Shown here: in pieces, positions 1 to 64,000 of the stretch | Layout: each line of letters opens with the position of its first letter | Numbering within the stretch: the stretch's first letter is position 1 | Origin: Myxococcales bacterium | GTDB taxonomy: Bacteria > Myxococcota_A > Polyangia > Haliangiales > Haliangiaceae | Direction: 5' to 3' | Length of the DNA stretch: 64,000 nt | Assembly: GCA_016707895.1 (NCBI GenBank) | Contig: JADJGV010000002.1 | Coordinates: forward strand, 399,695-463,694 | Position numbers and translations under genes: made by a program | Notes under the pieces: generated by a model | Databases searched by the model: none | The model's input: the letters and a program-made list of their open reading frames with translations, nothing else | What the model was told of the DNA's origin: nothing

Positions 1-509
1 CGGATCGCCGGCTGATCGCGTTCACGCAGTACCCGCCGGGCGGCGGCCCGGGCGGCGCGCCTGGGCGGCTGGTCGCGCTCGATCTGGATCGCGGCGCGCG
101 CTGGGTGATCGCCGACGATCCGCTGGCGTCGTCGCCGTTCCCGATCCCGGGCGGCGCGCAGGTGCTGTACGTGTCGGCGCGCAGCGGGCTGGCCGCGCTG
201 TACGTCGCCGAGCCCGGGCTCGCGCCGCGGCAGCTGACCAACGTCGGGCGCCGCGTCGTCGACGCCGCGTTCGTGCCGGTGCCGGGGCGCGAGCTGGCGT
301 GGCTCGACGCGAGCCACGCGATCTACACCGCCACCTACGACGGCGTGGCCCGGCTGTGGGCGCTCGACGTCGCCACCGGCGCGGCCCGCGACCTCGGGCC
401 GGGGCGGCGGCCGCGCGCGGTGGCCGGCGGGGTGGAGGCCGTGATCGATGGCGCGACCCGCGCGCTCGATCGCGCGGCGATCGTGGCCGCGCTGGAGGTG
501 GCGCCGTGA
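1..509 (+). CDS. C-terminal fragment of a beta-propeller (TolB/PD40-like) periplasmic protein; the 5' end lies outside the window
   Basis: Open frame from base 3 to the TGA at 507-509; WD/PD40-like repeats (AWLDASHAIYTATYDGVARLWALD). The stop overlaps the next gene start (GTGA). Confidence 0.4.
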   Translation, partial: DRRLIAFTQYPPGGGPGGAPGRLVALDLDRGARWVIADDPLASSPFPIPGGAQVLYVSARSGLAALYVAEPGLAPRQLTNVGRRVVDAAFVPVPGRELAWLDASHAIYTATYDGVARLWALDVATGAARDLGPGRRPRAVAGGVEAVIDGATRALDRAAIVAALEVAP

Positions 510-1744
510 TCCGCCGCGCGCTGATCGCGACGCTGGCGCTGGCCACCACCGCGCAGGCCGGACCGTACCGCTGGCCCACCTCGCCGGCCGGCGTCAACGC
601 GCACCTCGATCACGGCAACCTCACCGACTACGCCTGCGGCAACAACACGTACAGCGGCCACCGCGGCACCGACATCGGCGTCGGGCGCAACACGCAGGTC
701 GTCGCCGCCGCGGGCGGCACCGTCAAGCACCGCACCGACGGCTTCGGCGACGGCTTCATCGGCTCGACCGACGGCGGCGGCTTCGGCAACGTGGTCGCGC
801 TGTACCACGGCGCCGGCGAGGAGACGATCTACGGCCACCTGACCGCGGGCACCGGCATCCCGGCGCTGGGCGCGGCGATCGCGTGCGGCGATCCGATCGG
901 CCGCTCGGGCACGTCGGGCAACTCCAGCGGGCCGCACCTGCACTTCGAGACCCGGGTCGCGGTCAGCGAGACCGGCTCGTACTACTCGGGGCAGGCCGAG
1001 GATCCCTACGCGGGGCCGTGCAGCGTCGCGGTCAGCGCGTGGACCAACCAGAACGGCGGCGCGCCGACCGCGACCTGCGCCGGCGGCTCGACCCTCGTCG
1101 ACGACGCGGCGTTCGTCGCCGACGTGACCATCCCCGACGGCACCGAGGTGGTGGCCGGCGTGCCGTTCATCAAGACCTGGCGGCTGCGCAACCGCGGCAC
1201 CTCGACCTGGGGCGCCGGCTACCAGCTGGCGCACCTCGACGGCCCCGACTTCGGGGCGGCGGCGATCGCGGCCAGCGCGGCGCCGGGCGCCGAGGTCGAG
1301 CTGACCGCGACGATGACCGCGACCGGCAGCGGCGTGGTGCGGTCGCGCTGGCGCATGACCCACGACGGCGCCGGCTTCGGCGAGATCGTCTGGGTCGAGG
1401 TGGCCGTCGTCGCGGCGCCGTCGACCGACGCCGACGGAGATGGCGTCGGCCCGGGCCAGGACTGCGACGACGCCGATGCCGCCACCCACCCGGGCGCGGT
1501 CGAGGACTGCGACGGCGTCGATCGCGACTGCGACGGCGCCAGCGACGACGGCCTGATCCGCGCGTGCTGCGACACCGGCCTCGAGACCTGCAGCGGCGGC
1601 GCCTGGGGCGCGTGCTCGGTCGAGTGCGCGCCGGCCGACGGCGACGAGGGTGGCTGCTGCCAGACCGGCGGCGACGGCGTCGGCGCGGCGGGCCTGGGCG
1701 GGCTGGCGCTGGCCGCGCTGGTGGCGCGTCGCCGGCGGCGCTAG
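506..1744 (+). CDS. Secreted M23 (LytM-type) metallopeptidase with Ig-like domain, myxobacterial Cys-rich repeats and MYXO-CTERM tail
   Basis: GTG start followed by signal peptide VIRRALIATLALATTAQA. M23 motifs HRGTDIG...HLHFE. C-terminal CDDADAATHPGAVEDCDGVDRDCDG repeats, then GGLALAALVARRRRR (MYXO-CTERM-like). Confidence 0.8.
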   Translation: MIRRALIATLALATTAQAGPYRWPTSPAGVNAHLDHGNLTDYACGNNTYSGHRGTDIGVGRNTQVVAAAGGTVKHRTDGFGDGFIGSTDGGGFGNVVALYHGAGEETIYGHLTAGTGIPALGAAIACGDPIGRSGTSGNSSGPHLHFETRVAVSETGSYYSGQAEDPYAGPCSVAVSAWTNQNGGAPTATCAGGSTLVDDAAFVADVTIPDGTEVVAGVPFIKTWRLRNRGTSTWGAGYQLAHLDGPDFGAAAIAASAAPGAEVELTATMTATGSGVVRSRWRMTHDGAGFGEIVWVEVAVVAAPSTDADGDGVGPGQDCDDADAATHPGAVEDCDGVDRDCDGASDDGLIRACCDTGLETCSGGAWGACSVECAPADGDEGGCCQTGGDGVGAAGLGGLALAALVARRRRR

Positions 1745-1745
1745 C

Positions 1746-3530
1746 TCAGCCGCCCGAGTCGATCACCCGAGCGTCGGGCTCGCCGGGGCAGGCGCCCGGC
1801 AGCGTCACGCGGAGCAGCACGCCGCGCCACTCGTCGCGGGCGCCGGTGACGATCAGCTGGCGGCCGTCGCGGGCGGTGGTGATCACCAGGCCGTCGAGCG
1901 GGAAGTCGCCCGCGTAGGTGTCGCCGAACGTCGGTGAGACGTACAGCGCGCCGCACACCTCGGTGGCGAGCGCGTAGTGGTCCTGTTCGATGTCGTGGGC
2001 GCCGATGTAGCGAGCGACCAGGACGACCACGTCGCGATCGCCGACCCGCTCCCGCCGCCCGACCCGCGTGCCGCTCCACATGCAGCTGGTGAAGTCGTAG
2101 TCGGTCTCGCTCTGCGACGCCTCGCCGCGATCGACGCGCGCCTGGATCTCGTCGAGGGCGGCCTGGCCTTCGCGCTTGGCCGCGGCGTCGCACGCCCCGG
2201 TGCACTCGCCATCGAACCGCTCGCGCGCGAGCTCGCGCCCGCCGACGGTCAGCCGGAGCTCGCCTTCGATCCCGTCGCACGCCCGCAGCGCGCGGGGGTG
2301 GAGGTCACGCGCGGTCAGCAGCGCGCCCGGCGTCGGCGGCGCGGGCGGCCCGATGATCGCGACCGGCGGCGGCTGCCCGGCGCACGCGCGCTCGGCCAGC
2401 TGCGCCTCGATCGTCGGGTCGCCGCCCTCGGCGGCGTGGCGCACCCACAGCCGCGTCAGCTGCGTCCGCGCCATGATGTCCTTGGGTCGCACGCCGGCCA
2501 GCGCGTCGGCGATCGGCGCCCGGTACAACAGCTCGAGCCAGGTCCGCCAGTCGCGGTGCACCAGCCGGCTCACGCGGTCCGCGGTCGCGTCGTCGCGCGT
2601 GGCCAGCGCGTCCTCGAAGACCGCCTCGGCGAGCCCGGCCTCGTCGGCGGCGATCGCCTGCGCCATCGCGGGCCGCAGCCGCGCCAGCGCCGCGGCCTGG
2701 CCGTGGCGCCGCGCCAGCCGCAGCGCGCGGCGCGGGTTCCAGCGCAGGCCGCGCCCCGGCGGCGTCGCGTCGAGCGCCGCCACCAGCGCGTCGACCGCGG
2801 CCGGCACGCCGGCGTCGTGGGCCAGCGCCACCTCGAGCCACGCGCCGCGCAGCGCGTTGCGGGCGTCGGGCGCCGCCGCGTCGACCAGCGCCTGCGCCTG
2901 GCCGGTCCGCCCAAGCGCCACCAGCGCCTGCACCCGGCGCTCCACGTAGAAGCTCTCCTCGTCGGGCTTGGCCTGGGCCTCGGGGCGATCGTAGCGCGCG
3001 GCCGCGCCGGCGACGTCGCCGCCGATCGCCTGGTCGCGGACGGCCTCGAGGTCGACGTGCCACGACGGCGGCGGCAGCGGCGCGCCGGCCAGCGCGCGCG
3101 CGGGATCGCCGATCAGATCGCGGGGCAGATCGATCTGGCTGAACGCCGCGACCGCGACCCGCAGGCCGGCGCGGTCGTCGATGTCCTGGTGCAGCGACAC
3201 GGCCTCGGCCCACGCCGCCTGCAGCGGACCGTCGCCGTCGTCGCGCGCGCTGTCGACGAGCGCGCGCGCGATCACCGCCGCCAGCGCCGGCGTCAGGTCG
3301 GGGGCGAAGTCGTCGAGCACGTCGCGTCCGTCCAGCAGGCAGCGCAGGCCGCGCGACGCCGCCAGCGCGTCGGCCTGCGCCGAGGTCGGATCGGGCGCGT
3401 GCAGCCACCCGTCGCCGCGCACCACCGCCATCGCCGCGTCGGCCGCCGGCGTCGCCGCGGGCGCCGCCTTGCGGCCGCGTCCACAGCTGGCGATCGTCAG
3501 GGCCACAGCCACCCAGCGGTGCGCGCGCAT
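1746..3530 (-). CDS. Hypothetical lipoprotein (595 aa)
   Basis: ATG at 3530 gives [16 protein letters not shown], a lipobox signal peptide. The annotated ORF's first 208 codons are Arg/Asp-rich antisense of thiE and were trimmed. Confidence 0.55.
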
Positions 3531-3599
3531 CGTCGCGAGTGTAACGCGCGGCTCCCCCGCGGCGTTCCCGATCGCCCGCGGGGTGATACCGTCGGGCGC

Positions 3600-4262
3600 G
3601 TGACCCTCCAGGTGCGCGCACGACTGGCCGCACGCATCCGCGGCTTCTACGCGATCCTCGACGCCGACGACGAGGGGCTCGCCGCCGCGCTGGTCGATCC
3701 CGCCGGCTGCGCCGCGCCGGTCTTGCAGGTCCGGCTCAAGCACGCCCGCACCAGCGAGCTGCTGGCCGCCGCGCAGATGGCCCGCCGCGTGACCCGCGCG
3801 GCCAACGCGCTGCTGATCGTCAACGACCGGCTCGACGTCGCGCTCGCCGCCGACGCCGACGGCGTGCACCTCGGCCAGGACGACCTGCCGCTGGCCGCCG
3901 CGATCCACGCGCTGGGCGCGGCGCGCGCGCGCATGCTGATCGGCGTCTCGACGCACGACCTCGCGCAGGTCGCGGCCGCCGTCGCGGGGGGCGCCGACTA
4001 CCTCGGCTTCGGGCCGGTGTTCCCGACCGCGACCAAGGCCAACCCGGATCCGGTGGTCGGGGTCGACGGGCTGCGCGAGGCGTGCGCCCGCGCCGGGCAG
4101 GTGCCAGTGGTGGCGATCGGCGGCGTCGGCGTCGGCGCGGCTGGGGCGCTCCACGCGGCGGGCGCGGCGGCGGCCTGCGCCATCAGCGCCGTCAACGCGG
4201 CCTCCGACCCGGCGGCGGCGGCGCGCGCGCTGGCGCTACCCTGGCGCACCCCGCCGGAATGA
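3600..4262 (+). CDS. thiE: Thiamine-phosphate synthase
   Basis: ThiE motifs [45 protein letters not shown] start at 3600 inside the longer artifact ORF 1977..4262. Confidence 0.85.
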
Positions 4263-4354
4263 CCGGGAATTCTGGGCCGCGTGGTAGGGTTACCGCCGCA
4301 TCCGACCTTGAATACCCCGGGTCGGCTGTCCGTCTTCCGTTCCAGAGGTTCCCC

Positions 4355-4669
4355 ATGGTCAAGCTCGGTCTCGCCGCTCTCGTCGCCACCTTCCTCGCCA
4401 CGCTGACCTTCGCCACGGTCGCTGGCCCCGGCACCGCCGACGCCGCCGCGCCCTGCAAGGCCAAGAAGATCGAGACCAAGTTCCTGGCCGACGCGTGCAA
4501 GGCCGGCGGCCAGAAGGCGGCCAAGGACGTCATGAAGAAGGCGATGAAGGAGTGGAAGAAGAAGGACGCGAACGTCTCGTGCGCGTCGTGCCACACCAAG
4601 GTCGGCGGCGACTATCCGAAGAAGCCGAACGCGATGAAGGACCTGACCGAGAAGTTCGGCGTGAAGTGA
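4355..4669 (+). CDS. Small secreted Lys-rich mono-heme c-type cytochrome-like protein (104 aa)
   Basis: Signal peptide MVKLGLAALVATFLATLTFATVAG plus a single CXXCH motif (CASCH). Confidence 0.5.
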   Translation: MVKLGLAALVATFLATLTFATVAGPGTADAAAPCKAKKIETKFLADACKAGGQKAAKDVMKKAMKEWKKKDANVSCASCHTKVGGDYPKKPNAMKDLTEKFGVK

Positions 4670-4685
4670 GCCCTGGCGCCGCGCG

Positions 4686-5567
4686 CTACCAGCGCGGCGG
4701 TGCGCCGGTGCGGCAGGCGATCGCCAGCTGCTGCCAGCCGTGATCCGAGCGGCCGGTCGAGTACATCGAGAACTCGACCAGCAGCTTGCCGTGCAAGCGC
4801 TCGCAGCGCTCGGCGGCGGCGATGCGCAGCGGCGCGGAGTCGCCCGGTGTCTGCGCGATCAGGTCCGCGAGCGTGCCCGCCGCGGTGACCGCCTCGAGGT
4901 CGTGGTCGGCCAGCGCCCGCAACGGCTTGCTCAGCGTCGGCGCGGGCGGCGCGGCCAGGACATCGCGCCACGCCTGGCCGTGCTGCCGCGCCAGGATGGC
5001 CAGCACCGTCTCGTCGTGGCGATCGCCGCGCCGTGACGCTCGGCCCAGCGCGGCCGTGTGGTCGGCGGTGAGCGCGGCGATCAGCGCCGGGTGATCGAGC
5101 AGGTAGATCGCCGCGTCGATCCGCAGCGCGGCGACCGGGCCGTCGATCGCGGCGACCAGCACGCTCACGCGCGCGCTGTCGGTCGCGGCGCCGGCCCACG
5201 CCGCGAGCGCGGCCAGCAGCGCCGGGCTCGGCCGCTCGACGTAGCCCTCGTAGTCGCCGGCCGGCCAGCGATCGGCCGCCACGAACACGAGCGCCGTCCG
5301 GCCTTGGCGAAAGCCCGTCCGGCACGAGGTGTTGGTCTCGCGCGCGATCAGGCGCCGGCCGCTGCCCTTGAGGCGCCGCTTGACGGCGAGGGCGACCGGC
5401 CCCGCGTAGCGCGCACCCGGCACGGCCCCGACCTTCACCACCGCGACGTCCCGGGCCAGCTCGAACAGCTCGAACACCGTCTGGTGGCGCTTGGAGCAGG
5501 CCGCGGCGGGGCGGGCGGCGGCGGCGAACGCGAGGCAGACCCCGGCCGCGGCGACGAGGAGGCGCAT
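4686..5567 (-). CDS. Hypothetical secreted protein (294 aa)
   Basis: ATG at 5567, signal peptide MRLLVAAAGVCLAFAAAARPAAAC, and high GC3. Confidence 0.5.
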   Translation of the reverse strand: MRLLVAAAGVCLAFAAAARPAAACSKRHQTVFELFELARDVAVVKVGAVPGARYAGPVALAVKRRLKGSGRRLIARETNTSCRTGFRQGRTALVFVAADRWPAGDYEGYVERPSPALLAALAAWAGAATDSARVSVLVAAIDGPVAALRIDAAIYLLDHPALIAALTADHTAALGRASRRGDRHDETVLAILARQHGQAWRDVLAAPPAPTLSKPLRALADHDLEAVTAAGTLADLIAQTPGDSAPLRIAAAERCERLHGKLLVEFSMYSTGRSDHGWQQLAIACRTGAPPRW

Positions 5568-5600
5568 GCGGCTAGGACGCACGACCTCGCCGCGGGGATC

Positions 5601-6464
5601 TCACGACGTGCACTTCGCCTTGTTCTTGGCCGACGCCTTGAGGTCCTTGTCCATCGCGTCGGCCTTCTTGACCAGGCTCGACGAGGCGTACTTCTGCTTG
5701 AGCAGCGACAGGTAGGCGCGCGCCTCGCTGCAGTTCTTCAGCTTGGCGGCGGCCTCGGCGGCGCGGAACAGCCCGTCGTCGGCGAGGTCGCTGGTGGCGA
5801 ACTTGTCGTAGACCTTCTGGAACTCGCGGATCGCCGAGTCCCAGTCCTGCTGCTGGAAGTACGACTCGCCGCGGAAGTACTGGGCGTCGTCGGCGCGGCT
5901 GTGGGTGGGGAACCCGACCGCCAGCTTCTTGTAGGCCTCGCGGGCCTCGTCCCACTTGCCGGCCTTGAAGGCGTCGGTGCCCTGGGTCCACAGGTCGTCG
6001 GGGTTGAGGCCGGCCACCGGGTTGGTGCCGGTGGTGCCGCCGGTGCCGGCCGGCTTGCCGCCGCCCTCGAGCGTCGCCAGCCGGGCCTCGATCGCGCCGA
6101 GGCGCTCGTCGTTCGCGGCCTTGTACTTCTCCACCTGCGCGGCCAGGTCGTCCATCATGTTCTTGGCCGCCGACACCAGCCCGGTCGACACCCGGATGTC
6201 GTTGCGGAGCGCGTCGACGTCGGCGCCCAGGTCGGCGCTGTTGCGCTTGAGCACCTTGGTGGCCTCGTCGAGGATCTTCTGCAGCTCACCGACCTGCTTG
6301 TCGATGTCCTGCTCCTTGATGGTCAGGCGCTCGTCGATCTGCTTGACGTCCTTGCGCAAGGACGCGCCCTCGCTCTTGGTGGTGACCCAGAAGCAGCCGG
6401 TGCTGCCGAGGGTGGCGGCGAGGACGACCAGGGGGAGCGCCCCAGAGTGTGACTTCATCGACAT
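5601..6464 (-). CDS. ybgF: YbgF/CpoB-like Tol-Pal associated periplasmic protein (coiled coil plus TPR)
   Basis: Signal/lipobox LVVLAATLGSTGC. An N-terminal coiled coil is followed by TPR-like repeats (AQYFRGESYFQQQDWDSAIREFQKV). It sits immediately downstream of pal. Confidence 0.6.
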   Translation of the reverse strand: MSMKSHSGALPLVVLAATLGSTGCFWVTTKSEGASLRKDVKQIDERLTIKEQDIDKQVGELQKILDEATKVLKRNSADLGADVDALRNDIRVSTGLVSAAKNMMDDLAAQVEKYKAANDERLGAIEARLATLEGGGKPAGTGGTTGTNPVAGLNPDDLWTQGTDAFKAGKWDEAREAYKKLAVGFPTHSRADDAQYFRGESYFQQQDWDSAIREFQKVYDKFATSDLADDGLFRAAEAAAKLKNCSEARAYLSLLKQKYASSSLVKKADAMDKDLKASAKNKAKCTS

Positions 6465-6490
6465 GCTGGCTCTCGCGGTGCGGGTGGGGC

Positions 6491-7258
6491 TCAACGCCAC
6501 TGGAACTCGACGCGGCGATCCTTCTCGTCGCCCTGGCCGGTGGGCTCGGTCTCGCCCTTGGGCACGACCTGCAGCTTGGCCGGGTCGACGCCGAGGCGCG
6601 CCAGGTAGTCGGCGACGGTCTGGGCCCGGCGCTCCGACAGCGCGATGTTGTACTCGTCGGTGCCCGAGCCGTCGGTGTGGCCCATCACGTAGACCGACTT
6701 CTGCGGGGTCTTGCTGATGCACGCGCTGTTGGCGTCGAGGCGGTCGCGCTCGCTCGGGGCGATCGCCGAGTCGTCGTAGCCGAAGTACACGGTGGCCAGC
6801 GTGCACGCGGCGTCGCCGCCGCCGGCCCACGGCTTCTGGCAGTAGCCGCCGACGCAGTCCTCGTCGTCGGCGCAGTCCTCGTCGGTCTTGCACGCGGTCG
6901 GCCGCTGGCAGGCGCCCGCCATGCACTTGCCGCCGGGGCCGCACTCGTTGTCCTTGGCGCAGGCGCGGCAGGTGCCGGCCTGGCACACCTTGCCGTCGGG
7001 GCAGTCGGTGTCCTTGGCGCACTCGGGCTTGGCCACGCAGGCGCCCGAATCACAGCGCTGGCCGTCGGCGCAGTCGCTGTCCTGGGCGCAGGCGACGCAC
7101 TGCTTCTCGACGCAGATGAGGCCGTCCTTGCAGTCGTCGTTGCCGTCGCAGGCCGGGGTCTTGGGCTTCTTCTTGGTGCAGGCCGCCACCAGCCCAACCA
7201 CCAGCACCGAGACGGCCATGATCGACAACGTGAAGCGGAAGCCACCGACGGGACGCAT
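6491..7258 (-). CDS. pal: Peptidoglycan-associated lipoprotein (OmpA-family) with N-terminal Cys-rich repeats
   Basis: Lipobox LVAAC. Five CxxxxC-type Cys-rich repeats. C-terminal OmpA domain (VYFGYDDSAI...GHTDGSGTDEYNIALSERRAQTVADYL...RRVEF). Confidence 0.8.
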   Translation of the reverse strand: MRPVGGFRFTLSIMAVSVLVVGLVAACTKKKPKTPACDGNDDCKDGLICVEKQCVACAQDSDCADGQRCDSGACVAKPECAKDTDCPDGKVCQAGTCRACAKDNECGPGGKCMAGACQRPTACKTDEDCADDEDCVGGYCQKPWAGGGDAACTLATVYFGYDDSAIAPSERDRLDANSACISKTPQKSVYVMGHTDGSGTDEYNIALSERRAQTVADYLARLGVDPAKLQVVPKGETEPTGQGDEKDRRVEFQWR

Positions 7259-7353
7259 GGCTGGAACCTACGGGCCCGGGCCGGCCGAGTCAAATCTCCG
7301 GCGGCGGCGGTCGAACCAGCGTCATGGGGCGGCGTGATAGCCTGACGTCGGCC

Positions 7354-8727
<1,374 letters not shown>

Positions 8728-8771
8728 CGGCGGCGGCGTCCGAGGGCGGCGGGCGCGGCGCAGATTCCAAG

Positions 8772-8787
8772 TGGCTGAAATCACGCA
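8772..8787 (+). promoter_or_regulatory. Candidate sigma-54 (-24/-12) promoter TGGCTGaaatcACGCA upstream of the lipoprotein / ECF-sigma operon
   Basis: GG and GC dinucleotides are spaced exactly 10 nt apart (TGGC-N8-cGCa), about 70 nt upstream of the ATG at 8858 and about 45 nt downstream of the EBP gene stop. Confidence 0.35.
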
Positions 8788-8857
8788 CCCGCCTCTCGGA
8801 GTCCAGATTCTTGCTGGGCGCGCCACCCAAACCGCCCCCCTGCGGACAACGGTAGTC

Positions 8858-9244
8858 ATGAAGTTCACCCTCTTCTTCGTCACCGGCCTGGCGCTCGCCG
8901 CCTGTGGCCCCAAGGCCGGCATCTCCGACGTCCGCATGATCCACGCGCCTCCCCGCGAACCCAACTGCCAGCTCGAGATGATCCAGATCGACCCGACGAC
9001 GATCACCGTCGAACAGCGATGGGAGATCCTCGGCTACGTCACCTTCTCGGACGCTGGCACCCAGGACCCGTTCGCGAAGGCCAACCGAGAGCTCCTGCGC
9101 CCGCGCGCGTGCGCGATGGGTGGGACGGCGGTCGGGATCGCCGTGAACGCGTCGGCGCAGAACGCCGTCGGCGCGCAAGGCAGCGCGATCTCGTACATGG
9201 TGCTCCGTCCGAAGTCGCTGCCGAGCGAACCTGAGGCCCTGTGA
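8858..9244 (+). CDS. Hypothetical lipoprotein (128 aa)
   Basis: MKFTLFFVTGLALAACG lipobox. Its stop overlaps the next start (GTGA). Confidence 0.5.
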   Translation: MKFTLFFVTGLALAACGPKAGISDVRMIHAPPREPNCQLEMIQIDPTTITVEQRWEILGYVTFSDAGTQDPFAKANRELLRPRACAMGGTAVGIAVNASAQNAVGAQGSAISYMVLRPKSLPSEPEAL

Positions 9245-10062
9245 GGCGCGACGCGCTCGCGGCGGTCATCGCCGCGGCCTGCGGGGCCTGCACGCCGGGC
9301 ATCTACCATGCGCCCGTGCGCCAGCCGAACTACTACTCGGTCGGCTCCGATGGGGCGCGGTCGTTGCAGTACTCCCAGATCAACGAGTGGGTGACCTACG
9401 GAACTGACGGGCTGGGGGCACAGGCGCGGGTCGCGGCGGCGTACGAAGACGCACAGCACGCGCCGGCGCCGCCGGTCGAGATCGTCGTCTACAACGCGTC
9501 GTTGCCGCCGGGAGTCTCGATCGACGACGGCACCTTCGCGATCGCGCCCGACGCGCCGTACGAGGCGGTGGGGCGGTTCGAGCTCGGCTACTGGCTCGCG
9601 ACCGCGCCTCGCGAGACGGCCATCACCGACGACCTTCGGCGCCTCGCCGCGGTGGCAGGTGCCGACACCTTCATCGTCGAGATCCGCCACGTGGGTCACG
9701 CGGACGATCGCGTCAACTACGTCAGCGGCGTCGCGCTGCGCCAGCGGTCCGTCACCCGGGCCCCGCCGTCCGTGGCGGCGCGCCGCGCGGCGCGGCTCGA
9801 GTACCGCGCGCGCGGGTCGGGGTGCCTGTCCCCGGACGAGTTCGCCGACGAAGTCTCCGTCACGCTTGGCTACTCGCCTTGGCGCGAGGACGCGGCGCCG
9901 ACGCTCACCGTCGAGGTCCAGCCCCGCGACACCGACTTCCTGGCGACGATCACCGTACCCGGCGCCCGGCCCAAGCAGCTGACCGGCACCTCGTGCCGGT
10001 CGGTGACGGCCGCGGTCGTCGCGGTGGTGGCGGTGCAGCTGGACGAACCGAGGCAGCGTTGA
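9241..10062 (+). CDS. Hypothetical lipoprotein (273 aa)
   Basis: GTG start with lipobox AAACGAC. Its stop TGA lies 1 nt before the next gene's GTG. Confidence 0.5.
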   Translation: MRRDALAAVIAAACGACTPGIYHAPVRQPNYYSVGSDGARSLQYSQINEWVTYGTDGLGAQARVAAAYEDAQHAPAPPVEIVVYNASLPPGVSIDDGTFAIAPDAPYEAVGRFELGYWLATAPRETAITDDLRRLAAVAGADTFIVEIRHVGHADDRVNYVSGVALRQRSVTRAPPSVAARRAARLEYRARGSGCLSPDEFADEVSVTLGYSPWREDAAPTLTVEVQPRDTDFLATITVPGARPKQLTGTSCRSVTAAVVAVVAVQLDEPRQR

Positions 10063-10063
10063 C

Positions 10064-11218
10064 GTGTTCGAGCTGAGCCACGTCGAGCGCGTGATCAGGC
10101 ACCTCGTGCGGTTCGGGTCATCTCGCACCGACGCCGAGGACCTCGCGCAGGAGGCGTTGGTCATCGCGTGGCGCAAGCGCGACACGCACGACCGCGACCA
10201 CTCGCTCGACGCGTGGCTGTACGGCATCGCGCGCAACGTCTACCGCAACCACGCGCGCGGGCGGCGGCGGCGCGGCGACGTGGATCACGCGCTCGACTAT
10301 GACCTCGTCGGGGAGCCGGGTGAGGCCGCTGGCGCGCTCGCGGTGCAGGCGGCGCTGCGGGCGCTGCCCGAGCGCGACCAGGACCTGGTGATCCTGCACG
10401 AGCTCGAGGAGTACACGCTCAAAGAGGCCGCCGCGCTGCTCGAGATCCCGTTCGAGACCGCCAAGGACCGGCTGCGCCGCGCGCGGGCGCTGCTGCGCGA
10501 ACACCTCCAGGCAGACCTGGCGGTCGCGACCGCGAGCGAGCGCCGCACGACGGCGCGGCTCGCCAAGGCGGCGGCACCGGCCGTCCTCGTCGCGGTGATG
10601 GCCATGGTGCCCAACGCCGCGATGGCGGCGCCGGCAGGGGGTGGCGCGAGCGGCGGCGCGGTGTCGGCGACCGGGACCAAGCTCGTGCTCGCGGTCGTGC
10701 TGGCCGGTGGCGTCGCGATCGGCGTGGTCGTGGACCGGCTGGCCAAGTCGCCATCGCCGCCCGGGGCCGACCGGCCGGCGATCGTGGCCGCCGGGGGCCT
10801 CGCGCGGCCGGTCCCGCTCGACGCGGGGGCCGGATCGACCGCGGACGCGCGCCCGCGCCCCTCCGCCGACGCCCAGCCTGCGGCGACGATCGACGCGGGT
10901 GCCCGGCCGGCGGTCGACGACCTGCGCGCGCGCCCCGACGTCGACGCCGAGCCCCAGCTCATCGAGCGCGCCAGGCGCACGTTGCGGGGCGGGGGCGCTG
11001 CCGCCGCGCTCCGGGTGCTGATGGCGCACGAGCGCCGCTTCCCCGCGGGGCAGCTCGCCGAGGAGCGCGACATCCTGCTGGTCGAGGCCTACCTGGCGAT
11101 CGGCGACACACGCCTCGCCGGCGAGCGGCTGCGGCGCTATCGCGCCTCCTACCCGGCGGGGCTGCACCGGCAGCGCGCGGACGCGGCCGAGCGTCAACTC
11201 GCCGGGCCTTCGCCCTGA
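10064..11218 (+). CDS. ECF (sigma-70 family) sigma factor fused to a transmembrane / TPR-like C-terminal extension
   Basis: Sigma2 region (DAEDLAQEALVIAWRK) and sigma4 region (YTLKEAAALLEIPFETAKDRLRRARALL). Then a TM helix (LVLAVVLAGGVAIGVVV) and a ~170-aa extracytoplasmic tail. Confidence 0.7.
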   Translation: MFELSHVERVIRHLVRFGSSRTDAEDLAQEALVIAWRKRDTHDRDHSLDAWLYGIARNVYRNHARGRRRRGDVDHALDYDLVGEPGEAAGALAVQAALRALPERDQDLVILHELEEYTLKEAAALLEIPFETAKDRLRRARALLREHLQADLAVATASERRTTARLAKAAAPAVLVAVMAMVPNAAMAAPAGGGASGGAVSATGTKLVLAVVLAGGVAIGVVVDRLAKSPSPPGADRPAIVAAGGLARPVPLDAGAGSTADARPRPSADAQPAATIDAGARPAVDDLRARPDVDAEPQLIERARRTLRGGGAAAALRVLMAHERRFPAGQLAEERDILLVEAYLAIGDTRLAGERLRRYRASYPAGLHRQRADAAERQLAGPSP

Positions 11219-11271
11219 GCGCCCGTGGTGCTCGCCGCTCGCCCACGGTTGGCTCGACGACGACGCGCCGA

Positions 11272-12555
11272 TCACCAGCGCAGCGCGGGGGCGACGTCGG
11301 TGGCGCGGTGGCAGATCGGCGTGGCGATCGGCGTGCGCGTGATGCACAGGCGATCGCCGCGCGCGCTTGCGTCGCTGGCCAGGAACGCGAAGGTGCCGTC
11401 GGCGGTGCCGGCGGGGCTGCCGTCGGGCCAGGTGACCTGGGCGCCGGCGCGCGCGACCAGCCACGGGGTGGTGGCGGGGCCCGCGCCGGTCGCGCCGGCG
11501 GGGCCGAGGGGCGCGACGTCGCCCGGGGTCGTGCGCGCGCGCAGCTCGCCGCAACGATCGCCGGCCCACACGAGGTAGCCGCCATCGACCACGACCACGT
11601 CGTGGCGTGCGCGCGCGAGCTGGGCCGCCGCGAGCGCGGGCCGGCCGCCGATGGTCAGCGCCGCGCCGTCGTCGCGCAGCTGGCAGCGCTCCTCGGGGAC
11701 GCGTAGCAGGTCGGACGACGTCATGTCGACGACGGTGTAGTTGCTGGCGCTCAGCGGGCCGTCGCAGCTGGTCAGCGCGAGCGCGGCGAGGTCGGGTGCG
11801 GTGGCGCCGCGCTTGCCGCCCTTGCGCGTGGCGGCGGCGGCGGCCTGCGCGGCCTCGCAGCGGGCGCGCTCCTCGGCGGCGCGGGCGGCGGCGGTGGCCT
11901 CGGCGGCGGCGCGCTCGGCGGCCTCGCGGGCGGCCGCGTCGGGGTCGGGGCAGCGCGCGAGGCTGGCGTCGATCGGCGGCAGCGCGACGGGGGTCGGCGG
12001 CGGCGCGATCGCCAGCGCCAGCGCGTCGGCCGGCACGGTCGCGACCAGCCCGACGGGACCGGCGACCGCGGCGCGGCTGCCGTCGGAGAAGACGTGGACC
12101 GGCGCGCCGACCCGCAACAGCCAGCCGGTGCCGTCGACGTGGGCGTCGGACAGCGGGTGCGCGACCCGGGCCACCAGCGCGGCGCGCGGCACGTGCACGC
12201 GCAGGCGATAGCCGAGCGCGTGATCGGCGACGCAGTCGTCGGCGTCCGCCGCGGTCTCGAGCTCGACGGTGTCATCGTGGACCGCGATCAGCTCCGCCGA
12301 GACCAGCGCCGCGGTCGCGATCGGCGTCGGCGGGTGAGCCGCGGCGTCGGCCGCGGTGGCGTACAGCGGCGCGTCGGGTGGCACCGCGATCCGACCAGGG
12401 ACGGCCAGCGGCAGCGGCGGGGTCAGCGTCGACGCGGCGATCGCGACGGGTGGCGGCGGCGCGGCGTCGGCCATCGGCGGCGTCGGCGGGGGCGCGGCGG
12501 CGTGAGGCGTCGATCGCGTACACGCGACCAGCAAGACCAGCGCCGCGCTTCGCAT
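11272..12555 (-). CDS. Hypothetical lipoprotein (427 aa), Ala/Pro-rich
   Basis: MRSAALVLLVACT lipobox signal. Confidence 0.45.
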   Translation of the reverse strand: MRSAALVLLVACTRSTPHAAAPPPTPPMADAAPPPPVAIAASTLTPPLPLAVPGRIAVPPDAPLYATAADAAAHPPTPIATAALVSAELIAVHDDTVELETAADADDCVADHALGYRLRVHVPRAALVARVAHPLSDAHVDGTGWLLRVGAPVHVFSDGSRAAVAGPVGLVATVPADALALAIAPPPTPVALPPIDASLARCPDPDAAAREAAERAAAEATAAARAAEERARCEAAQAAAAATRKGGKRGATAPDLAALALTSCDGPLSASNYTVVDMTSSDLLRVPEERCQLRDDGAALTIGGRPALAAAQLARARHDVVVVDGGYLVWAGDRCGELRARTTPGDVAPLGPAGATGAGPATTPWLVARAGAQVTWPDGSPAGTADGTFAFLASDASARGDRLCITRTPIATPICHRATDVAPALRW

Positions 12556-12592
12556 GGCGACAGCCTGCCACACGCGCGCGACGCGGGGCAGC

Positions 12593-14383
12593 TCAAGACG
12601 TCGGCGCGAGGCCCTGACGCCACCAGCGGGCCAGCATGGCCAGCGCCGCCGCGAGCACGCCGAGGTTGAAGTCGAGGCGTGTGGTCGCGGGCCAGATCAG
12701 CGACGCGCCGACCGCGACCAGCGGCAGCGCCGCGATCCGGACGCGCCCGTAGGCCGCCATCGCGGTGGCGAGGATCAGCAGGTCGATCCGCAGCACGTGG
12801 GCCGACGGCACGTCGGTGAGGTAGCCGACGCCGCGGTTGCACATGGCGACCAACGCCGCGGCGACGAACGTGCGGGTCGCGCCGCTCGACGCGTCGTTGG
12901 CGAACAGCCGCCGCCGCGCCAGGAACACCACCAGCGCCATCGCGCCGACCACCGCCGCGCCGTTGACCAGCAGCGTGCGCTGCGGCAGCGGGTCGCCGAT
13001 CGACGCCCCCGCGAGCACGGTCTGCACGAACGCGCCGATCAGCAGCGCCACGAAGCCGGTGGCGACCAGCATCCGCTCGCGCAGCCCGACCCGATGATCG
13101 CGATCGTGGACCAGCGCGGCGGCGGCGGCGCTGCGCACGGCCAGCTCGTCCACCGCGCGGCGGCGATCGTCGTCGGGCGGCAGCTCGGCGGCCAGCGCGG
13201 CGGCGGCGGCGTGATCGCCGCGGCGCAGCGCGACCGCGAACAGCGCGCGGCGCAAGCGGTCGAGCGCGGCCCGGGCGTCGGGGTTGGCCGGCCACGCGGC
13301 CAGCGCCTGCTCGAGGCCGAACCGCGCGACGTCGGCGGTGGCGGTGAGCGCCGCGGTGGCGTCGGGCGGCCCGGCGGCGGCGCGCTCGACCTCGATGACA
13401 CGGGCCAGCGCGGCCGCGGTCAGCCGCGCCGAGTGGTCGTGGGTGAGGAACGCCGCCAGCGCCTGGGCCAGGGCCTCGGCGTCGGCGTAGCGCTCGCCCG
13501 CGTCGCGCGCCATCGCGCGCTCGATGATCGCGGCCAGCTCGGGCGGCACCGCCGGCGCCAGTTCGGCGATCGGCCGGGGCGGCCCGGCGGCCACGCGATC
13601 CCAGATCGGATCGCCGGCGTCGGCGGTGTGCGCGCCGCTGACGTCGTACGGCGCCGCGCCCGACACCAGCTGGTACAGGATCGCGCCCAGCGCGTAGATG
13701 TCGGCGCGGGTGTCGACGGCCTCGCCGCGCGCCTGCTCGGGCGGCATGTAGCACGGCGTGCCCAGCACGCTGCCGGCGCCGGTGAGCTGCGGGTGGGCAG
13801 GGGCCGCGCCGCCGCCCGTCGGCAGATCGGGCTCGTCGAGCGAGCGCGCCAGGCCCCAGTCGATGACGACGATCTCGCCGAACGCGCCGACCACGACGTT
13901 GGCCGGCTTGAGGTCGCGGTGGATCACCCGCTGGCTGTGCGCGTACGCCACCGCCTCGGCGATCGCGATCACCGCCGGCACCAGGGCCAGCCGGGCCTCG
14001 AGGGTCGGCCGCGCGGCGAGCTCGTGGGCCAGTGAGCGGCCGGCGATCCACTTCATCGCGTACGACAGCACGCCGTCGGCGTCGCTACCGAGATCGTAGA
14101 TCGGGACGATCCCGGGGTGCACCAGCCGGCTGGTGAGCCGGGCCTCGCGCAGGAAGCGTGCGGTCAGCCCCGGATCGGGATCGCGCAGCTGCTTGATCGC
14201 GACCTTGCGATCGAGCACGACGTCGTGGGCGTCGTAGATGATCGCCAGGCCGCCCTCGGCGAGGCGGGCGCCCAGCTGGTAGCGCGCCGCGAACCCGAGG
14301 TCGGGCACGCCCACCGCGGGGCGCGCCGGCGTCGCGAGCGGTCCCAGCGACAGCGTCGCGTCGGAGTCGTGGGTCGCCGCCAC
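12593..14383 (-). CDS. Ser/Thr protein kinase with C-terminal polytopic membrane domain
   Basis: Hanks kinase motifs (VAIK, HRDLKPANV, DWGLA, GTPCYMPPE). The C-terminus has about 5 TM helices. Confidence 0.85.
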   Translation of the reverse strand: MAATHDSDATLSLGPLATPARPAVGVPDLGFAARYQLGARLAEGGLAIIYDAHDVVLDRKVAIKQLRDPDPGLTARFLREARLTSRLVHPGIVPIYDLGSDADGVLSYAMKWIAGRSLAHELAARPTLEARLALVPAVIAIAEAVAYAHSQRVIHRDLKPANVVVGAFGEIVVIDWGLARSLDEPDLPTGGGAAPAHPQLTGAGSVLGTPCYMPPEQARGEAVDTRADIYALGAILYQLVSGAAPYDVSGAHTADAGDPIWDRVAAGPPRPIAELAPAVPPELAAIIERAMARDAGERYADAEALAQALAAFLTHDHSARLTAAALARVIEVERAAAGPPDATAALTATADVARFGLEQALAAWPANPDARAALDRLRRALFAVALRRGDHAAAAALAAELPPDDDRRRAVDELAVRSAAAAALVHDRDHRVGLRERMLVATGFVALLIGAFVQTVLAGASIGDPLPQRTLLVNGAAVVGAMALVVFLARRRLFANDASSGATRTFVAAALVAMCNRGVGYLTDVPSAHVLRIDLLILATAMAAYGRVRIAALPLVAVGASLIWPATTRLDFNLGVLAAALAMLARWWRQGLAPTS

Positions 14384-14397
14384 CGCCGGACCTTACC

Positions 14398-16149
14398 TCA
14401 GCGCTCGGTCGCCGCGCGGCCCCACGGGTGGCGGGCCAGCAGCCCCGCGGCGCGCTCGACCACCGGCAGCGGCGCGGCGCCGTGCAGCGCGGCGGCAAGC
14501 GCCTCGGCGAACTCGGTCGCGTGGTCGAAGCGATCGGCGGCGCGCTTGGCCAGCGCCACCGCCATCACCGCGTCGACCGCGCGCGGCACGTCGGGTGCCA
14601 GCGCGCTGGGCGCCTTGGGGTGCTGGTAGACCACCGAGAACAACAGCTGCGGCGTGTCGACGCCGGTGAACGCCGGGCGGCCGGTGAGCGCGCGGTAGGT
14701 CACCGCGCCGAGCGCGAAGACGTCGGCGCGGGCGTCGACGCCGTGGCCCCGCGCCTGCTCGGGCGCCATGTAGCCCGGCGTGCCGACCACCGCGGCCTGG
14801 GTCAGCGTGCCGCTCGAGCCGGCCAGGCTGGCCACGCCGAAGTCGAGGATCTTCCACGCGCCCAGGTCGCGCGACCAGAACAGGTTGTGTGGCTTCAGAT
14901 CGCGGTGCACGACGCCGGCGGCGTGGGCGACGTCGAGGCCGCGCGCGACCTCGCGCACCAGCGTGATCAGCGCGGCGCGATCGAGCCGCGGCTCCCGGCG
15001 CAGCCGGCGCGCCAGGTCTTCCCCGTGCAGTCGCTCCATCGCCAGGTACGGCATGGCGCGGATCACGCCGGCGTCGAACACCCGCACGATGTGTGGCGAC
15101 TGCAGCGCCGCGATCACCGCGCCCTCGCGCTCGAACCGCTCGCGCAGGCGCGCCTCGTCGGGGCCGAGCTCGCGCAGGACCTTGACCGCCGCGGTGCGGT
15201 GGTCGCTCGCGTGGGTGGCGGCGTAGACCTCGCCCATCGCGCCGCGGCCGATCACCTCGGCCAGCTGCCACGGCCCGGCGGCGGCGCCGGTGAGCTGGCC
15301 CTTGGCGCCGGCGCCTCCGTCGAGGACGTGGTCGAGGTCGCGCTTGACCTCGACCAGCTGGGCCTCGCGCTGGTTGGCCAGGAGCGCCGCCTCGTGCGCG
15401 CGCGCCAGGGCGTGCTCGAGCGTGCGCCGCGACAGCCGGGCCATCCACAGCGCCACCAGCAACACCACCGGCACCATCGCGGTGAACATGGCCTGCCCGG
15501 CGGCCGAGGTGGCGGTCGGGGTGACGACCGCGCGATCGTCGAGCAGGCCGGTCAGCGTGGCCAGCGCGAGCGCCAGGTACCCGGCGATCGCGACCAGCGG
15601 CGCGACCAGCGCGCCGATCCGATCGCGCCCGAGCCCGATGAAGCTGATGCCGAGCGTCACCACCAGCGGCGTCGGCGAGAACACGCCGAGGTAGTAGATG
15701 ACCTCGAACGACCCCGCCGCGATCGCGAACGCGAACGTGCGGAACACCGCCGGCGTGTACCGCGCCGGGTTGCGACAGCGGCGCACCAGCCACGCGCCCA
15801 GCCCGATCAGCGCGATCAGCGTCGCCACGAACGGGCCCTTGCGGCTGGCGTCGCCGGGCAGCGCCGGGACGAACGCCAGCATCGCCAGCGCCATGACGAT
15901 CATCACCGTCGACCAGCCGCGGGCCCGCGCGACCTCCTCGGCATGCAGCGCGGCGGCCAGCCCGTCCTGGGCCTCGCTCGAGGCCGCCGACGGCGGCGTG
16001 GTGGGCCGGGGCGGCGCGCGGCGCGGGCGCGCGTCGACGGTCTCGAGGCTCACGCGGTCGAGGTCGTCGTCGACGCGCGCCTGCTCCTCGGCCAGCGTGT
16101 CGACGTCGTCCGTCACCGCCGGCGGCGCCGTGGGGGGCCGCACGCTCAT
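14398..16149 (-). CDS. Ser/Thr protein kinase with N-terminal polytopic membrane domain
   Basis: An N-terminal stretch of about 6 TM helices precedes the kinase domain (GRGAMGEVY, VKVL, HRDLKPHN, DFGVA, GTPGYMAPE). Confidence 0.85.
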   Translation of the reverse strand: MSVRPPTAPPAVTDDVDTLAEEQARVDDDLDRVSLETVDARPRRAPPRPTTPPSAASSEAQDGLAAALHAEEVARARGWSTVMIVMALAMLAFVPALPGDASRKGPFVATLIALIGLGAWLVRRCRNPARYTPAVFRTFAFAIAAGSFEVIYYLGVFSPTPLVVTLGISFIGLGRDRIGALVAPLVAIAGYLALALATLTGLLDDRAVVTPTATSAAGQAMFTAMVPVVLLVALWMARLSRRTLEHALARAHEAALLANQREAQLVEVKRDLDHVLDGGAGAKGQLTGAAAGPWQLAEVIGRGAMGEVYAATHASDHRTAAVKVLRELGPDEARLRERFEREGAVIAALQSPHIVRVFDAGVIRAMPYLAMERLHGEDLARRLRREPRLDRAALITLVREVARGLDVAHAAGVVHRDLKPHNLFWSRDLGAWKILDFGVASLAGSSGTLTQAAVVGTPGYMAPEQARGHGVDARADVFALGAVTYRALTGRPAFTGVDTPQLLFSVVYQHPKAPSALAPDVPRAVDAVMAVALAKRAADRFDHATEFAEALAAALHGAAPLPVVERAAGLLARHPWGRAATER

Positions 16150-16194
16150 GGGGCGATCAGCGCGCGGCGGTGGCGCCCCGTCAAGCACGTCGCC

Positions 16195-16497
16195 TTACTT
16201 CAGGTAGCGGCCGAGCTGGTCGGCGAGCTGGCCGGCCCGCACGCCGACGTACGAGCCGACCGCCGCGGGCAGGGCCGGGGCAGCCCGCAGGTGGGCCATG
16301 ATCGTGCTCGAGCCGCCGGCCAGGTAGCGATCGACCAGCGCATCGTGGCGCGCGCACGCCGGGGTGCGGACGTCGCCGAGGTACGGCATGTCGGCCCCCG
16401 GGCCGCACCGCCCGAAGCTGGGATCGGGCGCGCCGCCCACGACGTAGGTCAGATCGAGCGGCGCGATCGGCTGGAACATCGCCGTGCACTCCTGCAT
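16195..16497 (-). CDS. Small hypothetical protein (100 aa)
   Basis: ATG at 16497. High GC3 coding bias. Sits between two kinase genes. The N-terminal 230 codons of the annotated ORF are Pro/Arg/Ser-rich junk. Confidence 0.3.
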   Translation of the reverse strand: MQECTAMFQPIAPLDLTYVVGGAPDPSFGRCGPGADMPYLGDVRTPACARHDALVDRYLAGGSSTIMAHLRAAPALPAAVGSYVGVRAGQLADQLGRYLK

Positions 16498-16675
16498 CGC
16501 GCGTACCAGCCGGCGGGCGCGCCGCGGCGCGCATGCTCGCAACCTCGCCGGGGCTCGTCGCGCCAGGCTGAGGACGCCGGGCCGCAGGCCGGCGTCAGAA
16601 CAGCGCGCGGCGCGAACGTCGGTTGCGCGGGCCAGCGCGCTGGACCCCAGCTTCACCGCCGCGGCGGCCGCGCGG

Positions 16676-19435
<2,760 letters not shown>

Positions 19436-19618
19436 CTCGCCGCCGATGGTAGCGCGGCCGTCGGGGCGGCGCCTGTCACCCGCCGGGTTACAACTGGCAC
19501 CGAGATGGCGACACGGTCCGCTCCACCGCTACCATACACGCGTCGCGCGATGGCCGTGGGTTTGCAGAGTTGGCCGAAGTCGGGAGCCCACACGTCGACC
19601 CGTCCAGGAGCACTTCGC

Positions 19619-20791
19619 ATGCCAGCTCGTCTCTTCGTCACTGCTTGTGCGATCGCCAGTGCGCTCGCGGCCACCACCGTCTCGATCCGCGTCGCAGGGG
19701 CCGGGTGCAACGCCTACCGCTGCGGCGGCAACACGCCGATCCTCTGGGGGACCTTCATCCGCGGGCTCAGCACCACCGGCGAGGCCAACGCCGAGCGGGT
19801 CGTGCTGCGGCCGGAGTTGATCCCGTCGGGCACCGGCACCTGCGCCGGCACCGACATCAAGCTCGCCTCGGTCGACGGGCGCCTGCAAGGCGTCCGCGAC
19901 GGCGTCGAGGTGTGCGCCGACGCGGCGCTGGTCGGGTCGGCGTTCGATCTGGACGTGCCGTACAAGGCGCTGACGATGCGGGTGCGGGTGCTCATCTCCG
20001 AGATCAGGACGGTGTCGACCTGGGAGGTCGAGGGCGCGACCGTGCTGCCGACCTACCGCTTCGAGGTGGTGGCCAACGGCGCGATCGCCGCGCCGGGCGA
20101 GCCGCCGCCCGACGGCGCGCGGCCGTTCGGGCCGGTCACGCCGTCGCCGCTATGCCAGGAGACCGAGCGGTGGATGGAGCGGTGGCAGAACGACGGCCTG
20201 GTGCCGGTGCTGGAGACGCCGTCCGGTGGCCTGATCCGCTGGGACAATCCCCCGGGCACCGTCGGCCAGCAGTGGCAGCAGGGCACCGACCACGCGCTGA
20301 TCGTCAGCGGCGAGACGTACACCGAGACCGGCTCGTCGGCGGCGATCGGGCAGCAGTGGTTCCAGATCGCGTGCGCCGGCTCGGCGATCGCCAAGATGCG
20401 GCTGCTCGGGATCGATCCGTGGGAGCCGCGCGCGGTCGCTGGCGGGCTCACCACCGCCACGCTCAAGATGATGGGCGCGCGCTACGGCGGCGACGTCGCG
20501 TTCACGCGGCCGGGCACGCCGGTGCGCTGGGAGCGCTGGGACGCGCGGCGATTCTACGGCGGGCCGGCGCGCGAGTTTGCGCCCGGGCCGTCGGAGGCGA
20601 CGTGGACCCGCAGCGGCGCGGCGTGCGTCGATCACCTGCGGCTGATGCGGGCGAGCCTCGGCAGCCGCTGGCTCACGTGGGTCGAGGGCATCGCGCTGGT
20701 GTCGCTGGCGCGCGAGTACCGGCTGCGCCCGTGCCCCCGCACCGCCAGCGCAGTGTGGACGACCACGACGGTCGATCACGTCGCGCACTGA
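19619..20791 (+). CDS. Hypothetical secreted protein (390 aa)
   Basis: ATG at 19619 with signal peptide MPARLFVTACAIASALAATTVSIRVAGAGC. Confidence 0.45.
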   Translation: MPARLFVTACAIASALAATTVSIRVAGAGCNAYRCGGNTPILWGTFIRGLSTTGEANAERVVLRPELIPSGTGTCAGTDIKLASVDGRLQGVRDGVEVCADAALVGSAFDLDVPYKALTMRVRVLISEIRTVSTWEVEGATVLPTYRFEVVANGAIAAPGEPPPDGARPFGPVTPSPLCQETERWMERWQNDGLVPVLETPSGGLIRWDNPPGTVGQQWQQGTDHALIVSGETYTETGSSAAIGQQWFQIACAGSAIAKMRLLGIDPWEPRAVAGGLTTATLKMMGARYGGDVAFTRPGTPVRWERWDARRFYGGPAREFAPGPSEATWTRSGAACVDHLRLMRASLGSRWLTWVEGIALVSLAREYRLRPCPRTASAVWTTTTVDHVAH

Positions 20792-20875
20792 GTCCCAACA
20801 GGGCGTGTCGCAACGCGGTCCCCCGTCGGGTCATGCCCCGCCGGGGAACCTCCCAAGATCCGCGGCTGCGAAGCC

Positions 20876-21640
20876 TCAGGCCAGCGGCCCCGGCCGCTCC
20901 CACAGGCTCGGTGCCGGGCCGCCGCGCTTCCAGCCGCCCTGCATGAGCCAGGTCTGTGGCGCCGCGGTCGGCATCGGCTCGAAGTCCTTGGGCCACGCGA
21001 ACGGCACGCCGTCGCGCTCGGCCCAGCCGGCGAAGGCGACGCCGCTGGCGTAGCGATCGAGCGGCGCGCGGCGCTGCCCGACGCCGGCGTGATCCTCGCG
21101 GTGGCGGCGCCAGTTGTTGAGCACGTAGGCCAGCGCGTGGCGGGCCTGGCGCGGCTTGCTGAGCGTCGTCGCGTGGTAGCGGTCGGTGAAGACGCGGCCG
21201 GCTCGCGGCACTCCGCCAGCGATGGTGACCGCGCGGTTCAGCCGCTTCGCGGCTGAGACGCACAGCGCGCGGACGCCGTTGGCCAGCGCGCGGCGGTCGT
21301 CGGCCTCGCAGAGCAGGTGGATGTGGTGGCGCTGGATCGACAGGTGGACGACGCGGAAGTCGGCGCGCCCGACCAGCGCGATCATCGCCGCGCGGACGGC
21401 CGCGTACGCCTGCGGCCGGCGCAGGCGGCCGACCTGCCGGGTGACGCGCAGGACGACGTGGACAGGCAGGCGGCGATCGTGGAACGGCCGCGCCCGGTGC
21501 TTGCCGCGGGCCGGGCCGGGCAGCGTCCGCTTGCGCCCGGCGCCGGCGCGCTTGCCGCCGTGACCGTTCGCGTTGCCCGCGCGCCGCGGCGCGCCCTCGG
21601 TCCTCGCCAACCCCAGCTGCCTCGACATCCTCGCCCTCAT
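20876..21640 (-). CDS. IS200/IS605-family Y1 (HUH) transposase-like protein (RAYT-like)
   Basis: N-terminal GGKRAGAGRKRT motif. HuH motif RHHIHLL. Catalytic Tyr context TDRYHATTL. Matches the IS200-like transposase fold (PF01797-like). Confidence 0.65.
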   Translation of the reverse strand: MRARMSRQLGLARTEGAPRRAGNANGHGGKRAGAGRKRTLPGPARGKHRARPFHDRRLPVHVVLRVTRQVGRLRRPQAYAAVRAAMIALVGRADFRVVHLSIQRHHIHLLCEADDRRALANGVRALCVSAAKRLNRAVTIAGGVPRAGRVFTDRYHATTLSKPRQARHALAYVLNNWRRHREDHAGVGQRRAPLDRYASGVAFAGWAERDGVPFAWPKDFEPMPTAAPQTWLMQGGWKRGGPAPSLWERPGPLA

Positions 21641-21923
21641 GATTGGGCCAATATAGGCACTGGGCGCGAGACGTCAAGGCGCGAGGAAGATTCAGTGAGG
21701 GGGTACAGACTGATCTGATCCCTGACAGCTCGTCCCCGGGACCCTGACAGGCGAGTGCGGCGAGTGCCTGCGAGCGCGGATCGGGAGGCGAGGACCGCCC
21801 GGAGCGCTGTCGCCTTGGAGATGCCGACCGTTGCTCGTCCGAAGGCCTCACAGACTCTGAGCGCACACCCACCGGCGCTGCGTTGACGGCGATGACCGCC
21901 GGCGCTACAGATGCCGAGCCACG

Positions 21924-22610
21924 ATGACGCCGCCGACACCAGCGACGCCCGCGCGGCGGCCGACCGGGCACGGCGGCTGGCGGCCGGGCGCAGGGCGGAA
22001 GAAGCGGCCGGGGTCGGATCCGCACCTCCCGCGCGCGCGGTTCGCGGCGGCGACGCCGGTGTACGTCACGGTGAAGCTGGCCGAGGACGCGCCGACGCTG
22101 CGCACCGCGGCGGTCGCGCGGGCGGTGTGGGCCGCGATCGAGGCCGGGCACCGCGACGACTTCCGCGTCGTGCACTACGGCGTGCTCGGCGATCAGCTGC
22201 GCTTCGTCGTCGAGGCGGCCGGGACGCAGGCGCTCTCGCGTGGGATGCAGGGGCTGACCATCCGGCTCGCGCGACGCATCAACGCGCAGCTGGGACGCCG
22301 CGGCAAGCTGTTCGCGCAGCGCTACCAGGCGCGGCCGCTGCGCACGGCGGCGGAGGTGCGCGACGCGATCCGCGACGTCTTGCTCGGCGCGCGGGGCGCC
22401 GGCGCGCGGCTCAAACTCGGCGCGATCGATCCGCACTCGAGCGGGCTGTGGTTCGACGGCTGGAAGGCCGCGGCCCGCACCGACGTCGCGTGGCTGCGCG
22501 CCCTGGCCAAGGCCGGTCGCCCGACGGCGGCGCCGCGCACGGCGCTGCTCGCGCGCGGCTGGCACACCGCGGGCGGGCCGCTCGACGTCGACGACGCGTC
22601 GCGGTCGTGA
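21924..22610 (+). CDS. Paralog of the IS200-like Y1 transposase lacking the HuH histidines
   Basis: Same architecture (GGWRPGAGRKKRP ... FRVVHYG ... AQRYQARPL), but the HIH motif is replaced by LRF. Divergently oriented to 20876..21640. Confidence 0.55.
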   Translation: MTPPTPATPARRPTGHGGWRPGAGRKKRPGSDPHLPRARFAAATPVYVTVKLAEDAPTLRTAAVARAVWAAIEAGHRDDFRVVHYGVLGDQLRFVVEAAGTQALSRGMQGLTIRLARRINAQLGRRGKLFAQRYQARPLRTAAEVRDAIRDVLLGARGAGARLKLGAIDPHSSGLWFDGWKAAARTDVAWLRALAKAGRPTAAPRTALLARGWHTAGGPLDVDDASRS

Positions 22611-22614
22611 TCGC

Positions 22615-24168
22615 CTACGGCGCGGCGGGGTAGATGATCCGCGCGCGCACCGCGGTCATGTCGCGATCGGGATCGGTGGCGCTGCCGTCGCTCCAGGTGA
22701 CCGCGACCGAGCGATCGGGGAGCCAGCCGAGCGACGGGTCTTCCTGATCGCCGGGCGTGGTGGAGTTGACCAGCTGCGCGTCGCCGACGGGGGCGAGGTC
22801 GCCGTCGTAGCGGCGGAAGCGGACGCCGCAGCCGGCGCCGTCGCTGCCCTCGTTGCAGGCCGACCAGGCGACGCCGACGTCGGTGCCGTCGATGGCGAGG
22901 GCGGCGGGGCCGGACTCCGAGTCGTTGGTGACGATCACCGCGGCGCCGACGCCGGCGCCGGCGGCGGTGTAGCGGCGCAGGATCAGCTCGCCGTGATCGG
23001 CCGCGCCGCTGATGGTCTGGTGGCGGTAGAGCATGACCAGGTCGTTGCCGAGGCGGGCCAGCTGCGGCGGGCCGAGGTTGTCGCCGGGGTGGCTGGCGGC
23101 CAGCAGGTCGACCGGGCTCAGCGCCGCGCCGGTGGTGCCGTACAGCCGGCCGCGGATGTCGCTGCCGACCCGCCACGCGAACGCCAGCGCCGAGCCGTTG
23201 CCGAGCGTCACGACCGCGGGCGCCTCGTCGTCGGTGCGCACCGTCGTCGACACCACGAACGGGTCGGGGGTGTTGGTGATCGGGTTGTTGATCGGCTGGC
23301 CGGTGGCCGACAGGAAGCGCGCCTTGACCACGGTCTGGCCGACCATCGTGCCGGTGTCGGTCCAGGCCACGACGAAGCGGCCGTCGGGGAACACCGCGAC
23401 CGCCGGCGTGCCCGGCGAGGTCGCCGTCGTCACCTGGGTCTCGATCGGCGTGACGTGGTTGCCGGCGGCGTCGATCACCACCGCGAACAGATCGCCGAAG
23501 GTGGTCCACGCCGCCAGCGTGGTGCCGTTGCGATCGGTCACCATGGACGGCTCGTAGCCGGTCTCGCCGTCGGTCTGGTTGATGTTGAACTGCCCGGTGC
23601 CGGCGGCGATGCCGGTGGTCACCGCGGTGCCGGTGGCGTCGTAGCGCCGGCCGAATACGTCGCAGCGCCCCACCATCTGGCAGGTATCCGACCAGCCGAT
23701 CGTGAACACGCCGTCGGCGCCGATCGCGAGCTGGCGGCCGCCGCCGTCGAGGCGGAACGCCAGGTCCTGGCTGCCGACGTAGGTGGTGTTGACGACGAAG
23801 TCGTTGGGCTCGAGCAAGAGGTCGGCGTCGACGCGGCTGTCGGCGATCGGCACCACCAGCTGGCCGACGCCGCGGGCCAGGCCGCCGCCGTCCTTGGCCA
23901 CCACGTCGATCGTCAGGTCGCCGGTGCGGCCCGGGGTCTGGACGCTGAACGACATCGGGAACGACCGCCCCGACACCGCGAACGCCTCGCTCTGCGTCGA
24001 GCTGTCGTTGGCCAGCACCACCGCGAGCTCGGTGACGTTGGTGACCGCCGGCCGCGCCTGGAGGTGCACGACGATCACCGGCTCGTCGCTGCCGCACGCG
24101 CCCAGCAGCGCCCCGGCCACGACGGCGGCGGGGCCCCAGAGCCAGGGGGACGGACGAGGCGAGCGCAC
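22615..24168 (-). CDS. Hypothetical lipoprotein with beta-propeller-like repeats
   Basis: GTG at 24168 gives VRSPRPSPWLWGPAAVVAGALLGAC (lipobox). Recurring VAWTD/AAWTT/FAWRV/VTWSD blade-like motifs. The upstream part of the annotated ORF is Arg-rich junk. Confidence 0.5.
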   Translation of the reverse strand: MRSPRPSPWLWGPAAVVAGALLGACGSDEPVIVVHLQARPAVTNVTELAVVLANDSSTQSEAFAVSGRSFPMSFSVQTPGRTGDLTIDVVAKDGGGLARGVGQLVVPIADSRVDADLLLEPNDFVVNTTYVGSQDLAFRLDGGGRQLAIGADGVFTIGWSDTCQMVGRCDVFGRRYDATGTAVTTGIAAGTGQFNINQTDGETGYEPSMVTDRNGTTLAAWTTFGDLFAVVIDAAGNHVTPIETQVTTATSPGTPAVAVFPDGRFVVAWTDTGTMVGQTVVKARFLSATGQPINNPITNTPDPFVVSTTVRTDDEAPAVVTLGNGSALAFAWRVGSDIRGRLYGTTGAALSPVDLLAASHPGDNLGPPQLARLGNDLVMLYRHQTISGAADHGELILRRYTAAGAGVGAAVIVTNDSESGPAALAIDGTDVGVAWSACNEGSDGAGCGVRFRRYDGDLAPVGDAQLVNSTTPGDQEDPSLGWLPDRSVAVTWSDGSATDPDRDMTAVRARIIYPAAP

Positions 24169-24233
24169 GATAACCAGGCGAGCTAGGAGACGGGGTACCG
24201 CATGGACCAGAGAGTAGCCTCGCTGTCGCTCGG

Positions 24234-24802
24234 CTAGTCGAAGACGACGTTGCCGAGATCGGTCGACGGGAGGCCGTCGTCGCGCAGGAGGAAGTAGCCC
24301 CCTGCGCCAGCGCCGGCGACGGCGGCGATGCCGCCCCAGAACCACCAGCGAGTGTAGATCGGTTTGTCGCCGCCGCGCGCCGCGCGCTGGCGGGCCAGCT
24401 CGCGCTCGCGCTCGCGGTCCAGGTCGGCCTGCCGCTGCCGCTCGCGCTCCTCGGCCTCGGCCTGGCGCCCCTCGAGGTCGTCGATCAGCTTCTCGACCGC
24501 CTCGCGGTTGTCGGCGTCGGGCACCTCGCGCAGGTACTTGCGGAAGGCGAAGATGGCCTGGTCGTAGTGGTCGAGGTTGCGGTGGGCCTGGCCGATGTTG
24601 AACAAGAGCTTGGGCAGCGGCTTGGCCTCGTAGGCGGCCTCGAACTCGACCAGCGCCTGATCGAACTTGCCCAGCGCGAACAGCTTGTCGCCCTTGGCGT
24701 AGTGCTTCTTGGCGTCGCGGGTGGCGGTGTCCTCGGCGCGCGCGCCGCCGACCCCGAGCACCAGCGCGATCAGGGCGCACACCCCGACGGCGACCCGTCG
24801 GC

Positions 24803-24806
<4 letters not shown>
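24234..24806 (-). CDS. TPR-repeat protein with signal peptide and C-terminal TM helix (190 aa)
   Basis: MSRRVAVGVCALIALVLGVGGARA signal. TPR repeat (YAKGDKLFALGKFDQALVEFEAAYE...). ATGA overlap with the upstream kinase stop. Confidence 0.6.
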
Positions 24807-26764
<1,958 letters not shown>

Positions 26765-26865
26765 GAAAGGTCGGGTGCGACGGGCACACCCGGACCACCT
26801 TGTATTCTACGGTCGCCTACGGACGGGGGCAACGGCTATCGCCGCCTGGCGGTAGGGGCGGGGGG

Positions 26866-27210
26866 CCTTGTCAGGCTTTCGGACAAGCACCGGTCGGCGC
26901 GCGGGGAGTCTCGCGTCGCGGGGGAAGGGCTCGATCCCGGCTTTGCCCGACGTCCCCGACGAGCCCTCGAGGTTCACGCGGCGCGGTGAGCCACCTGCCT
27001 CCACCTGGGCTCGGCGACGAGCCCCCTGGAACCCAGAGCCTGTCAGCGTTTCGGTCGAGCACCGGTCGGCGCGCGGGGAGTCTCGCGTCGCGGGGGGAGG
27101 CTCGATCCCGGCTTTGCCCGACGTCCCCGACGAGCCTTCGAGGTTCACGCGGCGCGGTGAGCCACCTGCCTCCACCTGGGCTCGGCGACGAGCCCCCTGG
27201 AACTCAGCGC
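26866..27210. repeat. Tandem direct duplication of a ~172-bp intergenic element (2 copies, ~95% identical)
   Basis: Copy A is about 26866..27038 and copy B about 27039..27210. Both begin CCTGTCAG(G)C(G)TTTCGG...GCACCGGTCGGCGCGCGGGGAGTCTCGCGTCGCGGGG and end ...CGACGAGCCCCCTGGAAC. The element lies between the kinase start (26764) and the 3' end of the next gene (27204). Confidence 0.8.
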
Positions 27211-27785
27211 CCGCCGGTCAGGCACAGCGGGTCGATGCGGTCCAGCGCGGTCTGCAGGGCGGCCTTGACCTGGGGGTTGGTCTCCCGGGTGTTCTGGACC
27301 CGCAGCGGCGAGCAGGCCGCCGGCGAGGAGGTCGCGGCCAGCGCCAGCGCCGCCGCCGCGCGCACGTCGCGGAGCTCGCTGGTGAGGTTGGCCGCCAGCG
27401 CCGGCACGGCGTCGGTCCCGCCGTTCTCGCCGAGCCCCTCGATCGCCGCCATGAGGTAGATGCGCTCGAGGCGATCGTCGCTGTCGCGGAACGCCACCAC
27501 CGCCGAGGTCAGCGCGGCCCGGGCGATGTTGTCGGGGAACTGGCCGAGCGCGCGGTAGGCCCGGGCGCGCATGCCGACGGTCACCGCGGGGTCGCTCGAG
27601 TTGACCACGACCAGGAGCTGCGACAGGTCGCCGGCCAGGGCCTGCTCGAGCGCGGCGCGGCTGGGCAGGTAGTCGAACCCCGAGAGGATCTGCTCGAGCC
27701 GGGTGCGCGCCAGGACGTTGCCGTCGGCGGCGGGCGCCGTGGCGAGCAGCGCCGTCAGCGCCAGGAGCGCGCGTTCGAGCCTCAT
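27204..27785 (-). CDS. Secreted HEAT/PBS-lyase-like repeat protein (193 aa)
   Basis: ATG at 27785 with signal peptide MRLERALLALTALLATAPAADG. HEAT-like repeats. ATGA overlap with the upstream gene's stop. Confidence 0.55.
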   Translation of the reverse strand: MRLERALLALTALLATAPAADGNVLARTRLEQILSGFDYLPSRAALEQALAGDLSQLLVVVNSSDPAVTVGMRARAYRALGQFPDNIARAALTSAVVAFRDSDDRLERIYLMAAIEGLGENGGTDAVPALAANLTSELRDVRAAAALALAATSSPAACSPLRVQNTRETNPQVKAALQTALDRIDPLCLTGGR

Positions 27786-29344
27786 CGCAGCACCGGGCTC
27801 GCGCGCAGGATCTCGCGCTGTTCGGTCGACAGCGAGGTGCCGCCGTCCTCGCCCCAGTACATGAGGTTGTCGTCGGAGGTCGGGCTGTCGATCAGCGGAT
27901 CGTCGGCGCCCTCGGGCTCGGGCTCGCGGTTGCGGTACAGGCCCAGGTGCCGCGCGATGGCGTGGGCGGTGGTGCGCGCCAGCCGATCCCAGGCCGGTTC
28001 GTCGCGGCGGGCCGGGTCGGTGTTGTTGCACAGCGCGGTCGCGGCGATCGCGACGCCCGAGGCGCCGGTCCGCGGCAGCGGCGCGCCGGGCGTGCCACCG
28101 ACGACGGCCTCGAGCCCGGCCGGCATGATCGTGCGGACGAAGAACACCGAGACCCCGCGATCGTCGTCGGCGGTCGCGAACAGCTCGCCGGCGCGCTCGC
28201 TGGCCAGCCCCTCGAGCTCGACCGGCGCGGCGGTCGCCTCGTAGGTCACGGTGCCGATCGCGATGTTGGCGGCGGCGAAGATGTCGCGCAGGCGCTGCAG
28301 GAACACCGTCTGGAACTGCGGATCGACCGGCGCCGTGGTCGGGCTCAGCGCCGGGACGTTGGGCAGGCACGGGTGATCGGTCAGGTCGGCGAAGTGGAAG
28401 TGCAGGTCGAGGGTGGCGCCCGGGCCGAGCTTCTCGACGATCCGCACCCGTCGGCCCTCGAGCGTCACCCCCGGGCGATCGGACGAGCTGGTGATCGTCA
28501 TCGTGTACACGCCGGCCTGGAGCGCCACCGCCGACGTCGACGGGATCTGCAGCACCGCGACGCCGGGCAGCGGCTTGTGGCGCAGCGCGCCGGCGAAGTA
28601 CTCGGCGATCGTGGTGGGCGCGGTGAAGATCGACGCGTTCTCGGGATCGGTGACCGCGGTGACGCCGATGCGCTCGTCGGCCTGCGCCGCCTCGGCGACC
28701 AGCACCAGCGACGTCGCGTTGTTGACCACCGGGATGATCAGCGGCTGGCTGACCTGGGGCCGCAGCGGCACCTCGAACGTGAGCGTGGCGCGGGTGGGCA
28801 GGCAGCCGTAGTAACCGCCGAGGAACGAGCTGGCGTCCGACGACACCCGGGGGATGCCGACGCACTGGAAGCCGCGCAGGCACTCGCTGTCGACCTCGCA
28901 CAGCTCGGTGCACCGCCCCAGCGCGCAGGCCCCGACGCGACAGTCGGTGTCGATCTGGCAGGTCGAGCCGACCACGCCACCGGCGGTGGCCTCGCGCTGG
29001 CAGGTCCCGTCGCCGGCGACGAACGCGTCGATCGGCAGCCGGCACGATTGGCCGGGGCCGCAGTCCGCCTCGCCATTGCAGCTGTCGCCCACCTCGGTCT
29101 CGACCAGCCGGCAGGTGTGGGAATCACACACCCGGCCATCGCCGCAGTCGACGTTGGCCAGGCAGCCGGGCCGACAGATGTGATCCAGGCACTGTAGGCC
29201 GCTGGCGCAATCGGCTACCGTCGCGCAGCTCTCGCCGACGTCGGCCCCGCCGCCGCCGCAGCCGAGCGCCCCGATGGCCATGACGACCCCAGCGATCCAC
29301 CGAGGCGGACCTGCGGGCGGCCGGTTGGATGCGGATCGGGCCAT
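27782..29344 (-). CDS. Secreted lipoprotein with N-terminal EGF-like Cys-rich repeats and large C-terminal domain (520 aa)
   Basis: MARSASNRPPAGPPRWIAGVVMAIGALGC lipobox. Repeats of the form CxxxxDCxxGxxCxxxxC. Confidence 0.55.
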   Translation of the reverse strand: MARSASNRPPAGPPRWIAGVVMAIGALGCGGGGADVGESCATVADCASGLQCLDHICRPGCLANVDCGDGRVCDSHTCRLVETEVGDSCNGEADCGPGQSCRLPIDAFVAGDGTCQREATAGGVVGSTCQIDTDCRVGACALGRCTELCEVDSECLRGFQCVGIPRVSSDASSFLGGYYGCLPTRATLTFEVPLRPQVSQPLIIPVVNNATSLVLVAEAAQADERIGVTAVTDPENASIFTAPTTIAEYFAGALRHKPLPGVAVLQIPSTSAVALQAGVYTMTITSSSDRPGVTLEGRRVRIVEKLGPGATLDLHFHFADLTDHPCLPNVPALSPTTAPVDPQFQTVFLQRLRDIFAAANIAIGTVTYEATAAPVELEGLASERAGELFATADDDRGVSVFFVRTIMPAGLEAVVGGTPGAPLPRTGASGVAIAATALCNNTDPARRDEPAWDRLARTTAHAIARHLGLYRNREPEPEGADDPLIDSPTSDDNLMYWGEDGGTSLSTEQREILRASPVLR

Positions 29345-29383
29345 GTTTGGGCGACCGCGCGCTGCGCGGGCGCGCGGGACCTC

Positions 29384-29391
29384 TATATAAT
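29384..29391 (+). promoter_or_regulatory. TATATAAT -10-like box in the divergent intergenic region
   Basis: An AT-rich octamer, rare in this ~72% GC context. It lies 25 nt upstream of the ATG at 29416, with GGAGG at 29406-29410. No convincing -35 element. Confidence 0.25.
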
Positions 29392-29415
29392 GCCACGCGC
29401 TTGCCGGAGGAAGAC

Positions 29416-30159
29416 ATGCGACTCGACCTAGCTTGCCGACGTACCGTGACCATCGCCGCAACCCTCCTGGCGGTCGCCGCCGGCGCCGCCACCGCGCAGG
29501 CCCAGGCGGCCCTCGACGATGATGACTCGAGCGCGCCCACGCCGACGGCCACCGCCGCGCCCGTGGCCACCGAGAAGACCAACATCGGCCTCGGCTTCCG
29601 CCTGCGCAACGTGCGCGTGCCGCAGGGCCTGATCGAGGTCTTCGTCAAGCAGGCACCGGCCGGCGCGTCCAACGTGGGCTTCGGCCTCGAGGTGGCGCGG
29701 CGCAAGGGCCAGTTCGAGGTCCAGCTGGGCCTCGAGTACGAGAAGATCTCGATCGAGAAGGGCATCTGGATCGAGAACGGCGACACGATCCCCACCGACG
29801 AGGTCGACTACGTCGAGTTCGACGGGTTCGGCTGGGTCACCGCCGAGCTGTCGTTCCTCTACCACACCGAGATCATCCCCCAGCTGTCGGTGCGCTACGG
29901 CGGCGGCGCGGGCATCGGCGTGCTGACCGGCGACATCCTGCGCACCGACTACCGCTGCGCGACCGCGGCGCAGGACACCTGCGTCGAGAGCCCGACCGCG
30001 ACCAACCGCTCGACGCCGTACGACCTGCCCCCGGTGATGCTGGTCGTGAACGCGATCGTCGGCCTGCAGATCAAGCCGACCGACGAGATCTTCATCAACA
30101 TCGAGGGCGGGCTGCGGACGATCCCGTTCTTCGGGACGACGGCCGGCTACTACTTCTGA
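29416..30159 (+). CDS. Outer-membrane beta-barrel protein (247 aa)
   Basis: Signal peptide MRLDLACRRTVTIAATLLAVAAGAATAQA. Alternating amphipathic strands. C-terminal aromatic terminus ...TTAGYYF. Confidence 0.6.
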   Translation: MRLDLACRRTVTIAATLLAVAAGAATAQAQAALDDDDSSAPTPTATAAPVATEKTNIGLGFRLRNVRVPQGLIEVFVKQAPAGASNVGFGLEVARRKGQFEVQLGLEYEKISIEKGIWIENGDTIPTDEVDYVEFDGFGWVTAELSFLYHTEIIPQLSVRYGGGAGIGVLTGDILRTDYRCATAAQDTCVESPTATNRSTPYDLPPVMLVVNAIVGLQIKPTDEIFINIEGGLRTIPFFGTTAGYYF

Positions 30160-30172
30160 GGCCGCTGGGAGG

Positions 30173-30847
30173 TCAGGGGCAGCGCGCGTCGACGCGCCCC
30201 AGCGCTTCGTCGAAGGCGTCGGCGGTGGTGGTTGGGGGCGGCGTGGCGTCGAGGAGGGTGATGCCGACGAGGCGCAGGCCGAGCGTGGCGTCGGGGACGA
30301 ACAAGAGGTCGAAGCCGAGGGCGCCGTCGGCGTCGGCGTCGATCGCGCAGGTGGCGACCGGGATGCCGGTCGCGGGCGCCAGGCCGCTGTTGTCGCAGAG
30401 CAGCTGGTAGCCGAGCGCGGTGTCGGCCAGGGCCGCGGAGGCGACCTTGCCGAGGCGCGCGAGGGCCGGATCGAGCGCGGCGCCGCACAGGCGACCCATC
30501 GTCGCGGCGACCGGCTTGCTGGCGTCGTCGAGCGTGCGCAGCTCGACCACGCCGAACTTGCGATCGGTGACGCGGGTCCATGGTTGCGTCCCGGCCAGGA
30601 GCGCGGTCACGAGCTCCTCGGTGGCGACCTCGGGCAGCTCGGTCGGGCTGGCCAGGCCGGTGCGCTTGCCGGCGCGCAGGGTCGGCTCGTCGGCGCCGCT
30701 CGCGGGTTCGGGGACGTCGGCGTCGATCGCCGGCGGGGCGGCGGCGTCGAGGGCGGGCGGCGGCGGCGCCGGCGGCGCGGCGGACTTCGACTTGCACGCC
30801 GCGGTGGCGGCGACGGCGGCGAGCGCGAGGGGCAAGGCGCGGGGCAT
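30173..30847 (-). CDS. Hypothetical lipoprotein
   Basis: MPRALPLALAAVAATAAC lipobox. A GTG at 30865 is also possible. Confidence 0.45.
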   Translation of the reverse strand: MPRALPLALAAVAATAACKSKSAAPPAPPPPALDAAAPPAIDADVPEPASGADEPTLRAGKRTGLASPTELPEVATEELVTALLAGTQPWTRVTDRKFGVVELRTLDDASKPVAATMGRLCGAALDPALARLGKVASAALADTALGYQLLCDNSGLAPATGIPVATCAIDADADGALGFDLLFVPDATLGLRLVGITLLDATPPPTTTADAFDEALGRVDARCP

Positions 30848-30875
30848 CGCCACACAGTAACGCACGAGTCCGCGG

Positions 30876-32780
30876 TCAGCGCTTGCGCCGCAGATCGCCG
30901 ATCCGCAGGGTCACCTTCTCGGCGTCGAAGTGCTCGGCGAGCGGGATCGAGTACTTGCGGGTGGTGCCGCAGACGTCCTTCCACGCCTGCGGGGCGATCT
31001 CGCGGTTGGCCTCGAGGTACGCGAGCAGCCGGGCCTTGAGCGCCGCCACCGCCTCGGCGTCGGCGTAGTAGTCGGGCTTGATCTTGACGATCAGCTTGGC
31101 CGCGACCAGCCGGTCGAGCGCCGGCTTGAGCTGGGCCTCGGTCTGCCGCAGGCCCTCGGCGATCTCCTTGGGCCGCGGCGCCTCCAGGCCCCAGCCGCGG
31201 AACTGCGTGTGCAGCGTCGCGTCGGCGCCGGTGAGCCGCGGGCGCGGCGCGGCGGCCTTGCGGATGACGTCGGCGTCGGCGGTGATCGCGCCGCGGCGGA
31301 TCAGCTCGCCGATCACCAGGTCGAAGCCGCGCACCGACAGCGCCGCCGGCAGGCGCTGGCGCAGCTCCTCGCGGGCCACCGCGCCGTCGGAGGCCGCCGC
31401 CAGCCGCGCGGCGATCGTGCGCTCGAGCGTCGCCACCGTCTCGACGTGCAGCAGGTCGTCGCCGCTGCCCAGCAGCTCGCCGCGCTCGAGCAGCGCCGCC
31501 AGGATCGCGTCGAGCTCGGCGCCGGCGACGCCGATGCGCTGCGCCAGCACGTGGCGCGCCGGCACCGCCGCGGCGCACGCGCGCAGCTCGAGCGCGACCC
31601 GATCGGCGGCCCGGGCCGCAGCGAACCGGGCGATCACCGCCGCGTGCTCGTCGGCGCGGGCCGCGGCGCGGCGCAGCTTGGGGGCGTGGACCCGCACGAT
31701 CTCGCCGCCGCCCAGCGTCGTGCCGTGGTTGGCCAGCGGCGTGAAGCCGCGCAACAGGAAGCGATCGCCGGGCAGCGCGGCCAGCGGCGTCGCGCGATCG
31801 ACGCGCAGCTGCGCGACCGCCTCGCCGCCGGGCGGCACCGGCGGGCCCGCGATCACCAGCGTCGCCAGCACCTGCGCGGTGCCGTGGTGGACCAGCACCT
31901 TGCTGCGCGGCGGCAGCGGCGCGGTGGCCGCGGCGACGTGGCGCAGCCGGACATCGAGCAGGTGGCTGGGGGCGAGCGCGCCGGCGTGGCCGACCACGTC
32001 GCCGCGGGCCACGTCGTCGGTGGCGACGCCGTGCAGGTTGATCGCCACGCGCTGGCCGGCGGTGGCGCGCTCGACCGCCGCGCCGTGGACGTGCAGCCCG
32101 CGCACCCGCGTCGCCAGCCGCCGCGGGTAGACCTCGACCTCGTCGCCCACCGCCACCGCGCCGCTGGTGATGGTGCCGGTGACCACCGTGCCGAAGCCGC
32201 GCAGCGTGAACACCCGGTCGATCGGCACGCGCAAGAGGCCGGTGCCCGGCCGCGGCGGCAGCCCGGCCAGCGCCTGCTCGATCGCCGCGATCAGCGCCGG
32301 CAGCCCCGCGCCGGTCCGGGCCGAGACCGCCAGCCGCGGCGCGTCGGCCAGGAAGGTCCCGGCGAACGCGGCGGCCAGCTCGTCGTCGAGCATCGCCAGC
32401 CAGTCGTCGTCGACCAGGTCGCGCTTGGTGACGACCACCAGGCCGCGGCGCACGCCGAGCAGCTGGCACACGTCGAGGTGCTCACGGGTCTGGGGCATGA
32501 CGCCCTCGTCGGCCGCCACCACCAGCAGCACCAGATCGAGGCCGGTCGCGCCGGCCACCATCGAGCGGATGAACCGCTCGTGGCCGGGCACGTCGACCAC
32601 CGCGACCCGCGCGCCGCCCGGCAGATCGAGGTGGGCGAAGCCGAGCTCGGTGGTGATGCCGCGGGCCTTCTCGACCGCCAGCCGATCGGTGTCGATGCCG
32701 GTCAGCGCGTGGACCAGCGCGGTCTTGCCGTGATCGATGTGGCCGGCGGTGCCGACGACGAAGGGCCAGGACGCGGTCAC
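30876..32780 (-). CDS. selB: Selenocysteine-specific translation elongation factor
   Basis: GTG start. GTPase motifs [16 protein letters not shown] and TKRD. Four C-terminal winged-helix domains. 634 aa. Its start overlaps the stop of the upstream gene (GTGA). Confidence 0.85.
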
Positions 32781-34435
32781 AGCGGGCGATCGCGCAGCTC
32801 GCGCTTGAGGATCTTGCCGGTCGGGTTGCGGGGCAGCTCGTCGAGGAACACCACCTGGCGCGGCCGCTTGTAGTCGGCCAGCTCGCGCCGGCAGTAGTCG
32901 GCGACCTCGTCGCCGGTGATCGCGTGGCCCGGGCGCAGGACGACGTAGGCGCGCAGCGTCTCGCCCCACTCGGGATCGGGCACGCCCACCACCGCGACGT
33001 CGAGGATCGCGGGGTGGGTGTGCAGGTGGTCCTCGATCTCGCGCGGGTAGATGTTCACGCCGCCCGAGATCACCATGTCGTGCTTGCGCGACTCCATGTA
33101 CAGGTAGCCGTCGGCGTCGAGCCGGCCCAGGTCGCCGACCGAGAAGAAGCCGTCCTTGATCGACCTGTCGGTGGCGTCGCGGTTCTTGTGGTAGCCGCCG
33201 ATCAGCATCGAGTTGCGCACGTAGACCTCGCCGACCTGGCCCGGCGGCACCTCGGCGCCGGCGTCGTCGAGCAGCCGGATCTGGTTGCCGCGCATCGCGC
33301 GCCCGACGGTGCCGGGCCGCGCGGTGTGCTCGCCGGGGCCGGCCAGCGTCACCAGCCCGGTCTCGGTGGCGCCGTAGAAGTTCCACAGCACCGCCCCGAA
33401 CTGCGCCTCGACCTGGCGCGCGGTCTCGGTGGCCAGCGGCGCGGCGCCGCTCATGATCCACCGCAGCGACGACGTGTCGTAGCGGCGCCGCACCGCCGCC
33501 GGCAGCGCGGTGATGCGCACCAGCATCGTCGGCACCATCAGCGTCGAGGTCACGCGCTCGCGCTCGATCAGCGCCAGGCACGCCTCGGGATCGAAGTGGT
33601 TCATCAGCACCGTCGTGGCGCCGAGCGACATCGTGATCGCGACGAACGCCGGCGCCGCCGAGTGGTACAGCGGGCACACCACCAGGTGGCGGTCGTCGTG
33701 GTTCATGCCGACCTGCGCGATCATGTCGGCGACCGCGTCGAAGCCGGTCTGCTTCCAGCTGCGGGTCGCGCCCTTGGGCTTGCCGGTCGTGCCCGAGGTG
33801 TAGACGATCACGCCGCCGCCGTCGCCGCCGCGCGCGGTCGGCGGCAGGTCGCCGGGCTGGCCGGCGATCGCGTCGTCCCAGCGCTCGCCCACCGCCGGCG
33901 CGGCGTCGGCGCCGGCGACGATCACCTGGCAGGTGCTGCCGGCCAGGCGCATCGCCTCGGCGAAGGTCTCGGCGTAGGGCGCGCCGATGATCGCCGCCGC
34001 CGGCTCGGCGTTGCTGAGGATGTACGCCACCTCGGCCGGCTTCGATCGGTAGCCGATCTGCACGACCACCGCGCCGACGCGGGCCAGCGCCTGCTGCGCG
34101 ATCAGGTAGTCGGCGCCGTTGCCCAGCATGCACGCCACCGGCGCCGCGGCGCCGCCGCGCGCGGCGATGGCGTGGGCCAGCTGGTTCACCGCCTGATCGA
34201 ACGTGCGCCAGGTGTAGCGGCGGTCGCCGTCGATGACACACTCCTTGTCGGGGTGCATCCGCGCGTGCAGCAGCGTCGCCAGGTGCGGCCCCGGCTTGGT
34301 CAGGCGCGCGGCGGCGGCGAAGCCGGGCAGCGCGGTGGGCCGGAACGCCCGCACCATCCCCGACTTGCGCAGGACGTCGAGGGCGAAGCGCGCGTCGCTG
34401 GCGCGGGCGCGCAGGCGGTCGAGGATGGGCGGCAC
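32777..34435 (-). CDS. AMP-dependent acyl-CoA synthetase/ligase
   Basis: AMP-binding motifs YTSGTTGKPKG, GATE and GDLGRLDADGYLYMESRKHDMVISGGVNIYPREIE. Confidence 0.85.
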   Translation of the reverse strand: MPPILDRLRARASDARFALDVLRKSGMVRAFRPTALPGFAAAARLTKPGPHLATLLHARMHPDKECVIDGDRRYTWRTFDQAVNQLAHAIAARGGAAAPVACMLGNGADYLIAQQALARVGAVVVQIGYRSKPAEVAYILSNAEPAAAIIGAPYAETFAEAMRLAGSTCQVIVAGADAAPAVGERWDDAIAGQPGDLPPTARGGDGGGVIVYTSGTTGKPKGATRSWKQTGFDAVADMIAQVGMNHDDRHLVVCPLYHSAAPAFVAITMSLGATTVLMNHFDPEACLALIERERVTSTLMVPTMLVRITALPAAVRRRYDTSSLRWIMSGAAPLATETARQVEAQFGAVLWNFYGATETGLVTLAGPGEHTARPGTVGRAMRGNQIRLLDDAGAEVPPGQVGEVYVRNSMLIGGYHKNRDATDRSIKDGFFSVGDLGRLDADGYLYMESRKHDMVISGGVNIYPREIEDHLHTHPAILDVAVVGVPDPEWGETLRAYVVLRPGHAITGDEVADYCRRELADYKRPRQVVFLDELPRNPTGKILKRELRDRPL

Positions 34436-34448
34436 GCCCGCCAGGGTA

Positions 34449-37400
34449 CTACCGACCGCGGGCCGTGAGGTAGCGACGCACCTCCTCGGCCTGGGCCTGG
34501 TTCTTCGGGTTGCGCGCGAGGTACGCCTCCCACGCGCGGATGGTGGCGCCGTCGTTGTGCATCACCTGCTGGACGGTGCCGAGCAGCCACAGCGCGTCGG
34601 TCAGCCACGGCACGGTCACGCCGTCCTTGCGTTCGTCCGTGGTCGCCAGCGTGGTGGCGCGCTCGAGGGCGCTGGCCGCCGGCCCCGCCCGATCGCCCTC
34701 GTAGTACAGCTCGCCGAGCTTGTAGTACGCGTCGGCCCGCGGCTGGGCGGCGACGGCCTTGGTCAGCCAGGTGACCGCGTTGGCGCGGTCCTCGAGCTCG
34801 ACGTAGGCCATGCCCAGGCCGTACGGCAGGTCGGCGTTGCCGGGATCCTTCTCGAGCGCCTTCTTGAACGCGGTGATCGCCTTGTCGTACTCGCCGCGGG
34901 CCAGGCGGATCCGCCCGGCGCCGGCCCAGGCGTTGACGATCGACTCGTCGAGCAGCGCGGCCTGGTCGTAGGCGCGCAGGGCCTCGTCGCGGACCGCGGT
35001 GTCGCCGGTCTGGCCCGAGAACTTCTCGCTGACCCGGCCCAGGCCTTCGAGGAACTGGGCGTCGGGGCTGCGGCTGGTGGCCTCTTGCATCACGCGCCGC
35101 GCCTCGCTGTAGCGCTTGTCGAGGAGCAGGCCCTCGCCCTTGAGGAACAGGCCGGTGGGATCGTCGGGCGTGACCGCGAGCAGCTCGTCGCCGAGCGCGC
35201 GCGCCGCGGCGATGTCGCCGGTGCGGGCGAAGAAGCGGCCGGCGCGGATCTTGGTCTCGACGGTGACGTCGGGCAGGCGCAGCAGCTTGCGGTACAGCTC
35301 GGCGGCGTCGGCGTCGCGGCGCGCGGCCTCGAACCCGCGGGCCAGCTCGACGCCGAGGTCGATGCGGCTCGGGTCGAGCTCGAACGCCTTCACCAGCGTC
35401 GCCACCGCCTCGTCTTGCTTGCCCTGGCGGCGCAGCGCCTCGGCCAGCTGGTAGTGGGCCTCGACCTCCGTCGGGCGTTGCTCGATCGCGCTGCGCAGCC
35501 AGCGCTCGGCCTGGGGCGCAGCGCCGGCCGACAGGTACGCGACGCCGAGCGCGATCGCGATGCCCGCGTCGCTGGTGGCGGCGGCGGCGATCGTCGTCAG
35601 CTTGGCGTCGGCCCGCGCGCGTAGCGCGGCGGCGTCCTCCGGCGTCTTGGCCGCGTCGGCCATGTGGCCCAGGAGCGTCGCCGCGGCGATCGTCGGGGCG
35701 ATGTCGCCGGCGCCCAGCGCCGTGGCGGCCCGCTCGTAGGCGGCCAGCGCCGCGGCGGGGTTCTTCTCGGCCTCGAGCCGGTGGCCGTCGATCATGTCGA
35801 GCCGGCCCAGCAGCGCCGGCGCGGTGATCGGCGGCTTGCGCTCGCGCAGCGCCGCCAGCCGGGCCGCGGCCTCGGGGATCTTGGCGCGGCGCAGATCGAT
35901 CTCGGCGGCGGTCAGGGCGGCGTCGACGTCGTCGGGCGCCAGCGCCAGCGCCTTGTCGGCGGCCTCGGCGGCGGCGTCGATCTTGCCGTCGGCCAGCTCG
36001 GTGGCGGCCAGCGACACCAGCACGCCCCGGTCGCCGGGCAGGATCGCCAGCGCCTTGCGGTAGCGATCGCGGGCGGCGTCGAGGCGACCGCCGCGGCGGG
36101 CCTCGTCGCCGGCGCGGGTCCAGGCCAGCACCACCGCGCGCGGGTCGGCCTTGTCGATGCCGGCGCGCTGCAGGATCGCCAGCAGCGAGGTCTCGCGCTT
36201 GCCCAGATCGGAGTTGGGCGCGGTCAGCACCTCGCCGACCAGGGCGCCGACGTGCTCGGGCGCCAGCTCGATCACCTTGAGGTAGCTGGCGTGGGCGGCG
36301 GCCACGTCGCCCCCGGCCTGTTGCGCCTGCGCCAGGCCGTAAGTCGCGGCCACCGGCCGCGCGGTGAGCGCCGCCGTGAACGCCTGCTGCGCGGCGGCCC
36401 ACTCTTGCGCGCCCGCTTGGGCCCAGCCCAGGTACAGCTGCGCGTCGGCGTCGCCGCGCGCGGCCAGCGGCTTGAGCGCCGCGATCGCGCCGGTGTAGTC
36501 GCCCTCGATGAGGTCGCGCACCGCGGCGGCCTTGTCGACGGTCGGGTGGTGCGCGCCGTTGGTGGTCGCGGTCTCGAGCAGGCGCCGCCCGTTCGCGAGC
36601 CGGGCCTCGGCCTGGGTGCCCTCCTCGACGTACGCGACCAGCGCGGCCTGGGCGGCGATGCCCAGCGCCTCGGCGTTGCGCTTGTCGAGCGCGAGCACGT
36701 CGTCGGCGGCGCGGGCCGCGCGGCGCCAGTGGGTCTCGTCATTCGCCAGCGCCGCCTTGCGCGCGGCCTTCAGGTTGCGATCGAGATCGGCGGCGCGCGT
36801 CTGCTGCGCGTCCCATCGCTTGTACATGAAGAAGCCGCCGGCGCCGACCGCGCCGACGCCCAGCACCGCCGCCAGCACCAGCTTCGCGGCGCGTGGCGAC
36901 AGCTTGGCCTTGGCCGGCCCCGCCTTGGGCGTGGCGCGGACCTTGGGCTGCGCCGGCGCGTCGCGGCGCGGCACCGCCAGGTCGATGTCGCCGGTGTTGG
37001 TCGCCGGCGCGCGGCTGTCGGAGCCGGGCGAGGTCGACGCGCCGGCCTTGAACGACACGACCCCGCGACCTGCGGCGGCCGCGGCGGCCGGCGAGGCGGG
37101 GAGGTCGAGGCCGAGCGGATCGCCGTCGCCCAGCTCGAGCGCGGGCGGCGGCTCCGACGGCGCGTGGGTGCGCGGCGTCGCCGGCACGCTGCGGGCGCTG
37201 GCGTTGGTGGGCTCGAGCTCGATCATCCCCGAACCGCCGGACGGCGGCGGCAGATCGATCCCCTCGAGCGCGGCCCCGGGCGCGACGCTCGGCGCCGGCG
37301 CCGGGAAGCGTTCGGCCCGCGGCACGCTGGGCGGCGGCAGGTCGTCGAACAGGCCGATCGCCGGCGCCGGGCTCTTGGCCGGCGGCAGATCGTCGAACAT

Positions 37401-38519
37401 GCTCGCGGGCGAGGGCGGCGCGACGCGCGCGGCCGGCGGGTTGGTGGCAGGGCCCGGGAGATCGTCGAAGAAGCCCTTGGGCGCGGGGAGATCGACGCCG
37501 CCCTTGCCGGTGGCGGGGCCCGGGAGATCGTCGAAGAAGCCCTTGGGCGCGGGCAGGTCGGGGCCCTTCGGCGTCGCGGGGCCTGGGAGATCGTCGAAGA
37601 AGCCCTTGGGCGCGGGGAGATCGACGCCGCCCTTGCCGGTGGCGGGGCCCGGGAGATCGTCGAAGAAGCCCTTGGGCGCGGGCAGCTGCGCGTTGTTCGC
37701 CAGCGGGCGCGCCGGCGGGATCGTCGGCGGCATGCCACCGACGGTGCGCTTGGGCTCGGGCGGCGGCGCGGCCGCTGGCCGCTTGGGCGTGGGCAGGTCG
37801 CCGATCATCGGCCCCTTGGGCGCCGGCAGGTCGTCGAACAGGTCGTTGCCGCTGGCGCGCTTGGGCGCGGGCAGGTCGCTGATCGCCGGCGGCCCCTTGG
37901 GCATCGGCAGGTCGCTGATCGCCGGCGGCCCCTTGGGCATCGGCAGGTCGCTGATCGCCGGCGGCCCCTTGGGCGCGGGCAGATCGACGATGCCGGCGGG
38001 CGGCCCCTTGGGCGCGGGCAGATCGACGATGCCTGCCGGCGGCCCCTTGGGCGCGGGCAGGTCGACGATGCCTGCCGGCGGCCCCTTGGGCGCGGGCAGG
38101 TCGGTGTACGGGCCGCGCGCGGTGGCCTTGGGGGCGTCGGCCGGCGCGGGCGCGCCGCGCGGCGAGGGGCCGACCGGCGCGACGAGGTCGACGCCGTCGA
38201 GCGTGAACGGCTCGGGCTCGCGCGGCTTGGGCACCGCCTTGGGCGCCGGCAGATCGACGATCGCCGACGGCGACGGGCCCTTGGGCGCAGGCAGATCGAC
38301 CGCCTCGACGCGCCCACCGGGCACGCCCGTGGGGGACGGGCGTCGCGGCGCGGGCAGATCGGCCAGGTCGATGACGTCGCCCGTGCCACCGGCGACGTCG
38401 CCCGGGACCACGATGCGCGCCTTGCACTTCGCACACGACACCGTCTTGCCCGCCGGCGGAATGTCAGCCGCGGGGAAGCGGTACATCGCGCCGCACACGG
38501 CGCATGCCACTTCCTTCAT
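34449..38519 (-). CDS. Giant (1356 aa) zinc-ribbon / Pro-rich repeat / TM / TPR-repeat protein
   Basis: N-terminal CxxC...CxxC zinc ribbon (MJ0042-like, MKEVACAVCGAMYRF...SCAKCKA). Tandem DLPAPKGPPAGIV and DLPAPKGFFDDLPGPATGKGGV repeats. A TM helix, then about 800 aa of TPR repeats. Confidence 0.75.
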   Translation of the reverse strand: MKEVACAVCGAMYRFPAADIPPAGKTVSCAKCKARIVVPGDVAGGTGDVIDLADLPAPRRPSPTGVPGGRVEAVDLPAPKGPSPSAIVDLPAPKAVPKPREPEPFTLDGVDLVAPVGPSPRGAPAPADAPKATARGPYTDLPAPKGPPAGIVDLPAPKGPPAGIVDLPAPKGPPAGIVDLPAPKGPPAISDLPMPKGPPAISDLPMPKGPPAISDLPAPKRASGNDLFDDLPAPKGPMIGDLPTPKRPAAAPPPEPKRTVGGMPPTIPPARPLANNAQLPAPKGFFDDLPGPATGKGGVDLPAPKGFFDDLPGPATPKGPDLPAPKGFFDDLPGPATGKGGVDLPAPKGFFDDLPGPATNPPAARVAPPSPASMFDDLPPAKSPAPAIGLFDDLPPPSVPRAERFPAPAPSVAPGAALEGIDLPPPSGGSGMIELEPTNASARSVPATPRTHAPSEPPPALELGDGDPLGLDLPASPAAAAAAGRGVVSFKAGASTSPGSDSRAPATNTGDIDLAVPRRDAPAQPKVRATPKAGPAKAKLSPRAAKLVLAAVLGVGAVGAGGFFMYKRWDAQQTRAADLDRNLKAARKAALANDETHWRRAARAADDVLALDKRNAEALGIAAQAALVAYVEEGTQAEARLANGRRLLETATTNGAHHPTVDKAAAVRDLIEGDYTGAIAALKPLAARGDADAQLYLGWAQAGAQEWAAAQQAFTAALTARPVAATYGLAQAQQAGGDVAAAHASYLKVIELAPEHVGALVGEVLTAPNSDLGKRETSLLAILQRAGIDKADPRAVVLAWTRAGDEARRGGRLDAARDRYRKALAILPGDRGVLVSLAATELADGKIDAAAEAADKALALAPDDVDAALTAAEIDLRRAKIPEAAARLAALRERKPPITAPALLGRLDMIDGHRLEAEKNPAAALAAYERAATALGAGDIAPTIAAATLLGHMADAAKTPEDAAALRARADAKLTTIAAAATSDAGIAIALGVAYLSAGAAPQAERWLRSAIEQRPTEVEAHYQLAEALRRQGKQDEAVATLVKAFELDPSRIDLGVELARGFEAARRDADAAELYRKLLRLPDVTVETKIRAGRFFARTGDIAAARALGDELLAVTPDDPTGLFLKGEGLLLDKRYSEARRVMQEATSRSPDAQFLEGLGRVSEKFSGQTGDTAVRDEALRAYDQAALLDESIVNAWAGAGRIRLARGEYDKAITAFKKALEKDPGNADLPYGLGMAYVELEDRANAVTWLTKAVAAQPRADAYYKLGELYYEGDRAGPAASALERATTLATTDERKDGVTVPWLTDALWLLGTVQQVMHNDGATIRAWEAYLARNPKNQAQAEEVRRYLTARGR
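37250..38110. repeat. In-frame tandem repeats (39-bp and 66-bp units) inside the zinc-ribbon/TPR gene
   Basis: GGCCCCTTGGGCGCGGGCAGATCGACGATGCC... units are reiterated at least 6 times. GGGCCCGGGAGATCGTCGAAGAAGCCCTTGGGCGCGGG... units occur 4 times. Confidence 0.7.
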
Positions 38520-38567
38520 CTGATCGAAATTGTACCCCGCCCGCGCGGGCGATGCGCGGTCGGGTGA

Positions 38568-39167
38568 CTACTTGCGGGTATCGAACGGGTTGCCGCCCAG
38601 GTCGCCGGCACCGCCGCCGCGCCCGCGCCGGCGGCCCCGGGGCGCCGGCGCCGCGTCATCCGGAGCGTCGAGGCGCGCGCCGCGCAGGCCGCGCAGGATC
38701 TTGCGGTCGACCTCCGGCAGCAGATCGAGCAGCGTCGCGGCCTGCTCGGGGGTCAACGCCGCGCGCAGCTCGCCGAAGCGCTGCTCCTCGGCGGTCCACC
38801 GCGCCCGCTGGTTGGCGACCAGCTGATCGAGCACCGCGCTGATGTCGGCCGCCTTGTGGGCGGCGCGCGCCGTCGCCAGCTTGTCGCGCAGCGCGGCGCG
38901 CTCGGCCAGCAGCTTGGCCAGCACGTCGTCGTACTTGTCGAGCACCGGGAACAGCTTGCCGGCGGTGGCCTCGTCGAGGTCGAGCTGCTCGGTCAGCACC
39001 ATCGCCCGCATGATCCGGATGCGTTGCTTCACCTTGTCGCGCTTGCCGCCGTTCCCGGCGGCCTTCTGGCCGACCTGCGGCCGCGCGCGATCGGGTCGGG
39101 CCTCCGCCGGCGCCACCAGGCCGGCCACCACCAGCGCCCCCAGGAGCATGGTTCGCAGCGTCGTCAT
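38568..39167 (-). CDS. Periplasmic CpxP/Spy-family (LTXXQ motif) protein
   Basis: Signal peptide MTTLRTMLLGALVVAGLVAPAEA. LTPEQ motif. Helical Arg/Lys-rich stress-chaperone-like composition. ATGA overlap with the upstream anti-sigma gene. Confidence 0.55.
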   Translation of the reverse strand: MTTLRTMLLGALVVAGLVAPAEARPDRARPQVGQKAAGNGGKRDKVKQRIRIMRAMVLTEQLDLDEATAGKLFPVLDKYDDVLAKLLAERAALRDKLATARAAHKAADISAVLDQLVANQRARWTAEEQRFGELRAALTPEQAATLLDLLPEVDRKILRGLRGARLDAPDDAAPAPRGRRRGRGGGAGDLGGNPFDTRK

Positions 39168-39760
39168 CCTGCCTCCTGCGCGTCGATCCACGCCAGCGCG
39201 CGATCGAGCTCGTCATCGGAGAACTCGTCGATCCACCCGGTCCAGGTCGCGCCCAGCGCCGGCAGCTCGTCGTCGCCGTCGTCCTCGTCGTCGAACGCGA
39301 TCACCTCGTCGATCAACGCGTCGTCGATCGGGCCCAGCCCGTCGAGGTCGCTGGCGGGATCGTCGTCGATCGCGAGCCCCGGATCGTCGTCGGCGACCGG
39401 CGACGGCGCGGGCGGCGGCGCCACCGCGACGCTCGGCAGCGGCACCACCGGCCACGACCAGCGCCCGGCGTGCGGCCGCAGGGCCAGCGCCACCACCGCG
39501 GCCGCCGCCAGCGCGACCCCGGCGTACAGCCACGGCCGCCGCCGCGCCGGGGCTCGGGTGGTGGCCGCGAAGATGCGCTCCTCGAGGGCGCGCCAGTCGG
39601 GCGCGGCGCCCGCGGTCGGCAGCGCCCGCACCGCGGCCACGGTCGCGCCGTCGTCCTCGGCCAGCGCGGCCTCGACCCGCGCGCGCTGGGCGGCGGTCAA
39701 CGCCTCCGGCGTCTCGGCGTAGGTCGCCAGCAGCGCGTCGAGGGTGGGGTCGTCGTTCAT
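39164..39760 (-). CDS. Putative membrane anti-sigma factor (198 aa, single TM, acidic periplasmic tail)
   Basis: ATG at 39760 overlaps the sigma gene stop (ATGA). TM segment WLYAGVALAAAAVVALAL. Genomic context. Confidence 0.55.
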   Translation of the reverse strand: MNDDPTLDALLATYAETPEALTAAQRARVEAALAEDDGATVAAVRALPTAGAAPDWRALEERIFAATTRAPARRRPWLYAGVALAAAAVVALALRPHAGRWSWPVVPLPSVAVAPPPAPSPVADDDPGLAIDDDPASDLDGLGPIDDALIDEVIAFDDEDDGDDELPALGATWTGWIDEFSDDELDRALAWIDAQEAG

Positions 39761-40359
39761 GGCTCGATCGCCTCGCTGCCGAGGAGGCCGCGCAGCCGCT
39801 TGACCGCGAAGTGGAAGCTTACCTTGGCCGCGTTCTCGGTGCAGTCGGCCAGCGCCGCCACCTCGCGGAACGACAGCTCGTCGAACACCCGCAGCTCGAG
39901 CACCAGCTTCTGCTTGGGCGGCAGCTCGGCGATCGCGGCCCGCAGCGCCGCCGCCCGCTGGCTGCCCTCGAGGCGGTCGGCGCCGGTGGCGGCGATCGTC
40001 AGCGCGTCGTCGGCCAGCTCGCTGGGCTGCTCGCGGGCGCGGTCGCGCACGGCGTTGAGCGACAGGTTGATCGCGATGCGGTACAGCCAGCTGCGCACGC
40101 TGGCGTCGCCGCGGAAGTTGGCCAGCGCCTGGTAGGCGCGCACGAACGCCTGCTGGGTCACGTCCGCGGCGTCGGCGTCCGACCGCAGGTAGCGCCGGGC
40201 CAGGTGCCACAGGCCGCGCTGGTGGCGGCGGACGATCTGCTCGAACGCCGCCCGGTCGCCGCGCTGGGCCCGGGCCACCAGCGCGCGGTCGACGTCGATC
40301 GGCTCGTCGGTCACCGCGTCCTCGGTGCGCAGCCACGCGGCGGGCAGGGCCAGGTCCAT
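39757..40359 (-). CDS. ECF RNA polymerase sigma factor (sigma-24 family)
   Basis: Sigma2 region (VTQQAFVRAYQALANF). Sigma4 HTH (LSFREVAALADCTENAAKVSFHFAVKRLR). Confidence 0.85.
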   Translation of the reverse strand: MDLALPAAWLRTEDAVTDEPIDVDRALVARAQRGDRAAFEQIVRRHQRGLWHLARRYLRSDADAADVTQQAFVRAYQALANFRGDASVRSWLYRIAINLSLNAVRDRAREQPSELADDALTIAATGADRLEGSQRAAALRAAIAELPPKQKLVLELRVFDELSFREVAALADCTENAAKVSFHFAVKRLRGLLGSEAIEP

Positions 40360-40457
40360 GACGGTTGGACCCGGCGCTTGCGCCCGGGGTTAAGCGGCAG
40401 TAGCTTCACGGTCCAAGTACCCTCGATCGCTCGCGTTTCGGGGGCAGAAAGCCGACC

Positions 40458-41747
<1,290 letters not shown>

Positions 41748-41766
41748 GCCGCGCGGCGCGCGCGGG

Positions 41767-42996
41767 TCAGAACTGGCCCGACAGCGGCGAGGTGTCGGCG
41801 CGGCCCGGGCTGTCCAGCACCCAGGTGCCGAGCGCGAACAGCCCGACGCCGAACCCGAGCGTGAAGCCCGACATCGTGCACATCACGCCGCGGTCGTCGT
41901 CGTCGCTGGTCAGGCAGGGGATCGCGAAACCCGCGCCGATGACGCCGTAGAACACCCCGCCCATCCGGGACAGCCCCGCGAGGTTCCAGCGCGACGTCGT
42001 GTGGGCCTTCACCTGGACGCCGCCGACCGCCGCCCAGTCGCGGAGGTTCGGCAGCTGCACGCGGGTCGTGCGCGACAAGATGCTCGACTGCTCTCGCAAC
42101 AGCAGCGTGCGCGACGGATCGAGGCGCTGGGTGCACGGCGTCGCGCAGACCTTGTGACCGTCGACGACCACGTCCCACGTCGTCTCGGGCTCGGCCGACA
42201 TGAGCTGCACCTCGATCGGCCCGCCGGCGGCCGGCGGCGGTCGTCCGTAGGCGAGCTGACCTGGTCCGCCGGTGGGTTGCACCGACATCAGGAACATCTG
42301 GATCGGGGACGCGCAGCTGGCGTCAGGCGCGGCGTCGGTCGAGTTCGCGCACGACGCGGCCTCGCCCGCCCGGCGGATGATCGACTTGCTGGCGGTGCTG
42401 GTGGCGTTCGCGGCCCCGATCGTGTGGACGCTGGCCTCGAGGCTGGCCGTGGTGGTGCCACCAGCGGCGAGCTGGTAGGCGCCGATCGCGAGCCCGCCGA
42501 CGACGTGGGTCGCGCCCTGGCAGTCGCCCTCGATCGTCGGCATCGCCCCGGGCGCGATGCCCAACCGGAACTGGCCGGCGATCGTGGTCTGCATGGTCAA
42601 GCTGCCCGAGCCTTGCAGCTCGCCCGCCAGCGACGCGGCGCCGAGCGGCAGCTTCGCGTACAGCTCGTCCTGGTTCCGGATCTCGATCCAGTCCGACGAC
42701 GGCGTGGTGCGCACCCAGTAGTACGGGTCCTTGGTGCGGCACTGCGTGAGCACCGTCATCGTGCAGCCGGTGAACGAGACCACCACGCCGCTGCCCAGCC
42801 GGATCTGGGTCTCGAGGTTGGCCTTCTCCGCCGCCGGCCACTCGGTGACGAGCGGCTGGTCTTGCCCGACGGCGTTCCGGCAGCGCGTGCCTTCTCCCGT
42901 CAGGGTCGGCAGGCTCGGCTGAGAGACGATCGAGACCGGCCGGCAACCGGCCACCGCGAGCACGAGGACGACGAACGCACCCTTGGCCGCTCCCAT
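41767..42996 (-). CDS. Hypothetical lipoprotein with C-terminal TM helix
   Basis: MGAAKGAFVVLVLAVAGC lipobox. Confidence 0.45.
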   Translation of the reverse strand: MGAAKGAFVVLVLAVAGCRPVSIVSQPSLPTLTGEGTRCRNAVGQDQPLVTEWPAAEKANLETQIRLGSGVVVSFTGCTMTVLTQCRTKDPYYWVRTTPSSDWIEIRNQDELYAKLPLGAASLAGELQGSGSLTMQTTIAGQFRLGIAPGAMPTIEGDCQGATHVVGGLAIGAYQLAAGGTTTASLEASVHTIGAANATSTASKSIIRRAGEAASCANSTDAAPDASCASPIQMFLMSVQPTGGPGQLAYGRPPPAAGGPIEVQLMSAEPETTWDVVVDGHKVCATPCTQRLDPSRTLLLREQSSILSRTTRVQLPNLRDWAAVGGVQVKAHTTSRWNLAGLSRMGGVFYGVIGAGFAIPCLTSDDDDRGVMCTMSGFTLGFGVGLFALGTWVLDSPGRADTSPLSGQF

Positions 42997-43040
42997 CGTG
43001 CCGAGCGTACCACCGGCCACCACCCGGTCGGTCGGTTTCG

Positions 43041-43430
43041 TCAGGGGGCAGCCAGCGCCAGCGCCGTCATCACCGCGGTCAGCCGCGCGAGCTCGTCGGC
43101 GTAGTCGGCGGCGCAGCGCCGGCCGTAGTCGTCGTCGCGGGTCGCGAAGTGGGCGAGCTGCCGCTGCGCGACCGCCGTGGCCGCCGCGGCCAGCGCCCGG
43201 GCCTGCTCACGATCGAGCCGGTCGAGGCTCGGCGCGTCGGCGACGTAGCCGATCTCGTTGTCGTGGTCGCGAGTGTAGCGAAACCACGCGCCGCAGCTCG
43301 CGCACTGGCGCAGCTCGCCGTAGGGCTCGGAGTAGGGCAGGTGCGAGCCGCCGATGATCGCCAGCTGGTCGGCCTGGTCCGGGGTGAGGCCGTCGCAGCG
43401 CGGGCAGGGTGAGGGCTGGGCCGGCGGCAT
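43041..43430 (-). CDS. Small zinc-ribbon-like hypothetical protein (129 aa)
   Basis: CPRC ... CASC cysteine pairs. High GC3. Confidence 0.35.
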   Translation of the reverse strand: MPPAQPSPCPRCDGLTPDQADQLAIIGGSHLPYSEPYGELRQCASCGAWFRYTRDHDNEIGYVADAPSLDRLDREQARALAAAATAVAQRQLAHFATRDDDYGRRCAADYADELARLTAVMTALALAAP

Positions 43431-43578
43431 CGCCGCGATTGTATCGACGGGGCCACCTGGCCGCCCGGGGCCGTGGTGGCGGCAGGTTGGGGGGGCGTTC
43501 GAGGGCCTAAAATCCCGCCACTAGATCCTTTACAAGCGAAGGGCCCTCCATATACTGCGCGTCACCTCTGGGCACTCT

Positions 43579-43662
<84 letters not shown>

Positions 43663-43733
43663 AAGGCTGACAACCGAATAGCTCGATCGTCGTTTTCTTT
43701 CTCGCTCGTCCATCGGGTCCGCCGATGGTCGAA

Positions 43734-43824
<91 letters not shown>

Positions 43825-43892
43825 CTGACTTGGCCGCTGCGAGCGCTCCGTACCGCTCGTGTCCGCTTCTCTATGTCCTAGCTTTTGTGTTT

Positions 43893-43965
<73 letters not shown>

Positions 43966-43968
43966 CTG

Positions 43969-44631
<663 letters not shown>

Positions 44632-44710
44632 CACGACGTCTGTGAACCCCGCCAGGTCCGGAAGGAAGCAACGGTAGCGGAACTAGTGGGTGCCTGGGGC
44701 CACTTTTCTT

Positions 44711-44748
44711 CGAGGGCGACTCTCACGAGTCGCCCTCGAGCTTTTTTC
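44711..44748 (+). terminator. Rho-independent terminator (perfect 12-bp stem, 4-nt loop, T6 tract)
   Basis: CGAGGGCGACTC-TCAC-GAGTCGCCCTCG followed by AGCTTTTTTC. Confidence 0.7.
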
Positions 44749-44874
44749 GGCGAGCGGCGGCGGGGCTAGCTGGCGGGTCGAAATCACCGGCCGAGGATGA
44801 TCTTGGCCGTTCGCCAGAACGTGGAATGTGACTGATGTGATAGCGTCGGTCTCGGACAAACGAGAGGACGGGCC

Positions 44875-46782
<1,908 letters not shown>

Positions 46783-46858
46783 CTGTCGCGCCGCGCCGGT
46801 CGCGACGACACGCCGCCGGCCTGACCGCCCCTCACCCCGCGGGCGGCGCTAGGCTGGG

Positions 46859-47860
46859 GTGATGTCGATGGCCACTGCGTTCACCCGCCACGCCGGGGTC
46901 GAGGTGCCGCTGATCTGCGGCGCGATGTATCCGTGCAGCAACCCCGAGCTGATCGCCGCGGTGTCGGCGGCCGGCGGGCTGGGGATCATCCAGCCGATCT
47001 CGATGACGTTCGTGCACAAGCACGACCTGCGCGCCGGCATCCGCTGGATCCGCGCGCAGACCACCAAGCCGATCGGCTTCAACGCGATCGTCGAGAAGTC
47101 GTCGAAGGTCTACGAGGACCGGATGCGCAAGTGGATCGACGTCGCGCTCGAGGAGGGTGTGCGGTTCTTCGTGACCGCGCTCGGCGATCCGCGCTGGGTG
47201 GTCGAGCGGGTCCACGCGGTCGGCGGCGTCGTCTACCACGACGTCACCGAGCGCAAGTTCGCCGAGAAGGCGCTGGCCGGCGGCGTCGACGGGCTGATCT
47301 GCGTGAACCGGGACGCCGGCGGTCACGCCGGGTCGCGCTCGCCCGAGCAGCTGATGGCCGAGCTCGGCGACCTGGGCGCGCCGCTGGTGTGCGCCGGCGG
47401 CGTCGGCGACGCGGCGGCGTTCGTGCGCGCGCTCGAGCTGGGCTTCGCCGGCGTGCAGGTCGGCACGCGGTTCATCGCGACCACCGAGTGCAAGGCCCAC
47501 GACGACTACAAGCAGGCGATCCTGAAGGCGCGGCCGGCCGACATCGTGCTCAGCGAGCGGATCTCCGGCGTGCCGGTCGCGGTCATCCGCACGCCGTACG
47601 TCGACAAGGTCGGCACCCAGGCCAGCTTCCTGATGAAGCGCGCGCTGCGCCACCCCAAGCTCAAGCACTACGCGCGCATGTACTACAGCGTGAAGAGCGT
47701 CTTCGAGCTGCGCCGCGCGTCCTTGCAGGGCGTCAGCTACAAGGACTTCTTCCAGGCCGGCAAGAGCGTCGGCGGCATCGACGCGATCGAGCCCGCCGGC
47801 GAGATCGTCCGCCGCTTCGCCGCCGCCGCCGAGGCCGCCGCCGCGCGGCGCGCAGGCTGA
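46859..47860 (+). CDS. Nitronate monooxygenase / FabK-like FMN-dependent oxidoreductase (NPD family)
   Basis: TIM-barrel NPD motifs (PLICGAMYPCSNPELIAAVSAAGGLGIIQ; GGHAG; CAGGVGD...VQVGTRF). Confidence 0.8.
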   Translation: MMSMATAFTRHAGVEVPLICGAMYPCSNPELIAAVSAAGGLGIIQPISMTFVHKHDLRAGIRWIRAQTTKPIGFNAIVEKSSKVYEDRMRKWIDVALEEGVRFFVTALGDPRWVVERVHAVGGVVYHDVTERKFAEKALAGGVDGLICVNRDAGGHAGSRSPEQLMAELGDLGAPLVCAGGVGDAAAFVRALELGFAGVQVGTRFIATTECKAHDDYKQAILKARPADIVLSERISGVPVAVIRTPYVDKVGTQASFLMKRALRHPKLKHYARMYYSVKSVFELRRASLQGVSYKDFFQAGKSVGGIDAIEPAGEIVRRFAAAAEAAAARRAG

Positions 47861-47911
47861 GTGATGGTCCTGGCATCGGACCGAATTCGGGACTAAGATC
47901 GGCCCACTGCC

Positions 47912-48199
47912 ATGCGAACGCCGCGCGTCTCCGAGGACTTTGTCCCGATCAGCGAACTGAAGGCCCAGGCCGCAGAGTGGCTTCGTCGCATCGCCGAGAC
48001 TGACGCCCCGATCGTGATCACGCAGCATGGTCGGCCGGCCGGCGTCCTGCTCTCGCCGCAGGCGTTCGACGAGCTGACCGATCACAGCCGCTTCATGGCG
48101 TCGGTCAACGCCGGCATGGCCGACGCGCTGGCTGGCCGTGTCCACAGCCACGCCTCGGTCAAGGCGCGCTTCGCCAAGCGCGCACGTCGAAGCCGGTGA
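47912..48199 (+). CDS. Type II antitoxin, Phd/YefM family
   Basis: MRTPRVSEDFVPISELKAQAAEWLRRIAETDAPIVITQHGRPAGVLLSPQAFDEL. Confidence 0.8.
   Translation: MRTPRVSEDFVPISELKAQAAEWLRRIAETDAPIVITQHGRPAGVLLSPQAFDELTDHSRFMASVNAGMADALAGRVHSHASVKARFAKRARRSR

Positions 48200-64000: not shown

Follow-up and report, generated by a model that had tools for sequence, protein, structure and literature searches.

A polymorphic 1,069-bp insertion carrying an intact Y1 HUH transposase homologue beside a catalytically inactive paralogue in a Myxococcales genome

Introduction

IS200 elements carry tnpA alone, and the prevailing view of the RAYT-like (class 2) Y1 transposases is that their genes are domesticated, present in a single copy and not mobile as a unit. 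For comparison, IS200 copies within a genome are about 99% identical (PMC6006769, Table 1), and REPtrons have been reported as not moving as a unit (PMC6006769). A further group, the TIRYT proteins and their TIRtrons, was described by Di Nocera (2013; PMC3733652), and Quentin et al. (2018; PMC6006769) distinguished subclass 2.1 and the multicopy subclass 2.3.

This study concerns two Y1 transposase homologues, here called gene A and gene B, in a 64-kb stretch of DNA from a Myxococcales bacterium (the window, 64,000 nucleotides in full). A first-pass annotation, made from the sequence of the window, had interpreted them as a divergent pair of IS200-like paralogues, one of them catalytically degenerate, which might be domesticated or REP-associated and might form an active/inactive regulatory pair. 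The locus was compared with related lineages, with the multicopy homologues of gene A in a sister genome and with the wider protein family.

Results

Gene A (20876–21640, minus strand) encodes a 254-residue, intact Y1 HUH transposase homologue that has a basic GHGGKRAGAGRK motif at its N terminus and is extended at its C terminus, and gene B (21924–22610, plus strand) encodes a 228-residue, catalytically dead Y1 HUH paralogue in which the fold and the scaffold residues are kept; the two genes lie head-to-head across a spacer of 283 bp (21641–21923), as originally described. The proteins are 33% identical (E = 1e-21), and their paralogy, the common N-terminal basic motif (GHGG-x-R-x-GAGRK, conserved across the family) and the assignment of both to the Y1 HUH homologues of the IS200/RAYT type are all borne out, the last by sequence as well as by the predicted βαββαβα fold. 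At the HuH position gene A reads RHHIHLL and gene B reads DQLRFVV, and the motif is thus found only in the minus-strand copy, as had been noticed. The catalytic-tyrosine context that had been thought common to both proteins is another matter: the RYH/RYQ sequences (DRYHA in A, QRYQA in B) form a motif on strand β4 (residues 155–158 of A), whereas the nucleophile is Y172 on helix αD (ALAYVLNN), which is Asp in B.

In the motif table H106, H108, Y172 and N176 are all present in gene A, and the 64 residues from HuH to tyrosine compare with a published spacing of 58–67 (PMC6006769). The Pfam Y1_Tnp profile (PF01797), which had been proposed as a check on both proteins, matches gene A with 30.3 bits against a cutoff of 23 (profile positions 5–120 of 121), whereas its search returned no match for B. 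The AF2 model of gene A has a pLDDT of 76.5, with a core above 90, and its top 30 PDB matches in Foldseek are the TnpA proteins of ISDra2, IS200 and IS608 together with RAYT (4ER8), at a probability of 1.0; single-sequence PDB searches gave noise-level matches only, and ISDra2 TnpA was reached via the family profile. Gene A scores 15.9 bits with the NCBIfam IS200 model (NF033573; cutoff 55) and 24.4 bits with the RAYT/TnpA-REP model (NF047646; cutoff 80), by which B is unmatched. Scoring below both cutoffs, with 254 residues and a Y-x3-N motif, it is, as claimed at the outset, not a canonical IS200 transposase. Y1_Tnp is the sole Pfam match of gene A at E ≤ 1, with no C-terminal HTH of the Bac_DnaA_C, HTH_23 or HTH_28-like kinds, and the last 70 residues of the model are mostly coil with two short helices.

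A sigma-70-like promoter of gene A, TTGACG-16-TATATT (21650–21677, minus strand), was the one match of a consensus scan in which 0.0 were expected, and it is kept in every family copy; it stops 9 nt before the ATG, so that the mRNA would be nearly leaderless. In the sister genome the gene A type occupies 19 loci (20 copies), many of them truncated by contig ends. These copies are 78–97% identical at the protein level, with a minimum dS of 0.115 between complete copies; HxH and Y are intact in 13/13 complete copies (12 from the sister genome and that of the window), the median dN/dS is 0.26, and purifying selection acts on the A copies. The family as a whole comprises 2,241 clusters (50% identity, E ≤ 1e-30). 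Gene A is intact, has the look of an expressed gene and belongs to a multicopy subfamily distinct from that of B.

Gene B proves more degenerate than had been claimed: besides the change of HuH to QLR, the tyrosine is replaced by Asp (D151, in AIRDVLLG) and the Asn at Y+4 by Gly (G155), and further conserved His residues are also lost. Its AF2 model has a pLDDT of 85.8, and the best PDB match is the E. coli RAYT 4ER8 (TM 0.60), followed by ISDra2 and IS200. B retains 38 of the 48 family-invariant residues (≥90% conserved), and its losses are concentrated on the catalytic columns (H, H, Y and the Y+4 Asn), which are changed in 4/4 cases versus 6/44 for the other columns of this conservation (hypergeometric P of about 1e-3, calculated by hand). 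In the motif table only B and its three closest orthologues show the active-site loss, homologues at ≤68% identity all being intact.

The reading frame of B is open in four lineages and syntenic there, the window and L001 differing by an indel of four codons that keeps the frame. Its dN/dS of 0.43 is the highest among seven genes compared, and nonsynonymous changes are fewer than the neutral expectation (binomial P = 0.013, from 36 substitutions). The promoter-like element of B, TTGACG-17-TACAGA (21883–21911, plus strand), is homologous to the family promoter, those of L002 and L003 having been compared; it scores under the cutoff of the consensus scan and is nearly invariant in the four B-clade lineages. 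No IS ends are left around B, and an inverted-repeat search at L002, an active B-type homologue, found no TIRs there either. Catalytically dead members recur in the family, at about 3–5% of clusters, from which it follows that B need not have gained a function; a high-GC reading frame such as that of B can also stay open by chance.

The spacer is AT-richer than its surroundings, as first reported (GC 0.655–0.69 versus 0.73–0.82 in the flanks), and the duplicated CCCTGACAG motif recorded within it (21720–21728 and 21742–21750, plus strand) has no other occurrence in the 64 kb, about 0.7 being expected from composition. What makes the pair notable is only the 22-bp distance between its copies and their resemblance to the CTGTCAG terminal motif; the minus-strand reading is CTGTCAGGG, and the likeness to the CTGTCAG left-end tips of the hairpin elements described below was judged by eye. 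The inverted repeats that A and B form with each other in the window are accounted for by homologous coding sequence in opposite orientation.

Comparison by blastn with L001, together with a five-way alignment of filled and empty sites, delimits a unit of 1,069 bp that carries gene A (the A unit; 20788–21856, minus strand). The site is filled in the window and in L067, which comes from sample ERZ22157913, and empty in L001, L068 and L069 (junction CACTGAG/CGCAC), and in these three related lineages B stands without an adjacent A, the stop codon of the upstream ADYC gene being joined directly to the B promoter. The target, GCGCTCAG (21857–21864, minus strand), lies immediately 5′ of the left end of the unit and is already there in the empty sites; where 10.2 occurrences would be expected in the 64 kb there are three, of which one is occupied. 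At the opposite end, the terminal CTCAG of the unit (20788–20792, minus strand; CTGAG on the plus strand) overlaps the TGA stop (20789–20791) of the ADYC-domain gene, and the reading frame of that gene is therefore unaltered by the insertion; on the side of B, the unit is inserted 21 bp upstream of the −35 hexamer. This is a presence/absence polymorphism with exact junctions and shared termini. A second copy of the exact composite 1,069-bp unit was not found.

The left-end terminus of the A unit, AGTCTGTGAGGCCTTCGGACGAGCAACGGTCGGC (21823–21856, minus strand), has blastn matches at 26869–26898 and 27034–27070, and 23 columns are invariant in an alignment of eight left ends. The right end comprises a strong imperfect hairpin of the CGGCGGGGCATGACCCGNCGGGG type (20817–20850, minus strand) and a tail, GCGTTGCGACACGCCCTGTTGGGACTCAG (20788–20816, minus strand), in which a degenerate last hairpin is followed by the ...ACTCAG terminus, invariant in a 12-sequence alignment. 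The strong hairpin, with a single-stranded DNA fold of z −2.1 on the minus strand and −2.7 on the plus strand, is unique in the window, equals the hairpin 2 module of the short hairpin elements and also occurs in L144, L163 and L187; it is followed by TGGAACTCAG, after which the proposed cut would fall. A conserved left-end hairpin is not convincing (z +1.3, with folding only in window copy 1 and L163), and the geometry of IS200/IS605 elements is for this reason demonstrated for the right end only. Pairing of CTCAG with a guide 5′ of the foot of the right-end hairpin was considered, found to be weak (3–4 of 5) and dropped.

Both termini of the A unit recur in two tandem hairpin elements of about 171 nt (26867–27036 and 27037–27207, plus strand), the '172-bp element' that had been marked for inspection in the first-pass annotation. 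The second element begins directly after the CCCAG end of the first, and at the same site L001 lacks the elements and has a solo right end only. With termini common to the A unit, no ORF and an insertion polymorphism, they have the attributes of a MITE or PATE. Such hairpin elements are 123–171 nt long, with three hairpins and, by inspection, without terminal inverted repeats; they always lie 3′ of CTCAG and terminate in ...ACTCAG 10 nt past the strong hairpin, for which z is −3.5 to −3.8 in the short elements. In independent contexts they are preceded by GCGCTCAG or CTCAG and end in ACTCAG, the octamer directly preceding them in L072, L125 and L163. They are stacked head-to-tail by insertion on one another's right ends, and solo right ends occur. 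Hairpin repeats adjoin gene A and occupy intergenic regions just after stop codons, with an enrichment of such right ends immediately downstream of A genes (L016, L020, L021 and the window).

Their abundance in the 64-kb window is not REP-like, the copy in the A unit and the two tandem elements being the only three. When metagenomes were scanned for the left-end pattern, 119 stretches matched, of which eight were real elements (in six distinct contexts) and the rest chance matches in GC-rich DNA; exact-pattern counts in the other loci compared are uninformative because the copies vary. An Rfam search (E ≤ 1) over 20000–28000 found nothing, nor did PHROGs and PADLOC for A, B or the neighbouring genes.

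Typical A elements of the sister genome are bounded by 25-bp TIRs, duplicate 10 bp of their target and contain inverted modules of 194 nt, the 25-nt TIRs of L022 showing 88% complementarity. The 194-nt two-hairpin module, the 25-bp TIR and the TSD of these canonical elements are absent from the window copy, and the edges of its cassette keep canonical vestiges, ACAGCGCTCCGGG upstream and CTGAGGC.TCGC downstream. L020 was considered as a second cassette with hairpin-element ends; its right end is convincing, its left end is not, and the case is only suggestive. When both proteins were searched in about 1–3 kb of flank at each of the sister-genome A-type loci, a B-type neighbour was found at 0/19, and none of these loci is syntenic with the window, so that no further empty sites can be derived from them.

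Discussion

On balance, we lean towards reading the locus as a mobile RAYT/TIRYT-like Y1 cassette, the A unit, inserted beside a dead resident paralogue, B. Under this reading B would be a dead, resident representative of a very large family of Y1 HUH homologues in myxobacteria, long proteins of about 230–260 aa, a family that sits between IS200 TnpA and the RAYT/TIRYT proteins, and the A unit, together with its promoter, would have been inserted 3′ of the rare octamer, between the ADYC stop codon and the B promoter. Single-strand transposition of the IS200/IS605 or REP-like kind seems most likely, in which a Y1 enzyme would read the subterminal hairpins and cut after CTCAG, and the A-type protein is the obvious candidate for that enzyme. 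The A unit would then be a miniature element carrying the A cassette, and its movement would have taken place in one step. With the TIRs, the TSD and the inverted modules missing, the window unit may represent a shortened canonical element enclosed in a miniature one. A is a piece of mobile DNA rather than a domesticated RAYT in single copy, because it lies on a discrete present/absent unit with defined ends and belongs to a multicopy family. The initial proposal of domesticated or REP-associated paralogues survives in part, in the association of short hairpin repeats with A, whereas domestication does not. The statement that no IS ends are evident is correct for the sequence taken alone, whereas the relatives supply exact junctions and recognizable termini; the location of A on a 1,069-bp unit with defined ends goes some way towards the flanking IS ends that had been named as a finding that would speak against the original interpretation.

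A functional pair, in which B regulates A as a repressor acting on shared hairpins or on the spacer, or in which an active and a structural protein form a heteromer, is in our estimate highly improbable. The head-to-head genes share a 283-bp promoter region, B keeps the fold and a DNA-binding-type basic motif, and one other head-to-head pair of the family exists (L016); however, the L016 pair is A–A with one gene truncated, and a common DNA specificity is unlikely for proteins of 33% identity from different subfamilies. A regulatory pair, as the first-pass annotation had suggested, is contradicted by the adjacency of A and B not being conserved, with B alone in L001, L068 and L069 and the 19 sister-genome A loci lacking a B-type gene in their flanks. 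The two genes came to stand head-to-head through the choice of target site, and they do not form a functional module. Whether B is instead functionless today, a pseudogene in decay left by an old insertion, is a different question, to which the complete loss of the catalytic residues, a dN/dS exceeding those of the other genes compared, the in-frame indel relative to L001, the recurrence of dead variants in the family and the disappearance of IS ends around B would give an affirmative answer. We nevertheless find this doubtful, since B agrees with the family in 38 of the 48 invariant columns and has its losses concentrated in the active site, the reading frame is intact in four lineages behind a nearly invariant promoter, dN/dS is below 1 (P = 0.013) and the model is confident (pLDDT 85.8). 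Like the 'transposase and inactivated derivatives' of COG1943, B is without the HuH and Y motifs, and motif-less TnpA-Y1 sequences were set aside by Quentin et al. as probably non-functional (PMC6006769); unlike in simple decay, the loss in B is specific to the active site, and scaffold, promoter and synteny are conserved across four lineages. B has the look of an inactivated derivative that has been retained, not of a pseudogene that is decaying, and these patterns of conservation suggest that it is probably kept for a non-catalytic function, for which binding of ssDNA or hairpins is the candidate.

The origin of the composite unit admits two further readings. In the first, of a two-step or recombinational origin, a miniature element arrived at GCGCTCAG, a TIR-bounded A element then entered it and lost its TIRs and inverted modules by deletion, and the composite itself never moved. 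Canonical A elements are known inside miniature elements (L022, with a 10-bp duplication, L019, L016 and L018), and the vestiges at both cassette edges fit such a history, which would, however, require at least four events (two insertions and two deletions) within a dS of about 0.1–0.2; moreover, the miniature element alone is found in none of the empty-site lineages, and the cassette is oriented as the element in the window but reversed in L019 and L022. We give this history a limited chance. More unlikely still is an unrelated transposase encoded elsewhere, with a strict CTCAG target and a 5-bp duplication, that moves both the hairpin elements and the A unit, with A as a passenger. The presence of CTCAG at each junction amounts formally to a direct repeat of 5 bp and is equally compatible with a target duplication by such a site-specific enzyme, the left-end hairpin is weak, and the TIRs and TSD of the canonical A elements are typical of DDE transposition; yet the hairpin elements are without terminal inverted repeats, solo right ends serve as insertion sites and head-to-tail stacking occurs, as expected of IS200/IS605- or REP-type elements, and right ends are enriched downstream of A genes.

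The insertion of a mobile A cassette, our preferred reading, can be set against three described systems. In common with the TnpA proteins of IS200/IS605 elements (IS608, ISDra2 and IS200, with their PATEs), A and B have the Y1 HUH fold, and A has HuH, a tyrosine on αD and, at Y+4, a polar ligand; as in those elements, insertion of the A unit and of the hairpin elements is 3′ of a fixed short sequence, the ends are asymmetric without TIRs, copies stack in tandem and a strong hairpin lies about 10 nt inside the right tip, whereas a left-end hairpin is not supported. Unlike IS200 TnpA, with about 150 aa and Y-x3-Q, A has 254 aa, N- and C-terminal extensions and Y-x3-N (YVLNN); moreover, copies of the A family are 78–97% rather than about 99% identical, and most are TIR-bounded with a 10-bp TSD. 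The motifs of A are class-2-like, as in RAYT/TnpA-REP proteins (N/H-H-u-H, Y-x3-N and a downstream 'SS'), and many members of the family are named 'RayT' in databases. However, there are about 20 A copies per genome, as counted in the sister genome, versus one or two for RAYTs, gene A lies on a polymorphic insertion, the associated repeats are three-hairpin elements of 123–171 nt, three in 64 kb, versus REPs of 20–40 nt in hundreds, and the GTAG or CGTC tag is absent here. The TIRYT proteins (subclass 2.1), to which A is likened by description, belong to the class-2 Y1 proteins, have a length of about 240 aa and are frequent in delta-proteobacteria; the canonical A elements of the sister genome are likewise TIR-bounded (25 bp), and the A family resembles subclass 2.3, again by description, in being multicopy with moderate intragenomic identity. 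The differences are that the window copy is without TIRs, that no C-terminal HTH or DnaA_C-like domain was detected in it and that the A-type TIR sequence is without the GGGGWSAS motif.

In conclusion, a class-2-like Y1 gene is found here on a demonstrable insertion with exact junctions, the termini of which are common to short hairpin elements that target a fixed sequence, in a family with tens of diverged, selected copies per genome; the system bears on the origin of REP-like repeats from IS200-like ancestors. For annotation, the 'pair' is an artefact of insertion, and B is better labelled an inactivated derivative than a transposase. With defined left and right ends, the CTCAG site, an intact enzyme homologue and a natural catalytic-null paralogue adjoining it, the locus offers a testable system for asking how Y1 enzymes mobilize hairpin repeats and whether dead copies are reused. 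More speculatively, the long-form class-2 (RAYT/TIRYT-like) Y1 family may be a still-proliferating, autonomous transposon system of the Myxococcota with its own CTCAG-specific hairpin miniature elements, rather than a domesticated one, from which dead copies such as B would repeatedly have been exapted by the host as hairpin-binding proteins. If this tentative view were true, the Y1 family would represent a living intermediate between IS200 and the REP/RAYT systems, and the exapted dead copies might, for example, repress the family or employ its hairpin elements as sites of regulation.

Gene pair and genomic context

The window has a G+C content of about 75% and is myxobacterial. It is most closely related to 'Myxococcales bacterium new MAG-81' (MAG GCA_016794525.1), hereafter the sister genome, and proteins with close similarity carry the database label Kofleriaceae. 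Gene A (20876–21640, minus strand, an ORF of 254 aa) and gene B (21924–22610, plus strand, an ORF of 228 aa) lie head-to-head 283 bp apart and encode paralogues, with 33% identity over 221 columns (E 1e-21). The spacer has a GC fraction of 0.655–0.69 versus 0.73–0.82 on each side, and CCCTGACAG occurs in it twice, at positions 21720 and 21742, and nowhere else in the 64 kb. The coordinates, GC values and E value thus bear out the first-pass annotation, which described head-to-head homologous ORFs across an AT-richer spacer with this duplicated motif. Several genes for Ser/Thr protein kinases lie around the locus (16697–19435, 24806–26764 and elsewhere), as is typical for myxobacteria. Long tandem repeat arrays at 51448–53778, 37782–38272 and 61636–62536 (141 bp ×7, 186 bp ×6, 36–39 bp units and ~249 bp ×4) probably sit within coding regions and have no relation to the A/B finding.

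Gene A resides on an insertion

The orthologous locus of the sister genome (L001) contains, in this order, the kinase gene, an ADYC-domain gene, B and a gene for a 501-aa protein, and A is missing. Three colinear blocks were obtained by blastn between the window and L001: 16670–20792 with 3793–7915, 21857–26866 with 7911–12943 and 27184–30000 with 12941–15754. The nucleotide identity to L001 is 85.5% in the left flank versus 94.8% in the right flank. The insert that carries A and its promoter (the A unit; 20788–21856, 1,069 bp), read in the orientation of A, begins right after GCGCTCAG and ends in CTCAG, and the ADYC stop codon is intact because it lies within the repeated pentamer. The sequence ending in GCGCACTGAG also abuts CGCAC...TTGACGG in two more lineages, L068 and L069, and another, L067, has a B identical to that of the window and the same insert, within which its contig ends. 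By parsimony, the A unit would have been gained in the lineage of the window; if instead it was excised precisely from the other lineages, a mobile unit would likewise be implied. On these sequence comparisons the A/B pairing is not conserved, with A sitting on an insertion, and the proposal of a regulatory pair is unsupported, since B occurs without A at L001, L068 and L069. Likewise, no A-type copy lies beside the B orthologue among the sister-genome copies. The adjacency of A to B would instead stem from a rare target octamer that occurs in this intergenic region: GCGCTCAG was observed three times in the window (21857–21864, 11215–11222 and 11747–11754) versus 10.2 ± 3.5 expected, and the first of these is the occupied insertion site.

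Hairpin elements sharing the ends of the A unit

Two tandem elements of ~171 nt at 26867–27207, the '172-bp element' of the first-pass annotation, start with sequence that matches the outermost 34 nt upstream of A. The second begins directly after the CCCAG end of the first; both are missing from L001, where a solo right end (GACGAGCCCCCTGGAACTCAG) alone remains. Scanning metagenomes for the left-end pattern that these sequences share yielded six more independent copies of 123–175 nt (L072, L073, L125/L106, L144, L163 and L187). The alignments gave a conserved left end, GT..G...TTCGG.C.AGCA.CGGTCGGC, and a right end comprising a hairpin followed by ...ACTCAG. Four independent contexts, the A unit among them, have GCGCTCAG in front of the left end. 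Folded as ssDNA, the short elements form two adjacent perfect stems of 9–12 bp (z −3.5 to −3.8), the last of which stops 10 nt from the tip. The hairpin with the GCATGA loop is also present in the right-end region of the A unit (z −2.1 to −2.7), whose left end gave no convincing hairpin as ssDNA. In window copy 2 and L187, a newer copy adjoins the terminal CTCAG of an older right end, and right ends of this type also lie downstream of A genes in L016, L020 and L021.

Fold and active site of protein A

Protein A scores above the Pfam Y1_Tnp cutoff (30.3 bits versus 23) and below both NCBIfam equivalog cutoffs (RAYT, 24.4 versus 80; IS200, 15.9 versus 55). A profile of 30 family sequences reached ISDra2 TnpA in the PDB (E 0.008), matching N-H-L-H of the family to D-H-V-H of ISDra2. 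In the AlphaFold model of A, whose core has a pLDDT >90, the strands and helices run b1-aA-b2-b3-aC-b4-aD, with H106 and H108 on b3, Y155 on b4 and Y172 on aD; the best structural matches of this model are TnpA of ISDra2, IS200 and IS608 and the E. coli RAYT 4ER8. The HuH motif and Y172 are 64 residues apart, compared with 58–67 residues in most subclasses (PMC6006769), and N176 occupies Y+4, where the third metal ligand is Q131 in IS608 and N119 in RAYT (PMC6006769). The location of Y172 on aD, this spacing and N176 place the predicted nucleophile in ALAYVLNN; DRYHA, previously taken as the catalytic-Tyr context, is the 'W-motif' strand.

Protein B is inactivated but apparently retained

Protein B matched none of Pfam Y1_Tnp, NCBIfam RAYT and NCBIfam IS200. 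Among 234 aligned homologues, Q-L-R in place of H-u-H, Asp in place of Tyr and Gly in place of the Y+4 Asn occur only in B and its three nearest relatives (P0121–P0123, at least 91% identical), and every B-type homologue at ≤68% identity keeps H-L-H and RYVLLN. B retains 38 of the 48 columns that are ≥90% conserved across the family; all four catalytic columns chosen a priori are altered versus six of the 44 others (hypergeometric P ~1e-3), and three more conserved His residues are missing. The predicted model is confident (pLDDT 85.8) and has the topology of A, with RAYT 4ER8 as the best PDB match. Between the window and L001, B shows 19 non-synonymous and 17 synonymous changes, a dN/dS of 0.43 that exceeds those of six neighbouring genes (0.04–0.29) and is below neutral (P 0.013). 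The ORF is unbroken in four lineages, and its promoter region, TTGACG-17-TACAGA, is nearly invariant and homologous to the family promoter. B therefore has the degenerate catalytic site that had been noted, with HuH, Tyr and Y+4 Asn all gone, and appears to be fully inactivated without decay. Inactive variants recur in ~3–5% of family clusters, which are without a His or the Tyr, and catalytic loss has occurred repeatedly in the A/B family. Substitutions of the HuH His or the Tyr (e.g. QQ/F, RH..AG) were seen in P0042, P0043, P0049, P0193, P0219, P0256, P0266, P0304, P0364 and P0374.

A-type family and canonical elements

When species-representative genomes were scanned, the sister genome yielded 19 A-type loci (20 copies, many truncated by contig ends) with 78–97% protein identity to A, and several other Myxococcota MAGs yielded 3–6 copies apiece. 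All 13 complete copies examined (12 from the sister genome and that of the window) are intact with HxH and Tyr, with a median pairwise dN/dS of 0.26 and a minimum dS of 0.115. The family is thus multicopy, under selection and long-lived, with no recent burst. A TTGACG-16/17-TATATT promoter ending ~10 nt before the ATG is common to all A-type copies, and the sequences imply family mRNAs that are leaderless or nearly so. TTGACG-N16/17-TATAtT without a Shine–Dalgarno sequence was present in every member examined (window 21650–21677, minus strand; L002; L003).

At the nucleotide level the window unit resembles the A-type copies from ~55 nt before the ATG to ~15 nt past the stop and no further. Canonical copies of the sister genome bear a 194-nt two-hairpin module, usually with an inverted second copy ahead of it, and are flanked by 25-bp terminal inverted repeats (TIR; CTGATCATTCATCACAYCTCCACGG) in L022 and also in L015, L016, L018, L019, L027 and L039; neither module nor TIR was found in the window. 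In L022, a 1,583-bp TIR-bounded element (2261–3843) is nested in a hairpin element of reversed orientation, with CCCCCGCGAC as a 10-bp duplication. The ~120-bp spacer between inverted modules (L016 467–586, L018 2548–2662, L017 2542–2659, L021 153–256 and others) is oriented + relative to the gene in L016, L018, L028 and L007 and − in L017, L019, L021, L022, L023 and L027; this segment upstream of canonical A genes is suggested to be invertible or recombining. L016 (1–1747) contains two A-type genes head-to-head with two inverted modules in between, the left gene having a 5' deletion that joins its promoter to codon 32; divergent layouts thus recur in the family for structural reasons.

Origin of the A unit and relation to known systems

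In the simplest reading, the A unit would be a hairpin miniature element bearing the A cassette of promoter and gene, inserted 3' of GCGCTCAG via IS200/IS605- or REP-like single-strand transposition, as suggested by the fixed target, asymmetric ends, subterminal hairpin, head-to-tail stacking and intact Y1 enzyme aboard. The window cassette may instead have been trapped in a miniature element and then trimmed, as the canonical copies have TIR and TSD around the Y1 gene, a departure from IS200/IS605 and a likeness to TIRtrons (PMC3733652).

The family resembles class 2 of Quentin et al. in N/H-H-u-H, Y-x3-N, the downstream SS motif, a length of ~240 aa and a delta-proteobacterial bias. It is multicopy like subclass 2.3 and differs from subclass 2.1 in having no C-terminal HTH and, in the window, no TIRs, and its proteins fail the RAYT equivalog model. 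REPtrons reportedly do not transpose as one unit (PMC6006769), whereas the gene-bearing A unit is polymorphic. The earlier description 'REP-associated, not a canonical IS' was half right, and the first-pass observation on A and B as a whole was largely right.

The A/B family comprises 2,241 clusters (50% identity, E ≤1e-30), and since its members already carry the names 'transposase' or 'RayT' in databases, such genes are known by annotation. What is new here is a defined mobile unit, the CTCAG hairpin elements and a conserved dead paralogue.

Follow-up and report, generated by a model that had tools for sequence, protein, structure and literature searches.

A dispersed, hairpin-rich intergenic repeat family of Myxococcota located behind stop codons, probably non-autonomous REP/BIME-like mobile DNA

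In a 64,000-nt stretch of a Myxococcales genome (hereafter, the window), the spacer between a HEAT-repeat gene and a Ser/Thr protein kinase gene carries the same sequence twice, head to tail, which raises the question of what kind of element this is. The initial annotation assigned it to the 5' region of the kinase gene and left the choice between a structured RNA and a small mobile element of the MITE or REP-BIME type. Our analysis favors, with a probability of about 0.7, a dispersed family of hairpin-rich, non-coding repeats located behind stop codons, constituting non-autonomous mobile DNA that resembles REP/BIME elements and possibly those of the IS200/IS605 type. The dispersal of the family, its polymorphism at two loci and the presence of a Y1 transposase gene flanked by family modules support the REP-BIME-like branch of the earlier proposal, whereas a strict MITE, with terminal inverted repeats and a target-site duplication, is disfavored.

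Tandem Repeats Finder recovered a single array at 26869-27211 (period 171, 2.0 copies, 94% matches, no indels, score 623), and the MAFFT alignment of the two window copies gave a mean column identity of 96%, confirming the near-identical (~95%) head-to-tail arrangement originally described, with a unit of 171 nt instead of 172 bp. Over the span 26866-27207 the two copies are 94-95% identical, and a unit-derived 36-mer has exactly two occurrences in the window, versus 0 expected from shuffles. Copy 1, proximal to the kinase gene (26866..27036, + strand, 171 nt), is a long form composed of module A, hairpin H1, a long middle segment, hairpin H3 and a tail GGAAC-CCAG, in which CCAG is a degenerate TCAG; copy 2, proximal to the HEAT gene (27037..27207, + strand, 171 nt), scores 63.8 bits with our model R1 (E 3.9e-15) and ends in the tail GGAAC-TCAG, which contains the stop codon of the HEAT gene. 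The terminal TCAG-AG is missing at the module-A end of copy 1, so that at least one junction of the array is non-canonical. The overlapping ORFs called across the repeat are, as originally proposed, artifacts of the repeat itself.

The array does lie between the end of the upstream gene and the kinase start: the HEAT-repeat gene (27204-27785, - strand) terminates with a TGA at 27204-27206, which corresponds to the TCA of the terminal TCAG of copy 2, and the kinase gene (24803..26764, - strand; Pkinase, E 7e-46), whose protein sequence returned no record in an exact look-up, starts with an ATG at 26764 and is a neighbor, not part of the element. A sigma-70-like kinase promoter (26804..26832, - strand, TTGCCC-17-TAGAAT) is kept at all orthologous loci, with the element present or absent, downstream of the array. 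Thus located 100-440 nt upstream of the kinase start codon and beyond the kinase's own conserved promoter, with the element anchored to the upstream gene's stop codon, the array is more aptly regarded as HEAT 3' flank than as kinase 5' region.

Members of the family are organized in four parts: a 5' module A (...TCAG-AGCC-TGTNAGTYTTTCGG...GAGCACCGGTC); hairpin H1; a variable middle, filled by hairpin H2 or, as in the window copies, by a longer segment; and hairpin H3, whose GCGA loop is fixed and which precedes GGAAC-TCAG. In copy 1, H1 (26896..26917, + strand) pairs GGCGCG with CGCGTC around a 10-nt loop and has its copy 2 counterpart at 27068-27089, and H3 (27007..27024, + strand; copy 2 counterpart 27178-27195) reads GGGCTCG-GCGA-CGAGCCC. 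The latter comprises the GGCTCG...CGAGCC inverted repeats recognized from the outset, a real hairpin in both copies that displays compensatory changes across the family. Conversely, a CTTGTC...GACAAG inverted motif, initially named as one of two alternative motifs at the start of the copies, is found in copy 1 only, is not a family feature and folds no better than shuffles (z -0.27). ORF-less elements measure 120-171 nt, and solo H3 copies exist as well (e.g., at loci L055, L047 and L058). All modules share one orientation and arrays are head-to-tail, a head-to-head pair being found only at L113.

Covariation supports the three hairpins H1, H2 and H3. Paired cells amounted to 92% versus 82% in shuffles, with 0 of 500 shuffles reaching the observed values, while controls in which the pairing was slid gave 31-50% paired; compensatory changes were found in 20 of the 27 pairs, and almost all of the 32 distinct H2 variants are perfectly paired. 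The H3 stem covaries across the family and the GCGA loop is constant even where the whole stem is replaced, a constancy of the H3 end and loop that is partly built in, since all metagenome copies were retrieved via H3. The folding energy of a single unit, suggested initially as a check, proved unexceptional on either strand (z +0.4 to +1.1); with 74% G+C in this DNA and whole-unit folds no better than shuffles, single-sequence folding is uninformative here. The two ends of the element are unlike, with module A at one and H3 plus GGAAC at the other, and a direct TCAG is their sole common sequence; its presence at both ends of complete copies (it is absent at the left end of copy 1) is explained equally well by a target-site duplication and by the target plus the element's own end. 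H3 is situated 5-6 nt from its end of the element, and the module A end has at most a weak hairpin of 4-5 bp, which folds no better than shuffles.

The two window copies belong to a dispersed, modular, non-coding intergenic repeat family. A unit confined to this locus, untranscribed and devoid of conserved secondary structure, had been named as the sign of a local duplication of no functional significance; in fact, nhmmer and the covariance model R1 yielded 104-119 matches at 87 or more (up to 91) distinct loci in metagenomes and related Myxococcota MAGs, and a 21-nt H3 pattern matched in at least 100 metagenome stretches. The hosts are uncultured, Kofleriaceae-like Myxococcota, in which we estimate a density of ~1 copy per 25-90 kb (~1 per 90 kb for non-seed copies). 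Three more copies, each at the 3' end of a gene, were present in 73 kb that had been retrieved for another reason (L123-L126). A 20-mer from the long-form middle returned only 8 chance matches of 20-27 nt in a genome collection made up of species representatives other than the source genome. The window also contains a diverged short member (59828..59890, - strand; R1, E 3.5e-4), with an H2-like hairpin, an H3-like hairpin (GGGAGGGTCTTT-GCGA-AAGACCCTCCC) and CTTGTC-TCAG, whose TCA provides the stop codon for a YbaB/EbfC gene (59499-59831).

This relation to stop codons is general. Coding on the opposite strand was found in 79 of the 88 decidable right flanks (~90%), and the stop is the TCA at +5..+7 after CCCCCT in 45 of 56 converging genes, all but one of these stops being TGA. 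The base after TCA is G in 55/60 cases, which gives CTGA on the gene strand, versus 42% C before TGA in the background. Viewed from the gene strand, the element begins directly after the gene's own C-TGA stop and closes with another CTGA. In the element-free relatives L121 and L010 the HEAT protein has 193 aa and stops at the same place, the HEAT stop codon being native and its position kept in the absence of the element. From orientation, register and native stop we infer, on statistical evidence, insertion in one orientation directly 3' of CTGA. We also considered whether L018-20 represent an ancestral empty site at which the element supplied the stop, a reading that we rejected in view of the 193-aa HEAT protein with the same stop in element-free L121/L122 and L010; in L018, a secondary deletion more probably removed the element together with 7 nt. 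As a separate observation, the HEAT protein of one relative is 5 residues longer exactly at this junction.

Copy number varies between strains, a point on which the initial annotation had proposed a comparison. The HEAT locus has 0 copies in L018-20, L121-122 and L010-17, 1 in L009 and 2 in the window; a second locus, between the stops of two convergent genes, is empty in the window (30160..30175) and in L009, and its orthologous spacer contains one 123-nt family copy in L010/L011 and two in tandem in L012. Clean pairs of filled and empty sites within one species were seen at these two loci only. Copy number at one locus also differs between L025 and L039. In L009, the closest relative, the single copy combines the two window copies as a clean chimera: relative to it, 5/5 differences private to copy 1 fall at positions <=114 and 6/6 private to copy 2 at >=154, a partition with a chance probability of 1/462. 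Such a chimera points to an array that arose by recombination or re-insertion, not by duplication followed by drift.

A possible source of mobility is found within the window, where a pair of Y1 transposase homologues had been noted 5 kb from the array. Both ORFs are real. The first (20876-21640), encoding 254 aa, matches Pfam Y1_Tnp (E 5e-7; 30.3 bits versus a gathering score of 23) and presents the HIH and Y-V-L-N-N motifs; a search gave 1393 homologues at E<=1e-20, homologues are named RayT by JGI, and the protein scores 24.4 bits with the NCBIfam RAYT equivalog NF047646, below the cut-off of 80. Among solved structures, a sequence search with this protein returned only ISDra2 TnpA, with a non-significant E of 0.4. 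The second ORF (21924..22610, + strand) is 33% identical to the first, carries LRF in place of HUH, has no Pfam match and is probably a decayed paralogue.

The first of these ORFs lies between family modules, in a 1069-nt segment (20788..21856, - strand) that represents a candidate full-length, perhaps autonomous, copy of the family: the module A 5' end (21865-21813) is followed by the ORF (21640-20876) and then by linker, H2, H3 and tail (20868-20785), and the TCA of this tail (20789-20791) is the TGA stop of a converging ADYC-domain gene (19505-20791). Within 20500-22100, R1 matches best at the two flanks of the ORF, both on the ORF strand and correctly ordered. The 3' flank scores 95 against the family member L045:4350-4485 (null 17.3 +/- 2.7), a score of 39 was obtained for the 5' flank (null 16.4 +/- 2.5), and the motifs CTGAGTYCC and ACAGRCTCTGR are each found only at the array and the Y1 flanks; the left-end similarity at the Y1 3' side is not significant versus the family consensus (p 0.15-0.34) and reaches significance versus one subfamily member only. 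Examination of Y1 homologues encoding 81-92% identical proteins at six loci (L117, L123-L128) showed flanks that are not of the repeat family; these loci share with the window only the ORF and ~55 nt of promoter, their flanks being unrelated even in family-bearing genomes, and a Y1 gene flanked by family modules was seen in the window only. A tblastn search of 766 kb of element-bearing loci with the Y1 protein gave one match (L117), 11 kb from an element, which speaks against tight linkage and is expected if the gene is low-copy. Given the homologous Y1 loci without family flanks, the link between Y1 gene and repeat is suggestive only; the RAYT-like gene inside a family copy 5 kb away is our best candidate for the mobilizing enzyme, a tentative nomination to which we give less than even odds.

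Under the reading that we favor, non-autonomous mobile DNA without inverted ends would enter strand-specifically 3' of CTGA, following the logic of Y1 (HUH) enzymes that act on single-stranded hairpins in IS200/IS605 and REP/RAYT systems. Arrays could expand when a further element enters at either CTGA or when another copy recombines with them by a single crossover, and recombination between copies could shorten them. The effect on the host would likely be that of REP elements, in that the upstream transcript would carry stable 3'-terminal hairpins.

REP/BIME sequences and their RAYT (TnpA_REP) Y1 transposases form the so-called REPtrons (Nunvar 2010, PMC2817692; Di Nocera 2013, PMC3733652; Corneloup 2021, PMC8266576), in which a conserved GTAG (or CGTC) tetranucleotide stands at the foot of the REP palindrome (PMC3733652). 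Our family resembles them in its G+C-rich hairpins with conserved loop bases and variable stems, its high copy number, its extragenic position downstream of genes (between convergent or co-directional ones), its ends that often supply a stop codon, its mosaics of several hairpin types in local clusters, the C/T step (C|T) at both junctions and, in this window only, a repeat-flanked Y1 HUH gene. However, the family hairpins lack a GTAG or CGTC tag (H3 has GGGG/CCCCCT beside it on one strand and GTTCCA on the other, and a GTNAG is located in module A, away from a hairpin foot), and the anchor is CTGA/TGA, not TAG. Whereas a REP is a 20-40-nt palindrome or an inverted doublet (REPIN), the present elements are 120-171 nt long, with three unlike hairpins in one orientation, two unlike ends and head-to-tail arrays; moreover, their Y1 protein scores below the NCBIfam RAYT cut-off and its homologues elsewhere lack family flanks.

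With IS200/IS605 elements and their ORF-less, palindrome-associated derivatives, the family shares the lack of inverted ends and, apparently, of a target duplication, differing left and right ends with a hairpin near one of them, strand-specific insertion directly 3' of a fixed tetranucleotide (as deduced here from the junctions), closure in a similar tetranucleotide, and a 1069-nt copy in which the same ends that bound the 120-171-nt copies enclose a Y1 gene. On the other hand, transposition, a circular single-stranded intermediate and guide pairing would be predictions for the family; the hairpin at its module A end is weak, a Y1 gene with family ends was found once only, and the Y1 protein resembles RAYT-annotated proteins more closely than it does IS200 TnpA. 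We put forward as a possibility, and a doubtful one, that these sequences are an asymmetric, IS200/IS605-like, Y1-driven mini-element of Myxococcota (120-171 nt and ORF-less, or 1069 nt with a RAYT-like gene) of a so far undescribed kind, which would use C-TGA stop codons as target, insert exactly behind them and build arrays by repeated entry at the CTGA of each copy.

Two further groups of repeats merit comparison. The mycobacterial MIRU-VNTR are reportedly dispersed units of the 50-100-nt class in spacers between co-directional genes, said to share one orientation, to form head-to-tail arrays with strain-variable copy number and to overlap the upstream stop codon with their ends, all of which recalls the dispersed spacer units, fixed orientation, variable head-to-tail arrays and stop-codon overlap described here. 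MIRUs, however, are not known to be hairpin mosaics and reportedly carry small ORFs coupling translation of the flanking genes, whereas our family is a hairpin mosaic with no conserved translation-coupling small ORF. The RIME/ERIC-type mosaic repeats of Proteobacteria are non-coding units of 100-180 nt with several large palindromes in transcribed spacers; our family is similar in size, dispersal, non-coding nature and number of palindromes, but shows no sequence relationship to them, and RIME/ERIC families are not known to be anchored to stop codons in a constant register.

Among alternative explanations, a primary role as RNA, with spread being secondary, survives best, and we regard it as unlikely. 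The family could be transcribed together with the upstream gene, as a structured module of its 3' UTR or a small RNA derived from that UTR; C-rich CCUCCCCCC and CUCCC motifs between or in the hairpins of this strand could pair with Shine-Dalgarno sequences. Alternatively, the opposite strand, on which H3 has a GNRA-type GCGA loop, could give an antisense RNA. The strong covariation in three hairpins, the GCGA loop kept despite whole-stem replacement and the 90% orientation bias, which would place the element in the 3' UTR, are compatible with this explanation, and many REPs are argued to act as RNA (PMC3733652); single-stranded DNA substrates, however, would equally show hairpin covariation. 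Moreover, no Rfam family was matched even at E<=1-10: with Rfam 15, nothing was found at E<=1 in 26000-28000, matches at the gathering score in the window were limited to tRNAs and SRP RNA, and L118 had only chance-level ones. Likewise, no terminator-like site was detected in 26600-27400 (0 sites, with no T run after H3 on either strand) and no promoter-like site within the unit, which as a whole folds no better than shuffles. Counts of G-U versus A-C in the hairpins (50 vs 43 overall, 11 vs 4 by distinct variant) are not decisive and single out neither strand. Finally, hundreds of copies, presence/absence polymorphism, truncated copies and solo hairpins give the family the look of mobile or REP-like DNA. 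A tRNA-like or tmRNA-like identity was considered separately and ruled out, as ARAGORN returned no match on the unit.

A classical MITE, that is, a deletion derivative of a DDE-transposase IS with terminal inverted repeats and TCAG as target-site duplication, seems very unlikely to us. The size of 120-171 nt, the location between genes, the complete copies with TCAG at both ends and the presence/absence polymorphism would fit such an element, but its inverted ends are missing: CTCAGAGCC and the reverse complement of GGAACTCAG agree at 6/9 positions, a match due solely to TCAG being a direct repeat. Different modules make up the two ends, the fixed orientation to the target gene is not expected of a symmetric TIR element, and no module-bounded DDE transposase was found in 766 kb of loci. 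Still more remote is the possibility that a leader or upstream element regulating the kinase gene was duplicated in this strain; the array does stand 100-440 nt upstream of the kinase start codon, and on the same strand side, but the kinase promoter and leader are conserved downstream of it at all orthologous loci, with or without the element, and elsewhere the family adjoins unrelated genes and is anchored to the stop codon on its other side. A private tandem duplication of spacer DNA with no wider meaning, to which the mere two occurrences of the full unit in the 64-kb window might have pointed, is refuted by more than 87 other family loci and, having to produce the partition of copy differences through duplication and random mutation with a probability of 1/462, retains virtually no credence.

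As dispersed, probably REP/BIME-like mobile DNA, the family matters in the first place for genome annotation, given that ORFs called across these repeats are spurious, that true gene ends are flagged by the element and that C-termini can be changed by it. So far, REP/RAYT systems have been described chiefly in Gamma- and Alphaproteobacteria, and the way in which REPs spread is not settled. For the biology of mobile DNA, the Myxococcota family offers unlike ends, a CTGA register, head-to-tail arrays, two sites with 0, 1 or 2 copies and a Y1-bearing copy, so that the choice of target and strand is readable from the junctions. Since copy number differs between near-identical strains, such loci may also serve as strain markers.

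The window, whose G+C content is 73.7%, carries at 26866-27207 a 171-nt unit in two head-to-tail copies, the kinase-proximal copy 1 (26866-27036) and the HEAT-proximal copy 2 (27037-27207), which are 96% identical when aligned. The tandem element of the initial annotation is real, although TRF sets the unit at 171 nt instead of 172 (period 171, 2.0 copies, 94% matches, no indels). A 36-mer of the unit has two occurrences in the window and none in shuffles, and no additional full-length copy was found in the window. The array is flanked by two minus-strand genes, encoding a HEAT-repeat protein of 193 aa (27785-27204; Pfam HEAT_2) and a Ser/Thr kinase (26764-24803; Pkinase). It had been assigned to the kinase 5' region; this leader reading was rejected, since a sigma-70-like promoter rated good (TTGCCC-17-TAGAAT, 26832-26804) separates the array from the kinase start and is kept in all recovered orthologous loci, with or without the repeat, so that the array forms the HEAT gene's 3' flank.

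The window also contains long in-frame-looking tandem repeats (141 nt x 7, 186 nt x 6 and ~250 nt x 4) at 51448-53778 and 61636-62536, with 62-98% identity to the reference copy, which are probably repeated protein domains, as well as 36/39-nt and 63/66-nt repeats (CTTGGGCGCGGGCAGGTCG...) at 37444-38272, which presumably represent low-complexity sequence within a coding region. A cluster of tRNA-Ser(TGA), tRNA-Ser(GCT), tRNA-Arg(ACG) and tRNA-Ser(GGA), followed by a small SRP RNA (63 bits), lies at 43579-44709.

Orthologous loci, retrieved via the HEAT protein, hold 0, 1 or 2 copies, the kind of difference between strains for which a check had been proposed. One copy is present in L009 (GCA_005793525.1), a locus with flanks ~98% identical to the window, and none in L018-L020 (~90% identical), in L121/L122 from a related lineage, or at the HEAT locus of L010-L017 (protein identity 69%). 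In more distant relatives, a 123-nt version lies ~3 kb away, between the stops of two convergent genes, as one copy in L010 and L011 and two in tandem in L012; this spacer is empty in the window (30160-30175) and in L009. Both versions have their ends in common and differ in the middle, and their 3' hairpins display a compensatory change (GGGCTCG...CGAGCCC vs GGGCTGG...CCAGCCC).

The unit is not unique to this locus, as a mere local duplication would be. At least 100 metagenome contig stretches match the 3' hairpin plus CCCCCT pattern, nearly all of them holding the same modular element, and a profile search and a covariance model built on 40 copies gave 104-119 matches at 87-91 distinct loci. 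Three further copies were found in 73 kb around Y1 transposase homologues, at loci fetched for an unrelated reason, and non-seeded copies occur at ~1 per 90 kb. The 64 kb of the window contain the array locus and one diverged short member (59828-59890, minus strand), which immediately follows the TGA codon ending a YbaB/EbfC gene (59499-59831; PF02575, E 4.5e-30) and has two hairpins, the second having a wholly different stem and the same GCGA loop, then CTTGTC-TCAG. Extrapolated from these densities, a genome may contain roughly a hundred copies or more. Among named sequences, the closest homologues of one neighbouring protein come from Kofleriaceae and Myxococcales MAGs.

Read on the window plus strand at the array locus, a complete member opens with module A, TCAG-(A/C)GCC-TGTNAGTYTTTCGGTYGAGCACCGGTC, followed by hairpin H1 (GRCGCG, a 10-nt loop and CGCGTC), a G-rich linker (GGGGGGAGG), a variable middle and hairpin H3 (GGGGGCTCG-GCGA-CGAGCCCCC), and closes with T-GGAAC-TCAG. 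The middle is usually hairpin H2, of 10-12 bp, found in 32 sequence variants with perfect pairing in almost all; in the long form, present at the array, it spans ~75 nt and ends in CCACCTGCCTCCACCT. Module A is partly or wholly missing in many copies, and solo H3 units occur. The GGCTCG...CGAGCC inverted repeat noticed earlier corresponds to H3, and the CTTGTC...GACAAG motif is confined to copy 1 and is not significant. In a model-fitted alignment of 100 distinct copies, 92% of cells are paired vs 82% in shuffles, with changes on both sides in 20 of 27 pairs; no shuffle matched the observed values, and slid controls reached 31-50%. The GCGA loop, whose constancy is partly due to the way copies were found, is retained even when the entire H3 stem is replaced (GGAGGTGCG...CGCACCTCC; GAGGGCGTG...CACGCCCTC; and, at 59.8 kb of the window, GGGAGGGTCTTT...AAGACCCTCCC). 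Wobble counts single out neither strand as the folding one, and the proposed folding of a single unit gave ordinary whole-unit energies on both strands. The unit has no Rfam match, and no tRNA-like gene was called at the array. The element may also have an RNA function, either secondary or alternative.

The family follows a strict position rule. The DNA just past the GGAAC-TCAG end codes on the opposite strand in 79 of 88 decidable cases, and a gene thus converges on this end. Among 56 converging genes, 45 have the TCA of the terminal TCAG as their stop codon, in exact register, and 55 stop at TGA; G follows this TCA in 55 of 60 loci, so that the gene strand reads C-TGA. In the background, 42% of long ORFs have C ahead of TGA, and TGA accounts for 75% of stops. 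The HEAT protein has 193 aa and the same stop position in two lineages without the element, which indicates that the stop is the gene's own and that the element begins directly behind it; likewise, outer-membrane-type proteins retain their terminal Phe right at the junction. In L018-L020 the HEAT protein has 198 aa instead of 193, the sequence being that of the window minus the elements and 7 nt (GCGCTGA), and the frame continues (L018 880-960, also L019 and L020) until a TAG that lies 5 nt short of the kinase -35 box; we read this state as a secondary deletion. On the gene strand the unit is CTGA|GTTCC-H3'-...-module A'-GGCTCTGA|, with CTGA before it and CTGA at its end, and this CTGA-to-CTGA reading fits all array junctions, both in the window (...GGGCGCTGA|GTTCC[copy 2]...GGCTCTGG|GTTCC[copy 1]) and in L012 (...GGCGCTGA|GTTCC...). 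Placement at stop codons is in itself known behaviour: REPs have been described in spacers downstream of genes, whether the genes converge or run in the same direction, and as a source of stop codons (PMC3733652).

Roughly one locus in ten has adjacent or tandem copies, including a copy-number difference between L025 and L039 and, at L095 (1742-1873), a head-to-tail sub-array of four 37-38-nt module A/H1 pieces (GCACCGGTCGACGCGCCTGGCATCTCGCGTCCCGGG) beside a complete element. The single L009 copy was compared with both window copies in gene-strand positions. Five differences are private to copy 1, all within the first 115 positions, six are private to copy 2, all after position 153, and one change is private to L009. 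Because the private differences partition cleanly, the L009 copy amounts to two outer parts joined together, that of copy 2 and that of copy 1; under duplication followed by random mutation, such a partition has a probability of 1/462. Either two somewhat different members would have stood side by side, a crossover between them costing L009 one, or a second member would have joined a single copy via a single crossover or entry at CTGA. At the module A end, copy 2 agrees with the family consensus (TTTCGGTCGAGCACCGG) and copy 1 and L009 show a variant (TTTCGGACAAGCACCGG), which favours an array of two distinct family members.

The initial annotation had also noted a pair of Y1 transposase homologues. 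The first ORF (254 aa, 21640-20876, minus strand) scores above gathering for Pfam Y1_Tnp, carries the motifs HIH and Y-V-L-N-N, and has 1393 homologues at E<=1e-20, many named RayT by JGI; its match to the NCBIfam RAYT model is weak (24 bits, below the cut-off of 80), which sets it apart from REP/RAYT systems. The second, divergent ORF (21924-22610, plus strand) is a paralogue sharing 33% identity with the first, has LRF in place of HUH and gives no hit in Pfam; no family modules lie behind it, its stop is 4 nt from that of the next gene, and it is probably a decayed copy or paralogue.

In the window, family modules flank the first ORF, the defining arrangement of REP/RAYT systems. On its 5' side (21865-21813, ORF strand) lies a module A start (GCGCTCAGAGTCTGTGAGGCCTTCGGACGAGCAACGGTCGGC; local alignment 39 vs null 16.4 +/- 2.5; E 0.0016 with R1, the family covariance model), and on its 3' side (20868-20785) ...TCTTGGGAGG, an H2 hairpin, an imperfect H3 with GCGA loop and TTGGGAC-TCAG, ~85% identical over 80 nt to a bona fide member (L045:4350-4485; score 95 vs null 17.3 +/- 2.7). 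No other stretch of the 1.6 kb surrounding the gene matches the model better than these two flanks; their order and strand are as expected, and the TCA of the 3' tail (20789-20791) is the TGA stop of a converging ADYC-domain gene; the Y1 gene thus lies inside a candidate 1069-nt family copy (20788-21856) obeying the position rule. To judge from its layout, this copy would look like the expected gene-bearing parent of the short elements. By eye, a second fragment like the module A start (CGCCTGTCAGGGTCCCGGGGACGAGCTGTCAGGG) can be seen at 21715-21750 (minus strand), in the interval separating the module A copy from the Y1 promoter.

Family flanks are absent from the seven loci with the closest Y1 homologues (81-92% identity; L117, L123-L128), which have only the ORF and ~55 nt upstream in common with the window, and some non-flanked homologues come from genomes that carry the family. 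Because the closest homologues have other flanks, we give the Y1 protein about one chance in three of being the family's enzyme. Upstream of Y1 homologues in L123, L124, L126 (9600-10000) and L127 (1-120) there is a conserved ~300-nt non-coding region with GGTGTGGGCAACCGCGC...GCGCGGTTGTCCAC and 1-2 copies of GGCAACTCCACAGCGCCCTCGGAGCC, unrelated to the window flanks. Behind another Y1 paralogue (82% identical), in L117 (1540-1640) and L125 (10860-10890), a different hairpin, CCTGA-CGATCGGATGGGGATCG, is present in 1-2 copies, likewise adjoining CTGA/TCAG; it may represent a second family of repeats that follows the same logic at its ends.

The family is dispersed, with covarying hairpins and with register and orientation fixed behind C-TGA, and varies in presence, copy number and through recombinant copies. 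We infer that it constitutes non-autonomous mobile DNA using single-strand Y1 (HUH) enzyme logic, in which a hairpin would be recognised within a few bases of a short, fixed cleavage site, with entry 3' of that site on one strand, unlike ends and no duplication. C|TGA occurs at both element junctions and the H3 loop is fixed; TnpA_REP enzymes cut at C|T adjacent to a REP hairpin, and bases of the loop can be indispensable to them (PMC8266576). From the earlier proposal of a structured RNA or a MITE/REP-BIME-like element, the REP/BIME-like behaviour stands and a strict MITE is not supported, as the element has no terminal inverted repeats. The family thus behaves like REP/BIME and is built like an IS200/IS605 derivative, but differs from REPs in having neither a GTAG or CGTC tag nor inverted doublets. 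We found no description of it in Rfam, and targeted full-text literature searches brought up no study of REPs or RAYTs in Myxococcota. The element lacks a T-run terminator; by analogy with REPs, it would likely affect the host by placing stable structures at the 3' terminus of the upstream transcript.
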